Assembly: GCA_017654855.1 (NCBI GenBank)
Contig: CM030335.1
Span: 2,356,001 to 2,420,000 of the forward strand
DNA length: 64,000 bases
From: Podospora anserina
Lineage: Eukaryota
Direction: 5' to 3'
Within the stretch, counting starts at the first letter, position 1, and every line of letters starts with the position of its first letter. Below, piece by piece: positions 1 to 64,000 of this stretch. The notes beneath the pieces are model-generated. The model saw only the letters and a program-made list of their open reading frames with translations, searched no databases and was not told where the DNA came from. Position numbers and translations under genes: made by a program.

Positions 1-2807
1 CATGCTCACGAACCACCTCTTCCGCCTTCCTGTACGCCTCCGTTCCCTGTAGTCCGGGTATCAGGATCAAGTCCTTGCAGAACGCAGGCCATTCCCGCAG
101 CCGGCCAAAGAGCTGCATGAGCGCCTGAAGACCGAACTTGTACATGGGCTCCTCGGGACGATTCTCCTTGACGGCCTGCAAGATCATACCCAAGCCAATT
201 TTGAGGGGGAGTCTCGATATCAACTTGTGAGAGATTATCCCACCGAAGAGCACTGCTGTAGTGGCGAGGGCCTCGAGAGGATAGTCGACATAATGGGCGT
301 ATTCGTCAAACAGACCGTGAATCATGCACGCGAAAATGTCCTGCTCCAGCGGCACACGCGAATGTTTGTAGTGTTCGAGAACCTCGACCACACTGCGAAC
401 CTGCAATTCATCGCCGTACATTTTCTTGTAGTGCTCTTCCATCCTGGTCGTAGCTGCTGGTGCAAGCATATTCCCGCCCCGCCCATTGTCATCGATGATG
501 TCGTCGTAACCTTCCCCATAGTTAATCAGGCGGGGGTAAGCTGTTATGCAGTGTCTCTGAACATTAATCAGATCCACAACAGGGGCTTTCAGGTTGAACC
601 TGTCCAAAATGTCGAGCATCATATAGACTGTTTTGACCTGCAAGGGTGTGTGGGCTTGTCCATTGTCTCCGCTCCGCTGATACGTCTGCTCCAGGTTCGT
701 TTTTATCAACAGAAACTGATTTATGGCCCTGGCCATCTCGCCGGGTCGCTCAGCGTTCTGGCTTGCCCACTGCTCCAAGTTCAGAAAACCTTGCGCATGC
801 GCATAGGCAACGAGATCAAGCCCGAAGCCAGTGGGAAGGAAAACCAGCTCCTGGAGCCACTTGTGCCTCACCGCAAACTCGAAGATGGTTGGCAAGACAA
901 TAGGCTTGAGAGCATGCTGTTCTTCCAGCCGCTGCATGACCCACACCTTGTCCCGTCTCCAGAGGCTTTCCATCACAAAGTCGGAGGTCGGTGTCTTGTT
1001 GATCAGAAACCCCTCGAATAGCGACGCCAGCGTCTCTTCGGCCATTGTGGGCCACGGCTTAGGAACCCCAAAGGCTGAGGTGACAAAGACATGTAGATTA
1101 GGCACAACGACGTCTTGAAACAGGCGCTTCGCCTCTGTGCTCTGTGAGGCATGCATCGAGTGCAGAGCCACATTGAAGACAGCAGACAAAGCAGCCTCGG
1201 AGACCAGTGGGTGTCTAACGGCGAGGGCAGCTATTTCCTGAATTGCCCGGTCGGATTGTACGTATTCGTCCACCGTAAACGTCGGCTTGAGGCCTGGGAT
1301 GGTTGTGGCATCCAGTTGCTCCGGGGTGAGTGAGGCATAGGCGCAAATGAAGGACAGCTGGGTTTCGGGATTCTCCCATTCTCCGCCCCACAGCCGTTGA
1401 ATGTTGAACCTGTCGAGATGCTCGAGCGCGATGGGTAATAATGCATTGTATAACCGCAGAAACTGCGCCGAAGTTACGCGTGCATTCGCATGGTCGAAAT
1501 ACGAAACGACATCCTGCCACTGGAAGCTGTCGGGCAGTATCCGCCTCAGGGCCGCAACGAGAATCGAGGGTTTGTGTGGCGGGGTCTGGCTGATGGTGGT
1601 GTACAGAAGCGCGGCAGATACTTGCTCTTCGGACAGTTGGATGTTGGAAGGTCGGTTCTGGAGGTAGCTCACGCATGTCTCCTCGTCCTTGGTGAAGGCT
1701 GACCCGACACGGTATATGTAGAGGGCCAGTGCATTCGGTGGCCTGTCGGCGAGGAGGCGAATCAGGTCCAGGGCCGCCAGAACCTGAGAGGGGGGCGGCT
1801 TTCCGTCTCCTCCTTGTGAATACCGCATCGACACCTTGTACTCCAACTCCTTCTTGGCGGCAGCATTGAAGTTTGGCGGGTGAAGTTGTATGAATCGGTC
1901 GAGCAGTTCGGCAACGAATTCGGCGGGCATGTCCATGTGTTCCCCAGTCGGTCGACTCAAGATATTCACAAAGGTTGGGTAGTTGGTAGACAAAATGGCA
2001 TCCGCTGCGACAGTGAAACCATGTCAGTAACAGAGGGAGTAGGCACGCTGCGCAAGGGCGTCTTACCTTTGGTCTTCAGGTCAGCCCTGCTACCTAGTTT
2101 GAAGGCCAGGGCCAACAGTGTCTTTTCGAGGGCATCGAGTTGGAAGTGTTCCATAAAAGTCGACAAGTCAAAATTGTGGAATATATCTTCGGTGCCGGTC
2201 TCGATCGACTCGGCGATCTTCCTCGCTTGGCTGAAGTCTCTGGCAAGCAGCTCCATTTCGGCAACGAGGAGTTGCATGTTGTTATTGTTGGAATTCGCTA
2301 CTGGCCGCCCCGCGCCGGGGAAGATCTGAGAGGCATTGGAGGCCACCAGGCGCGTGAAGTATCTCGAATAGACATCCATGCCGTGCTCATGGATAAGCTG
2401 GGGAGAAGCCATAACAGCAGGTTAGCAGTCGGTCAATAGGGTGCAGGAGTAGGTATGGGATATGGCAGTTGACAGTGGGGCAGAAGGGGCAGCGGAGGAC
2501 AGAAGGCTGACAGCGGCATAAAGGGCGATTGGCACCGCACCTTTTGCAAAGCGTCAGTCTGTGACTTCCACCTTCTCGGATCGCCCTTGTCCTCTTTGAT
2601 GGTGCTCAGGAGCAGGAGAACCTGGGCAACTGCAATCTTGGCCAGGGAGCTGGAGCCAGTGGGGCTGCTGGTACTGGGGTTGGCACCCGAACTCAGCGCA
2701 CCGTGATGATGGGAGGGACTCTGCGAGTGGGCGAGGCCAGTGTGGAGGGGCTGGGAGGCAGAATTGGGATTGGGTGTGAAGGTTCCCTTCTTGGAGTGGG
2801 GGACCAT
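1..2807 (-). CDS. NOT1: CCR4-NOT complex scaffold subunit Not1, 5' part (runs off window start). Exons 2807-2541, 2397-2067, 2004-<1
   Basis: N-terminus MVPHSKK...KIAVAQVLLLLSTIKED, then LIHEHGMDVYSRYFTRLV. The last exon is open to position 1 and reads YPLEALATTAVLFGGII...LPLKIGLGMILQAV...MYKFGLQAL, typical of the Not1 HEAT region. GT/AG introns with branch sites keep the frame. Confidence 0.9.
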
Positions 2808-3672
2808 GGATTACCAGGTAGGAATTATGTGTGGAATCGCCGGTGCTGCTATCCAGGGCAAGGCGGGACAGAGCGACTCTTTTTTTGGTGGTGAAGGGGG
2901 GGAGCGCGAGGCGCTACTAGGTATTCTGTAGACGTGTGTGGTACGGCAGAGGGGTCTCTTTCTCTCCCGTCTCTTTGCGGATCTCTGCTGGGGTAACGAA
3001 GTAACGAGGGCTGCTGCTTGTAAGGCCTGTGACGGTGGTCGCGGTCTGGTAATATTGTGGATGGTATTGGCAGCAGGCTCTCGGCAGGGGGCCAGGGACG
3101 GTGGTGGGTGAGATAGGGATGGTGATGGAAGATCGAAAGTCGCTTTTTTACGACGTTGTTGAATGGCAAGTGTTGCTTGCCGAGCTAGGTATCCCTTTGA
3201 GTTTGGGGCACTGAGATGCTTGGCACCCACGGCCAATCGTAGCGACGGAACCGGCGTGATCACGTGAGAGTGTACCTGGAGACACTAAGCAAAATGTGGG
3301 GTGACAAGGCTCCGACCGTTGGGTGCCTGAGGAATTAGGCGGCTGCACGCATCGGATTCACCCGAGGCCTACAATGGTATGTCAGTCCGTTCAAGAGGCC
3401 TGTCCATGTGTGAGGAATAAGATTGTGTTAAAAGGGCATTTGCAAGACAGTCAAAGGTATGTTCTAATGCCAACGTAGATAGGCCTAGACTAATGTCCAA
3501 TGGCCTTGTTTACACTTGGGCAAGCCTGATATACAGTTGTGGCAGATGCTAATTCGACATGACACATCTCTTGGAAGAGACGCATTTGCATGAGGTGTAA
3601 ATCGTATGTTGAGAGTTCATTTGCAAAGGTAGGGCCGCTTGAATCAATAATTGAGACACTAAAGTAGGTTGA

Positions 3673-3760
3673 CATGCCTTGAAGGATAGTCTGTAGGCCT
3701 TTAAAGATAGTTAATAGGCCTTGAAAGATCGTTTAAAGGCCTATTAATTTACTTTCGAGG
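3673..3760 (-). repeat. Partial copy of a dispersed repeat family with a ~21-bp AGGCCTATTAACTATCTTTAA-like subunit
   Basis: Its reverse complement aligns by eye to 63280-63367 and to the interior of 12861-13167. Confidence 0.7.
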
Positions 3761-4700
3761 CATAGTTTACAGTGTAACATGGGTTAACTTACTTTTGTGA
3801 GTCAACTATTTTGTGGTGAGGGTGTGTGCCCGGTTGAGAAAGGCATTGCATAAAAGTTGCTGACCAATACCCATCCACCTCATCCCTCCTCAATCTCCAT
3901 CTCAAAATGTATGGTCTATTCGGGTTTTATGGCAGACGGCTTCACTCAATATTTGCAACCTGCAAAGTTCCTGTGCTCACCGCATCATACTGTGCTGATA
4001 CCCATCTTTAGTGGGTCCTCCGACTATGCCCCCTGACAGGTCAAGCTTTCTTCCTCGTTTCTTGGTTTCCACAGGACATCCAGTCGTCCAGTCAAGCTTT
4101 CTTTTGTTTTTGCGCCAGTTGATTTGATCAGAATGCTTGTCTTTGGTTCACAATACACAGCACAGCACAGTTATACGCATGATCCTATCCATTTCGCACT
4201 GCCACACGCCGCTATATCCGACCCAGTCTACCATAATTGCGACATGGCTGTTGGTCCAGTGTTGCAGAATAACCCACCTACAGGCGGCTCACGAGCTGCT
4301 TCTTTTGTTCCTAGCGCCGGCTGCATGGTGTGGTACAGCAACCAATGGCATTGCCCTCGCTGCGTAGCAACAATGGCCAGCCAGGCCCAATAGTTAGAAG
4401 CGGGAGATCCCTCGTCTGTTTCGTCCGGCACAGACTTCCAGGCTCGGTCTCGATGTTCATGGATGGCAAGGTCTATTTCAAATATGTAGCGTCGTTGGCC
4501 GTTGTCCCCTCATCAGCCTGCCCGTGCTTGGCGGAGCCCTTGGCAGGCTTTTAATCACTTCTCGCTTCTCCCATGCTCTTGTTCTTTTCATCTTTCTGGT
4601 GATCCATGGTTTAGTGACTTTCACCACCCCAACTGGACGCTGGACCAGCTCCCTTTCGCGTCTTGAGCCCATCTCGGCATCTTTCAGGGTCCACAGAGCG

Positions 4701-7700
4701 ATGGACGGAAACACTGGTGCAAACAACCCCACAGACAAGGCTGACATCGACAGGGGGGCGGAGAAACGTCAGGAGAAAGACGAGGCCGAAGAGGTCATAG
4801 CCCTTGAAGTGCTACCAACACGGATTCAGTTCAAAGATTCCCTTCCCAGTCGGTCTTCCAGAGAGTTTACGGAACGCGGCCGAAGCATCAGCAAAGGACG
4901 CAGCCCCAGCCCGCCCCGTATCAACCTTGGCGCTGGATTTGCAGAGTATAGGGGTGATGTGGGCGGCCATGGCTACGATGAGACCGAGGTAGATATCATT
5001 GCCGTTCCCTGTCCTGGGGCGGATCCGATCCAGACATGGATCTACGACAGCGATTCCAGCAGTGCCGAATCCAACTATCATGTCGAGGTTGGATCGCACA
5101 TCACCCGCAGCAACCAGAGCACCCGCAGCTCCCAGAGTTCTCTTCGCAGGTCAAGCCCATGGGTCACTTTGAGGCTGCGGGAGCGCGTCAACATTGCTCG
5201 GGTATTCTTGTATAGGCACCGGCATCTTGAGGAGGGAATGAATTTGAAGTCGTTGGCGAATGATCTCCTTGAGCAAGTGCAGGACATTCGCAAGGGCTCT
5301 GTAAGTGCATGCATCTTTCTGTCTCGTTTCTGCCGTGTGTGTATTTCCCAAAAATCAGATGCTGATTATGAATATCTCATAGTCTCGGCCCCTGTTTTTC
5401 ATTGCGCATAGCATTGGCGGGCTGGTCGTCAAGAGTGCCTTGGTGAGAGCTAGCCAGAAAACAAAGTACCAGGATATAATGGACGACTGTCATGGTGTCA
5501 CGTTCTTTGGTAGGCTTCTTGTGATGATGTTGATATTGTGACGTTTGGTAAAACCAGGCTGACAAAGCAACAGGAACACCACATCGCGGCTCAAGCTACA
5601 TGTCGATGCCCAACCTCAAGGACTCTATTCAAGACCTTCTCCAGCTTGAATCGCCACTCCCCAGGTCCCTTACAGATGAAATCCTCGTCAATAATCCGAA
5701 GCTAAAACAGCTGCACGAGCAATTCGTGGACATTGCCAGCGAGCTCCGTCTTTGGTCCTTCTACGAGACTCGGGAGTGTTTGCTTTCCGGATCTGGTGCC
5801 CAGTTCACAAACGAAGTACAGTTTACTGCCCCTTTGGTTTCGGTGAAATCTGCTATACTCGAAATCTGGCAAGAAGATATCTTTGGCGTCGAAAGTGACC
5901 ACGCGCATCTCGCCGCTTTTGGTCCCGATAATGAGGAGATTTTGCATTCATATCTTGGGGACTTGGCAGGCGCCGTCCTGAAAGCGGCAGAGCTTAGCCG
6001 GGATCATGTTCACCACCCACTATACCTCAAGAGCCATGTCCAAGTCGAAGTCATTGGGTTCTATGAGGATCCAGATGGCTGGATGGCTGCCACACAGCAG
6101 TATGCTGGTCAAGGGTCGGACGCGAGTGCCGAATCGGGCTCTATCATACGCTTGTATGCCACCAAATACCCCTACAAGGACTTCTTGAAGAAAGGCCCAG
6201 AGAAGTGCCTGTCTGAACGGTTACATGATCGATCGCAAAGGAAGAGGAGAAGAGTACGAAGCCCGAATCGGGCTGGCGGGCGGACAGACTTGCGGCCACC
6301 TCAGTTGCCTCAGGAAACTACAGCTGATGCCAACGTCCTCGGTATCACGCAGGGCCAGCTCGATGTTGGACATCAGGCTGGTGCTGGGATCGGCCCAGAA
6401 ATCATCATCAGTGGAGGTTCACCTGTCGCTCTCGAAAGACCGGCTCTGTTGAGGGTTCCAGCTCAAACTATGCCTGAGCTACGGCCTCCAAGCCCCGAGA
6501 GCTTGGCCAGTGTATCAACCACGGCGTCGGACCCGTTGTTCATTCAAGGGAAGGACTTTGCAGGAGATGGGCCCTTGACCGTGGATTTGCTGGCCAGGCA
6601 ACAAGCAGAAATTATGCTCAAGGAGCATGAACTCGGGGCGTCTGCTGGCTTTTCCCGGCCGAATCCCCAACTCAAAAAGTTCACGTGGATTCATATGCCT
6701 TTCAACAACCCGGTCTGGGTTAAGGAGATCTTTAATGTTCTTTCCGACATTCAAGGGCACGATTTTTCCAAGCTTTTTGACTATGACAACTGGCAATCGA
6801 AGCACATTCAGAACCGCCATTCCGAATCTCAGCCAGCATTCCTCAAACCAACTTGCAAGTACCTGACCAATACAGGCATAACCTCGCCACGCCCTACCCC
6901 TCTTGTTGGACCATCTTCATCGTTCTTGACACCGAACTGCCTGTTTGTCTACATGCCATACCTTCATTTTGACACCTACCGAAGCATGATCAGGCGCCGG
7001 AAGATCATCAGAGAGCGTCGGGAGCGTGGCAGGGCGAAACCTGTTCCGAAGCATGTGGCTGATGAGGACTCCCTTGAGCTCAAGATGATCTGGGAGTACA
7101 TTGGCTTCGATCCTCCTCTCAACTGTCGTAGGACCTTGGACCAGTTCGGCCACCATTCCCTCAGAGACACCAACTCCCGCGATGATGACCAAATGCTGTA
7201 CAAGCTCACCAAAAAGGATGCCTTCTCCCTGACGAAACAGCTCAATGGTGTTGCCACCAAGTCCCAGGTTGGGCCGGTTGGAAGCTCGATGTATTCAAAC
7301 AAAGGTTCCAATGGGAGCAACGCCGGCTCCCACAATGACGACGATGAATACGAGGAAGAAACCGAGGCCGAGCTTCGAGACGGTTACGTACTGATGGTTG
7401 ACCAGCTCTGGCTCTGGTCCATTGACAAGACCACCCTCACCACCTTCTTCCCTCGCCGGTACTCGACCCCAACAGAGGGCACCCTGTTTCACCAGGCCGA
7501 CCTACGGAACAGCGTATACAACGAGCTCAACGGTGACCTCACCGGCCGTACCGAAAACGCTCTCGACCTGGCTGCTTTGATAGTCTACCACGCTGTCATC
7601 GTCTTCCTCGACCGTTCCACCCACCCAGACCTGGAGATCTTCCGTCTCTTTGACGAAGCCATTGGCATGTTGGCCGAAAGGATGACGCTTAATATGAAAC

Positions 7701-8685
7701 AATTCCGGCTCCAATCTCTCAGCATGGACGATGACGAAGACGACGAGGACACCGACTACTCTGACTGGGAAGGGGAGAGCCCAGCCTCGATCAAAAAACG
7801 GCACAGAAAAGAGCTTGAAAGGTCCGAGAGGGAAAACAGAGAGAACACGTCTGCTCTACTCGAACTGGCAGATCTCAAGGATGAATTAACGGTACTGCAG
7901 ACCCTGTTTAAGAACCAGGAGTCAACCGTCAAGCAAATGAAGGATTTCTACGAGATCCATTGCAAGGAGACAAGGAAGAATTGGCAGGAGCCGCTGGATG
8001 ATGCGTTGGAGTATTTGGACGATTTTAAGGGGACGGTGAATGAGATGATTGAAAGGGTTAATACGACGAGGAATGATGTGAGTTCTCCCCTACTCAAACA
8101 CCGTGACCAAACAGTAAGCTGACGGATAATGTGAAGTATGAAAAAATGCTCGAAATGGTCCAACGCCAAGCCCAAGTCGACGAGGTCCGCTGGTCACGCC
8201 TCCAAGCCGAGCTCGCCTCGTCCCAAAACCTCTCGGTCATGATCTTCACCACCTTCACCGTCATCTTCCTCCCGCTCACCTTTTTTACCGGACTATTCGG
8301 TATGAACGTTACCAACTGGCAAGAAGAACACATGCCCGACCTCGAGCAAGTCGGCTGGATCTCCCTGCCTACCTCGATCCTCCTAATCATTTTTTCGCTG
8401 GTTGCAGCATTCAGCTGGAGAGTCCAGAGAGGGTTCAAGGGGATATACAAGATTATAAGGGGGGGCTATAAGAAGGTTAAAAAGGGGTATACCCAGAAGC
8501 TGGAGCCGATGTGGAGGAAGGAGAAGAAACGGAGGAGGAGACAGGAGAAGAAGAGGAAATATGTGGAGAAGCAAACCGCGTGGGATAAGGATGGGATGTA
8601 TGATTTTTGGGACAAGGTGAAGGAGAATCAGAGGAAGATTAGGTATCAGATTCCGGAGCAGAATAGGAGGACGTTGAGGGGGTGA
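4701..8685 (+). CDS. ~1259-aa fusion: N-terminal SesB/SERAC1-like alpha/beta-hydrolase plus C-terminal fungal CorA-like membrane domain. Exons 4701-5300, 5383-5509, 5574-8077, 8137-8685
   Basis: Spliced length 3780 nt is in frame. Hydrolase motifs: DIIAVPCPG, RPLFFIAHSIGGLVVKSAL, GVTFFGTPHRGS, WSFYET, DHAHLAAF. CorA-like motifs: YMPYLHF, RRTLDQ, VDQLWLW, TVIFLPLTFFTGLFGMN, then a second TM helix and a basic tail. Confidence 0.85.
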
Positions 8686-8762
8686 TATGTATGATGATTA
8701 TGAAGAGATGGATAGAGATAGGTAATGGTAATCCAAATAATACATTCACAGAAATGCCTTCA

Positions 8763-9160
8763 TGTCACGAATATGATGTGGACACCCGCAAAGAACAACC
8801 AATAGGGAAGAGGAGGCACGGCAGCCAATTAAGAGAAAGGAGGATGGACCAGTAAGAGGTGGATCATCCGGGACATGAAGGAATCATGAGCGATTCCCAG
8901 GAATCACTCATGATCCTTAGGAGTCGGTCATGATCCGGGGAGAAACAGAATGATCCAGGCTTGGCATTAGGTCTATATATACGGAGGAACTAGATAGCTT
9001 GCAGATAGTTCCGCAGTATGCAATTCACAGTTGTATTCACGGCATCTTGTGTTTACATCGAGACATCTTGTTGTGCACTGTTTAGCTGCACCGAACCAAT
9101 TGTCAGAAGTTACCTTCAACCAGTATCCCTTTCAGAGGTTCTGTACAGGGGTTCGTCACA
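8763..9160. mobile_element. Probable solo LTR (~398 bp)
   Basis: TG...CA ends with 8/9 inverted termini (TGTCACGAA ... TTCGTCACA), a TATATATA box near 8974 and an internal 15-bp hairpin at 8883-8914. No clean target-site duplication seen. Confidence 0.6.
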
Positions 9161-9354
9161 TGTTGTGGTTGTTTTGTGTGTTTTCTCACCATTTCAATAG
9201 ACTTCTATCCTCTAGGTACCTCCGTACCTGGCTCACCTCTGCCAAGATGTGAGCGCCCCATTGTCCTGCAGCTCCGCCGTTACATTTCACTTGATTGGCC
9301 ACCACGGCCTGCTGCAGTTCCCACTCTGCTTTGCTATATGGTTAGTCTGTGACA
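9161..9354. mobile_element. Possible second short or partial LTR abutting the first
   Basis: Starts TGTTG and ends TGTGACA (TGTCACA on the minus strand, an LTR-type terminus). Lies between the first LTR and the AT-rich relic. Confidence 0.35.
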
Positions 9355-9860
9355 CATTAGGATAATAAGGCTTTACTAGCTTAGCATTTTAAGAGATTTC
9401 TAATTATTTATATAGTTAAACATTATAAAAAGAAAAAAATAGAAAAAAAGAGATTTATTAAAAACAAAACAAAAAATAATTATTAGTTAAATTTTAATTG
9501 AAGTTATTGGAGCGTCGATTTAAAGAAGAAGGGAATTATATTACGTTTTTAAATACAAACTTCTGGTAATATCGGCTAATTAGAAAGAAAAACGGAATAA
9601 TTAATTAAAGAGATAAGAAATAAGCTTATTAAAAGAAAATTGTTAAGTTAAAAATATAATTTAGGAAAAAGATTATTAGATTATTATAATAATCTAACGA
9701 TCTAGCTTTAGGAAATATTAGGGAAAGATAATAATTTAAGAGAGTAATGGTTTATATATATAGAAAAATGTTTCGTAATATATAATATAAATTTTCTTTG
9801 TTAGTATTAAAAACTATTATAAATAAGATAACCTATTATTGTGCACTGATTAGCTACTAT
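9355..9860. mobile_element. AT-rich, RIP-mutated transposon relic
   Basis: Abrupt drop in GC with TpA excess and CpA/TpG depletion against a ~50% GC background. No ORFs. Confidence 0.7.
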
Positions 9861-10619
9861 TAAACCATTGTCTAAAAGTACCTTTAACTGAGTATCACTT
9901 TCAGAGGATCCAGATCAGAGTTCGTCATACTTAATGAACCATTTAGCCGCACGCTTTTATCCACATGTTGAAGTAAATAATATATCCTTTGTAGAGTCGC
10001 CCCTCCTCGCAGCCATACTACATGATCGGCAGATTAGTTCTCAGGTGGGTGGCCACTTGGGAACCCCTGCTGTTGTATGTTTTTGCTTTTCAGCTTTTTG
10101 ACCTGGCCGTCAAATGCCCTCAATTCCCATGTGCGGCTTTCCTCGGCAGAGCGGGGTTAGGGCGGGTCCCTTACCCCACGAAAATGATGCCCCACCCTGT
10201 TTTCAAATGTCAGAGGCTTGAGTGGCTGCACCTCGGGCGGGACGTCATTTGAACGGCTGCTTTCTTGGCCGAAAAATGAAATCGGAGCCGGCCCTCGAGA
10301 CGAAGTGGAGAGTGGAGTGAGTGCTGGAACAAGACAAGCGGGTTGAATTGTGTGTGAGAGGAAGCCGGAGTGACCAAGTGCGATTCTTTTCTCCTCCCCT
10401 GACTGTGCAATCCTTTCCCTCGTCTTTTCTGCTGCTGTCTTGTTTGTTTCTTGTTTGCCCGCGGCTGTGGAATTTTTCTTGGGGAAACTGACTGAAAGAA
10501 CGCCGTATGTGGTCATAGACCTATACTCTCTCGGCCGAAATTGTTCCCTTTGTCCCCCCGCTTCGACGACCGAGACAGACACTGTATTTGAATAGGATAG
10601 ACCAAAAGACACAGTCATC

Positions 10620-12566
10620 ATGTCGGCCTCTTCAAGACTCACCTCGACCCTCTACCGGCGGGCAGCCGCAACTGCAACCCCCCCCTCTCTCACAGCTACC
10701 TCGACGACAAGGGTACAGACACCACAGCTCGCGCGCGGGATTAGGGGCATATCATCCACAACCCCCAGCAGGTTACGACCTACCACCCTCTCCCGCTCAA
10801 CCTATCCCCTCCAAAGGACAGCCGCCACCCTCCCTACGCTCCCCTCAACCCGTCTATACTTTTCCACCTCCGCAGAAGAAGACTCCTTCGACCCAGCCTC
10901 CATCGACCGCGAATCCGACGAAGTAGACGTCTGTATCATCGGCGGCGGCCCCGCAGGCCTCTCCGCCGCAATCCGCCTCAAGCAACTAGCCAACGCCGCC
11001 GGCAACGACGACTTCCGCGTCCTCCTCCTCGAAAAAGCCGGCGAGATCGGCGCCCACATCCTCTCCGGAGCCGTCATCCAACCCACCGCCATTGACGAGC
11101 TCATCCCCGATTGGCTTTCCGAAGACAATGAAAACCGCTTCACCGGCGCCACACCCGCGGGGAAGGACTCGATGAGCTTCCTGACCAAAAAATGGGCCAT
11201 CCCCTGCCCTACTCCGCCTCAGATGCATAACGACGGGAATTACATCGTTTCCCTTAACGAATTCACCAAGTGGCTAGGGGAGCGGGCGGAGGAGGTCGGG
11301 GTAGAGGTTTATCCCGGTTTTGCGGCTAGCGAGGTTCTTTACAAGGCTGATGGGTCGGTCAAGGGTGTCGCGACGAATGATCTGGGGATTGGGAGGAATG
11401 GGAAGCCAAAGGATAGTTTTGAGAGGGGGATGGAGTTTCATGCTAGGGTTACGCTTTTTGGGGAGGGGTGTCATGGGTCGTTGACCAAGCAGGTGATTAA
11501 GAAGTTTGATTTGAGGTCCGAGTCGCAGCCGCAGACTTATGGGCTGGGGATTAAGGAGGTGTGGGAGGTGAAGCCGGAGAAGTTTGAGAAGGGGAAAATT
11601 GTGCATAGTATGGGGTATCCGCTGCCGATGGATACGTATGGGGGTGCGTGGATGTATCATTTTGGGGATAATCTTGTTTCGGTTGGGCAGGTGGTTGCGT
11701 TGGATTATAACAACCCGTGGCTGTCGCCGTATGGGGAGTTTCAGAAGCTGAAGCAGCACCCGCTTTACAGGAGTGTGCTGGAGGGGGGGAAGTGTATCTC
11801 TTATGGTGCTAGGGCGTTGGTGGAGGGGGGGTTTCAGTCGATTCCCAAGGTGGCTTTTCCGGGAGGGGCGCTGATTGGGGATACGGCTGGGTTTGTTAAC
11901 GTGCCCAAGGTGAAGGGGACGCATAATGCCATGAAGAGCGGTATGTTGGCTGCCGAAGCGGCGTGGAACGCGCTGCAGGTTCCGGATAACAACTCCATTT
12001 TCCTCTATGACTACGAGGATGCCCTGAGGAAGTCGAGCATCTGGAAGGAGCTGAAAGAAGTGAGGAACATGCGCCCTAGTTTTCATTCTCCTCTGGGAAT
12101 CTACGGCGGGATTCTGTATTCCGGCCTCGAGGCGTTTGTTCTGAAGGGACGTGTCCCCTGGACGCTGAAGCACAAGACGCAGGACCACGCCGCGACCAAG
12201 GACGCGAAGGACTGCAGCAAGATTGAGTACCCCAAGCCCGACGGGGAGATTACGTTTGACATCTTGACCAGTGTGAGCAGGACGGGGACGAACCATGAGG
12301 AGGACCAGCCAGTGCATCTGCAGGTCAAGGACTGGGAGAAGCACACGAGGGAGACGTGGCCGAGGTGGAAGGGGTTGGAGAATAGGTTCTGCCCGGCGGG
12401 GGTGTACGAGTATGTGGAGGATGAGGGGAAGGAGGAGGGGGTGAGGTTTCAGATCAATGCGCAGAATTGCATTCACTGCAAGACCTGTGATATTAAGGCG
12501 CCGAGGCAGGATATTAATTGGCAGGTGCCGCAGGGGGGGGAGGGGCCGAAGTACTATATGACTTAG
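10620..12566 (+). CDS. CIR2: Mitochondrial electron transfer flavoprotein-ubiquinone oxidoreductase (ETF-QO, Cir2/ETFDH orthologue), intronless
   Basis: Arg/Ser/Thr-rich presequence, FAD motif DVCIIGGGPAGLSAAIRL, GAHILSGA, and C-terminal 4Fe-4S motifs FCPAGVYE and NCIHCKTCDIK. Confidence 0.97.
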   Translation: MSASSRLTSTLYRRAAATATPPSLTATSTTRVQTPQLARGIRGISSTTPSRLRPTTLSRSTYPLQRTAATLPTLPSTRLYFSTSAEEDSFDPASIDRESDEVDVCIIGGGPAGLSAAIRLKQLANAAGNDDFRVLLLEKAGEIGAHILSGAVIQPTAIDELIPDWLSEDNENRFTGATPAGKDSMSFLTKKWAIPCPTPPQMHNDGNYIVSLNEFTKWLGERAEEVGVEVYPGFAASEVLYKADGSVKGVATNDLGIGRNGKPKDSFERGMEFHARVTLFGEGCHGSLTKQVIKKFDLRSESQPQTYGLGIKEVWEVKPEKFEKGKIVHSMGYPLPMDTYGGAWMYHFGDNLVSVGQVVALDYNNPWLSPYGEFQKLKQHPLYRSVLEGGKCISYGARALVEGGFQSIPKVAFPGGALIGDTAGFVNVPKVKGTHNAMKSGMLAAEAAWNALQVPDNNSIFLYDYEDALRKSSIWKELKEVRNMRPSFHSPLGIYGGILYSGLEAFVLKGRVPWTLKHKTQDHAATKDAKDCSKIEYPKPDGEITFDILTSVSRTGTNHEEDQPVHLQVKDWEKHTRETWPRWKGLENRFCPAGVYEYVEDEGKEEGVRFQINAQNCIHCKTCDIKAPRQDINWQVPQGGEGPKYYMT

Positions 12567-12860
12567 GGGTTGCTCTTGGGGTTGAGAGGAGGGGCTGAGG
12601 GGAGGGGTGCGAGGGGGAAGGGAGGAGGTCTGTTACTTGAATATAAAAAGGTTATATCTAGACTGAAGGGTTGGAATGATGTATTATATGTTTTTTTTCA
12701 TTGGCGGGTATGGCCTTTACAAAAGCTTTTTTTTTTTTGGGTCATTAGTGTTTTTTGGGGGTTGGTGTATGCTGATAGGTGTTGATCAAGTGAAGGATAG
12801 AAGAAACTGAATACATTTCAACATGTAACAACTGTGAACGTGGATAGGTAGGTAAATAAG

Positions 12861-13167
12861 AGAGAACCTTTAGGGGGCCCCCTATTTGCCTTATCAGCGC
12901 CCGCCCCCCTCCCTATCCACCGATTTATTTACCCTTCCTATACTATAATAAGAGACCTTTTCCCTATCTTTTAAGACCCTTGAACTATCCTTTAAGCCTT
13001 GTGAATCGTTTTCTCAAGCCTTTTAACTATCCTTTAACGTCCTTTAACTATCTTTTAAAGCCTATTAAATATCTTTTAACCCTTAATAATCACCCTTTGA
13101 AATATAGTCAATTCTATATCAAGGGGGGGTGTTTGCAAGATAAACAGGGGGCTCCGTAAGGTTCTCT
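12861..13167. mobile_element. MITE-like element (~307 bp) with imperfect ~30-bp TIRs and internal ~21-bp tandem subrepeats
   Basis: Left end AGAGAACCTTTAGGGGGCCCCCTATTTGCCTT versus right-end reverse complement AGAGAACCTTACGGAGCCCCCTGTTTATCTT. Flanks GGTAAATAA / TGCAAATAA match 7/9, a possible decayed 9-bp TSD. Confidence 0.65.
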
Positions 13168-13793
13168 TGCAAATAAACTCGTCAACCAGAAGAGGGCTGA
13201 AGTGAAATGTTCCGTTTCAATCACCACGCTCAAGTCACAGGTTGCGGAATGAGATAGTGCGTGCGTGTATGTGTAAACAATTTTGCTCTCTGCTAAAATG
13301 TCTTTCGTATCAAGAGAAAAGATGAAAAAGTAATTTGGTATCCACGAGTTGAAAAGAAAAAACTACTTTCAAATAGCAAAAAGAAAACATTGCCATAAGA
13401 GCTTCTCCAACTAAGAGAGAGAAAGAGAGAAATAGAGCATATACCAAAAATCTTGTATAATCAACAGATCCAAAAGCGACAGTTGAGAGTTGTCTTTGAC
13501 CCCCCCCCCCTTTCCTTCCCGCCGACTTGTCCCATATCCTCCCCATAAATGTCCATGATATCCTTTATATACTTGTCCCAGATATCCACCACGGAATTTC
13601 CCCGATATAAAACGCCATCAACCCAACCCAAACCAACCCAACCGCCTTGGTGGGAAAGAAAATGCCGTTTTTTGATGCCGATATAAAAGTACAAAAAACG
13701 ACAGTTGAAATAATAAACCGCCATTAGGCCACAATGCCTCATGAAAACGATAGGGGGTGCCCCGTCCGCCAAAAATATCCAAAGCCGACTTGT

Positions 13794-16419
13794 TTAGGTG
13801 ACAAACCACATACACCCACAAGGACTCATATCCGCAGCCGGCGGTCCTCCTCCCTGCTGAGTAAAAACCCCCTCCTCCGTCCCGCCGCCCTCACGCCCCG
13901 CTCGCTCCTCTCCCTCCCTCTTCCTCCTCCTCTTCTGCCCCCCCGGCCGGCCGGCGCCGCCAAAAGGCCCAACAACAGTCTGCTCATTCTCCACAATCCT
14001 AATAGTCACCGCCTTCCCCTTCCCGTCCACCACCACCTTCGCCTCTTGCGCATAACCCGTAATCTCCATCTGGGTGCACTCCGGCACTCTCGCCGCCGCC
14101 GTCCCTGTGGTTATGGTTGGAACTCTCCTCTCTGCTAGTTTGATAACTCTTGGATACCCCGGTGGTGGCGGCGTAAAATTCTCATCTATCGGTCCCCATC
14201 CTGACCCTGACCCGAACCCCCCTGTTGATGTGGGAAAGGGGGGGAACTCAAGCGTCTTCGAGTCTCGTGGTTCAGGCCAGTAACCCTTTGGTTTGTTGGT
14301 GTTTGTTGGGGAGGGGCCTTCGCTTGGTGGTGGTGGTGGTGATTGGTTTCCCTCAGGGGCAGGAGGATGGTTGTTGGGATTCTCACCGCCGATGGGGGCT
14401 GGTAGTGTTGATGTCTGTGGTGGTGGGGTTTCACCTGGCGGTGATGTCTGTGTCAGTAGTGTGGCGGAAGATGATTCGAAAAATGTTGATGTTGTTGTCG
14501 AGGTGAGAAAGGACTGATATGGCCCCCGCCCTGGACTTCCCGGGCCACCGCCCGGGCCCCCTGCTGACAGTGGCGGGATCCCAGACCAGCTTGAGTTTTG
14601 GTGGGGATAGATGAACATCTCGAGGTACGTGTCTGGCCATCTGCACACCCACGGCTTGTCCCCGACCTTGGCGATATTTTTGCGCTTAAAGTCGGTCATG
14701 CCGGCCAGGTTGCGAATGTTTCTTCTTGTCACAGAAGGAGTCGTCGGTGAGAGGGCAGCTTCGGGGAGAATGACCGTCTTGTCGTAGGTCAGCATGTTGT
14801 AGAATGCCGGGCCCCGTGTTGGCTCAAAGGTGTCGTTGACCAGTGTCAGAGTAACCGGTTTTTCTACCAGAGGTGGCTGTTCACCATACGAGTATACGTT
14901 ATTCATCAACGTGAACGAATGGTTAAAGTTGAGCATCATGCTGTGTTCGCCGTGATTCTCAGCTATTGTTAGATGCAAGCCGGCGATGACGAGAAAACAG
15001 TTCCATGCTTGCGAGAGAGTCGGGTCTTGAAAGCAAGTATTGGACACGCGGTTCGTTGTAAGTGGCATGCTGAAGGTGCCCGCCGGTAGTGGCTGAAGAT
15101 CGGCTGGTTTTGGTATTGGAACGGCACCAAACGTTGGTACAGGGGCTGGCGAGTTGAATGGTGACCTATAGACCGAGTTAACAAACCAAACCACGATTAC
15201 TCACATCTTGTTGAGATGCTCACCATGTGCCATCCTTGCGCATTGGCCGCTTTTGTTTGGACAAGAATGTGCCGATAACTGAGCCCAAAATTGCTCCCAC
15301 CACCAATAATATCAGAAACGTCAGGCATATAACCCAATATGGGACGATACCACATAGCTTCCGCCTCATCCACAGTTTCCACCCCTTTGGCGATTGCCCC
15401 TTTTCGTTGACAACCTCTTCATACGGCTTAATGACCCGATTGGTGCTGTCCGAGGTGAAACTTCGCGACGAGTGGCGGGACTGGGGAGACCCGAGATCGT
15501 CTGTTGAATCAAATTCGGGATTTCGTGTGGCTAGCCCAAGCCCTCCCGCACCGACAATGGTGGAACCGGACGTTGTGATGGATGGTGGTGCGGTTACCGC
15601 GGCTGCCGCTGTATTTGGCGTATTCGTCGTTGCTTGTGCTACTCCAGTTGGGGTCAAGGCATCGGCAGCCGCTACCTTGCGAGCATATGCCTCATCCGGA
15701 TATCGCGTGTATGGCGGAAGCTGTTCGGTATGGCCGTCTGGGCCGATGATGTCGCCAGCTTCCTCCCCGTCTGCGCCAACTCGTCGCCGGTACTGATCGG
15801 GAAGACCGTGAAAACCTAGTGGAACGGTGTCTGGCATAGCGCCCGTTTCGACCCCGTCGCTCTGAGGATAGAGGCCATACGGATGACTTGGTCCACGAGG
15901 CCCAGTGTACGACAATTCCGACGCCGGTAGCGTCGACGAGGTCGTCGTTGTGCTCATTGTCCTTGCCATCCTTACGTCCTGCGGATACATCTGGTAGGGA
16001 TGCGATGGTCCAGACGGTCCCCTGTACGGGCTCTCGGGTGCTAGATAGGCTGTGGATTCGGTAGATCCGCTCAATTGCCTGCTCAAACTCGAGGATTCGT
16101 CAGCCTGTTCTGGCCCCCCATGTTGCCGTGTCGACGATGCATCTCGTGGCCTGGGTGGCTTCGAGATGCTGGGAGAGCGACCTATTCGTGCTGACTCTGG
16201 ACTTCCATCGCCAAGTAGTGTGCTGGATCCGGAGGCGAGTGATGGCGTCGATGGTGGTTGGATCTCGGGGCCGGGGTTGACTGGTCTGAACCCATCTGCC
16301 ACCATTCCCATGGCGGCCAACTCTGGGTCCTCATCCGCACTAATGACTGATATCCGCAGCGAATTCCTCGTCGATAACCTCCTCTCCAGCTCGTCAGTCT
16401 TGTTTGGTGGAAGATCCAT
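13794..16419 (-). CDS. Single-pass membrane protein of unknown function with a Pro/Ser-rich cytosolic N-terminus and a Cys-containing C-terminal domain. Exons 16419-15224, 15165-13794
   Basis: A 58-nt GT..AG intron joins the 399-aa and 466-aa ORFs in frame (..DGTW|SPF..). Contains IIGPDGHTEQLPPYTRYP, a TM helix after RKLCGIVP, DKPWVCRWPDTYLE and terminal CGCMWF. Confidence 0.8.
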
Positions 16420-19400
16420 GGTTTCGGGTTCTGTATCTCGATGACTGGCGCTGTTCCGGGTCTAAGAGTTAGATGAACCGCTTGCCAGCACCATCAACTA
16501 TTCATTGACTGGCGAGGGTGACCAGCGGAGTCATCGACTCCTTTGGTTCTCGGATCGTCCTAGGATGTGGCGTTCAAGGTTTGTAGACAGAGGTGATGTT
16601 GGTTGTTTGATAGTTGCAAGGGTGATTGGCAGGTGAGGTTCCAGTCCTCCGGCTGAAATGGGACAAGCTGGATCAGAGGTGCGCTTCTGCAGCAAGAGGT
16701 CCAGCCACTTCTTGGTCAACAGCCGGAATCACAGCGCGCAAGAATCCAAAGGTTGTCGGACTGGCCAGAAACAAGACAGACTGGCACCGTTTCGGACTCA
16801 ATATGGGGGGCACGTAGGCGCATGTTGTCATTGGTCGGCTGTTCACGGGGGACATGCCCTGGCACCCCCCCAGGGCCTTCCGGGGCGGATTTGCGCTGGC
16901 GGGAGCATCAAGGCGCTTGGCAAGCTGCTGTGTGCGGCAGGGATGTGCAGAGTGGACCATGGCCATTGGCTGGGACTTTGGATCTCGCCCGTTCCTCATC
17001 ACTTCATCGGACAAACCAAGGAACCTCACGGTCCGGCAGTGTCTGGCTGCAGCTATAACAAGCGTCCTGGCAGAGCCGTTTTCGTCTCGAGTGCCCAAGC
17101 AAAAACCGGTCGTCGGACGAACTCGAGCGAACTCTCAGTTCGTCTGGAGCATCCAAAAGGCCAAAGCTTGCCGCTTTCCCGAAGACAGTCATCCAATTCC
17201 TGATGTCAGTCCTGGGTATCATCATCCCATCCATTCCTGGGACTGACTGGTCATGTCAGTGAATAACCGCCGTTTTCGCAAGAGAAATGGAAAAAATCTG
17301 GGGTAGACATTGCAATCTACAGGCCGCAGAGAGGGCAATATCTCGCAGCATCGGGATTCGCCTGGATGATTTGAGCCTGTGGGTAGTATTCCCAAGCTGG
17401 ACGCAACACCGGACAGTGTGGGACAAGCGAGGCGGCTGGTCAGATTTGTGCTATGGCGAAATGAAGTGTGAAGGAAACGTTTGGCATTGCGCAAAGCCAC
17501 GAGAAGAGATCAGGAGAGATGACATCGTGAGCTTGTTCCTGGCTGTCCATGCCCAATGGGGAGGCCACTCCGGATCCGAGACGATGCTAATGTTAGGAGC
17601 TAGGTACCTGTGTACGCAGTAGTTCGTGCTGCCGGAGCGGAGCATCTGATGCAGAGCGTTCGTTCGGTTGATATGCGCAGGCCGCAGGAGAGAAGGCAGG
17701 AGGTGGCAGGTGGCTGCTATAATTAAATGGGGGGGGGGAAAGGTCTGGAGCGTTCTCTTGTAAATAAACGGAGAGACATCCAGACGGGAAGGTCAATTAT
17801 CAACGTTGGAAGCTTGCCTCTTTGCGGCCAAGCTCGATCGTGTGGTAGTGTGGGCTTGCCGGGCCGTTGCACGGTTATGGCACAGAGCCCGCGGCAGTTA
17901 CCACTCCCCTGTCGGCTGGCAGGGGTGCCACGATTGCCGGTTGCTTCTAGTGTCTTGTCCCCGCCAACAGCATCAGATATTGCATCTTGACAGCCAGTAT
18001 ATTGTTGATATTTGAAGACTACCCTCATGAGAGAGCAGTGGCGGCCATGGAGGGAGAGTCTCATTAGCATTGATCGGTCATCACGACAATCTCGACAAAC
18101 TACCGCCCTCAATTGCGAATCGTTCTACACTACACAGTAGTTTGTTATTCCACGACCAGCGGAAATGCGGGGTATTCGGATTCAAAACAGCCTTGGATGT
18201 TAACCGCACAATTTTATCGCCGGGTTCTCATCCCCGAGTCATCGTGACACGGGATGGCCTCGATCTCTGGGACGGTGCTGGCCTTGGTCTGACAGCCTTA
18301 TCAACAATCCCGACCTTCATCCCCTCTACGAGTGTCAAAATCGAACCATTCTGTCTTGCTGCATCTGCTGTACTTCGTCCACATCTCGGGCGAATGCAGG
18401 AGCTCTCTACGAAACACATCGTCGTGGTACAGTTGTTTAAAAAGGCAGATGGCAGAATCTCTGATCAAGGAAGCGAGGCCCTGGGCCCGCCAGGTCCATT
18501 GAGGGCAATTATGGCCGAGAGGATCATCTGCACCCTTCCGACTCTGTGTCCAGAACTGGCATTGGATGGTTGGTGGTTGTCAGCAACCCATCTTGCCCCG
18601 CTCCCGTCGTTGGATACGCCCGGCTTTGCACCATCACCATAACCTCAACCAAAGCATCACTCTTAACCTCTTAGCCTGTGTCTGGTGCGGCTCAAAATTG
18701 GTCAACATGTTTGCTGGCTTCTAATAAGAGGAGAGGCTCCGAGAGGCTCCTTGATGCCCAAAGTGCTCTCCTCTACTTTCGAAACCGAACACAACATGAC
18801 CTGACCCTCACTCTCCTGCCCCTCACGACCTCGCCCAAGCTGACTGAGGTGGGAGAAGCAAGTTCGACGGATAGCCGCAGCCTGACCGCCAAGCTGTGAT
18901 GCAGTGTGAACACCAACCACAGCACTCTATGCCCACACCCAGCCTGTCACAACACTTCGCCTGCAAACCGGGGCACCCGCCTGCTGGAATCCAACATGCA
19001 CGAGACACACCGAGCATGCCGCTCTACAGATGAATCGCCACTTCATCGTTGCCCGGCTTGTGCGCCAGCTGTAGCTTTCCGATCTGCCACAGCCTATCAC
19101 AGCTGGACGACTCTGAGGCTCCATGGCTTTGGGACAGATCAGACCAGTCGGATCCGGCCTCCCACAGGGTTGGTTACCTGTTGGTCCAGCGCTGAGTAGC
19201 TCAGCATCCTCCCACCTGGGCCCTGTTTCTATGTGTGAGACCATGCACTTCTGCAGCCTCGAGCACACGCTTTGCCCAACTCAGCTGCAGGAGAGACTCC
19301 AAGAGAGAGGAATGTGCAGCATCACCTCGTATGTGAGTGTCACCCATAGTCTCCTTCTCACCCCTAGACACGCGCCTATGCTCTCGGGGGAGTAAGCTCC

Positions 19401-19696
19401 CCGAGCGTCTCCTATTTACTTCTACGCCCGTCTCTTCCGTCGATCTCCCGTTCTCTTGGAAATTCCAATTCCCAACTTCAAACTCTCTTCCACCTCGAAC
19501 TCTCTTGACGCTCCCCATTGGCGGTGATGCCCTCACTCTAGGCTGCCCAAGTTTGCCTGTCTTACTGCTTGGCTCATCTATTCGGTGTAGGACAGTTGTT
19601 GTCCTACTCTCCACACATCAAATCTAGGAAGCAAGGCTCCTAGCCGCCCCCCCCCTCTACGTTTCGGTCACATATATTTTAGTTCGCCCCCTCGCC

Positions 19697-20458
19697 ATGC
19701 CTCGATCCAGCTCCAGCTCTGGCTCCAGCGCCGGCTCGAGCTCGAGCTCGCGGCGGATGAAGCAGCGGATGCTTCCGAAAACCCCAGCTGTCAACACTCT
19801 GATATGGTTCACTGGGCGGGATCCCAGGAAAGTCAAGGGCGTCCGGGCCTACTATTACGACGATGATTTTGAGACTCGAAGCAATGGCTCATACAGTTCC
19901 ATGTGGTCCTCGTGGACCAGCAACCGCAGCAATGTCGAATACTATCTCGTCGAGTCCAAGGGGCTCTACTACGCTGAGTACCCAGAGCAAAGCAAAAACA
20001 ACAAGTCAAGGCCAAGTGGCAGAGTCTCCCAGCCGAGTGCCACAGCTGCCTGGGCCAGAAACGCCAGTGTTCGGGATGCCAACGGGGATGATGATTCCGA
20101 TTCAGACGACGGGAGCAGCAGCGACAGCAGTGAGTCTGAGTATGGGCATCAGCAACCCGGCCCCTTTGCCCAACCTCCAGGTCCAATGAGGATGGGAATG
20201 CCCAATGGCGGTCCTCCTCCAATGGGTCGCCCTCCCATGATGGGCGGCCCCCCTCCGATGGGCGGTCCTCCGGGTCCTCCACCTGGAGGATTTCCACCAG
20301 GCTTTGCCGGAATGCCGCGACCTTCCTCTCATCCGCAGATGCCTCCCCCAGGACATGGTATGCCGCCTCCGCAAGGATTCAGACCCCCGATGGGAATGGG
20401 GATGCCCCCTCCACCTCCAGGAGCTGGTCATCCTGGACCTTTCCCAGGCGGTCACTAA
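19697..20458 (+). CDS. Hypothetical protein with a low-complexity Pro/Gly/Met-rich C-terminus
   Basis: Good start context (GCCATG), coding-like codon usage, and an aromatic-rich N-terminal segment followed by PPPMG repeats. Confidence 0.65.
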   Translation: MPRSSSSSGSSAGSSSSSRRMKQRMLPKTPAVNTLIWFTGRDPRKVKGVRAYYYDDDFETRSNGSYSSMWSSWTSNRSNVEYYLVESKGLYYAEYPEQSKNNKSRPSGRVSQPSATAAWARNASVRDANGDDDSDSDDGSSSDSSESEYGHQQPGPFAQPPGPMRMGMPNGGPPPMGRPPMMGGPPPMGGPPGPPPGGFPPGFAGMPRPSSHPQMPPPGHGMPPPQGFRPPMGMGMPPPPPGAGHPGPFPGGH

Positions 20459-23256
20459 GGATCTCTTACCTTTTCGGGAGGTGGTGATCAACGTGACAGG
20501 GAAGGCATTTACAAGCATGGAATATGAGTTATGAAACGGCGTTTAGGTGTCTGGTAACATCACATCACAGGTTGGTCTGGACAACAGGACGGACGTACTT
20601 GGTTTCGAAGACCAAATCTCGGAATTGCATTCAGAAAAAAAAGGCCGGGTGCTGTTTTCATGGCGTTTCTGGAGTTGAGAGGGGGCGACGACGGTTGGAC
20701 ATTTGGAGCATACCTATTTATGGTTAACGATTATGGTCTCTGATGCACTATGAAGTTACTTCTTTTGCGCTCCATTGCCGTTGCTCATTGTCTTGTATGA
20801 CATCCTGATGCTCTCATCACTGAGCCCTAACCCTGACAGCTCACCTAATCTCTCAGGATACCAACACGACACCAGTGTTCTGCAGTTTTTCGATATCACA
20901 TTCAAGCATCTCACAAGCGCCATCCAAGGCTTCAAGGGATACACGCATGTGGCCAATCATCACAGCGCTTACGCTGTAGCATCACCACGGTTCCAATTGA
21001 AGGACTTTGCGTCATGGAATCATTCACTTCACTCAAATTGATGAGGCAGCCATTAAGGCACTGCTTCAGAGTGCATCCCGAGAGTTAAAGACTGTGCAGG
21101 AGGGGCACTGTCGGCGTAGCCGGCAGCTGCTGATGATCTGAACTTTTGCGACGGCCACCGACCGGTTCATCCGGGTAGGTAGCCAACCATCTGGAGATGC
21201 TGCGGCAGCAAGCCACACACCAATTCATTCACCACCGCCCTCACAGGAAGTGGTGTGCCCCGCATTCGTCCGCAGTTCGCGGACCAAGACTAGCAGCTAC
21301 CCCGCAACCGCCGTTGAGGTACACCACGGTCTCGATTCTCTAGGCAGACAGATGAAAGTGCCCGCATTTCAAGATAAGTCTACTACCATCTTTCACAGGC
21401 ATCGATCTTCTATGGCGGGGTAAAGCTATGGTTTCACATCCTTCCCGCACTTGCACGAGGATTTTCACTGTTCTTCATTCACAAGCAGGCACCGAACTGG
21501 ATGTGGAAGAGTGAGTTGTTGCACAGCAGCAGGGGCGGCCGGCTCCACGTTCTGGGCTGGCGTGTGCGAGACATTGTGATGTTGTTACACCCGCTCTGGG
21601 TGGGATACCTTGATGGCAGCTTCTGTAGGTGAACAGGTAAGTAGGTAGATATTCCCCTGAGATTATCAACTAACTCGTCTTCTCTCTGCAAAGCTATCCA
21701 AAACCAGAAAACCTGCCCAATTCAACCGTCAGCACAGTTGATGCCTGACAGCTGCGCAAAAGCCAGACTTACCAGAAAGACTTTAACTACAGCAATGGCC
21801 GGATCTGACAAGATTCCCAGCGCGACATGGCTTGAAATAGAACTTTTTCTTCTTTTTTCCCCACCATTGATTTGACTTCTTGCACATTGCGGCAAGGCGA
21901 TTTCGAGGGCGTTGTTTTCCAGTCCTCTTGGTTGGAAGTGACGTCTTGTTTGATTTGCAACCAGCGTAACTAGGTACGTGGGGGAGGAGGCTGAGTTATA
22001 ATTCTCACTAACACTCAGTTACCTCTCGCTAACCCAAGCATACCAAGCATACCAAGCATTTGTCCTCGCAAACATGGACCAATGGTTGTTCGAATGCTGT
22101 TTGTTGGGATACCGCCGTTTGTAGGTATTATAGCCCAAACTCTTTGTGCTATACTCTTCTTGCCGGTGACTGACGCCGTGAATAGCACTGATGCCTTGTG
22201 GATACTACCAGTCTATGTATATCCCGGCGTGTTACACATCTGGCTGGGTAGGTGGCTTTGTTTAGATCTGAGGACAACTCCAGTCCAGGGATTTGGTAAG
22301 ACAGCCAACGAACGCTTTGCCACAAGACAGGGAAGGGAGACACAGGATGAGAGAAAGCTCCAGGAAAATGTGTTCAAGTGCGAGGGAGTGGAACATGTCA
22401 ACGGTGTTATCAACAACAAAGTTTGTTGTTGGTGGCGTCGAACTCAAGGTACCTATCTTGGCAACTGGTTCTTAGTCCCAATTCGAAGTGTTGAAACCAT
22501 GAGTGGATCTCCCTACAGGGGCGCAGGCCGTAGGGCAGAGACAGACAGACAGACAGACAGACAGACCGTGATGGATGCTAGGTAGTCTTTTTCGTCCTCA
22601 CTTGTTGTTGGTTGTGGCCTCCCAATCCTACGGGTTTGGACTACCCCGCCTGCGCCCCTCCCTCCCTCTCTCTCTCCTCGCAAGGCCGCCAGCCTGGCTA
22701 CCTACCTAGTTCACCTTCCTGGGACCTGTACCGAGAGAAAAGTAAGCTGCATGGAGGTGGTGAGCCAATGGGAGGGTTGACGATGCACATGGCGGATGCC
22801 TCTTTTGACAAGCATTGAACGGGGCAGGGATTAAAGTTGCACCTTTGGAGAGGTATCATATGCATGCTCAACGTAGGTAGGCGTGCCTTGCCGGCCTGGC
22901 TGTGCTGCCTTGTGAGTCGACCGGGGATCTACAATGATGAGGCTCTGGTCTGGACAGGACAGGGGGGCATGAAGGGGGGTTGGTTAGCTATATATAAGAT
23001 GGTGCTTTTCATCTTCTTTTCACATCACACAAGTTCTTGAGTTCTACAGGACAAGTCTTGTTTTCTTTCGTCTGCAAGATTCAAGTCTTCACGTTGTTCT
23101 GTTTTGACACACCACACGCACACACACCTTATCAAACGTTCCCCCTTTTGGTGTGGAATTGATTGTCTATATCTTACCATTGTTTCACTCCTTTTTTCTC
23201 CTCACTTCATCTGTGTTGTCACCACACCCATCTTCCCACTCAACACTGTAACCACC

Positions 23257-25476
23257 ATGAACGAAACTCTCATCCCGCCGGGGATCGGCGGCGAGTCCGC
23301 CGCCCTAAGCCCCATCGCCATGTTGGACTACCTCTTCCCCGGCTTCACCCTCCTCGCCAACTTTCTGCAATCCCACCTCGGCATCAACCTCAACCTCTAC
23401 ATCCCCGTTATTATGTCCTTTTCCTTCGTCGCCGCCGCATGGCGCTATCTGTCGTCATACCTCAACGACCTGATGGAATCCTACCTCATGTCCGTCGTCG
23501 ACGTCCGCACCGACGACGAAATCTACAACATGCTCATGGGGTGGGTCGCCCAGCAGACGTTCTCCCAAGGCGCCCGGCGGTTTGTGGCAAACACCAACCT
23601 CAACTCGAGGATGTACTGGTGGATGTGGGGGTCCAGCGACGACGACGACGAAGATGACGGAGCCGAGATTGACGAATCCGGCTGTGTGGTCACCAAGAAG
23701 AAGAAAAAGGCTCTGGCTTACACGCCCACGTTTGGGAGTCACTGGTTTATCTACAAGCGCCGCCTGCTCATCTTCAAGCGCCAGCAGCCCGCGACACAAA
23801 GCCCTTTTTACACCACCAGCGAGAGGGAAGAGATCTCCATCTCTTGCTTTGGGAGAAACCCCTGGGTGTTGAAGGAGTTGCTCAACGAAGCGAGAAGCAT
23901 GTACCTCAAGCGCGACGAGGCCAAAACTCTCATTTACCGCGGCGCACTTAAGGGGACCGGGTTGGAGCCCACCTGGCAACGTTGCATGGCGCGCACCTCC
24001 CGCCCCTTCTCCACTGTCATCCTCAATGAGGACGTAAAGAAGAAGCTCATCGACGATGTGACTGATTACCTCAACCCTGCCACGAGGAGGTGGTACGCCA
24101 ACCGAGGCATCCCCTACCGCCGCGGGTATCTCCTCTGGGGCCCCCCAGGCACAGGGAAGTCATCCCTCTCCCTCGCGTTGGCAGGCTTCTTCAAAATGAG
24201 AATCTACATCGTCTCTTTGTCCTCCATGACCGCCACAGAAGAAAACCTCGCCTCCCTCTTCGCTGAACTCCCCCGGCGGTGCGTCGTGCTGCTGGAGGAC
24301 ATTGACACGGCCGGCCTGACCCACACCCGCGACCCTGCTTCCCAACCTGATTCCTCCTCCCCCGGCGGCGAACCCCCCCTCCTCCTCGCCGCCCCCCCAG
24401 TCCCGGACCCGAAAGGTAAACCCACCTCCCTCCCCGGCCGCCTCTCCCTCTCAGGCCTCCTCAACATCCTCGACGGCGTCGCCAGCCAGGAAGGCCGCGT
24501 GTTGATAATGACGACCAACCACCTCGAGAAACTCGACAAGGCCCTCATCCGCCCCGGCAGGGTAGACATGCAAGTCAAATTCGACAAGGCGGACACCTCC
24601 ATGGTTGCCGCCATCTTCCGCGCCATCTACGCCCCCCTTGAAGAAGACACCGCCCCCGCCCCGCTATCTTCATCTCAATCCCCTGCTCTTGCCGCGCTCG
24701 AGAAAAGACTCAACCCTCGTTCCGACGCCTCCCGGAAAGAAAAGGACGAGAAAAAACAAGAGGTCTTGAACAAAGTCGACGCCCTAGCAAAAGAATTCGC
24801 CTCCAAAATCCCCACCATGGAGTTCTCCCCTGCCGAGATCCAGGGTTTTCTCCTGAAAAATAAACGCAACCCTGAAAAGGCCGTCGAGGGGGTGGAGGAG
24901 TGGCTTGTTGTTGCGAGGAAGGAGCAGAAAGAAAGAGAGGTGGAACAGGCCAAGAAGAAGGAGGAGGAGGCGAAGAAGGCGGCGAAGAAGGCTGCGAAAA
25001 AGGCAAAGAAGAAGGCTGCGAAGAGGAAGGCGAGGGGGAAGAAGAGGAGGGGGGATGATACCACTGAGAGTGAGGACGGGACGGACAGTGAGAGCGGGAG
25101 TGAGGCGGAGGAGAGTGATAGTGAGGGGAGCGAGAGTGAGGAGGAGAAGACGAAAAAGAAGAATAAGGAGGGGAAGAGGACTGAGAAGAAGAAGAAGGGG
25201 AAGGAAAAGGAGAAGAAGCTGGCGGTGGAGGTTAGGGTTGATACACCCCCTCCGAGCGGCTCTGAAGCCGACAAGGGGGCCGTGCCTGAACTCAAGCTGG
25301 ATGAGAAGCCCGCTGCTGCTGTTGTTGTTGCTGCTCCTCCGGCGAAGGCGATGACGATTGATACAAAAAAGGCTAATGAGGAGGAGGTGGAAAGGGCGCA
25401 GGTGTCGGGGGATTCGGGGTATGGTGCTACTGCTGCTGAGAGGGATGCTGCTGCTCCCGTTGAGGTGGTTGCTTGA
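23257..25476 (+). CDS. BCS1-like AAA ATPase with a long Lys/Glu-rich C-terminal tail
   Basis: BCS1_N-like region, WYANRGIPYRRGYLLWGPPGTGKSS (Walker A), VVLLEDID (Walker B), LSGLLNILDGVASQEGR, LDKALIRPGRVD, FSPAEIQG. Start placed at ACCACCATG (23257). Confidence 0.92.
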   Translation: MNETLIPPGIGGESAALSPIAMLDYLFPGFTLLANFLQSHLGINLNLYIPVIMSFSFVAAAWRYLSSYLNDLMESYLMSVVDVRTDDEIYNMLMGWVAQQTFSQGARRFVANTNLNSRMYWWMWGSSDDDDEDDGAEIDESGCVVTKKKKKALAYTPTFGSHWFIYKRRLLIFKRQQPATQSPFYTTSEREEISISCFGRNPWVLKELLNEARSMYLKRDEAKTLIYRGALKGTGLEPTWQRCMARTSRPFSTVILNEDVKKKLIDDVTDYLNPATRRWYANRGIPYRRGYLLWGPPGTGKSSLSLALAGFFKMRIYIVSLSSMTATEENLASLFAELPRRCVVLLEDIDTAGLTHTRDPASQPDSSSPGGEPPLLLAAPPVPDPKGKPTSLPGRLSLSGLLNILDGVASQEGRVLIMTTNHLEKLDKALIRPGRVDMQVKFDKADTSMVAAIFRAIYAPLEEDTAPAPLSSSQSPALAALEKRLNPRSDASRKEKDEKKQEVLNKVDALAKEFASKIPTMEFSPAEIQGFLLKNKRNPEKAVEGVEEWLVVARKEQKEREVEQAKKKEEEAKKAAKKAAKKAKKKAAKRKARGKKRRGDDTTESEDGTDSESGSEAEESDSEGSESEEEKTKKKNKEGKRTEKKKKGKEKEKKLAVEVRVDTPPPSGSEADKGAVPELKLDEKPAAAVVVAAPPAKAMTIDTKKANEEEVERAQVSGDSGYGATAAERDAAAPVEVVA

Positions 25477-26034
25477 GAAAGGTGAGGGAGGATGATGTAT
25501 GATATAATATGGGTTGTGATATGGGATGGGTAAGGAAAGAAGGCTTTATTTTGCCTTGGGATTTTTATGTGCATCTAGGGGGCGTTTCTTAGCATACTAC
25601 ATACATACTACGTTTAAGTGCGTCGAGTGTTGAGCATTCTACTAGAAGAGCTGGAAAATTACGAACAAAAATGAAAATGATTCAATGGATGGTGGAGATC
25701 AATCGTGAGTGAGTGATATGTTTTTGTGAGCATGAGTGTAGAAAAGTGTGCTGAGCGTGTAAGAGGTTGTGAGAGGGCAGTGAGAGGATGAAAAGTGTGT
25801 GAGTGTGTAAGAGGATCAGTGGAATGAGAGATGATGAGTGTGTGAGGGAGGGTTGTAAATGTCAAGAGTGTATAGTGAGTGTGAATGACCAAGTGACACT
25901 GTGTGTGACAGTCTGACGAAAATGAAAATGAGGGCTACCTGGAAGAACCTCCGTGATCGGTGCCCCCCCTGTAGATTGATAAGATTATCTCTGCCAGGGA
26001 ACCACCATCATGTCACGCAATCAGCTCCACCGCC

Positions 26035-26583
26035 TCACGAGGGTGGTTGCAATAAGAAAAGGCTCGTGCCCGCCTGAGCTGCCTCAAGATCGATACGATA
26101 AATAGTGGGGTTGATGAAGGTTGACCTTGCCAAGCCACAGTGAGGACGTAGGAGAGACGCATCATCATCATCATCATCATGGAAACTCGAAATGCTCGGT
26201 GAATATCTCTCTGATGATGGTGATCGAGACGGCGGGTATTCTCCTAAATGGGAACTTGACCGGTTCGGTTCCAACTCAGCCACCTGAAGGGGAGGGGATG
26301 GTGGGATGCATCGGGGGAGGCGGGCTGGGTTGTTCCTGCAGAGGCGAACGACACGATGGGGGTTGGTCGTGTCGATCTGGCGAATGGGAGGGTTTTGTAG
26401 TATTTTTTTGTAAGACCCTGAATCACAAAAGTTGGTCGAGGGGCGGGCACAAGGGGCTCTTGTCGCGGTTACCGTTGCCACGACCCGAGGGACCATGTAC
26501 ATACGTACGTACAATGAGATTTTTTTTTTAATTCCCTCTTTGATGCTCCAGCACGAAAACTCAAGGCCGGACGACTGGGACAT
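26035..26583 (-). CDS. Possible small lineage-specific ORF divergent from ERG13
   Basis: 182-aa ORF with an ATG start. The C-terminal half looks protein-like (SPSISSFHDDDDDD..RIDLEAAQAG) but no family is recognised. Confidence 0.2.
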   Translation of the reverse strand: MSQSSGLEFSCWSIKEGIKKKISLYVRMYMVPRVVATVTATRAPCARPSTNFCDSGSYKKILQNPPIRQIDTTNPHRVVRLCRNNPARLPRCIPPSPPLQVAELEPNRSSSHLGEYPPSRSPSSERYSPSISSFHDDDDDDASLLRPHCGLARSTFINPTIYRIDLEAAQAGTSLFLLQPPS

Positions 26584-27934
26584 GGTGATGGTGGGCCCGT
26601 TCTGGGTTGTCTCCGGTTATTTTCTCCGTTGCAGTTCCCGAAGGAGGGATTTCCAGAGAGGGATATCGACGGCGTGAACCTCAACGGCTGTCGATGGTTT
26701 TGGAGTACGACACCGGATCAGCTGCTGTGCTCTTCGACCTGTCTGGTCAGTGTACCACCAGAGCAAAGACGGGTATTTAGTAAATAGAGACTCTTTTAGT
26801 AGTCACCGGCGAGGCTTGTCAGTCACAAGCCTCTCCAACATCGAAAAACGACCGCAAGCTCCAACGTCGTTGAACTGGGCAGTGGGTTCAACTCCGTCAA
26901 ACTGGGCTGGCTGGTGGGGATTTTTCTTTATCAATCTTGCATGAAACCTCCACTTCAGAGATTAGATCCGCGCAAGGCCGACGAGGGAAACCCACAGCGG
27001 GGGGAGAAGGCCGACAGAGGGACCACGAGAGAGGGACCACGAGAGAGTCGAGGGTTGGTGGTGACTGGTGAGGCACTCGAGACGACATGTGTGTGGTGGT
27101 TGCGCGTCCGACATCGTCCCCAAGAAATATCGTATGGCGTGTCTGGCGGGGAGACGCCCACGTACGTCCTTGCTAGTATTGTGTTGGAACCCGGCAGGAG
27201 GTATTGTTCCCTGTCCGTTGTCCACCTCCCGTTGTCCACCCCCCGTTGTCACCCGCCGTTGTCCCCGTCGCCGTCCCCGCTGTGGTCAAAGTATTTGAAC
27301 CTCCCGCATCCTCATTCTGTCGGTGTTGTGCCTTGTCTCTTGTGTTCCCTATCATTTTTATTCTTTCTCGAAATCCTAGTTCCTGGTGCTGTGTAGTTGT
27401 ATACATACCCTTCTCCAACATCCCCAACTCCAACAGAGGAAAAATAGAGATAAGACGAGAGACAGGTACAGTTGCCCCCACTCTTTTTTTTTTTTTTTGT
27501 TTCCTGTCACCTCAGACAGCCACAGACATTCGTGACACTCTGGTTTGTCGAATATGCAGATCTACCACATCACCGCCATCTGTTGTTCCATTCCTCAAAA
27601 ATCGATAGCCAATATTGGACAGATATTGGGAAGACTGCTGGGGCAAGAGATAGTGGGGTCTGCTTAGGTGGTTCCTCGTTCCTCAATGGGCAACAAAAGG
27701 CGGTGACCAGGACAGCTCCAGCAAAACATTAGATGAGCCCACTTTGAGCGCTAGCTGACTACCCCTCCAAAAGTCTAAAGACCCTCCGTCTCCCGCCTCA
27801 CGTCCCATCTCCTCGTCCCTTTTTTTTACGACACGACTCCCCCCCCCAACAAACAAACGCTCGCCGAACCCAATTGCACCCTCCAGCACCCTCCAGCACC
27901 TTCCAGTTACCTCCCAGCACCTCCTCTCAGCACC

Positions 27935-29758
27935 ATGGCCTCCCGTCCCCAGAACATTGGCATCAAGGCCATCGAAATCTACTTCCCCAGCCAGGTCAGT
28001 TTACGCTACTGAGAGACGACGAGTCAACAAACTGTTCTGGTTCTGGTTCTGGTTCTGGCTCTGGCTTTGGACCCAACATCGCTGACAGCTGTCACGGGCA
28101 TAGTATGTGGAGCAAGCCGAGCTTGAAAAGTTCGATGGCGTTAGCACGGGCAAGTATACAATTGGTCTCGGCCAGACTAAGATGAGCTTCTGCGACGACC
28201 GTGAGGGTATGTGTTTATTATCTCCATCTCTAGCAACACAACACTTCACTTCACTTTTGCCTCCCCAACAAAATTCAACAACACCCCATCGTTACACAGA
28301 GAATTTTACCCCCTGCTGTGGTGTGTGGTGCCTTGTCTTTATTGCGTTGCGCCACCACCGGGATCCTGTTCCCCAGCCCCTGGGCGGCAGGCGTCGGACA
28401 GTGGGGTATCCATGGCAGTGGGGGGGCTCGTTGTGTTGTGGTGGTATTCAGGGGCTGACATGCGGGCCCCGCCTTTCTAGATATCTACTCGTTCAGCTTG
28501 ACCGTCGTGTCCAACCTCCTCAAGAAGTACAACATCGACACCAACTCGATCGGCCGTCTCGAGGTCGGTACCGAGACCATCCTCGACAAGTCCAAGTCGG
28601 TCAAGTCGGTGTTGATGCAGCTGTTTGGCGACAACACCAACATTGAGGGTGTCGACACAGTAAACGCCTGCTACGGCGGCACCAACGCCGTTTTCAACTC
28701 TGTCAACTGGATTGAGTCTTCTGCCTGGGATGGCCGCGATGCCATTGTTGTTGCCGGTGATATTGCCCTCTACGCCAAGGGCAATGCCCGCCCGACTGGT
28801 GGTGCCGGTGCCGTTGCGCTCTTGATTGGTCCTGATGCGCCCATCGTTTTCGAGCCCGGCATGCGTGGCAGCTACATGCAGCACGCCTATGACTTCTACA
28901 AGCCCGACCTCACCTCCGAGTATCCCTATGTTGATGGCCACTACTCCATCAACTGCTACTCCGAGGCCCTCGACGGTGCTTACCGCGCCTACTGCAAGCG
29001 CGAGGCCCAGCTCACCAAGGGCGTCAACGGCCATGCGAACGGCAACGCCAACGGCGTAACAGACGACATCCTCAAGACTCCCCTTGACCGCTTCGACTAC
29101 ATGGCTTTCCATGCCCCTACCTGCAAGCTCGTGCAAAAGTCGTATGCCCGCCTCCTCTACCACGACTACCTTGCCGACCCTGAGCACAAGGCCTTCGCCG
29201 AGGTTCCCGCCGACATCCGCGACATGGACTACAAGAAGTCTCTGACCGACAAGGTTGTCGAGAAGACCTTCATGACCCTCACCAAGAAACGCTTCCAGGA
29301 GCGCGTCAACCCCGCCATCCAGGTTGCTACTCTTTGCGGTAACATGTACTGCGCCAGCGTCTGGGGCGGTCTTGCCAGCTTGATCGGCCACGTCGACAGC
29401 GCCAACCTCCAGGGCAAGCGCATCGCCCTCTTCTCCTACGGCTCCGGTCTTGCCGCCTCCTTCTTCTCTTTCCGCATCAACGGCAGCACCGAGACCATTT
29501 CCAAGACTCTTGACATTCCCCAGAGACTTGTCGCTCGCCGCACCGTCCCCCCAGAGACCTACGACTCGGTATGTCTCCTCACCTTTTGACTGTCAGGTAA
29601 CCATTGCTAACTTGTCTCAGATGTGCGACCTCCGCAAGAAGGCCCATCTCCAGAAGGACTACGTCCCCACCGGCGAGGTGTCCACCATTGCCCCCGGCAC
29701 CTACTACCTCGAGAAGGTCGACGACATGTTCAAGAGGTTCTACGCCGTCAAGGAGTAA
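27935..29758 (+). CDS. ERG13: HMG-CoA synthase. Exons 27935-27994, 28104-28206, 28481-29568, 29621-29758
   Basis: [37 protein letters not shown], catalytic [32 protein letters not shown]. Three canonical introns keep the frame. Confidence 0.97.
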
Positions 29759-30260
29759 ACCAAGAAGGACTAAAACGAAACAAAAAGCATGGATGATGAA
29801 TATATACCAAGAGAGGAGGAAGTAATATTTTGTGTTCAAAGACAAAAGACGGGAGGCGGCATTACATACCCATAGACGACGACTGGAGGACCGGCCGGAT
29901 GCCGGTAGTCGGATATTATATTGGGAATGGTACTGGGATACGGGTTGGACGGGACGGGACGGGATAGGAAAGGTGGGGTGGGAGGACGTAATAGAGCGTT
30001 TAATACCATGATTTCATTCTTGCGGTTGTTGGTGTATCATGAGTGTTTTGTTGCCTGAGGTTTGAGCCGGCGTTCAGGGGGTGGTGGTGGGGCGGCTGGA
30101 CGTTTGGTGTTGCTGGATATTGTTGAATGTACGGTCAGGATCGGATGTCGTGTCGATGGACGATGGGATGGAACGGTTGTATGTTTGAAGTGTCCTGATA
30201 TCTATTGTGAGATGTTCTATGGAAATGGGAACATTAAACCTCTTTGTCCTCTGATATCTA

Positions 30261-31606
30261 CTACAACTTTGACTTGTCTCCCCCTTCCTTCTTGGGCTTC
30301 CTTACCGGCCGTCCCCCCATCCACCCCTCAAACTCCTCACTAATCACCCACTTTTCCTCGTCTCTCTTCTTGGCCCACCGCTTAAACTCTTCCTGCTCCC
30401 TCCTCCAGTGCTCGAGGTCCTCGACGAGGAAGTCAGCGGCGTAGGTGGCGACCTCGGTCGTCCTCTCCATTGGGACAAGGTGGCCGTACCCCTCGATGGT
30501 AACAGCTTTCACCCTTCCGTTCTTCGCGCCTCCAGAACCGCCCGGACCGACGCCGGTCAGGTCGAGCTTCTCCTGCCGGACGTCGGGCGGGTTGACGTTT
30601 GACTCTGAGCCGAAAATCCAGATGCAGCCCGGCCGGAGGTGGGGGAGCTTGTTCGCCGTTGCTGGGCCGCCTTCGGGGCGGTAGAAGGGGAAGTCGGGGT
30701 TTTCATGCACGACTTCGTCTGCGTCGGGGATGAGATCCCAGTCAAGTTCGTGTTTACCCCCTCCCATCAACTTCTGACGGATGGGGCGGTAGTAGGTGAA
30801 ACTCTCCATGTGTTTGGTTGTCAACAGTGTGACTGAGCCAGCAGGGGCGTCGGGGTAGATTCTTGTGGGGGTTGGTCGGAGGCCGTGTTCGAGCCAGGAG
30901 TTGAACACGCGGGGGTCCCAAGTGCGGTAGAAGGGGTTGGATTGGAAGGCTGATTTGGCGGCGGCGAGGGAGGGCCAGATGTCGCGGCGGAAGGCGGAGG
31001 CTTTCATGGGGGCGAAGCCGTATTTAGGGCCTTTGGATTGGAACCTGGAGAGGACCGGGTCCAAAAGGATGAGGGAGGAGAGGAGGCGGGGGTGGAGGAG
31101 GGAGAGGTTGACTATGATGTTTGCGCCGAAGGAGTGCCCGACACCGATGAGGGGGCGGGGGAGGGAGTGGCGGAAGTGATTGGTCAGGTGGAGGAGGTCG
31201 CGGGTGTGGTCTATCCACGAGGCTATGCGATTGTTAGCACCATGAACAGTGGATTGGGTGGAGGTGTGGGCATACGGTCGTTGCCTAGGTTGGCTTCGTT
31301 GAGGATGCCGGATTGGCCTTGGTGAGTTACGTCTGCTATCCAGATGCCGCGGATTTGGACGCCGCGGCTGTTGAGGAGGGATAGGAGGTCTTCCCAGAGG
31401 GGCTCGTAGAGTTCTTTGGGGAAGCCATTTGCGTGGGCGGCGATGATGGAGACGTCGCCGGGGGAGGGGGTGAGGTTGTTGAGGGGGATGTATTGTTTCA
31501 CGGCGAGGAGGAGGGGTTCTTCTTGGGAGTGGGCGGTGGCGTGGGGGTATTCGCGGATGTGTTGGGATTCGATGGTGTGGTTCTTGATCAGGAATGAAGA
31601 GGCCAT
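30261..31606 (-). CDS. Peroxisomal alpha/beta-hydrolase (Lpx1/MpaH-like). Exons 31606-31276, 31222-30261
   Basis: AHANGFPKELYEPLW, nucleophile elbow GVGHSFGA, GHLVPME, and C-terminal PTS1 SKL. A 53-nt intron joins the two ORFs in frame. Confidence 0.88.
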
Positions 31607-32205
31607 TTTGGCGGTTGGCTGGGTTGGAAGTGAACAATGAGAAGAAGTGAAGGGTGAGTTTGTGAGATGTGAGGTTGCATATGTAAGTCAAGGATCAGTT
31701 TACCCGTTCAGTTTAGTTCGGTTATGTGGCTTGGTCAAGGTGGACGGCAGTCTACGCGAGTGAGAGAGGGTGGTTTTATGTACTGGTTGGCAGTCGTAAA
31801 ATCACAAGAGAGATTCAATTGAGATATGATTCCATCGACACGCGAATTCCGTATCTCTCTCTCATATGAAGCTCATGTGAGGTTGAGATGCATCAATGCA
31901 AGGCAGGCTGTTATAGGTGCCGGCCAACAGTGAGGTTCGCTTGGGGAGACCCCAGATGGGAAAGTGCCGAGGCATGCAACGCCCCGCGGGAAAACCAAGA
32001 CCCACGGCCGCTTCCCCGGATTTGAATTCCGTTCGGCAACGGGACCGGGGCCGGAAAACGGGCCTAAAGGACTTGACTTGTGAAGCCGATGGGTTTGCTT
32101 TGTCAGTTGGAAGTGTTTTGTTCCTCAAAGTTTTGAGAGCAGTGCACAGCAAGGATAGCGCAGACTTGAATTGAAAAGCCGTCGTTGGTCTCCAACGAAT
32201 TATGA

Positions 32206-32279
32206 GGTTCCGTGGTGTAGTTGGTTATCACGTCAGTCTAACACACTGAAGGTCTCCAGTTCGAGCCTGGACGGAATCA
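32206..32279 (+). tRNA. tRNA-Val(AAC), intronless
   Basis: Acceptor stem GGTTCCG/CGGAATC, D-arm with TGGTGTAGTTGG, anticodon arm TCAGT-CT-AAC-AC-ACTGA, T-loop GTTCGAGCC, downstream T-runs. Confidence 0.97.
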
Positions 32280-33346
32280 AACCACATGTCTTTTGCCTCC
32301 TCTCTACATAGGAGACCAGTCTTTTTTTTTTGCCTGCCAACCAGCGTGAGATGATTCTGACTCTCGATTTTGCTATTCCTTCCAAACTGTAGTTGTTCCA
32401 CCTATACCTTGGCTCCTCCCCCTCCCTCGCTCCTTCCTCTTTAACGTCCTCACGCCTTCCTCTGTGACACCCTCACGCCTTCCTCTTCAACCCTTTCGCT
32501 CCTTCCTCTTCACCACCCTCCCCTCCCCACGCACGGCCCCTTTACACACCTCCTCCAAATTAGCAACCGTGCAAGGGCCACCCAGCCCCCTTCCTATAAG
32601 TTCCTCCCACACCCTTCTCTTTTCTCCTTTTGTCCTCATATACCAGGAGTATCCTGTACCAGATTTACTGGCCGGCAACCCAAGGAGATCAAGAACGTTC
32701 TTGGGCGTTGCATGATGATACTGGTTTCTTTTTTTTTTTTTTTTTTTTTTTTTACCCCCATCTGCTCTTTCTGTCCTTTTCCCTTTCAGATGGGGGGTCG
32801 TTATTGAATTGCTCTGACCTTTGGGGAGGGTGTATTTCAAGGCTATAATTTCTGCTGGCTTTTTTCTCTTTTGAGGAGAGATGAAAAAAAAAATTTTCGT
32901 TATGGACTTGACTTTTGTTGGGCCATGAGGAAGATTGGGTTGGTGTCTGTAGGTGGTTATTGCTTGTGAAGTTGTATGTGAAGTTGAATGTTGAGATGTT
33001 GGAGGCATAGGGAGAGAGGAGAAGAGTTGCATGCACCTGCTTTTCATATCAAAATATCACGCTATCCTGACCTGGTTATTAGAGAGTCACCTCTCTTGCT
33101 GTAGTAGTTTACAGTTCTCGTGTTGTTGTTCTACTGACTTGCAATGTCCATGTGTGGTGCTTTCAATCTCACTCTTGTTTGATCCATTTGTCGACAGGAA
33201 AAGCCACATACAAAAGTCTCCAATTGTTCAAATAAGTATCAACACTCACATCGTCGATATGATAATTGCTTGCTTGTTCATTTACTCGCTTAAACAGCCT
33301 AGACTGCACGGCTCTTTTTTCCCAAGACTTGAATCAAGCCTCTTGC

Positions 33347-34420
33347 TTAAACCTGCCCTTCCTTTTCCGCCTCCTTCTTCTTCTCCGTCACATTACTACT
33401 CCCATCATCACCACCCCCTCCCCCAAGAACATCCCCCAACTCCTCCAAAAACCTGCTGGCCTCCCTCTCCGCCTTCTTCACCCCCATCTCCCTCCTCCTC
33501 CCCTCAATCTCCCTCCTCCTCCTTTCCATCTCCTCCCTCCTCCTCAGCTTCTCCCTTTCCCTCCCCTCCCTCTCCCTCTTCGTCCGTTTCCTTTCCTCCT
33601 CCAACCCCTCCATCTCCTTCTGCCTCGTCTCCCCATCCTGACTAAACTTGTAGAACCCCACCCCCTTGGTCCGTATCTCCCAATTAGCATCATAATGCGT
33701 CTCCGGCGGCGGCGTAGCACTCCTATCCCTCTTCCTCGCCAACTCCTCCATCTGATTCGTCTCCTCAAACGCCCGAGCCTGGATGGTATCCCCAAAGATA
33801 AGATCAGAGGGCACAGCGACAGGGCGGCCGGCCATTTTCTCCAGGTCGATTTTCGAGGCGGCCGCGCGGTCGAGGGCTGCTTTTTGGGAGGGGGTTAGGA
33901 GGCGGGTTCGGCCGTAGGTGTCGGTGTATTCGATTGTGGCTTCTTCTTCTTCTTCTGGTTCGGAAGAGGAGGAGGAGGAAAGGACTTCTGGGGGGCCGGG
34001 GTTGGATTCTGCCCATTTACGGTCGAAATCTACGAGGCCGTATTCTTTGCCTATGTAGTCGCCTCTTTGCATGGCGGCGTAGAGGCGGGATTTGGATTCT
34101 AGGCGTTGACGGGAGCGGGCTAAGTCTTCGAGTTCGGAGGAGGAGGAGGTGGTGGTGGTGGTGGGGGATTTGAGGGTGAGTTTTTCATCTTGGTCTTTTG
34201 GGGGGTTTTTGCGTTTGATTTTGACTGATTTGAAGAGGTCTTCGGTTTTGGATTTGGAGGGGCGGGGGCGGCTGGTGGACGGGGTGGATGAGGACGAGGC
34301 GAGGAGGGAGGTGAGTTGGGAGGTGAAGGCGAGGGAGCCGGAGAGGTCGGTGGGGGAGGATTTCTTTTGTTTTTTGGGGGGTGGTTGGCCGTATAAGTGA
34401 GGGTCTTGGGGACGGGGCAT
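33347..34420 (-). CDS. CCDC174/DUF4078-like coiled-coil nuclear protein
   Basis: LESKSRLYAAMQRG, LVDFDRKW, IEYTDTYGRTR, HYDANWEIRTKGVGFYKFS and an Arg/Glu coiled-coil tail. Confidence 0.8.
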   Translation of the reverse strand: MPRPQDPHLYGQPPPKKQKKSSPTDLSGSLAFTSQLTSLLASSSSTPSTSRPRPSKSKTEDLFKSVKIKRKNPPKDQDEKLTLKSPTTTTTSSSSELEDLARSRQRLESKSRLYAAMQRGDYIGKEYGLVDFDRKWAESNPGPPEVLSSSSSSEPEEEEEATIEYTDTYGRTRLLTPSQKAALDRAAASKIDLEKMAGRPVAVPSDLIFGDTIQARAFEETNQMEELARKRDRSATPPPETHYDANWEIRTKGVGFYKFSQDGETRQKEMEGLEEERKRTKREREGREREKLRRREEMERRRREIEGRRREMGVKKAEREASRFLEELGDVLGGGGGDDGSSNVTEKKKEAEKEGQV

Positions 34421-35252
34421 GGTTGTGGTGGTGTAAGAACGTGACTGATAGTGGTGAGAACGGTGTGAGAGGTGGGTATTTATTTGGTGATTGACTGTAT
34501 AAGTTGAATCGTCAGTTGTCGGAACAGAAAGATGTTGATGAGTTGATGAGGTGAGCTATGTCAAAGTGAATCTTCAGATGAAGTGAGATCGCACAGTGCG
34601 CGCCCAGCTCCCGTCAGCTTCCCCAGACAGTGGATCTGGCACTAAAACAGGGGTGCTAGCACTGCTGGCGCATCTTGGCACCTTTCACCCAGCGTGCGCC
34701 TGACATTCCGTCGTCATGCATCTCGGCCACCTCGCACAAGCATGCTTCGGCTCGGAGCTCTTCTTCCACCGTCGTCCGGACTTGACTTTGGCACCGGCAT
34801 GCCATCTTTCATCCCTAGCAACTGCGCAGACTAAACCCAAGAGAACGGCACGGTATCTAACCCGCATAAACCTTGGTGCATCGTGGCCTCCCTTCGTTAA
34901 CCCCCACGCGCTGCCCACTCCTTTTTTCATTCTTCCCTTTCTCTTTTATAAGCTTGACATAGGTGGCCCTGATGGAAGTGTATCGCGACCGAGGAAAGAA
35001 CACCATCGGCACATGTCCCAACAGCTAGTTCCCTACCTACGCATTGCTTCTCCTAAATCCCGATACGATCACGCTCCTTTTACGATATAATACACCAGAT
35101 ATACCCCTGCTGCATAGCTCATCCTCTTGACAACGCGACCGGCATTCGAGCGTCCATTGCTACTACGATACCCCATTGCTTACCCTCTTACCTACTCGGA
35201 CCTCCGTGTTATCTACCTCATCTCCATCACCAGTCTTAGGAACACATCCGCG

Positions 35253-35621
35253 ATGGCTGGCCTTTTGGAGATAATAGCTTGGATCTACTACGCCATGACG
35301 GAGCCGAGCTGGATCCCGTCGCAGTTTCATCCTTTCTTGCATGGCATTTCTGGCTTCTTTGTAAGTACAGGGACCGCTGGACCTTCGTACCATACTAACC
35401 TGTTCCAGATGACCCTTGGTTCTCTATTCATCGTACCAATCATCTGCCTCGTCATCTACGACATCACCCTCTACGTATTCAGACTCACCGGTTCTGCCTG
35501 CGAAACATTTACGAATGCGCTGCGAGCTCGCCAAGCTACCCAACCACAACAATCGAAACAACCTATAAACGGGAATGGATCGACTCCCAATGGTCATGCA
35601 CCGTCCGAAAAGACACAGTAA
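35253..35621 (+). CDS. Small membrane protein (~106 aa). Exons 35253-35360, 35409-35621
   Basis: A 48-nt GTAAGT..CTAAC..CAG intron, and a hydrophobic segment LFIVPIICLVIYDITLYVFR. Confidence 0.65.
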   Translation: MAGLLEIIAWIYYAMTEPSWIPSQFHPFLHGISGFFVSTGTAGPSYHTNLFQMTLGSLFIVPIICLVIYDITLYVFRLTGSACETFTNALRARQATQPQQSKQPINGNGSTPNGHAPSEKTQ

Positions 35622-35752
35622 CAAGGGCCCAAGGAGTTGGATAGGGCGGGACAAGGGGGCAGAGGAGGAGACACAACATAGCCAGAGAAAGCACAGAACA
35701 ACCTTGTTTTTTCGACAGCCATGTGGCTTGAAATATTTTGCTGGAATTTTGC

Positions 35753-36911
35753 TCAAGCGACCTGAGAGAGCACCTTGATGAGGTCGCTGGTGACGCCCAT
35801 GGCCGTGACTTCACCACCGGCGCCCGCGCCCTGGATGATCAAGGGGTTGCTTCCGTACCGCTTAGTATAGAAGCTAATGATGTTATCGCTGCCCTTCAGC
35901 GCCGCAATGGGGTGGGAGAGATCGAACTTCTCGAGTCCAACCTTGACCTGCTTTGAGGCGACGTCGATGCTGCCCACAAACCGAACCACCTTGCCCTCCT
36001 TCTCAGCCGCCGCCTTTGTCTCCTCCATCTGAGAGTCAAAGGCGGGGAGCTTCTCGAGGAACTCATCACCGGTGGCAACAGACTCGAGCTCCTTGGGGAT
36101 CAAGCTCTGGACGGGGAACGAGGTGGGAGACTCAACCTCGAGACCGGCAAGGCGGGCGAGGATGGTGAGCTTCCGGGCAACGTCCAAGCCGTTGAGATCG
36201 TCACGCGGGTCGGGCTCAGTGTAACCGAGCTCCTTGGCCTTCCTGACCTCGGCGGACCATTGGCCGCCCTTGCCGGAGGTGGGGGCGAAAGAGTTGAAGA
36301 GGAAGGACATGGTGCCGCTGAAGACGCCCTCGATCTTGGTGACCTCGTCACCGGTGTTGACAAGGTCGTTGAGGGTCGAGATGACGGGGAGACCGGCACC
36401 GACGGAGGACTCGTGGTAGACCTTGGCGCCAGACTGCTCGGCAGCGCTGAAGATCTCCTGCCAAAGCTCGTAGGAGCCAGAGAAGGCCTTCTTGTTGGGA
36501 GTGACGATGCTGATGCCATTGCCAAGGAAGAGTGGGTAGGCGTCGGCGACGTCTTGGGAACTGGTGTTGTCGACGAGGACGGTCTTGGAGCCGGAGGACT
36601 TGAGGTACTCGATCAACTTGGGAGGGGCGAGGGGAGCCTGGGAGGAGGAGGCGAGCTTGGAGGAGACATCGTTGATGGCGATAGCGGCATAGTCCGAGTT
36701 GTAGATAGCCTTCTTGCTGGTGCTGATGTAGGTGAGGACGAGCTTGGGGCTGGGTCTGCGCTGGGCGAGCGTCTCGAGCTGGCCGAGGAAGCACTTTCCT
36801 ACCCCGCCAGCGCCTGAAGGGTCACAGCTGTAAGCATCAGGTCAGGAGTAACACTGGACAGAGAGTACACATACCAATGATGGCAATGTTGACCTGTTTC
36901 GCGGCAGCCAT
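35753..36911 (-). CDS. HOM6: Homoserine dehydrogenase. Exons 36911-36875, 36813-35753
   Basis: NIAIIGAGGVG Rossmann motif across the intron, VTPNKK, ESSVGAGLP, GYTEPDPRDDLNGLDVARKLTILAR, GAGAGGEVTA. Confidence 0.96.
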
Positions 36912-37290
36912 TGTGAACTGAGCGAGGAACGGGATGGTTCTTGGGATTAAAGATGGAATTCTACAGGCCGGGACCCAAAATACGACAACAATTGCTCACA
37001 CTGCATCGCGGGGTACTTTAAAATGTCGCCATGCAGCTCTGGCCCGATAGCGGACTCGCGGGGGGTGATCCTTGCATGGCGCCGGGTGGAGCCCTGGAGG
37101 TGGGATGGCGCCCCACTGTTGAACTTTTAGGTGCTGGTTCCTGGTCATTGGCTTCACAAGTTTGCGCTCTGCATCAAACTCATACAGCGACACTATCAAG
37201 TCAAGATATCGCCGACGACAAGACACAGCACTCTTGAGATCTGTTATTGAACGAATCCCCAAATTCAACCAGACTCAAAAATTAGTCAAA

Positions 37291-38214
<924 letters not shown>

Positions 38215-41200
38215 GAAGGGGTAGAACCGAAGAAGGCTTGTTTTGATACCCAATGATGAGTGACTTGTGGGTGTTGATTGGATGGTTGTACATTGTGGAC
38301 GGGCAATTCATCATTTCATGGATCATACTGCCCTGGACCGGGACATATAGGCCATCTATAACTTGGTCGTATGTCCCTTTTCCCGATCGTCTAGCATGAT
38401 CCAAGGGTTAGGGTTTTAAGAGTCTCCAACACTAACAAGTCGTCATCCACTATCACACTCCCCACGCCTCTCATCCCCCCGGAATGGGGAAGGACAAGAG
38501 TAAGCAATACTCTCTAGGTAATCCCCTTCCAGCAACAGCAGCAGCCCGTTCGGTCCTTGCATGTCTCCCGAGCAGCGGTGGTGGTGGTGTGTGGTGTGAA
38601 GCATTCGGACAATCGGTATTTCTAAAAGAACCTCACCGCCGCACACATACCTTTCCCTGCCCTATACCAGGAGTTCGCATACAGAACCACGACTCTGACT
38701 CGACGGAGAGAGCAACCCCCAAATACGGCGGCGGCGGCGTAGTGATGGTCAGCGGCGCAGGCGGGGGCGCGGGGGGGGGGAGGGGGAGTGATGCGCATTA
38801 TCCGTAACCGCCCACTTCTCTCCTCACACAAATTCCATGGCCTTTGTGTAACAAACCCTCTTCTCGTAGGCAGCCCTATAGATATACGCGAGAAAAAATG
38901 TTTGTACTTTGCAGAAAGAGGCGCAGTTCGCAAGAAAGTCATCCTTAATCCGTATACTTGGGGAAATGCATTGCTACACAAGTTCCTTTGGGGGGGGTAT
39001 CACCAACAGTTTTCAGTCATCGCCGCCAACAATAAGGGGTTAGAAAACTGGATTTGGACTCAAGTCCGACACGTAATAAACGGGCCGGTTGTGGTGATTT
39101 TGGTTGTCGGTGAGTTTCTGTTATGGAACGGACAAAATGTCGCAAAAAAAAACAAGGCGAGCGTGCGAAAAAGGTTTCCGTTTTGTTTGTCATGATGTTT
39201 GTTATCCGATAGAAGAAGAGGGAGCCCCAACCGACCGACCGTCGGGAGCTAAACAAGAACCAAGGTGAAGGCCAGGAGGCATGACGTTGCCAACTTGTGC
39301 GCAAACAAGAAAAAGTCCGGGGCGGTAAGGCAGGCAGGTCAACCAACGGTCAGGCAACGCTATGAAATGAATCATCGTGAGGACAGCGAAGCATCGCATG
39401 GTGTAATAAACCAGGCAGCTATTTTGGACAAAGTGTGCCCGCTGAACTGACCGATAGCGACTGATGAAAGTTGAACACCGACGACGACGACGGTGGGTTA
39501 TCGTAATCAAGAAAGAGTGGCCAACGTCAGCGTCTGCCCTACCATCCATACCTTTGTTGGATATTGCTCTGGATTATCACTGCGAGATGCGCGTTGGCGG
39601 CCGGGGTTGTGTTCTTTTTTGTCCCAAGTGCCGCCGTGTTACACTTGTTGGTTGTCAATCATCATTATCCCCTTTTCCATTGCAGGCCTTCTCGAGTTGT
39701 ACCATGAGTTGCCATTTCCATCCGATCCAAAGAGTGTGGTGTGGTGTGGTGTGTGGTGTGTGGTGTGGGGGAGGGGGGGGAAGAAGGGGGTTCGGGTCCG
39801 CCCTTTCGCGACCGATCTCTACCCCAGACGGAGAGGCCCGTCGTGTAAGTGATAAGTGATAAGATGGGTGGAAAACGGAGTCCACTTTGACCAAGCTGAG
39901 GTTTGAGATATGGAAATCAAGAATTTTTGGCCCGTGTTTGATAGCTAGCTATGTGGAGTTTGCCCTTGATCCATCAGATCGGTAAATCAGCTGGGCATGG
40001 AAAATATAGTGCGGTAGTTTTGTTTTTGTTGACTGAAAATTCCAGATGTTGATGGTGGTTGGTTGGAAAGTTATGAGAGGATGTCATGATAGGTCACTTA
40101 CACTGTGGTCTGGACAACCCTCAAACAAACATTTGCAAGGGAGAGACAAAAAAGACACACACACAGAAATGAAAAAGGGATGGAAAAGCAACTGCCCGAC
40201 ACAACCAAAAATGACAGAAAACAAAAGCCCACTCTGGCAGAAAAAAAAATGCGTTGTTTGCGCATGCAGCAGCAGCATTGCCAACTGTTCTTGCAGTTTG
40301 TTTTCTTTGATATCAGGGCTTTCTCTCGTCTCCCAACTGATACTCTGGATAGCGACGGGTATCGCGAAAGAAATGCCCAACTGCCGCCCGCACCGCCCTG
40401 CCGTTTGCTACATGGAAACGGAAGAGGGGGGATTCAGGGAGCGGTGAGGCTTCCACGAGGTGCATCGCCGGCACCTCACTTTCATGCAGGAGGTGTGGGA
40501 GTGTGGGAGGTGCGATATCTGGCAGCCTTGGGCGCTGACGGTGAGACAGAAACCCAACAGGGGGTCTGGTCTGTCCGTCCGGGGAAGGTCTCTCAACCCC
40601 AGACCACCACCGCACACACACACACACACACATTTTTTCCAAAGTACCGAAACCTCCAGCTAGGGAGAATTTTGCAGCGTTACAAGAAAATGGCCAAGGC
40701 GGCGAATGGGGCCGGAATGGCTGTGGGCCCTGTTCTTGTCAAGAATGGCTCCCCCGTCCGTCCGCCTGAACGGAGCCGAAGAGCAAGGAGATGACCACCG
40801 CTGGGACCGAGGCGCGAGCGCGGTCGCAACGGACGCCAGAAGGTGAAAAAACTTCTCTAACCCCGTCTCTTCCGAGGCCCGTCTTTCCCTCTCACCCCCA
40901 ACACCCGAGGTGTACCCGGACTTACACATTTCCTTCCCGCCGACCAATCATCCACCCTCTTTGGTCCCATCGCACAAACACACACAACATTCTGTGGTTC
41001 AGTCTACCACCATCGCATCACGGACGGGTTCCCGCCGAAGGGGACTTTGGACATCCGCATTCCGCACACAACAATTTTTCTTCTTCATAACCAATATCCT
41101 TCTAATTAGCGATCGGCCACTACCCGTTTTCGCTATCATCATTCTCTTCCGCGTTTCGATTTGGATCAGCTCCTATGCTTCCATCCGAAACATAATACTT

Positions 41201-41772
41201 TTTTCTTTTGTTCACCAAGCGAGCGAGCATTTACTTTTGGGCATTTTCGGGAACACAAAAAAGTTTGGGATTTGTTTTTTTTTATTGTCGGGGGCATTTT
41301 TACACAGAGCTTCGCAGTACACGACATCATCAGCGCCTTGCATCATCATCATCGGCATCTAGCATCACTTGGAGTTTTTGTCCTTTTCTTTTTTTTATCA
41401 CCTTGAGATGGGGGTCTTGTATGATCTGAGACACTTTGTCAATGGTCTCTTGTATGTTTTGTTGGTTTATGGTTTTTGAGATACCCCATCAGTTTGGTTC
41501 TATGGATTTTATTTTTTTGCTGGTTTTGAAGGAATAAGGCAGGCGCATATGATGATACCCCCCAATTAGTTAGTTTTTTTTTTGGCTTCTCACCCTTTGT
41601 GGTGGTACATATTACTCTTCATGTAGATAGCTTCAGTAGTTTAGCACTTTAACAATAACGACAACGCAACAGAAGTTGGTTGATCATTCTTTACACTTTT
41701 GAGTTCCCACTTGCATCGTCATGACTGAACACTGCCTTTGCCATGGTGTTTCCTCTTCATTCTGCTTACAAG

Positions 41773-42060
41773 GCTGGACTTGTATCTTTCAGCCTCGCGC
41801 ATCAATCACTCTCTCATAACCAATCCATACGGGCGCGCAAACCGCGACATGGTTTCAAAGTGTCTGAGAGATTAGTCGGGGCTATGTGAGGAGAATGCAA
41901 GGGGCGTATATAATCGGTCGTTGGAGGAGTGGTATGTATTGTAGGGTTTTGATTGTGGACCGACATGTATGCCAACATTGGGGATTGGAAGTCGAGCTAG
42001 GTAACTGATGGGTTTCAATTAGGCGCCTGCTTATCATGTGGCTGTCTCCAAGCGCCAGCC
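41773..42060 (+). pseudogene. Possible degenerate SET-domain gene fragment
   Basis: One frame reads LDLYLSASRINHSLITN...KCLRD*SGLCEE, resembling the SET motifs ASRINHSCxPN and ALRDIxxGEE. It has an in-frame stop, and a GTATGT..TAG intron-like segment follows. Confidence 0.3.
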
Positions 42061-43403
42061 TGGCTGTTTTTTTGTTTCACAGTGATGGCCCATTAACCAA
42101 AAGGCTTATCGCCTGCGACCCAGTGACTGGCCATCCGTCATCAGTCAATGGAATCGGCAGGGCAGAGAGTTCTGACAGCCGTCTTCAGCCCAGTAGGTAT
42201 ATATGTCACCCCATTCCCACCTTACTTCGCATCTCTAGTTCTAATATTGTCAAACTTGCCTACCAAGTTGAAGCATAACATATACAAGATCCGAATCCAC
42301 CTTATCCAACCTATCCGGTATATACTTGTAAGTCTTCCTGTCACTAGAGCCTCGATGTCCAATTACTCACACCTACACTGTCACGCCTCAGCCACCACCA
42401 CAGACCAAAAAATGGACAAGGAAAACGATCCGCCAGAGGGCTACGAACCGGGCGACCCACGTCCATTCGACGACCCTCAACTGCCGATACAGGGACGTTA
42501 ATAGTCGCTCTACTTCTCTGGCTTTCATGTATATGTTATCTACTGTTGGCGGGTAGTTGCAAGGGGTGTACGGTGTTCATGTGCTGAAAGCTGGCCCGCG
42601 ACAGGTACCTGAACGCGGGGGGGGGTCTTTACTCGCAATCGCAGTAGAGAAGCAACTGGCAAGGCCAGGGCGACAGCCTACGGGATATGTCACTACCCGA
42701 TGTTTTTCAGCTCTGGAAGTCTGAGAGTTCGTTGTTGGAAGGGGCGGAGGCGACACTATCTTTTATTCTCAATAGCTTCAACGACAAACCCCGCTGAAAA
42801 TTACGGGTTGATTCCTGTGATGTGTGCCAGTGAGTGATATGCAGATGAGGTTTAGTGACTGGTGAAGACAGAGCACCGTCCCAGAACTTCATCGAAGTAG
42901 CTAGCTTTTGTAAGATGGAGTGAACTAGTGAGATGATGTGTCTTTGTATTCTCAGGGGTATAGTGGTGTCTGGTAGAAATGAGTTAACCCTTGTTTCTGA
43001 TAGGTGAGGGTAATATTTGCCTTCAATGCAGTGTAATCTTTAATCATGACAAGTACCTTAGGTAGTTGAGGTAAGAGTTAAAGGTTAAGAGGACGTTTGG
43101 ATTTGCGCGGGTGCTTCAAGGGCGGTAAATGCTTAATAGTTTTTTTAGAAATAGGAGAAAGTAGGATGGGTAGGGACAGGCACTGGATTGTCATAAGGAG
43201 AGCTGATGACGCCTTCCTAGATAGGCCGTGACACATCAGGATTACAGTGGGATTGCACTTGGTCTCTGTATCTTTATCGTCTAACGACCACGCACACGAA
43301 ACTCAAAAAACTAGCTACTTCCAAATAACTCTCTCAGGTCTCCAACCTCACCTCTCTAATAAGCACATCTTCAACACACCGCAGCAACAGCCACTCCAAC
43401 ATC

Positions 43404-44175
43404 ATGTCTCAACCCCACAACTTCTGCTTCCCCGTCCACACCCTCGCCAACGACAGGGTTAAACTGGTCCCCTTCTCGGTCAGCCTCACCTGCTCCCAAG
43501 ACCCGTCACGCACGGAAAGGACAGCATGCTGACAGTCTCTATCCCCCCAAGCCTGAGCGCCATGCCAAAACCTTTGTGGAACACAACGTCGCGAGGCCGG
43601 ACCTGTACACTCACATGCCCACCGGCCCTTATGCCACCACCGAGGAGTTCGTCTCCCAATTCCTCGAACAGACCTCGCGGCAAAACCCGGGATGGTTCAC
43701 CTTTGCCGTCATCGACCTCACCCGCCCCGCCTCCCCCGAGGATGAGGAAGGGGAGCTAGCAGGCATGATGTCCTTTATGGACACCTCCCCCGTCCACCTC
43801 TCCACCGAGATCGGGTGCATCGTTATTTTTCCCGAGTATCAACGCACCCACGTCACTACCAATGCTGTCGGGTTAATGCTGCGCTATGCCCTCGACAGCC
43901 CGGAACAGGGCGGGATAGGGTTGAGGAGGGTGCAGTGGAAGACCAGCTCGGCAAACGCCGCTTCTGCCCGCACCGCGGAGAGGCTGGGCTTCCGACACGA
44001 GGGTGTTTTGAGGTGGCACATGGTTTTTAGGGGAGGGGATGGGAAGCACAAGGTTCGGAATGGGAAGGCGCTGCCTAGGGATAGTCCGGCGGGAGACTAC
44101 GGAAGGGATACTGTTATTTTGGGGCTTTGTTGGGATGATTGGGAGGGTGGTGCGAGAGAAAAGGTTGGGGGTTGA
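43404..44175 (+). CDS. GNAT acetyltransferase (RimJ/RimL-like). Exons 43404-43478, 43552-44175
   Basis: TEIGCIVIFPEYQRTHVTTNAVGLML, GLRRVQWK, ASARTAERLGFRHEGVLRWH, RDT..LCWDDW. A 73-nt intron keeps the frame. Confidence 0.88.
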
Positions 44176-45055
44176 TGGCGAGACGGGGGTGAGGTTTCCC
44201 GGGAATTTGAAGAGGCTATTATGGGCTTGTTTTGAAGAGGATGAGAAGGGGAGGAGACCAAAAAGAAAAAAAGAAAAGCATGGCAAGGAAAAACAAAAAC
44301 ATACAACACCAGGGATTCCCCAGTGGTCACCCACCTGAGTACTGGTCTGGCCCTTGGCAGCTTATCTAGGGGAGAGCGGACGGGATCCCGAGTTTTCTGC
44401 CAGGTATGGTCGTATGTGGTAGTCATGATTAAAATATCAGGTTATAACTGGCAGTAGAAGGTCAAGGTGAGGAAGAAGTGTCCAACCAGAGGATAAGTGG
44501 CTAGCATTTATGGTTGTTGAGATCAGATTATGACTCTGTTCGACTCTTTGAGATCGAGCTGGTCTGTAATTGTGATCTGTCTAGTATTCTCACAGGAAGA
44601 AACGGTTAGGGATGTGCGATGAGACAAGACATGTCTATTCTTGAAGAGACGTCAAGACTGGTATAGGGCGAGTGCAGTTTAAGGGCGTTGACTCGGTCAA
44701 CTTGAAATAGTGCAAGAGCTTGCTATATTGAAGATTGTTGGTCTGGGTTAGGTGTTCAAACTCAGACCATCACTCGCCCCAGCCGGGTAGTGAGCACTAG
44801 AGCAATCATCTCGTAAGTGTTCAGTAAGTAAAACTATACAACTGGACAGTATACGCTCGAAATACGAAAACGAACGGCGAAGGATTCATGGGCATCCACA
44901 ACCATATCCACTTGTTACTTCATCATAATAGAACGCCGGGCCGGAGACATGTCTGCCTGGACGTTTTGATGGGTATAAGAGAAGATACATATTTGCTCGC
45001 AATCTGTTTCGACCGACAACATCATCTATTCTGCATCAAGTCCCATCCCTCCGTC

Positions 45056-45535
45056 ATGCAACTCACCACCCTCCTCACCCTTGCCACCTCGGCCACCCTG
45101 GCATCAGCCGGCTGCTTCACCGGCGGCGCCGTCTGGGGCGAAGACCTCTACAACGCCAACACCCTCATGTACTTTGCTGTCTGCGGCAGTGACGGCACCG
45201 GTACCCACAGCTACAATGCTGGAGAGACGAGAAGGTGGTGCTATCATCTCACGGACAACAAAAGGGTAGACTTTAGCATCAGAAACATGCAGTCGATCAG
45301 GGACACATTGTCGACTGCCAACTGCGAGCTGCTCCGGAACGAGATTGCTGGGTGTCAGCATGGTGGGAGGAGGGCGTATACCAAGTTTGAGTTTACGTAT
45401 GTTTTGACATGTTGTTTTTGTAAGAGAGAGAGAGACTGGAATATGCTGACAATGGTTCACAGGGCGGATCCGAATGATGGGAGATGCGCGAATCTGAGTT
45501 ACCTCCCACCGGACTGGCCTTATCGGTGGTGGTGA
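45056..45535 (+). CDS. Small secreted cysteine-rich protein (glycan-binding Y3-like / effector-like). Exons 45056-45396, 45463-45535
   Basis: Signal peptide MQLTTLLTLATSATLASA, six Cys, and the C-terminal pattern EIAGCQHGG..FEFTADPNDGRC after removing a 66-nt intron. Confidence 0.8.
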   Translation: MQLTTLLTLATSATLASAGCFTGGAVWGEDLYNANTLMYFAVCGSDGTGTHSYNAGETRRWCYHLTDNKRVDFSIRNMQSIRDTLSTANCELLRNEIAGCQHGGRRAYTKFEFTYVLTCCFCKRERDWNMLTMVHRADPNDGRCANLSYLPPDWPYRWW

Positions 45536-45789
45536 TTTGGGCTGGGTAGTGATAGTTTAAGAGATATTTTTGTGATAAAGATTACCTACCTATATTGCTG
45601 TGCCGGGAGATCCATCCCGGAGTCAGCTGTTGTGATTTACATACCTAGGAAGCCAATAAACAGCTGCAAATGAGAGTTCCGGACGAGAACGATGTGTTGT
45701 TGAGATGCTTCTATGGAAAGGCGCTCCAACTATAGTGTGAAACATAGCTCGGTGATACAGTCTCTATCTATCCAGATCAGATCTCCCCC

Positions 45790-46757
45790 ATCCGTGGATA
45801 CTTCGAGTAGGTAAAAGGTATCTTGCAAACTTGGAAAGCATTCACACGAAGATAAGAGCACCCCAGTTCTACAGGACTCATGGCAACTGCCAACGGAACG
45901 TCAAAAGTTTGGGCAGCAACTGTCTGGAGAGCACCTGCCCTCGGTGTGAAGCTGCATACCCAATCGCGATTGACCAGTTCAAAACGCCATAACCACTCCG
46001 ACTCCTCACCAGGCTGAGCTCCTTCCGCGAAACTCTTCTCAAACAGCTCTCAGTCTCCATCCATCATTCAGCGAGAAGGAGCGCAACCAATGCACCATGA
46101 TGGCAACTTCTGGACCTAGACCATCACCGGCACTCGAGCTACCACCTTTGGAAGTCCCCCGAATTTTCAGACGTGCTGCCAGCTACATATTTCAGGCTTA
46201 GCAGCAATGTGTCACCGACGGGATATCTCGTAGAAAACAGGTCGGCTCATACGTCACCCGGGTTAAACCCAGACCACCTTGCTGGCTACCTACTGGCAAA
46301 AAGACCCCATTCGCAGCATTCTCTGGCAAACGAAAGGATCTACCTAACCTATGGTAGCTTGGAGTCTTCCTGCAGCACCCCCTCAGGCTCAGTTATCAAG
46401 CTTTCTTCATGAATTACGCTTCTTGTCACGGCGGCGCATACCCTCTTGGAGCTAGCCTACACAAGGCGAAACTTGTAATATCTTCCGCTTGAAATATCGA
46501 GAATTTTGCAACTTTCAGTCAGCAGTGAGCCTTCTGGATACAAGGGCGAGACCTTCAGGAGAGAACCCATTCGGTTATGCCTAACAAATGATGCTTTCCA
46601 TAAGCCGATCGGTCTTGTGTTGTATCCTGTACCGGGCGGTGGCCCTACGGACTTTTATCGTGTAGGTATCTTCATGCCAATGCCCAGAAGATCTCGCAAT
46701 ATTCCATCGGAACTGTTTGAGACAGGGGCGGAGGAGAGGGATACCTGTCTCTATTGA
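45790..46757 (+). pseudogene. Frameshifted relic of a HET-domain (heterokaryon incompatibility-type) gene, C-terminal region
   Basis: Motifs appear in the expected order across frames: DVLPA/ISGLAA (46170-46206, split by a 4-nt insertion), HLAG../WQKDPIRSILWQ, WSLPAA, and IGLVLYP..FYRVGIF. Several stops. The left boundary is approximate. Confidence 0.6.
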
Positions 46758-49700
46758 GCAGGTGGCGTTGCTCTCTAAACATTATGTTGTCTATCTGAGG
46801 AGGGCTGGCATATATCGATAGAAGGTTGATTGAGTTGCGCGGGATCACATTGAGCAAGTACCTGGGGATATCGGTCTCTTCTTTAAACTCGACGTACCTG
46901 GTAAGTTCATGATGGGTTTAAACGTTTTCAAGGGTTTGTACAGTGTACAGGACCACCGCAACCATATCAAGTGTTCCTCCGGCTTTCTCTTTTCTTTTTT
47001 TCTTTTTTTTTTCTTTTTCACTTTCTTTTCACTTCTTTTTTTAGAATTATTACCAAGTTCACGGGTAACTCTGAGTCAATCACAAGGTGTTTCTCTTGCT
47101 CTCTATTTCTTTGATTACTCTCGTTATTGACTCAGAAACGAACACTCAGAATTAGGTATTAAGAAACCACCCTTTTGCGGCAACGTAAATGTCTTTCTAT
47201 ACCACCTCTATTCAAAACATATGAAGATAGTCATCATCAGTATCCAAACTATCATCTCAAGCCCTTGTACTATTCTCAAGAACCCGTTGATTGCTTTAAC
47301 CCTTTTATAGGTAAGAGTTAAAAGAGGCTGAGAACGTTATTCGAAGTATATGGGGTAGAACATTTCTAGACATCTTTGGCAAGCTCCTAATTTCCCATTA
47401 TTAGACTCTCTCGTTATCAAAGCACCCGATACCCCCTAGATATCCAATAACGTCTTAAAGATTTCCCTGCCCGATTTTTTTGAGCATGTATGTACCTAAC
47501 ACTAACTCAATACGTCCATCATATCTAACACTCCCAAGCTAGGTACATCACCTAAACCACCATACCTTTTAAAGGCACCCAAAGGATCAAGCCAACCAGG
47601 CCACACACGACCAGATTAGGAATAGATTTGAGTGTGATGGCCGGAAAGATTTAGAAGGGCACCTTAGAACGGACGTAGACATGGCCGTTCTGTTCTGCTG
47701 ATTACAATACCCAGAGGTTAGGTCCAGGGGGAGGTGCTCTCACACAAGATTGTGGCATTCTCTCTTTGAGGTTCAAGACGAGGGACTAGGGGAAATGACA
47801 GAGCTGTTTCACTTATGTTAACCCCAAATGGCTTTCAATTCTTACTATGACGGTATATAAATCTGATTTAAGAGCTGTATATCTACTTGTAAGTTCAAGG
47901 TAAAGAGATGTCGTAGCCAAATGGACGTTGCTAGGCATTTTGGCCAAGTTTTACTCTACAGGGATTGATCAAGACTTCATTATAGTATATTTGTCTGTTG
48001 GCTTATATAAGGTCTGTATGTAACTGAGTTCTTGTGCTATCATTTGAAGCCAACTTCTGTCAATGTCCGCAGCCTAGGTACCTGAAGTCAGATATTGGGG
48101 ATTGATGTTTTGATACTTAATACCAATGTTTTCCTAAAGTCCATAGCCGCTATGAAAAGACGTGAAAACCTGTCTGGTGAGTCTAGGTATCTATTAATCA
48201 CAGCCAACGTCCATATAGGCTGCTATTTAATTACATACTCAAAGCTCATGACAAGGCTGAAGTATCCAACAAAACAACAAGGCTGTCACCACAGCATCCG
48301 CCCTCCCCGATGGCAAATGCAGATTTTAAACCAGGAACTTTCATCCCCGTCTCCATGTGTGAATTGCGAATAGCGAAATGTGATGCCCCGTGTGATCCGA
48401 GACCTCGACCCTTCGCCAACCTCCCCCTAGCGCGTGATTGATAGTCCAGGGTTCAGAAACCAGAAAAAAAAAAGGTGACGGCCCGCTTGTTGGTCGAGTC
48501 ACGGCTCAGGTCAGCACGCCGAATAAGGAAAGAAAAGTTGGTGATCGGCAAGCCAGCTTCAGGGCGTGATAAAAAGTTTGCCGAGAAGCTGGCTTACTTG
48601 AAAGAAATCCCTTAGTGCTCTCAAGTCCTGCTTTTTCGTTCAGCTCTCGAGACTAGCAGTTGTGAAGGGAGTTATATGGCAGGGATTAGATCTCATCGGC
48701 GGCACAAGCGGGAGAGCGGACGACGGCGGGCGCAGGCGGGGGATCATCATCGGGCAAGGGCCCTCGCCGTCCGTCCGCCCGCAAAAAGCACCCGGCGCCG
48801 TTCGCTTGCCCTTGTCGTCAAGCATTTTAGGAGATACCTTACCCGATCCATGATCCTTGGCTCTTTGGGTTAGAGACACGCTTGTGTCAGCCTTTTGAAA
48901 AGAATTTCTACACTACGATCGACGATCGCTTGGTATTCCACTTTCGATAGAAGGAAAGATGGAAGAATAAGAGACACCCACTGTGGGACAATGTCTCGGG
49001 GCCGGCGACATAGGGGAAAATATGAGCTGTAAGAAACTGTTCTCTGAGACCGAGGTCGTAACTATTGCCAGCTAGTGGGAAATCCTCCAAGATGCCGATA
49101 TCCTAAAAAAGCGAGAGACGCGGCAAGCCCGTGATCAAGCGCGCCAGTGTGACGACCTTCTTGTCACCAGACTTGGCAGGCTAAGAAGCTTTTGCCAACG
49201 TGAAAAGGAGGGTGTGATGCTCCGGCATGGTGTGGCAACGACGCGGCCAATGAAAAAGACGTTGTATGCCACAAACTGCCTTTCGCTAGGGTTTCTCGAA
49301 GGCCAGCAGTGGAGGCGTTCGGCGGCGTTGTCGGCGGCGACCAGCAGCAAGCAGGTCTCGGAGACGAAGGGCAGAGCGAGAGTTGTCTCACGCCTTCGGG
49401 ACTGTTTCGCGGGGAGCTGCACCATTACGCATACTGTTGAGAGGGCCAAGAAGGTGAGACAGACGAGCGGTGAAGCCTGCTTGAATTGGTCTGCTGTGCC
49501 TGAATCAAAAACGGGCAAACATTTTGATCTGAGACGTTGGTGTGTGGTGGCTGCTAATATCGTGATGAGCTCATCACAATCCCCATTGTCGAGGCAGGGG
49601 ACAACTGCTGTTGGATCGGGATCGAGGTGACTGGTGCATATCTGTCGGTGTGTAGTGCAATGCACAATTATGCTGCGAGATCTGGCAGTCAAGAAGACAG

Positions 49701-51950
49701 ATGTAAAGGCCAATGACGGGAGGCATAACTCACGTTGAGCAACTCGAGGGATTCCAGTCCGGGTGTGGTTGCGGTTGTCGTAATGGCTATACCGGCGATG
49801 TAATTACCATGTTGTGCATTCGAGTAAAATTGCGATACGCAAGTCACGGCACGGCCTGTGAGCCGCAGCTGTGTGTCTAATAATTCCCATCCGTCTGTTG
49901 GTTTAATATGATTGATATTTCTCCAGCCGCAGTATGAAGACGAAAAAGAGACCCTTGTGAGAAGACATGGGATCAAGTGGAACTCGTCTGCTGCCCCGCG
50001 GTGGGGAATTCACGATGAGATGGGGGGTGGTCAAAGCTTCTTCCCTTCCCGCTTTGACACTTTTCGATATCAATCTCGATTCTTGCTAGCCAAAAAGTTT
50101 AAAACGGCCACCATGCTATGAAAAATCTCCGGGTTGATCAGATTGCTCATGTAAGGGCAAATTAATTGGAGGTAGGTGTGTATCATTCTCCTCACAAAGC
50201 ACTGATAGATATGGGACAGCAAATTTCAAGACAACGGAGTATGCCGCCCACCCTAGCCGGATAATAAGCAGTGGAAAGCCACTGGTTTTGGATGTTGAAT
50301 GTGGCATCGTTACGCAACAACCACGCCGAACCCAAGCCTTTTCTCGTTGACGCCCTTGTACCATGCTGCCGATGACTCTCTCTGCTCGTAGTGTCTCAGC
50401 AGCACGACTTGCCCCGCGGGGGGGCTTCCAGCAGAACGGTGAACCAACGGGAACTAGCTCACGCATTGGTTCGTCTGCTCGCCTCTGTGTTCCTGAAGGG
50501 GCCTGCACGCACTTAAAGCTTCGGGTGGGACAGCATACACGACCATGTCAGGTACGCAGCGGTCCGCTAGGCCACGCACGAGGGTGGAAAGTCTAAGAGC
50601 AGTGGGCGGACCCGTTTTATCGGTTCAATGCGATCAACATCAGAGAGCCACAGCGACACAGACGATATACAGAGCCGGGAGGCAGCACGGTGGCCATTCC
50701 CCGAGCGAGGAGCTGGGTATGGGTCACCCAACATGGCCGCCTACCCACTCTCGGCCCCCGTGTCAAAATCGTTACCATGCAACCAGGCCACAGATTCCGG
50801 TCGCGGGGTAGAGTGGTCCAAACTGCACTACATTCTGCGCATGGCATTGCGATGCATGGCATTTCGAGCAGAGGGCACAGCAGATGCTTGACTGATAGCT
50901 CCATTGGGTAGAATTGGCGGTTTTAATAGGATGTAAGGCGTTCGTCTCTCCACCTAGGACCCGACTGTTCCGGGCAACCCCCCGTACCTATCTAGGCCGC
51001 TGCTTGTGGGTTTCATCGCCCTTGTGGTTGCGTGGTTGTGTGGCATGGCTGCAGGTGAAATTTGGCAGCCAGATGTCGTCGAGGGTTAGGTGTGGTGCCT
51101 GGGTAGTATTGTCAGCTCCTTCAAGAGAGGCATATGGGGGGTATCATTTCCTATCTCCGCGCGGCCACACAGCGCACACACACAACACCTACACAGTGGT
51201 GCCATTGATGACGGCAGCTGTGATGAGTGTCGATGAGACCATCGACTGTCAAAGCAAGCAATCTCGTAGGGGTTCTGTCGATCACCTCCAGAGACCTTGA
51301 GGCGAATCGGGGCCCTCTGTTATGCAAAGCCGTTGGCCGCTGTGAAGACTGGGCACCATCGGGTGATTTGTAAAGACCGTGGGGATGCATTGACAGGTCC
51401 CCTCCCACCCACAAAACCAAACCACGAGCTCTTCCGCAATGCTAAGAAATCTGGAAGCTGGAAATCTCAGGTAAAGTGTGAACGGACCTGCACGTCGTTT
51501 GCTGATGGTGGGGTCCGTGTGTAATAGGACACAAAGTCCAGGTCCGAAGAGCTTCAACCTGTGTTTGAGCTTTTGGGGTTTCAGAATCTGTACACGCCTA
51601 GCACCAGGTAGGTATTCGAGCAGCCTCTCTCATCAGTGGATTAGTTCAGGCTTCACCGCATTGGGTCCTGAATGGAGTCACGAACATCTGATGTCAGAGC
51701 AGCCACAACGACCCGTGGTGCAAGGTGACCCCTGTCACTGCTACCCTGCATGGAGCTACTGACAACCACTGACGCGATACCCGCTTTCCTGCCCGCTGCT
51801 ATCGATAGCTCCCTCCCCTCTCTCTCTCTCTCCCCCACCACCACCCCTCGAGCAAGCATCCAACGAAAACAACGTACGATGCGCCGACGACGATAACACC
51901 ACTGCAATACACATGCCTGGTTCTGTCCCTCTCGAGTCTTCACACCGGCC

Positions 51951-54900
51951 ATGGCAGCCCTTTATTACGGCATCGGCAAGAAGAAACAGCTAGCCCTCGC
52001 CGCCACAGCGAGCTTCGTCGCCTGGGGGTACGCGGTCGACCTCCTCCCTGCCTTGCGATGGGCCGGGTATGCCTTCATCGCTGGCATCACACTATCACTC
52101 GCGGCGCTGCTCGCCCTGACGGTGCTGACATCCCGGAGCGGGTACCAGTTGCGAAAACTGCGGAGTATCACCAGCCGACCGAATGGCGCTTTATTCACTG
52201 GACGAGAGAACTGGAGGAGGGAAGTTGCGGCTCTGAGACAACGACAGGGCTATGAGAAAGCCTCGCTTTGCCCTGACAGTCCCAAGGTGGCGGCGGCGGT
52301 GGATGAGGTGCTGGGGTTTGTGATTAGGGATTTCATCCGGGTTTGGTACGGGGGTATCAGTTCGAACCCGGTGTTTGAGAATGAGGTTGACAGGGCGATC
52401 AGGGGGGCGCTGCTGAGGGTTAGGGATCGTTTGGCAGAGGTTGATTTGGCGGGGGTGGTGACGATGAGGTTGGTGCCAATTTTGACGGCGCATTTGAGGG
52501 ACTTTGGGGAGGCGGAGAAGTCGGTGAGGGGGAGGAAGCTGAACAGGAGTGTGACGGAGACGGAGGAGTTGGATTTGGCGATTGCGAGTAAGTACCGGGA
52601 GGGGAGGCTGCATCCGGCGGTGGGGTTGGGGTTTAGTGATGTCAAGACGGCGCAGCAAGATTATTTGAGGGGGTTGATGGGACGGGTTTTGCCAAAGGTG
52701 TTGGGGAGGGAGGTGTTGGGGTCGAGGGCGGTGGGGATTGTGGTTAGGGAGATTGTGGCTTGTGCGGTGTTGGGGCCGGTGATGGGGTTGTTGGCGGAGC
52801 CGGATACGTGGAATCAGTTGATGGAGGGGTATGGGAGGAGTATGCTGCAGGATAGGTCGACTGTGAGGAAGCTGAGGGCGGCGTTGGATCAGCATGCTTC
52901 TCCTGCGCCGAAGACGGGGGGGAAGCAGGTGGTTGCGTTTCCGAGGTTGGGGGTGGGGGATGGCGAGAGACGGTTTGAGAAGTTTGTGAGGGCGATCAGG
53001 AAGGTGAATAACCTTTCGGATGCGAGGAGGTTTAGGAGCGAGGTTGCTAGTCAGTTGAAGAGAGATTCACAACAGGAGGGGGTGGATCAGGTTTATATGA
53101 GACGGCTGGAAATGGGGAAGAGGTTGTTGGATCAGAAGGTGCAGCATTTGGCTACTCCTGGGGATAGGAGGGGGTTCCAGCCGCAGCAGGGGGGGAGCAA
53201 TGTTGTGCCTAGTGATTCCAAGCTGGAGAAGGCTTCTCTGACGGATTTGTTGAGAGACCCGTCGGGGTTGTCTTATTTCATGGAGTATATGGATAGGCAA
53301 CAGTTGATGCCGCTGGTCCAGTTCTGGCTCGTGGTGGATGGGTTTCGGAATCCGCTCGAGGATGATGGGCTTGAGGGGGAACAGCTGCCGCTGCAGCTAC
53401 CGCCATGGACAGAGTCGGATCGCCTTGATCTTGCACAGATTGATGCTGCCTACCTCAGCCGGCCTGAGCTCAAGGTCCCCGACTCTAGCAAGAGGATCAT
53501 TTCCGATTTCCTCAAGGCTGGGAAGCGGGCCACGCCGGAGCAATACTACCGCGCTCGTCGTGAGATTCTACGGGCTCAGAGCGCGGTTCTGGAAGAGATG
53601 CGCGTCAAACACTTTCAAAACTTCCGCAAGTCCGAGATCTTTTACAAGGCCCTCGCTGCAGAGGAGGCCTCAAGACGCACTACCGCCTCTGTTCCTACCA
53701 CAGCACTTCCCCGAGCGGCCTCATATGCCGCCCCATCATCATCATCATCATCAAAACCACACCCCGTGTCTCGCCTAGCCCCCAGGCTACAAACCAACAA
53801 TAACCCCCAAAACAACAACCGACGAGCGGGCTCGGCAACCGATCTCCGGGCCATTTCCTTCAACTCTAACGGAGGGAGCGACCTCGGCCCTTTGATGAGC
53901 TCGGTCCCTGACCTCCGCGACATCCGCCGGTCAGGTTCATTGGACGAGGGTCGGGGGTCTTATTCACCCAACCCCTTATTTGACGACGAGGTAGGAGGAG
54001 GAACAGGGGATAACGACCCCATGGCGGACTCGATCGCGAGCCTGGACCAAGACAGCGGCAGTAACAACAATGTGCCAGACACAAAAGTCGTGCAAGCGAT
54101 GGAGAGGGCGCTGAATAATATTCTTGAGGACAGCCAGCAGACACCACTAAAGGTGGACGACCTACACGGCGGTTTATTTGGGGACGAAGACGCCGACAAC
54201 GGCAACATGGACGGGGGTTTATTCGGGACAACTTCTACCACCGCAGCAGGGAAACAGCGGGCTCCGTCAGACGATAGGTCTGCCGCTAACAAGCGTAGGA
54301 GTATGGACTTGGCTACCCGATCATCACGTGGGTCGTTGGACACGACAACTACTACTACTACTGCTACTACTACTACTACTACTACCATTACCACAAACAA
54401 CAACAACAACAACAACAACAACAGCAACAACAACAACAAGATGGAGAAACCGTCACTCGCATCGTTGGGTCTGGTGTCGGCAGCGTCAAGGATAGGGGTG
54501 TTTGTGGATGACGACTTGTTTGGTGACGAGAACAGGTTCTTGTCGGACGAACCCTCGGACGTTGACGAAGCTAAAGACTCGGAGGATGACGTTGCTGCTG
54601 TTCACCTGGCCGCTCCGGGGGATTTGGGCCTGGCGGAGGCGATCACCAGTCTGACGAATGAGATTGACAAGCTGGTCACGCAGGAGGCGGTGGTGGATTC
54701 GTTGCTGAGGAAGGCGGAGTTGACGAATAATACGGCGGAGCTGAGGATCTTAAGAAAGAGCAAGGCGTCGCTGCAGAGGGAGCTGAGACGAAAAGAGCTG
54801 CAGAGGAGGCAGTATGTGATTCAGGAGAGCGATAATAGCTTGTATGGGAGGTCGACGGTGAGGATCCTGAGGGAGATTGAGGTGGGGAGGGACGAGGAGG

Positions 54901-56038
54901 GGAAGGAGTTTGCGGTTTATGCGGTGGAGGTGTCGAGGAACGCGGGGGAGAAGATGCCGGCGGCGAGGTGGGTGGTGAAGAGGAGGTATAGCGAGTTTTT
55001 GGAGCTGCATCAGAAGCTGAGGGGGGGGTACCCGAGCGTGAGGGGGTTGGAGTTTCCGAGGCGGAGGATGGTGATGAAGCTGGAGCAGGGGTTTTTGCAG
55101 AAGAGGAGGGCGGGGTTGGAGAGGTATCTGAGCGAGTTGTTGTTGCTGCCGGATGTTTGCAGGAGCAGGGACTTGAGGGCGTTTCTGAGCCAGAGGGTGA
55201 TTGATGGGGGGAGTAATGGGGAGGGGAGCAGGAAGGATATGATCAGTAGGCTGTATGACAGTGTGGCGGATGGGATGGAGGATATTTTGGGGAGTATTCC
55301 GGTTCTGGACCAGCTCAGTCTTGCGGGACAGAACCTCATTGCTGCTGCTACGAGTCAACTGTCACAGCTGCCTCTGAACGACGAGACGGTTTCGGGCACA
55401 GGGGTGGTGCTCAATGCTGCAGAAGCAGAGGCGGAACTGAACGCTTTTGAGAATGGCACTGGGGCAGGGAAGGAACTGGAACCGTTCGTCAAGCCCATCT
55501 GCGACATCTTTTTGGAGGTGTTCGAGTTGAACAAGGGGAACAACTGGCTGAGGGGGAGAGCGGTGGTGGTGGTGCTGCATCAGTTGCTGGGCGGCACGAT
55601 TGAGAGGAAGCTGAGGGACAATGTCAAGATGCTGGTGGGGGAGGAGCAGATACTGCGGTATGTGGATATGGTCAAGGGGGTGATGTGGCCTAGAGGGGAG
55701 ATGGTGAGGGACAAGGTTCCGAGGACGAAGCAGGAGAAGTTGAAGACGAGGACGGAGGCGAGCTTGATGCTGGCGACGCTGGTGCCGGATTTGGCGGGGA
55801 GTGTAGTGGGCAGATTGAATGCGCAGGCGGCAAGCAGGAGGGTTTTTGCTACGTTGAATAATGGGAGGTTGAAGTAAGTTTCTTTTTCTAGTGTTTTCGG
55901 GTGGAAGGCTGCAGCCCATGCATGGACGAGGCTGAGGAATGAGTACCCTATGCTAACATGCATTCTGCTTCTTGTAGCGCGCATCTGGCGTTTACCTTTC
56001 TGGACGAGATCATCGACATCCTTTTCGAAGGAGCCTAG
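51951..56038 (+). CDS. MDM1: PXA-RGS-PX-Nexin_C sorting nexin (Mdm1/SNX13-14-25 family). Exons 51951-55873, 55978-56038
   Basis: Two N-terminal TM helices, PXA (IRDFIRVWY..IS), RGS (GLSYFMEYMD..VQFWL), PX (VKRRYSEFLELHQKL..FP..RRAGLERYL), and Nexin_C (NNWLRGRAVVVVLHQLLGGTIER). Confidence 0.92.
54342..54437 (+). repeat. Compound coding microsatellite (ACT)n-(AAC)n encoding poly-Thr/poly-Asn
   Basis: Directly visible trinucleotide runs inside the MDM1 CDS. Confidence 0.95.
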
Positions 56039-57283
56039 GACTTGAGAACATGGTTTATGTCCTGCATATGATTTATTACACTAGTAGTAATGGACTGGTC
56101 AGGTCAGGAGAGGTCATGCGGCCTTGGGGATTTCCGGCTTAGTTGCATAGCCAATGGCGTTTTACTATTTTGGCGGCTATAATGTTGTCGATTGCTTCAT
56201 AGTAGAGGGTAGATATCTATCTCCATAACACACGCCACGGGCAACGCGGCAGACGGAACTGTACAAAGACTTTATCAGACAAAATTCAGGTGAGACGCAG
56301 ATCTGAGACTCGAGGCTGGGGAAACTGTGTCCTGAGTGAGATGCATACCAGCCAGTGTTCTCTGTACCGTGTGAGAAGTGATACAGCCGAGTGTTGATCG
56401 TGCCACAAAGGCTGCTTCTCTAGAAACTGTTGTACGGACCAGGTTATGCCGTGGCACCCTTCAATAACAAAAACAGCACCTTATGGGCAAAAAGGCAGAA
56501 AGAAGTGAAAGGAGTCTTCTGTATCGCTTGGACCATCCATCCAGACGGGAGCTTTGTGTCAGGGATCTTTCGCGGCGAGCCTCCCGTTGGGTGAGCGAAG
56601 GACTTGGCGCAGACTCTGGAGGGATTCGGCCATGTGATTGGCTCCCACACAGTGTGTCGAGTGGTGTGCGTTTGGAAGTTGGGGGGGGGGCATGTGAGGT
56701 CTTGCGTAGCCCCCCCCAGAGACCCCCCGTCATTCTCAAGCGATTCATGCTCGTGCTCGAGCCAATTTTTCTTCTTTTCCACTTCGCTCCATCTCCGCCC
56801 TCCATCCACCCATCTCCTCTCCATCAGCTGGAGCTTTTCTCCATCTCTTTTTCCCCAGGCCTGTCATCGCCACTCTCTCCCCTCCACATTTGCGCATCAT
56901 CGTTCACCACCCCCCCATCCATCGTGCCCGTACCTACCTTTTCATCGCGTCTCTCCCCACGCGCGCCTCGTTTTTTTGTTTGTAGCCTGCCCGCATCGCC
57001 CGCCCACCCAGTCACCCCGAAAGCTACCAGGTGCTGGGAGGAATTGGTTCTGGCGCATTTATTTACACTTGAGCCAGCCAGAAGGACACCACCGGGCACC
57101 AGGCCAGGTCAACCCCACCCGCTGGACGGAGCCTTCCCTTTGACACACAGGCACAAGACCTCCGTATCACTCCACGCTCCGAGAGCTTCCTCCCTCCTCT
57201 TGCTCGTTCATCTCAACTCTCTCTTTCTCTCTCTGTCTGAATAGCTTTCACCTTGGCACGCGACCGGTCGTTCATCAGCGACA

Positions 57284-59040
57284 ATGACTGAGGTATCGGC
57301 TACTCGCCTTTACCTGGGCAATCTGCCTCGGAATGGTAAGTTTGCTTTCGCGTCGCGCTCCTCCTCGACAAATTCGAGCGGCGCAGCGAGCTGCTCGCGA
57401 GGTGGCCACCTGGGCGTGCTTTGCTGACACTTTTGCCCATGACAGCTACCAAAGCCGATATCGAAGCTCACTTCTCCACCCATGGCACCGGTGACATTGC
57501 TGAGATCAAGCTCATGAACGGCTTCGGCTTCATCGAGTACAAGGATCCCATGGATGCACGCGATGTTGTTCCAGGTAAGCTACCCACACCCTCGCCCAAG
57601 GTTATTGTCCATAGTCGTAAACATCATGCTGACGTCTTGCGCGTGCTTCTAGCATTCCGTATGTTCACCATCACCCTCCCACTGACCCTCGTACTGCTGT
57701 GGCTAACGACGATAATGTGCAAGATGGTTCGACCTTCCTTGGCGAGCGCTTGACTGTCCAATTCGCCCGTGGTAACCGACACCGTGAAAACAATGGCGGC
57801 GGCGGCGGCGGCGGCGGCGGATTCAACAACGACCGCAGCAGTGCCCCCCGGCCGCGCCGCACACCGCACCGCTTGCAGATTTCGGGACTTCCCCCAGACA
57901 CCAGCTGGCAGGTCTGTTACCTCTCTCCTGCTCCCCCTTTGGACACATTTGGACCGGGCCGAAAATTCTGGCCATGAAGGACTCCTCTGCCCCTCAGTTT
58001 ACCGGTTTGGTCAGCATTGGACTCGAAGTGCATTTTCTGCCCCTCCTCCCCCGCTCGGTCCCTCCCCCTGGCATGGTTCCGTCTCCTGGATGGTGATGTT
58101 CCCATTCGGCCAGCCCCCCGTCCTTGCATCGCAAGGATATGCACTCACTGCCCGAGCACTCTTGTTTTTGTTTGCAATGTCTGTTTTGCGGTTGGGGATG
58201 GCATAGAGCTCCAAAGTTACGATCAAACCGGGGCTGGCGGCACCGGGCTTTCTGGACTTCGTCTTTCCGCGTCGAACCTGACAAATCCCGGCACGCACCT
58301 ACCTGGACTTCCACTTACATGGGACTGGCTCTATAGGATCTCAAAGACTTTGCTCGCACACCCGGCCTTGATGTCGTCTACAGTGAAACGGGGCGCAACG
58401 GCAGCAGCGAAGGGTATGTCATTCCGATGTGTCGCACACATCATGCAAAATGCAAGTGACTAACTCGACGTGCAGATTTGTCGAGTTCGAGACGGCTGCC
58501 GACCTCCGCACAGCTGTTGAGAAGCTGAACGAGCGCGACTTCAAAGGTGTTCGCGTCACTTGCACTGCCAACGTATGTAGCCTTGCCGCTGGCCAAGTTT
58601 GCGCTGGTTGCTAACAAACACAGACTCAGGCTGACATTCCCCGTGGAGACCGCGGGCGATCCATGTCACCTCGTCGCGGGCCGGGCCGCATGAATGACTA
58701 CGATCGCCGGGGTCCGCCTCGCGCATACAGTCCCCACCGCAACGGGGACTACAGGCCTGATTACCGCGACCGGTCCCCTGTTCCTCGGCGCGATTACTAC
58801 GAGGACCGTGCCAGGCCCTACCGCTCCCCTCCCCGCCGTGGACCCCCAATGGATGACTACCCGCCGGCGCGCCGCTACGATGACCCCTATCGTGGACCGC
58901 CCCGGGACTACCCTCCTCCTGACCCGTACATGAATGGCGGCGGACGGCCTTATGATCGTCCTCCTCCTCCTCGGGACTTTGCTCCGCGGGACCCCTATGT
59001 CCGGGAGCCCTACCCTCGGGAGTATGATCGGCGTTATTAG
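57284..59040 (+). CDS. Two-RRM SR-family splicing factor (Srp2/Npl3, SRSF4/5/6-like). Exons 57284-57335, 57446-57574, 57653-57658, 57724-57911, 58337-58413, 58476-58572, 58624-59040
   Basis: RRM1 (RLYLGNLP..GFGFIEY..DARDVVPAFHG..LTVQFARG), a Gly linker, pseudo-RRM2 with SWQDLKDFAR and GFVEFET, and an Arg/Pro/Asp/Tyr-rich tail. Six GT..AG introns keep the frame. Confidence 0.92.
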
Positions 59041-60167
59041 GCGACGCCGTCACACCAACTTCCTGGACCCTACATCACTTCACGATAGGTCTAAACAGCT
59101 CGATGTAGGTTCTTCCCAGCATGGATATAGGTCCCCTGAACCCTCAATATAGCCCACCTCGGGATAAGCCCAAGGCGCCTCTGAAGAAGCCTGTGTCGCC
59201 TGTCTCGTCTCGACATAGCCCTCGACGCAGTCCTTGGTCATCTGGATCTGAATCTTTGACAATCAGATCTGAGTTTCCAAAAGTCGGAACTCCTCCCGGT
59301 GATATCTCTCCTTGAAGTCTTGTTGAGCAATTGTATGGAGCATGTTGTTTTGGTCAGTGGTGTGCAGCCCTTTCGGCAGCAGTCATGATTGGATTGGATG
59401 GTTTTGGCTTGGGCCAGAGACGGCACAATTGGGCGAGTTTCGGCTCAGAAGCTCTCTGTTGTTATTCGGAAGGCGTTGCACGGTTGAGCTCTGGATCAGT
59501 TTGTTATTGTGGGAGTCTTTCTCTTGGTCGGTCTTTGAAAAGTATTATCGGCGATGGCTTCTCTCGTGGTCACACACTGTTCGTGTTACCCTCGACTTTC
59601 CTTGGCCTGGATCGGGACCGGCTGGACGATGGTGGAGTTATCGGAAACGCAACGCGGCAACGTGTGGTAATGATAGTTTTGATGGGATTCGTCCTGGTCT
59701 TTCATGTACGCTTAGGCGATGGGTTTCGGTAGTTTTCAATTGATTTTGTAGTTTTCACTTTTGCGCTGTGATATTAGTGACAGTAGTGATCGTCAGTGAT
59801 TCGATATCCTCATGTATGTCTATATATATGTTCTGTAGTCGATGAGACCATCACCAGCCGTGCAGTCCATATCAAGTGAGGACCCTGGTGGCCAGCTGAC
59901 AGGGGGTTAATTAAGCTTTGCGGGGAACAGGCTTGGACCGCATGCACTTTAGTGGGTCAACTGTGTAATCTTATCTTATCGGCCAGGCGCGATAAGAGAA
60001 ATTCAGCGGACTGACAGCTCCAAAATTTTCGGGGCCCCTCTGGTTGGCGAATGCATGCGCGCTGCTGCTGGGAACACTTCCCTCCCTCCCCCCCCAAAAA
60101 AAACGTTCTCTGCCGTGCATCGCAAACCAATCCCATCCATCAACACCAACTCTCTCACAACGCAACC

Positions 60168-62211
60168 ATGAAGCGCAAACTCAACCAAGACGACGAGCCA
60201 CCAGCGGCCGATGCGGCCGCCGTTGCCGAACCAGAAAAGAAAAAGGAAAAAAAGGAAAAGAAAGAAAAGAAGGCGGTCGAGGAAGAAAAAGAGCTGAGCT
60301 TCGCCGAGCTGGGACTAGATCCCAGATTGGTCCAGGCGGTTGCGAAGCTCGGGTTTGAGAAGCCGACCTTGGTGCAGAGGAGAGCGATCCCGCTTGCGCT
60401 CAATGGGGAGGATGTTCTCTGCAAGGCCAAGACGGGGAGTGGGAAGACGGCGGCGTATGTGCTGCCTGTGTTGCAGGGGATTTTGGGGAGGAAGAAGGTA
60501 CGTTTTCTCGGGGGAAAGGGGAGGAGGGATTGGAAGGGAATGCTAATCTTGGGGGGGTGGGGGGGGGAATGATAGACCGATAACACACCCACCACGGCGG
60601 GCCTGATCCTCGTACCGACGCGCGAACTCGCCGACCAAGTCCACAAGGCGATCGAGGAGTTTTCGGCCTTTTGCGCAAAGGATGTGACGGCGGCGAAGCT
60701 GACGGAGAATGTTTCTGATGCTGTTCAGAGGAGCTTGTTGGCCAACGTGCCGGATGTGGTTGTTTCCACGCCTGCCCGGGCGTGGAAGAGTGTCGACTCG
60801 GGCGCGCTTTCGGTCGCGAATCTTCAGTACCTTGTGCTTGACGAGGCGGATCTTGTCTTGTCTTATGGGTATGATGAGGACATGGAGAATCTGGCGAGGT
60901 CGATGCCGAAGGGGGTGCAGACTACCATGATGTCTGCGACACTTTTGTCGGCGGAGCTGGACACGCTGAAGGGGATTTTCTGCAGGAACCCGACGCTGCT
61001 GGATTTGAAGGAGGAGTTTGGGGAGGAGGATGAGAAGTTGACGCAGTATTATGTCAGGACCGGGGAGGATGACAAGTGGCTGATTACCTACTTGATCTTT
61101 AAGCTGCAGCTGATCAAGGGGCCTTGCTTGATTTTTGTGGCGGATATCGACAGGAGTTATCGGCTGAAGCTGTTTTTTGAGCAGTTTTCTATCAGGAGCT
61201 GTATCCTCAACTCGGAGCTGCCGGTCAACACGAGGATCAAGGTGATTGAGGAGTTTAACAAGGGGATTTATGATATTATTATTGCTAGCGATGAGAGGAG
61301 TGAGGTTTTTGGGGATGAGAAGGAGGAGGAGACGAAGGAAGAGGGGGAAGGGGAAGAGAAGAAGGGAAAGAAGAAGGGGGGGAGGAAGGGGAAGAGGGAT
61401 GAGGAGTATGGTGTTTCGAGAGGCATCGACTTCAAGAATGTGGCTGCAGTTGTCAACTTTGACCTGCCCACGTCTGCGTCATCATATACCCACAGGATTG
61501 GGAGGACGGCGAGAGCGGGGAGGACGGGGATTGCGATGTCGTTCGTGGTGCCGAAGGAGTTGTTTGGGAAGCACAAGCCGACGTCGATAAAGAGCTGCGA
61601 GAAGGATGAGAAAGTGCTGGCCAAGATTGTGAGGGCGCAGGGGAAGATGAATCGGAAGTTGGAGCCGTATAATTTCAGCAAGGAGCAGATGGAGGCGTTT
61701 AGGTATCGGATGAACGATGGTGTGTTTGCCCTCTTTCTGCTCTAACTAAAGCCATCACACTGACATTATCTAGCCCTCCGCGCGGTAACAAAGGTGGCGA
61801 TCAGAGAAGCGAGGACGAGGGAACTGAGGCAGGAGCTGTTGAGGAGTGAGACTTTGAAGAGGTATGTATTGCCCTTTTGCTCCCCCAATCAGTAGCAATT
61901 GCTAATTTTCTGTTGATAGATACTTTGAGGAAAACCCCGCCGAGCTCTCCCACCTCCGTCACGACGGCGAGCTGGGCCACAAGGCGAGACAGCAGGCCCA
62001 TCTGAAGCACGTCCCTGATTATCTTTTGCCCAAGGAGGCAAAGAAGGAGATCACGAAGGGGTCGGTCGGGTTTGTGCCGTTTAAGAAGGTGGACAAGGAC
62101 AAGAAGCACAGGGGCAAGTTTGGGGCGAAGGGGAAGGGGAGGTCGTTCAAGGTTGGTGGGGGGAGGAAGGGGGATCCGTTGAAGACGTTCAAGGTCAGGA
62201 GGAAAAAGTGA
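60168..62211 (+). CDS. DBP9: DEAD-box RNA helicase Dbp9 (DDX56). Exons 60168-60497, 60576-61719, 61774-61861, 61920-62211
   Basis: [54 protein letters not shown] and HLKHVPDYL. Confidence 0.96.
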
Positions 62212-63249
62212 TGAGCACGAGGACACGAGCGAGTGGGTGAGGCTGAGGGCTATGTGGTTAAAAAAGAGATGAGTTTATACCATGTGGCATTTTGTTGAGT
62301 TCTGTGTATAATGGGAATTTCTCTTGTTTTCTGACAGGATCAAGACAGATCTTGTGACAGATTTCATTCGGCTTTGAGGGGTATGGTAAGTTTGGCACAG
62401 AAGTCCGAGGGGCATAGAAGACGTCTGTTCTTTGAATCATTTCTTTTTGCTTGGACTTGAACTTGATACTCTTTCATCTCATGGATGGATCGGATCAAAC
62501 CATCAATCACAATCTCATCTGAGTTGACTCGGGGCCAGAACAAACACATCAAACCAGATCAGAAAGTTCGCTCTCACCACTCAACACAATGCCACCATCA
62601 TCAAACCAAGAATACCATGACACCCCTCAACGAGCCTACCAATCCCACTACCCCCCACTCCTCAATCCACCACCACCACCATCATTTCCAGGGTCACCCG
62701 ACCCAAACCAACCACCCGCCTTCCATTGATCAACACCTCCAGAAGGGGGATGTCCCAACAACAAGGCCGACCTCGGAACACGTGAAGACGGCTTCAGTTC
62801 ATTCCACAGGAGCTAACGGGTCCTCATTGATTGCCTTTTATCACAACCTCGTCATGCACTTTCTGCAAACCGTTATCCGTGTTGAGAGTCGCGGTAAGGG
62901 CGGAGATGGCTTGGCCATTGATGCAAGTCGAGACAGGCTGAGAGGTAGGCTGAGTGGCGGGTGTACTGGCATTGAATTGGTACCGATGCTTGTGCCCTTT
63001 GGAGTGCCACCGAGAGGAGGATGGGTAGGTAAAGAGGTAGTGGGGGGGGGGCGCTGGTAAGACATGTAAGGGGCTCTGTAAAGGTTCTCTCTTGATGAAA
63101 GCCCCTCTTCACCCTTTTGAAGATTTTCTCTCCCATTCTTCTCTCCGGCAACATTTCGCCAATCCAGTCTCCATCAGCCGTGGCCACACTTCCTTCAGCT
63201 TACACCAGTCATTCGCATAGTCGGGTACAATATCCCGCCCATACCGAGC

Positions 63250-63367
63250 ATACCTTTACTATAATAATGTACTAAAAGACCTTTAAAGAAAGTCAATAAG
63301 CCTTTGAATTATCTTTAAAGGCCTATTAACTATCGTTGAAAGTCTGGTAGTCATCCTTCAAGGTATG
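63250..63367 (+). repeat. Partial copy of the same dispersed repeat family as 3673-3760 and 12861-13167
   Basis: Shares TACTATAATAA and AGGCCTATTAACTATC..ATCCTTCAAGG blocks with the other copies. Confidence 0.7.
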
Positions 63368-63725
63368 GTTCGCAATAAAATATGGGCCAACAGATTTTGT
63401 GTGTGTGTTGTCAATCATTTCGGTGCAGGGTGCTCAGTGAAAAAGGGGGGAGGAAAAAAGGGAGAAGAACAGTGGGCAGGGGGCAGTGAAAGGGGATATA
63501 GATAAGAGGTTATGTTTCATCATGAATGTTTACGTCTCTTTTGCACCACCACCATCATCATCATCATCATCCCACATCTTATATACTCCGCGAAACCAAA
63601 CATGAATTGAAGCCATAAAAGAATAAGAGATATCATAATATAGGGGGTATCATCATCAACAAGTACACGCTCAATTTCACAAACCACAACACCCACACCC
63701 ACACCCACACCCACACCCACTCACT

Positions 63726-64000
63726 CTACGCCTCAGCCCCTCTTCTCCCCTCAACCTCATCACTCCTCACCCTCCTCAAAACCAACTTCTCCCCCCGTCC
63801 AAAGCACCCCAGACAAAGCGGCAACGGCACCGCAACCAAGGCCAAAACCGCATGAAAAACCAACGCCCTCTCCATCTTTCCTCCTTCTCCCTTCAGCGCA
63901 CCACTCACAACAATGAATATCCCCCCCAACACCTGTCCCCCGCTCCAGGCTAACGTGCTCGTAACCTCGGGACTGATCGGATGCGTCAGCTCAACCAAAA
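63726..64000 (-). CDS. C-terminus of an MFS transporter (FLVCR/MFSD7-like); gene begins beyond the window
   Basis: [30 protein letters not shown], then a final TM helix and a stop codon. Confidence 0.8.

Follow-up and report, generated by a model that had tools for sequence, protein, structure and literature searches.

Here we ask whether a gene of Podospora anserina that appears to fuse a lipase-like enzyme to a membrane channel encodes a defence module or a component of core cellular physiology. The gene lies in a 64,000-nt stretch of contig CM030335.1 (assembly GCA_017654855.1, positions 2,356,001 to 2,420,000 of the forward strand), hereafter the window, whose positions are used throughout. 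CorA proteins are the textbook example of a Mg2+ channel, and it is through their cytoplasmic domain that they are regulated. The original prediction, made from the letters of the DNA, described a single gene whose four exons join into one frame of ~1259 aa, encoding a SesB-type alpha/beta-hydrolase with a full motif set, a long disordered linker and a CorA-like domain with two transmembrane (TM) helices and a GMN motif, with no P-loop, and it proposed a signalling or defence role. All the features that it listed were found where it had placed them, and its description of the architecture is confirmed below point by point; the defence role is not borne out.

Gene structure

As read from the sequence, the gene comprises four exons and three GT..AG introns on the + strand (Table 1), and the joined coding sequence of 3780 nt has its sole stop codon at the end. 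The spliced 1259-aa product is identical over its full length to P0005, a protein of the same size from a public collection, whose record (source 'lgn') comprises 4 contigs, the longest of 4643 nt. As introns 1 and 2 shift the reading frame, unspliced genomic DNA cannot yield P0005, which most likely derives from spliced RNA. M1, which opens an acidic low-complexity N-terminus (aa 1-91), is invariant across 26 aligned orthologues. The database label of the protein is 'DUF676 domain-containing protein'.

Table 1. Features of the hydrolase-CorA gene and its product (positions in the window).
Feature	Position	Strand	Residues (aa)	Remarks
Exon 1	4701..5300	+	1-200	ATG, acidic low-complexity N-terminus, first hydrolase strands
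DUF676/SesB-type alpha/beta-hydrolase domain	4974..5941	+	~92-365	Across introns 1 and 2; Pfam, homologue fold, BLASTP
Intron 1	5301..5382	+		82 nt, GTAAGT..TAG, CTGAT branch-like site upstream of end
Exon 2	5383..5509	+	201-243	Last codon split; bears nucleophile elbow AHSIGG
Ser210 codon	5410..5412	+	210	Predicted nucleophile; invariant in 26 orthologues
Intron 2	5510..5573	+		64 nt, GTAGGC..CAG, CTGAC branch-like site, phase 1
Exon 3	5574..8077	+	243-1077	Hydrolase remainder, linker, CorA cytoplasmic domain, most of stalk
Glu307 codon (FYET)	5765..5767	+	307	Candidate catalytic acid; role proposed from conservation alone
His352 codon (SDHAH)	5900..5902	+	352	Candidate catalytic base
Conserved post-hydrolase module (VEVIGFYEDPD...KGPEKCL)	5942..6241	+	366-465	Without family match
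Variable linker	6242..6646	+	466-600	Probably disordered
CorA-type cytoplasmic domain and stalk helix	6647..8220	+	601-1105	Across intron 3
Intron 3	8078..8136	+		59 nt, GTGAGT..AAG, CTGAC branch-like site
Exon 4	8137..8685	+	1078-1259	Stalk end, TM1, GMN, TM2, basic tail, stop
TM1	8230..8298	+	1109-1131	Pore-lining helix, CorA signature PLTFFTGLF
GMN motif	8299..8307	+	1132-1134	At end of TM1
TM2	8353..8418	+	1150-1171	Hydropathy; helix in family member's model
Basic C-terminal tail	8422..8682	+	1173-1259	36% K+R, conserved YDFW patch

The CorA half

Pfam assigns aa 987-1168 of P0005 to CorA (PF01544; 56.1 bits for a cut-off of 27). Together with the two hydrophobic segments that begin at about residues 1108 and 1148 in the hydropathy profile, and with a GMN at 1132 whose TM1-GMN context aligns with Thermotoga maritima CorA, this match bears out the predicted membrane domain. 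NCBIfam matches of exon 4 to CorA and ZntB were below threshold. Only in the stalk and TM segments is the sequence similar to solved CorA (E ~0.01), and these alone were retrieved when the PDB was searched with the protein or with a family profile (E ~0.01-0.03). Like T. maritima CorA (PF01544), the window protein has a TM1-GMN-TM2 arrangement with PLTF..G..GMN, a stalk formed by a long helix, a cytoplasmic domain of the alpha/beta kind and a basic C-terminus. The two differ in that the cytoplasmic domain of the window protein is roughly double the length, includes a variable insert (aa 791-842) as well as an acidic stretch (aa 956-985) and comes after ~600 residues that hold the serine hydrolase, the conserved module and the tether. 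Three blocks of the cytoplasmic domain, RRTLDQ, RDDDQ and VDQLW, are invariant family-wide. No Walker A pattern (G....GK[ST]) occurs in the 1259-aa protein and Pfam finds no nucleotide-binding domain (NACHT/NB-ARC) in P0005, in agreement with the predicted lack of a P-loop; Pfam at E <= 1 likewise detects no C-terminal ANK, TPR, WD40 or HEAT repeats, and the protein has no amyloid motif.

Because the Foldseek list obtained with a model of the homologue P0059 was filled by the hydrolase, a second model was built for the CorA half, that of P0182, a family member 31% identical to the window protein and matched at 4e-108 by an HMM made from the window clade. This model (pLDDT 76.5, pTM 0.70) retrieved CorA only among its listed structure matches, including the cytoplasmic-domain-only entries 8zah and 5n77. 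The C-terminal half is thereby predicted to be a whole CorA protomer, the fold evidence coming from family members and not from the window protein.

The GMN motif was then compared between relatives. Its G and N are invariant in the 26 orthologues and its M is found in at least 90% of them; among the named Sordariomycete rows of alignment A3 (P0005 included) GMN is present in 25 of 26, Echria having GVN. The motif is found in 53 of 81 rows at the level of the family, where the variants GIN (20 rows), GVN (4), SMN (2) and GME (1) lie mostly outside Sordariomycetes. A second GMN, at aa 179, occurs by chance. A further comparison is with P0306 of Remersonia thermophila, a paralogous ankyrin-CorA-like protein that belongs to an Atlas cluster of 949 members named 'Ankyrin repeat protein family'. 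Its CorA-like half is homologous to the window protein over aa 608-1135 (23% identity, E 2e-33) and it also carries an N-terminal hydrolase-like remnant; however, it has ankyrin repeats, a degenerate elbow (GRGFGA) and FFALEI instead of GMN, whereas the window protein retains both active-site-like signatures. As P0306 keeps the CorA scaffold, the CorA fold can persist in fungi without the pore signature. This observation, and the variability of GMN in other classes, would suit a membrane-tethered lipase whose CorA half is a pentamerising anchor that does not conduct in vivo. We nevertheless consider this unlikely for the window protein: few parts of the protein are as well conserved in its clade as TM1 and GMN (68% mean identity), and the invariance of G1132 and N1134 and the retention of the signature PL(T/S)FF(T)G(L)FGMN are unexpected for a mere anchor.

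The hydrolase half and the linker

The N-terminal half matches the Pfam DUF676 family (PF05057) at aa 184-254 of P0005 (29.5 bits, cut-off 20.3), exon 2 by itself scoring 24.3 bits. The whole predicted alpha/beta-hydrolase motif set was located: AHSIGG at 208, GTPHRGS at 243, FYET at 305 and DHAH at 351. By BLASTP, this half is 27% identical (E 8e-16) to the N-terminus (aa 21-222) of P0307, an NLR made of DUF676, NPHP3_N (NACHT-type) and ankyrin repeats; this match and the intact candidate triad support its assignment to the SesB type, for which passages of PMC9815663 and of the supplement of PMC12258605 employ DUF676 as a profile. The fold family and the order of the motifs, VDIIAVPG, ARVLLY, HSxGGLVV, FFGxPxxGS and FYE, are shared with the SesB-like/DUF676 N-termini of NLRs. 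Unlike SesB-like NLRs, in which NACHT/NB-ARC and repeats follow, the window protein continues into a CorA channel. Family assignment also places it in the same broad DUF676/PGAP1 hydrolase family as SERAC1, PGAP1 and the yeast DUF676 lipases, none of which is known to be joined to a channel. SERAC1 also occurs as a database label among the homologues and as an Atlas cluster.

In the P0059 model, the hydrolase core is predicted with a pLDDT of 80-90. Its Foldseek matches are lipases and phospholipases (PlaB 6zth, E 2.5e-4; LipC12; a Burkholderia lipase; human MGLL; E 2.5e-4 to 1e-2), suggesting an alpha/beta-hydrolase fold for this homologue, as distinct from the window protein itself; the low TM-scores of these matches are due to the use of the whole 1193-aa model as query. 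PDB searches with the protein sequence or the family profile gave no match for the hydrolase part.

The 26 orthologues of alignment A1 show no variation at Ser210, Glu307 and His352 or in the TPHxGS block. Among the family rows that cover each column, Glu is found at position 307 in 77 of 77, His at 352 in 78 of 78 and Ser at 210 in 64 of 72, with replacement by Gly in 6, by Asn in 1 and by Pro in 1; members with a replaced nucleophile include Aspergillus avenaceus and A. minisclerotigenes. These data show that the three residues are kept under purifying selection. The 8 rows that lack the Ser retain the His and the Glu, and they are, like the degenerate elbow of P0306, what one would expect of a plain Mg2+ transporter with a non-catalytic regulatory head, in which the hydrolase fold binds a ligand or a partner. 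This possibility is a little fainter than that of the anchor. Against it stands the invariance of the triad and of the TPHxGS block in the 26 orthologues; catalysis is the simplest explanation for the retention of all three residues.

The hydrolase is followed by a module (aa 366-465) that has no Pfam match, is conserved at 56% mean identity and forms helices and a beta-hairpin in the P0059 model. The linker that comes next agrees with the long disordered segment predicted: its mean identity in 25 orthologues is 28%, versus 56-76% in the domains, 41% of its residues are P, S, G, T, Q or N, and the matching stretch of the P0059 model has a pLDDT <50. Taken together, these comparisons show a predicted serine hydrolase and what reads as a complete CorA protomer, with a small conserved module and then a variable tether of ~135 aa connecting the two.

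Distribution and inheritance

The same fusion was found in >100 Sordariomycetes and also in Eurotiomycetes, Dothideomycetes and Lecanoromycetes, that is, in four classes of Pezizomycotina. The listed homologues include one copy per named species, with the sole exception of Coniochaeta sp. 2T2.1, which appears twice. The part of the original prediction's own counter-case that concerned a conserved single-copy orthologue is therefore what is observed, with that one exception. At least 1000 aa are present in 107 of the 120 listed homologues; all 107 have PF01544, accompanied by PF05057 in 69 (hand count), and the 'CorA-only' rows P0042, P0120 and P0122 still display the hydrolase motifs when aligned. 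The hydrolase is carried by 42 of 47 representatives of >=700 aa. The other five were considered as natural CorA-only forms and rejected as such; they may be fragments, since P0182, the only one whose N-terminus was read, begins mid-sequence without a Met. The only Pfam domains other than CorA found at E <= 1e-4 in 30 long representatives belong to hydrolase families, and N-terminal domain swapping in this CorA clade, which the original prediction had raised, thus shows no sign in the representatives scanned.

The family tree follows the class tree, the class labels requiring 3 changes, which is the minimum. The neighbours of the gene are CNOT1, ETF-QO, BCS1, HMG-CoA synthase, homoserine dehydrogenase and similar housekeeping genes, no NLR or HET gene was found among the ORFs scanned in the window, and the AT-rich islands beside the gene have no RIP signature (indices near 1). 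Judged from these sequence comparisons, the fusion is an old, vertically inherited orthologue and not a variable defence gene of the NLR kind. Its one copy per species, its presence in four classes, its class-like tree and its housekeeping neighbours make the protein look like the product of a core cellular gene rather than of an immune gene.

These results weigh on the proposed defence role, according to which the hydrolase would sense, make or destroy the lipid or ester signal by which the CorA pore opens and depolarises the membrane, as a ligand-gated death or defence effector. The analogy is with the CRISPR-associated CorA pore, which is opened by SAM-AMP. Such a role is favoured by the homology (E 8e-16) between the hydrolase and the SesB-like N-terminus of an NLR, and by the position of the invariant RRTLDQ, RDDDQ and VDQLW blocks in the cytoplasmic part of CorA, the place where a ligand would be expected to bind. 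The background invoked by the original prediction also stands: passages of PMC4986451 and PMC12258605 count SesB-like domains among the commonest NLR effector domains, a passage of PMC9815663 links them 'more indirectly' to regulated cell death, and the type III CRISPR effectors described in parts of PMC10600005 include CorA proteins. According to the same parts of PMC10600005, CRISPR CorA resembles the window protein in that a hydrolytic enzyme accompanies, and in some cases is fused to, its CorA-family membrane domain, and in having a soluble N-terminal domain, to which a small ligand binds; however, it is prokaryotic, lies in cas operons and has an N-terminal 'unique fold', and its partners (NrN, DEDD, lyase) are phosphodiesterases or lyases, as against an alpha/beta-hydrolase at the eukaryotic locus studied here. 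PADLOC matched no CorA defence model and gave a single, weak match in the hydrolase region (DUF626_VIII, 6e-8), and a low-sensitivity search for two peptide patterns in the genomes of bacteria and archaea yielded 340 pattern matches and no relative. NLRs are expanded and variable, whereas the window gene is conserved and vertically inherited among housekeeping genes; its product has no NB domain, repeats or amyloid motif, and its canonical GMN pore signature suggests selective conduction and not membrane rupture. A defence role is therefore improbable. That a hydrolase gene and a CorA gene were mistakenly joined is hardly credible, despite a few split or partial database models (P0115, 740 aa with PF05057 only; P0101, 657 aa with PF01544 only), because exon 3 is a single 834-codon open frame that takes in the rest of the hydrolase, the linker and CorA sequence, the spliced product matches P0005 and 107 of 120 listed homologues are full length.

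Discussion

We propose, with about as much belief as reserve, that the gene encodes a conserved bifunctional membrane protein of Pezizomycotina that ties Mg2+-type cation homeostasis to lipid or ester turnover in a housekeeping role. By analogy with what is established for CorA, the CorA half would form a pentameric pore for divalent cations of the Mg2+ type, with the N- and C-termini in the cytosol. In such a pentamer, five hydrolase heads would be suspended from the funnel on the cytoplasmic side, close to the membrane, and our best guess is that the predicted enzyme cleaves an ester bond in a lipid or an acylated molecule of that same membrane. Metal-dependent opening and closing of the funnel could determine how far the tethered heads reach or how active they are; alternatively, the heads could modulate the CorA funnel. 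The outcome would be a link between cation homeostasis and the turnover of lipids or esters nearby. The data presented above support the reading of the protein as an enzyme plus a channel; its coupling, substrate, ion and location are inferred. In the whole-protein model of P0059 (pLDDT 57, pTM 0.44) the hydrolase is not placed with confidence against the CorA domain, and the coupling is thus hypothetical; the nucleophile and GMN replacements indicate that neither catalysis nor strict Mg2+ selectivity is universal in the family.

The architecture seems to be unstudied: no paper on this hydrolase-CorA combination was found by searches of the literature, in which text matches to 'cora' were mostly 'coral'. 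In Fusarium graminearum, passages of PMC10269793 report the deletion of all 86 putative lipase genes, four DUF676 genes included, and state that 'most mutants had no defects'; the orthologue may be among them.

Far less probable than the housekeeping role, and of the same low standing as the defence role, is a self-contained channel gated by a second messenger or a lipid, in which the tethered hydrolase makes or destroys an ester-linked small molecule or lipid that binds the invariant RRTLDQ/RDDDQ/VDQLW surface and gates the pore. If true, the protein would do in one eukaryotic chain what the CorA-plus-NrN pair does in CRISPR, the SesB-like NLR effectors would have been borrowed from, or share their substrate with, an older housekeeping module, and a first handle on the function of these effectors would be at hand.

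A CorA subunit that permanently bears an apparently active, predicted serine hydrolase has been kept throughout the history of filamentous ascomycetes. The fusion implies that the handling of divalent cations and the metabolism of lipids or esters are linked in a way not recognised before or, alternatively, that eukaryotes use the CorA scaffold in a ligand-gated manner. As the hydrolase is of the type that constitutes the commonest enzymatic 'effector' domain of fungal NLRs, a single-copy orthologue in tractable models (Neurospora, relatives of Podospora) may be an easier place to find the substrate of SesB-like enzymes.

A single spliced gene encodes a hydrolase joined to CorA

The original prediction held that four exons join into one frame of ~1259 aa which the ORF track divides into separate pieces, and the reading of the DNA confirmed it. 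All three introns are canonical and carry a CTGAT or CTGAC branch-like site, and the joined exons give 3780 nt, i.e., 1259 codons and one stop. The spliced product is identical over its full length to P0005, a 1259-aa protein of a public collection (source 'lgn', 4 contigs, the longest of 4643 nt) that was also the best match to the exon 3 query. P0005 cannot be read from unspliced DNA, since introns 1 and 2 would throw the reading out of frame; its identity to the product thus points, indirectly, to a single spliced transcript. The pieces look unrelated in the ORF track because Pfam matches, exon by exon, come from exons 2 (DUF676) and 4 (CorA) only; that they belong to two separate genes is extremely improbable. 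The motifs named in the prediction all lie where it had placed them, and the P-loop is indeed missing, the Walker A motif being absent from the protein.

Elsewhere, the window encodes BCS1, HMG-CoA synthase, homoserine dehydrogenase, a Trm8-type methyltransferase, a GNAT protein, a PXA-RGS-PX sorting nexin and a DEAD-box helicase. No RIP signature was found in its AT-rich islands, where RIP indices are near 1.

Features of the window and of the 1259-aa protein
Feature	Position	Strand	Remark
CNOT1	2-2023	-	flanking gene
Stop-to-stop ORF	4398-5411	+	long frame; ORF list
Stop-to-stop ORF	5383-5541	+	short, carries AHSIGG; ORF list
Stop-to-stop ORF	5552-8122	+	long frame; ORF list
Stop-to-stop ORF	8107-8685	+	long frame; ORF list
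Exons 1 to 4	4701-5300, 5383-5509, 5574-8077, 8137-8685	+	reading of DNA
Intron 1	5301-5382	+	canonical, GTAAGT..TAG; reading of DNA
Intron 2	5510-5573	+	canonical, GTAGGC..CAG; reading of DNA
Intron 3	8078-8136	+	canonical, GTGAGT..AAG; reading of DNA
DUF676	aa 184-254		Pfam, whole protein; 29.5 bits (cut-off 20.3)
PADLOC model DUF626_VIII match	aa 181-302 (~5241-5752)		hydrolase region; E 6e-8
Post-hydrolase module	aa 366-465 (5942-6241)		no Pfam match
Cross-class invariant cluster	aa ~755-860 (6647-8077)		outside pore and hydrolase
CorA	aa 987-1168		Pfam, whole protein; 56.1 bits (cut-off 27)
AT-rich intergenic islands	9001-10500, 12501-13500, 46501-48000		GC 0.26-0.42 vs 0.526 overall
ETF-ubiquinone oxidoreductase	10596-12566	+	flanking gene
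DUF7820 protein	13794-15200	-	flanking gene; Pfam, E 7e-79
413-codon open frame	15220-16461	-	no Pfam match; follows DUF7820 gene
Abhydrolase_6 gene	30261-31694	-	second, unrelated alpha/beta-hydrolase; E 1.4e-7
tRNA-Val(AAC) gene	32206-32279	+
5S rRNA gene	44298-44417	-	dispersed; 94.6 bits

Predicted folds of the two halves

In a sequence search of the PDB, the match to Thermotoga maritima CorA (E ~0.01) was restricted to the stalk and the TM1-GMN region, where the alignment is nearly gap-free (IFLPLTFFTGLFGMN versus IFMPLTFIAGIYGMN). Folds were predicted, with alignments, for two family members and not for the window protein itself: P0059 (1193 aa, 50% identity to P0005) and P0182, a 760-aa fragment made up of linker plus CorA half (31% identity to P0005). 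The whole P0059 model was poor (pLDDT 57.1), with a confident hydrolase core (blocks of 80-92), and Foldseek matched it in the PDB to lipases and phospholipases, including Legionella PlaB (6zth, E 2.5e-4), LipC12, Burkholderia lipases and human monoglyceride lipase. The P0182 model, built from an 81-row alignment, was better (pLDDT 76.5, pTM 0.70), and the matches listed were exclusively CorA channels, among them the cytoplasmic-domain-only entries 8zah (Campylobacter jejuni) and 5n77 (Escherichia coli). As the matches are all CorA, the model indicates that the C-terminal ~650 residues are a whole CorA protomer, more than a GMN hairpin.

Both ends of the protein are conserved

Constraint was analysed in 26 aligned orthologues. 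In the hydrolase, S210 (AHSIGG), E307-T308 (FYET) and H352 (SDHAH) are invariant, as are T244-P245-H246, G248 and S250 (TPHRGS). The CorA cytoplasmic domain holds a dense invariant set (R761-R762-T763-L764-D765-Q766, R778-D779-D780-D781-Q782, D852 and W855-L856-W857), and much of the stalk and TM1 is invariant, through G1132 and N1134. Compared with the window protein, identity averages 30% in the N-terminus, 56% in both the hydrolase and the post-hydrolase module, 28% in the linker, 60% and 76% in the two halves of the CorA cytoplasmic domain, 20% in the insert within that domain (aa 791-842), 61% in the stalk, 68% in TM1-GMN-TM2 and 38% in the basic tail. The hydrolase and channel ends are both under purifying selection and are connected by a variable tether.

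Directly after the hydrolase lies a conserved module (VEVIGFYEDPD ... KGPEKCL) that forms helices and a beta-hairpin in the predicted model of a homologue. Residues invariant across four fungal classes concentrate in the CorA cytoplasmic domain (RRTLDQ, RDDDQ and VDQLW); this cluster could bind a metal or a ligand.

The fusion is old and vertically inherited

With exon 3 (834 aa) as the query, 120 homologues were listed. Of these, 107 are at least 1000 aa long; all 107 carry PF01544 and 69 of them also PF05057 (hand count of a precomputed column). Since three rows labelled as CorA only (P0042, P0120 and P0122) keep the hydrolase motifs when aligned, the missing PF05057 label is a threshold effect. 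Identity drops with taxonomic distance, from 91% in Apiosordaria backusii and 78% in Triangularia to ~60% in Chaetomiaceae, ~45% in Xylariales and Diaporthales and 37-39% in Hypocreales, and Coniochaeta sp. 2T2.1 is the only named source with two entries among the matches listed. An exhaustive phmmer search of exon 3 against 1.84 billion representatives gave 1043 matches at E <= 1e-3, of which 155 reach E <= 1e-30. Purpose-built HMMs of the three parts were run on 47 listed representatives of at least 700 aa: the order hydrolase, CorA cytoplasmic domain, TM occurs in 29, and 13 have the first two and are fragments, as their sequences stop before the TM. The hydrolase is missing from the remaining 5; the one whose N-terminus was read, P0182, has no starting Met and is therefore probably a fragment. 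On 30 long representatives, Pfam at E <= 1e-4 found CorA, DUF676 and DUF7379 only, one having no match at all.

Searches seeded with two deep family members, from which taxon names were obtained, placed the fusion in Dothideomycetes (Lindgomyces, Clohesyomyces, Lepidopterella, Lentithecium, Lineolata), Eurotiomycetes (many Aspergillus and Penicillium species, Pyrenula) and Lecanoromycetes (Agyrium, Xylographa, Lecanora). In class-labelled trees of the 48 taxon-named rows (the other 33 of 81 being left out), each class forms one side of a branch (SH-aLRT 100 for Sordariomycetes, 99-100 for Dothideomycetes, 70-89 for Eurotiomycetes), and the four labels require 3 changes, the minimum, where shuffled labels average 18.7. 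The same picture comes from a FastTree built on all 81 rows. The pattern is that of an ancient, vertically transmitted orthologue in Pezizomycotina.

Three gene models stand apart. P0129 (2138 aa), with ~975 extra residues N-terminal to the hydrolase and no Pfam match there at E <= 1e-4, could be another fusion or the product of merged models. Mergers with a neighbouring gene are the probable origin of P0302 (Aspergillus niger, 1550 aa) and P0295 (Penicillium bovifimosum), which have a mitochondrial carrier domain (PF00153) added or in the name.

Active-site and pore variation

Across the 81 family rows, the pore motif is GMN in 53, GIN in 20, GVN in 4, SMN in 2, GME in 1 and a gap in 1, nearly all non-GMN forms coming from outside Sordariomycetes. 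The nucleophile column holds Ser in 64 rows, Gly in 6, Asn and Pro in 1 each and a gap in 9, the Glu column Glu in 77 (4 gaps) and the His column His in 78 (3 gaps). Both signatures are intact in Sordariomycetes, the window's own class. A CorA half serving as scaffold only, for which the altered pore motifs might speak and the intact GMN of Sordariomycetes does not, is unlikely; slightly less credit goes to a non-catalytic hydrolase head, favoured by the rows that lack Ser and keep Glu and His and disfavoured by the Ser, Glu and His invariant in the 26 orthologues. For Eurotiomycetes, the substitutions suggest changed ion selectivity or lost catalysis. Aspergillus avenaceus and A. minisclerotigenes with a near-copy (P0283, P0287 and P0140) have Gly for Ser (CHGTGG) and GVN in the pore; in most of the remaining Aspergillus and Penicillium rows Ser is retained and GIN replaces GMN.

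Ankyrin-repeat CorA-like proteins form a large ascomycete cluster (949 members). One paralogue of the ankyrin and CorA kind is P0306 from Remersonia thermophila (1535 aa), whose homology extends across the entire CorA half (E 2e-33). Compared over aa 608-1135 of the window protein, it retains the CorA scaffold, and its N-terminus is still hydrolase-like; in contrast to the window protein, it has lost the nucleophile Ser, with GRGFGA at the elbow, and GMN, with FFALEI where FGMN would stand.

Relation to NLR effector domains

P0307, a Cladorrhinum protein of 2055 aa, combines DUF676, NPHP3_N (NACHT-type) and ankyrin repeats; its residues 21-222 match the hydrolase of the window protein with 27% identity (E 8e-16) and the same motif order. 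In the NLR literature, DUF676, PGAP1 and Abhydrolase_6 are the profiles underlying the SesB-like class (PMC9815663), sesB and DUF676 fall on the same NLR segments (PMC12258605 supplement), and SesB-like ranks among the most frequent N-terminal domains (PMC4986451, PMC12258605). Given this alignment and this usage of the profile, the label 'SesB-like' in the original prediction is fair. An Atlas feature search, whose hits (scores 0.87-0.90) are leads only, placed the hydrolase part near DUF676 clusters of ascomycetes, a 'Protein SERAC1' cluster of arthropods and a 'DUF676/Sigma domain on NACHT-NTPases' cluster.

Unlike fungal NLRs, the window protein has neither of their two defining features: Pfam on the whole protein found no NACHT, NB-ARC or repeat family. 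The proposed defence role is weakened by the old vertical orthology and because no NLR, HET or HeLo gene occurs among the window ORFs scanned (at least 150 aa up to 20 kb, at least 220 aa beyond); despite the SesB-like head, a gated death or defence effector is the more doubtful for it, and we rank it below both inactive-half readings.

A proposed hydrolase-bearing CorA channel

The analysis establishes that the protein is a single chain whose hydrolase signature is intact, that its CorA protomer is complete and carries the canonical pore signature, that the tether is flexible and that the gene has long been inherited vertically. CorA is a homopentamer with both termini cytoplasmic, and Mg2+ binding to its cytoplasmic funnel closes the pore. 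The fungal fusion would assemble into a pentameric pore for divalent cations, each of the five subunits contributing an esterase/lipase head that is tethered at the cytosolic face of the membrane. Activities of both halves in a housekeeping role have, in our judgement, about an even chance. Any coupling or gating between hydrolase and channel is conjectural: it might run through metal-dependent movement of the funnel, or the enzyme's product or substrate might act on the funnel.

In databases the fusion appears as 'DUF676 domain-containing protein', 'Protein SERAC1' or 'putative ankyrin repeat protein'. Full-text searches within one literature collection found no paper describing or testing it; the one candidate, PMC10269793, had matched through 'coral' in its reference list. 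We class the protein as a channel subunit of the CorA family to which a SesB/DUF676-type hydrolase is permanently fused. The DUF676-CorA fusion is real, ancient and testable.
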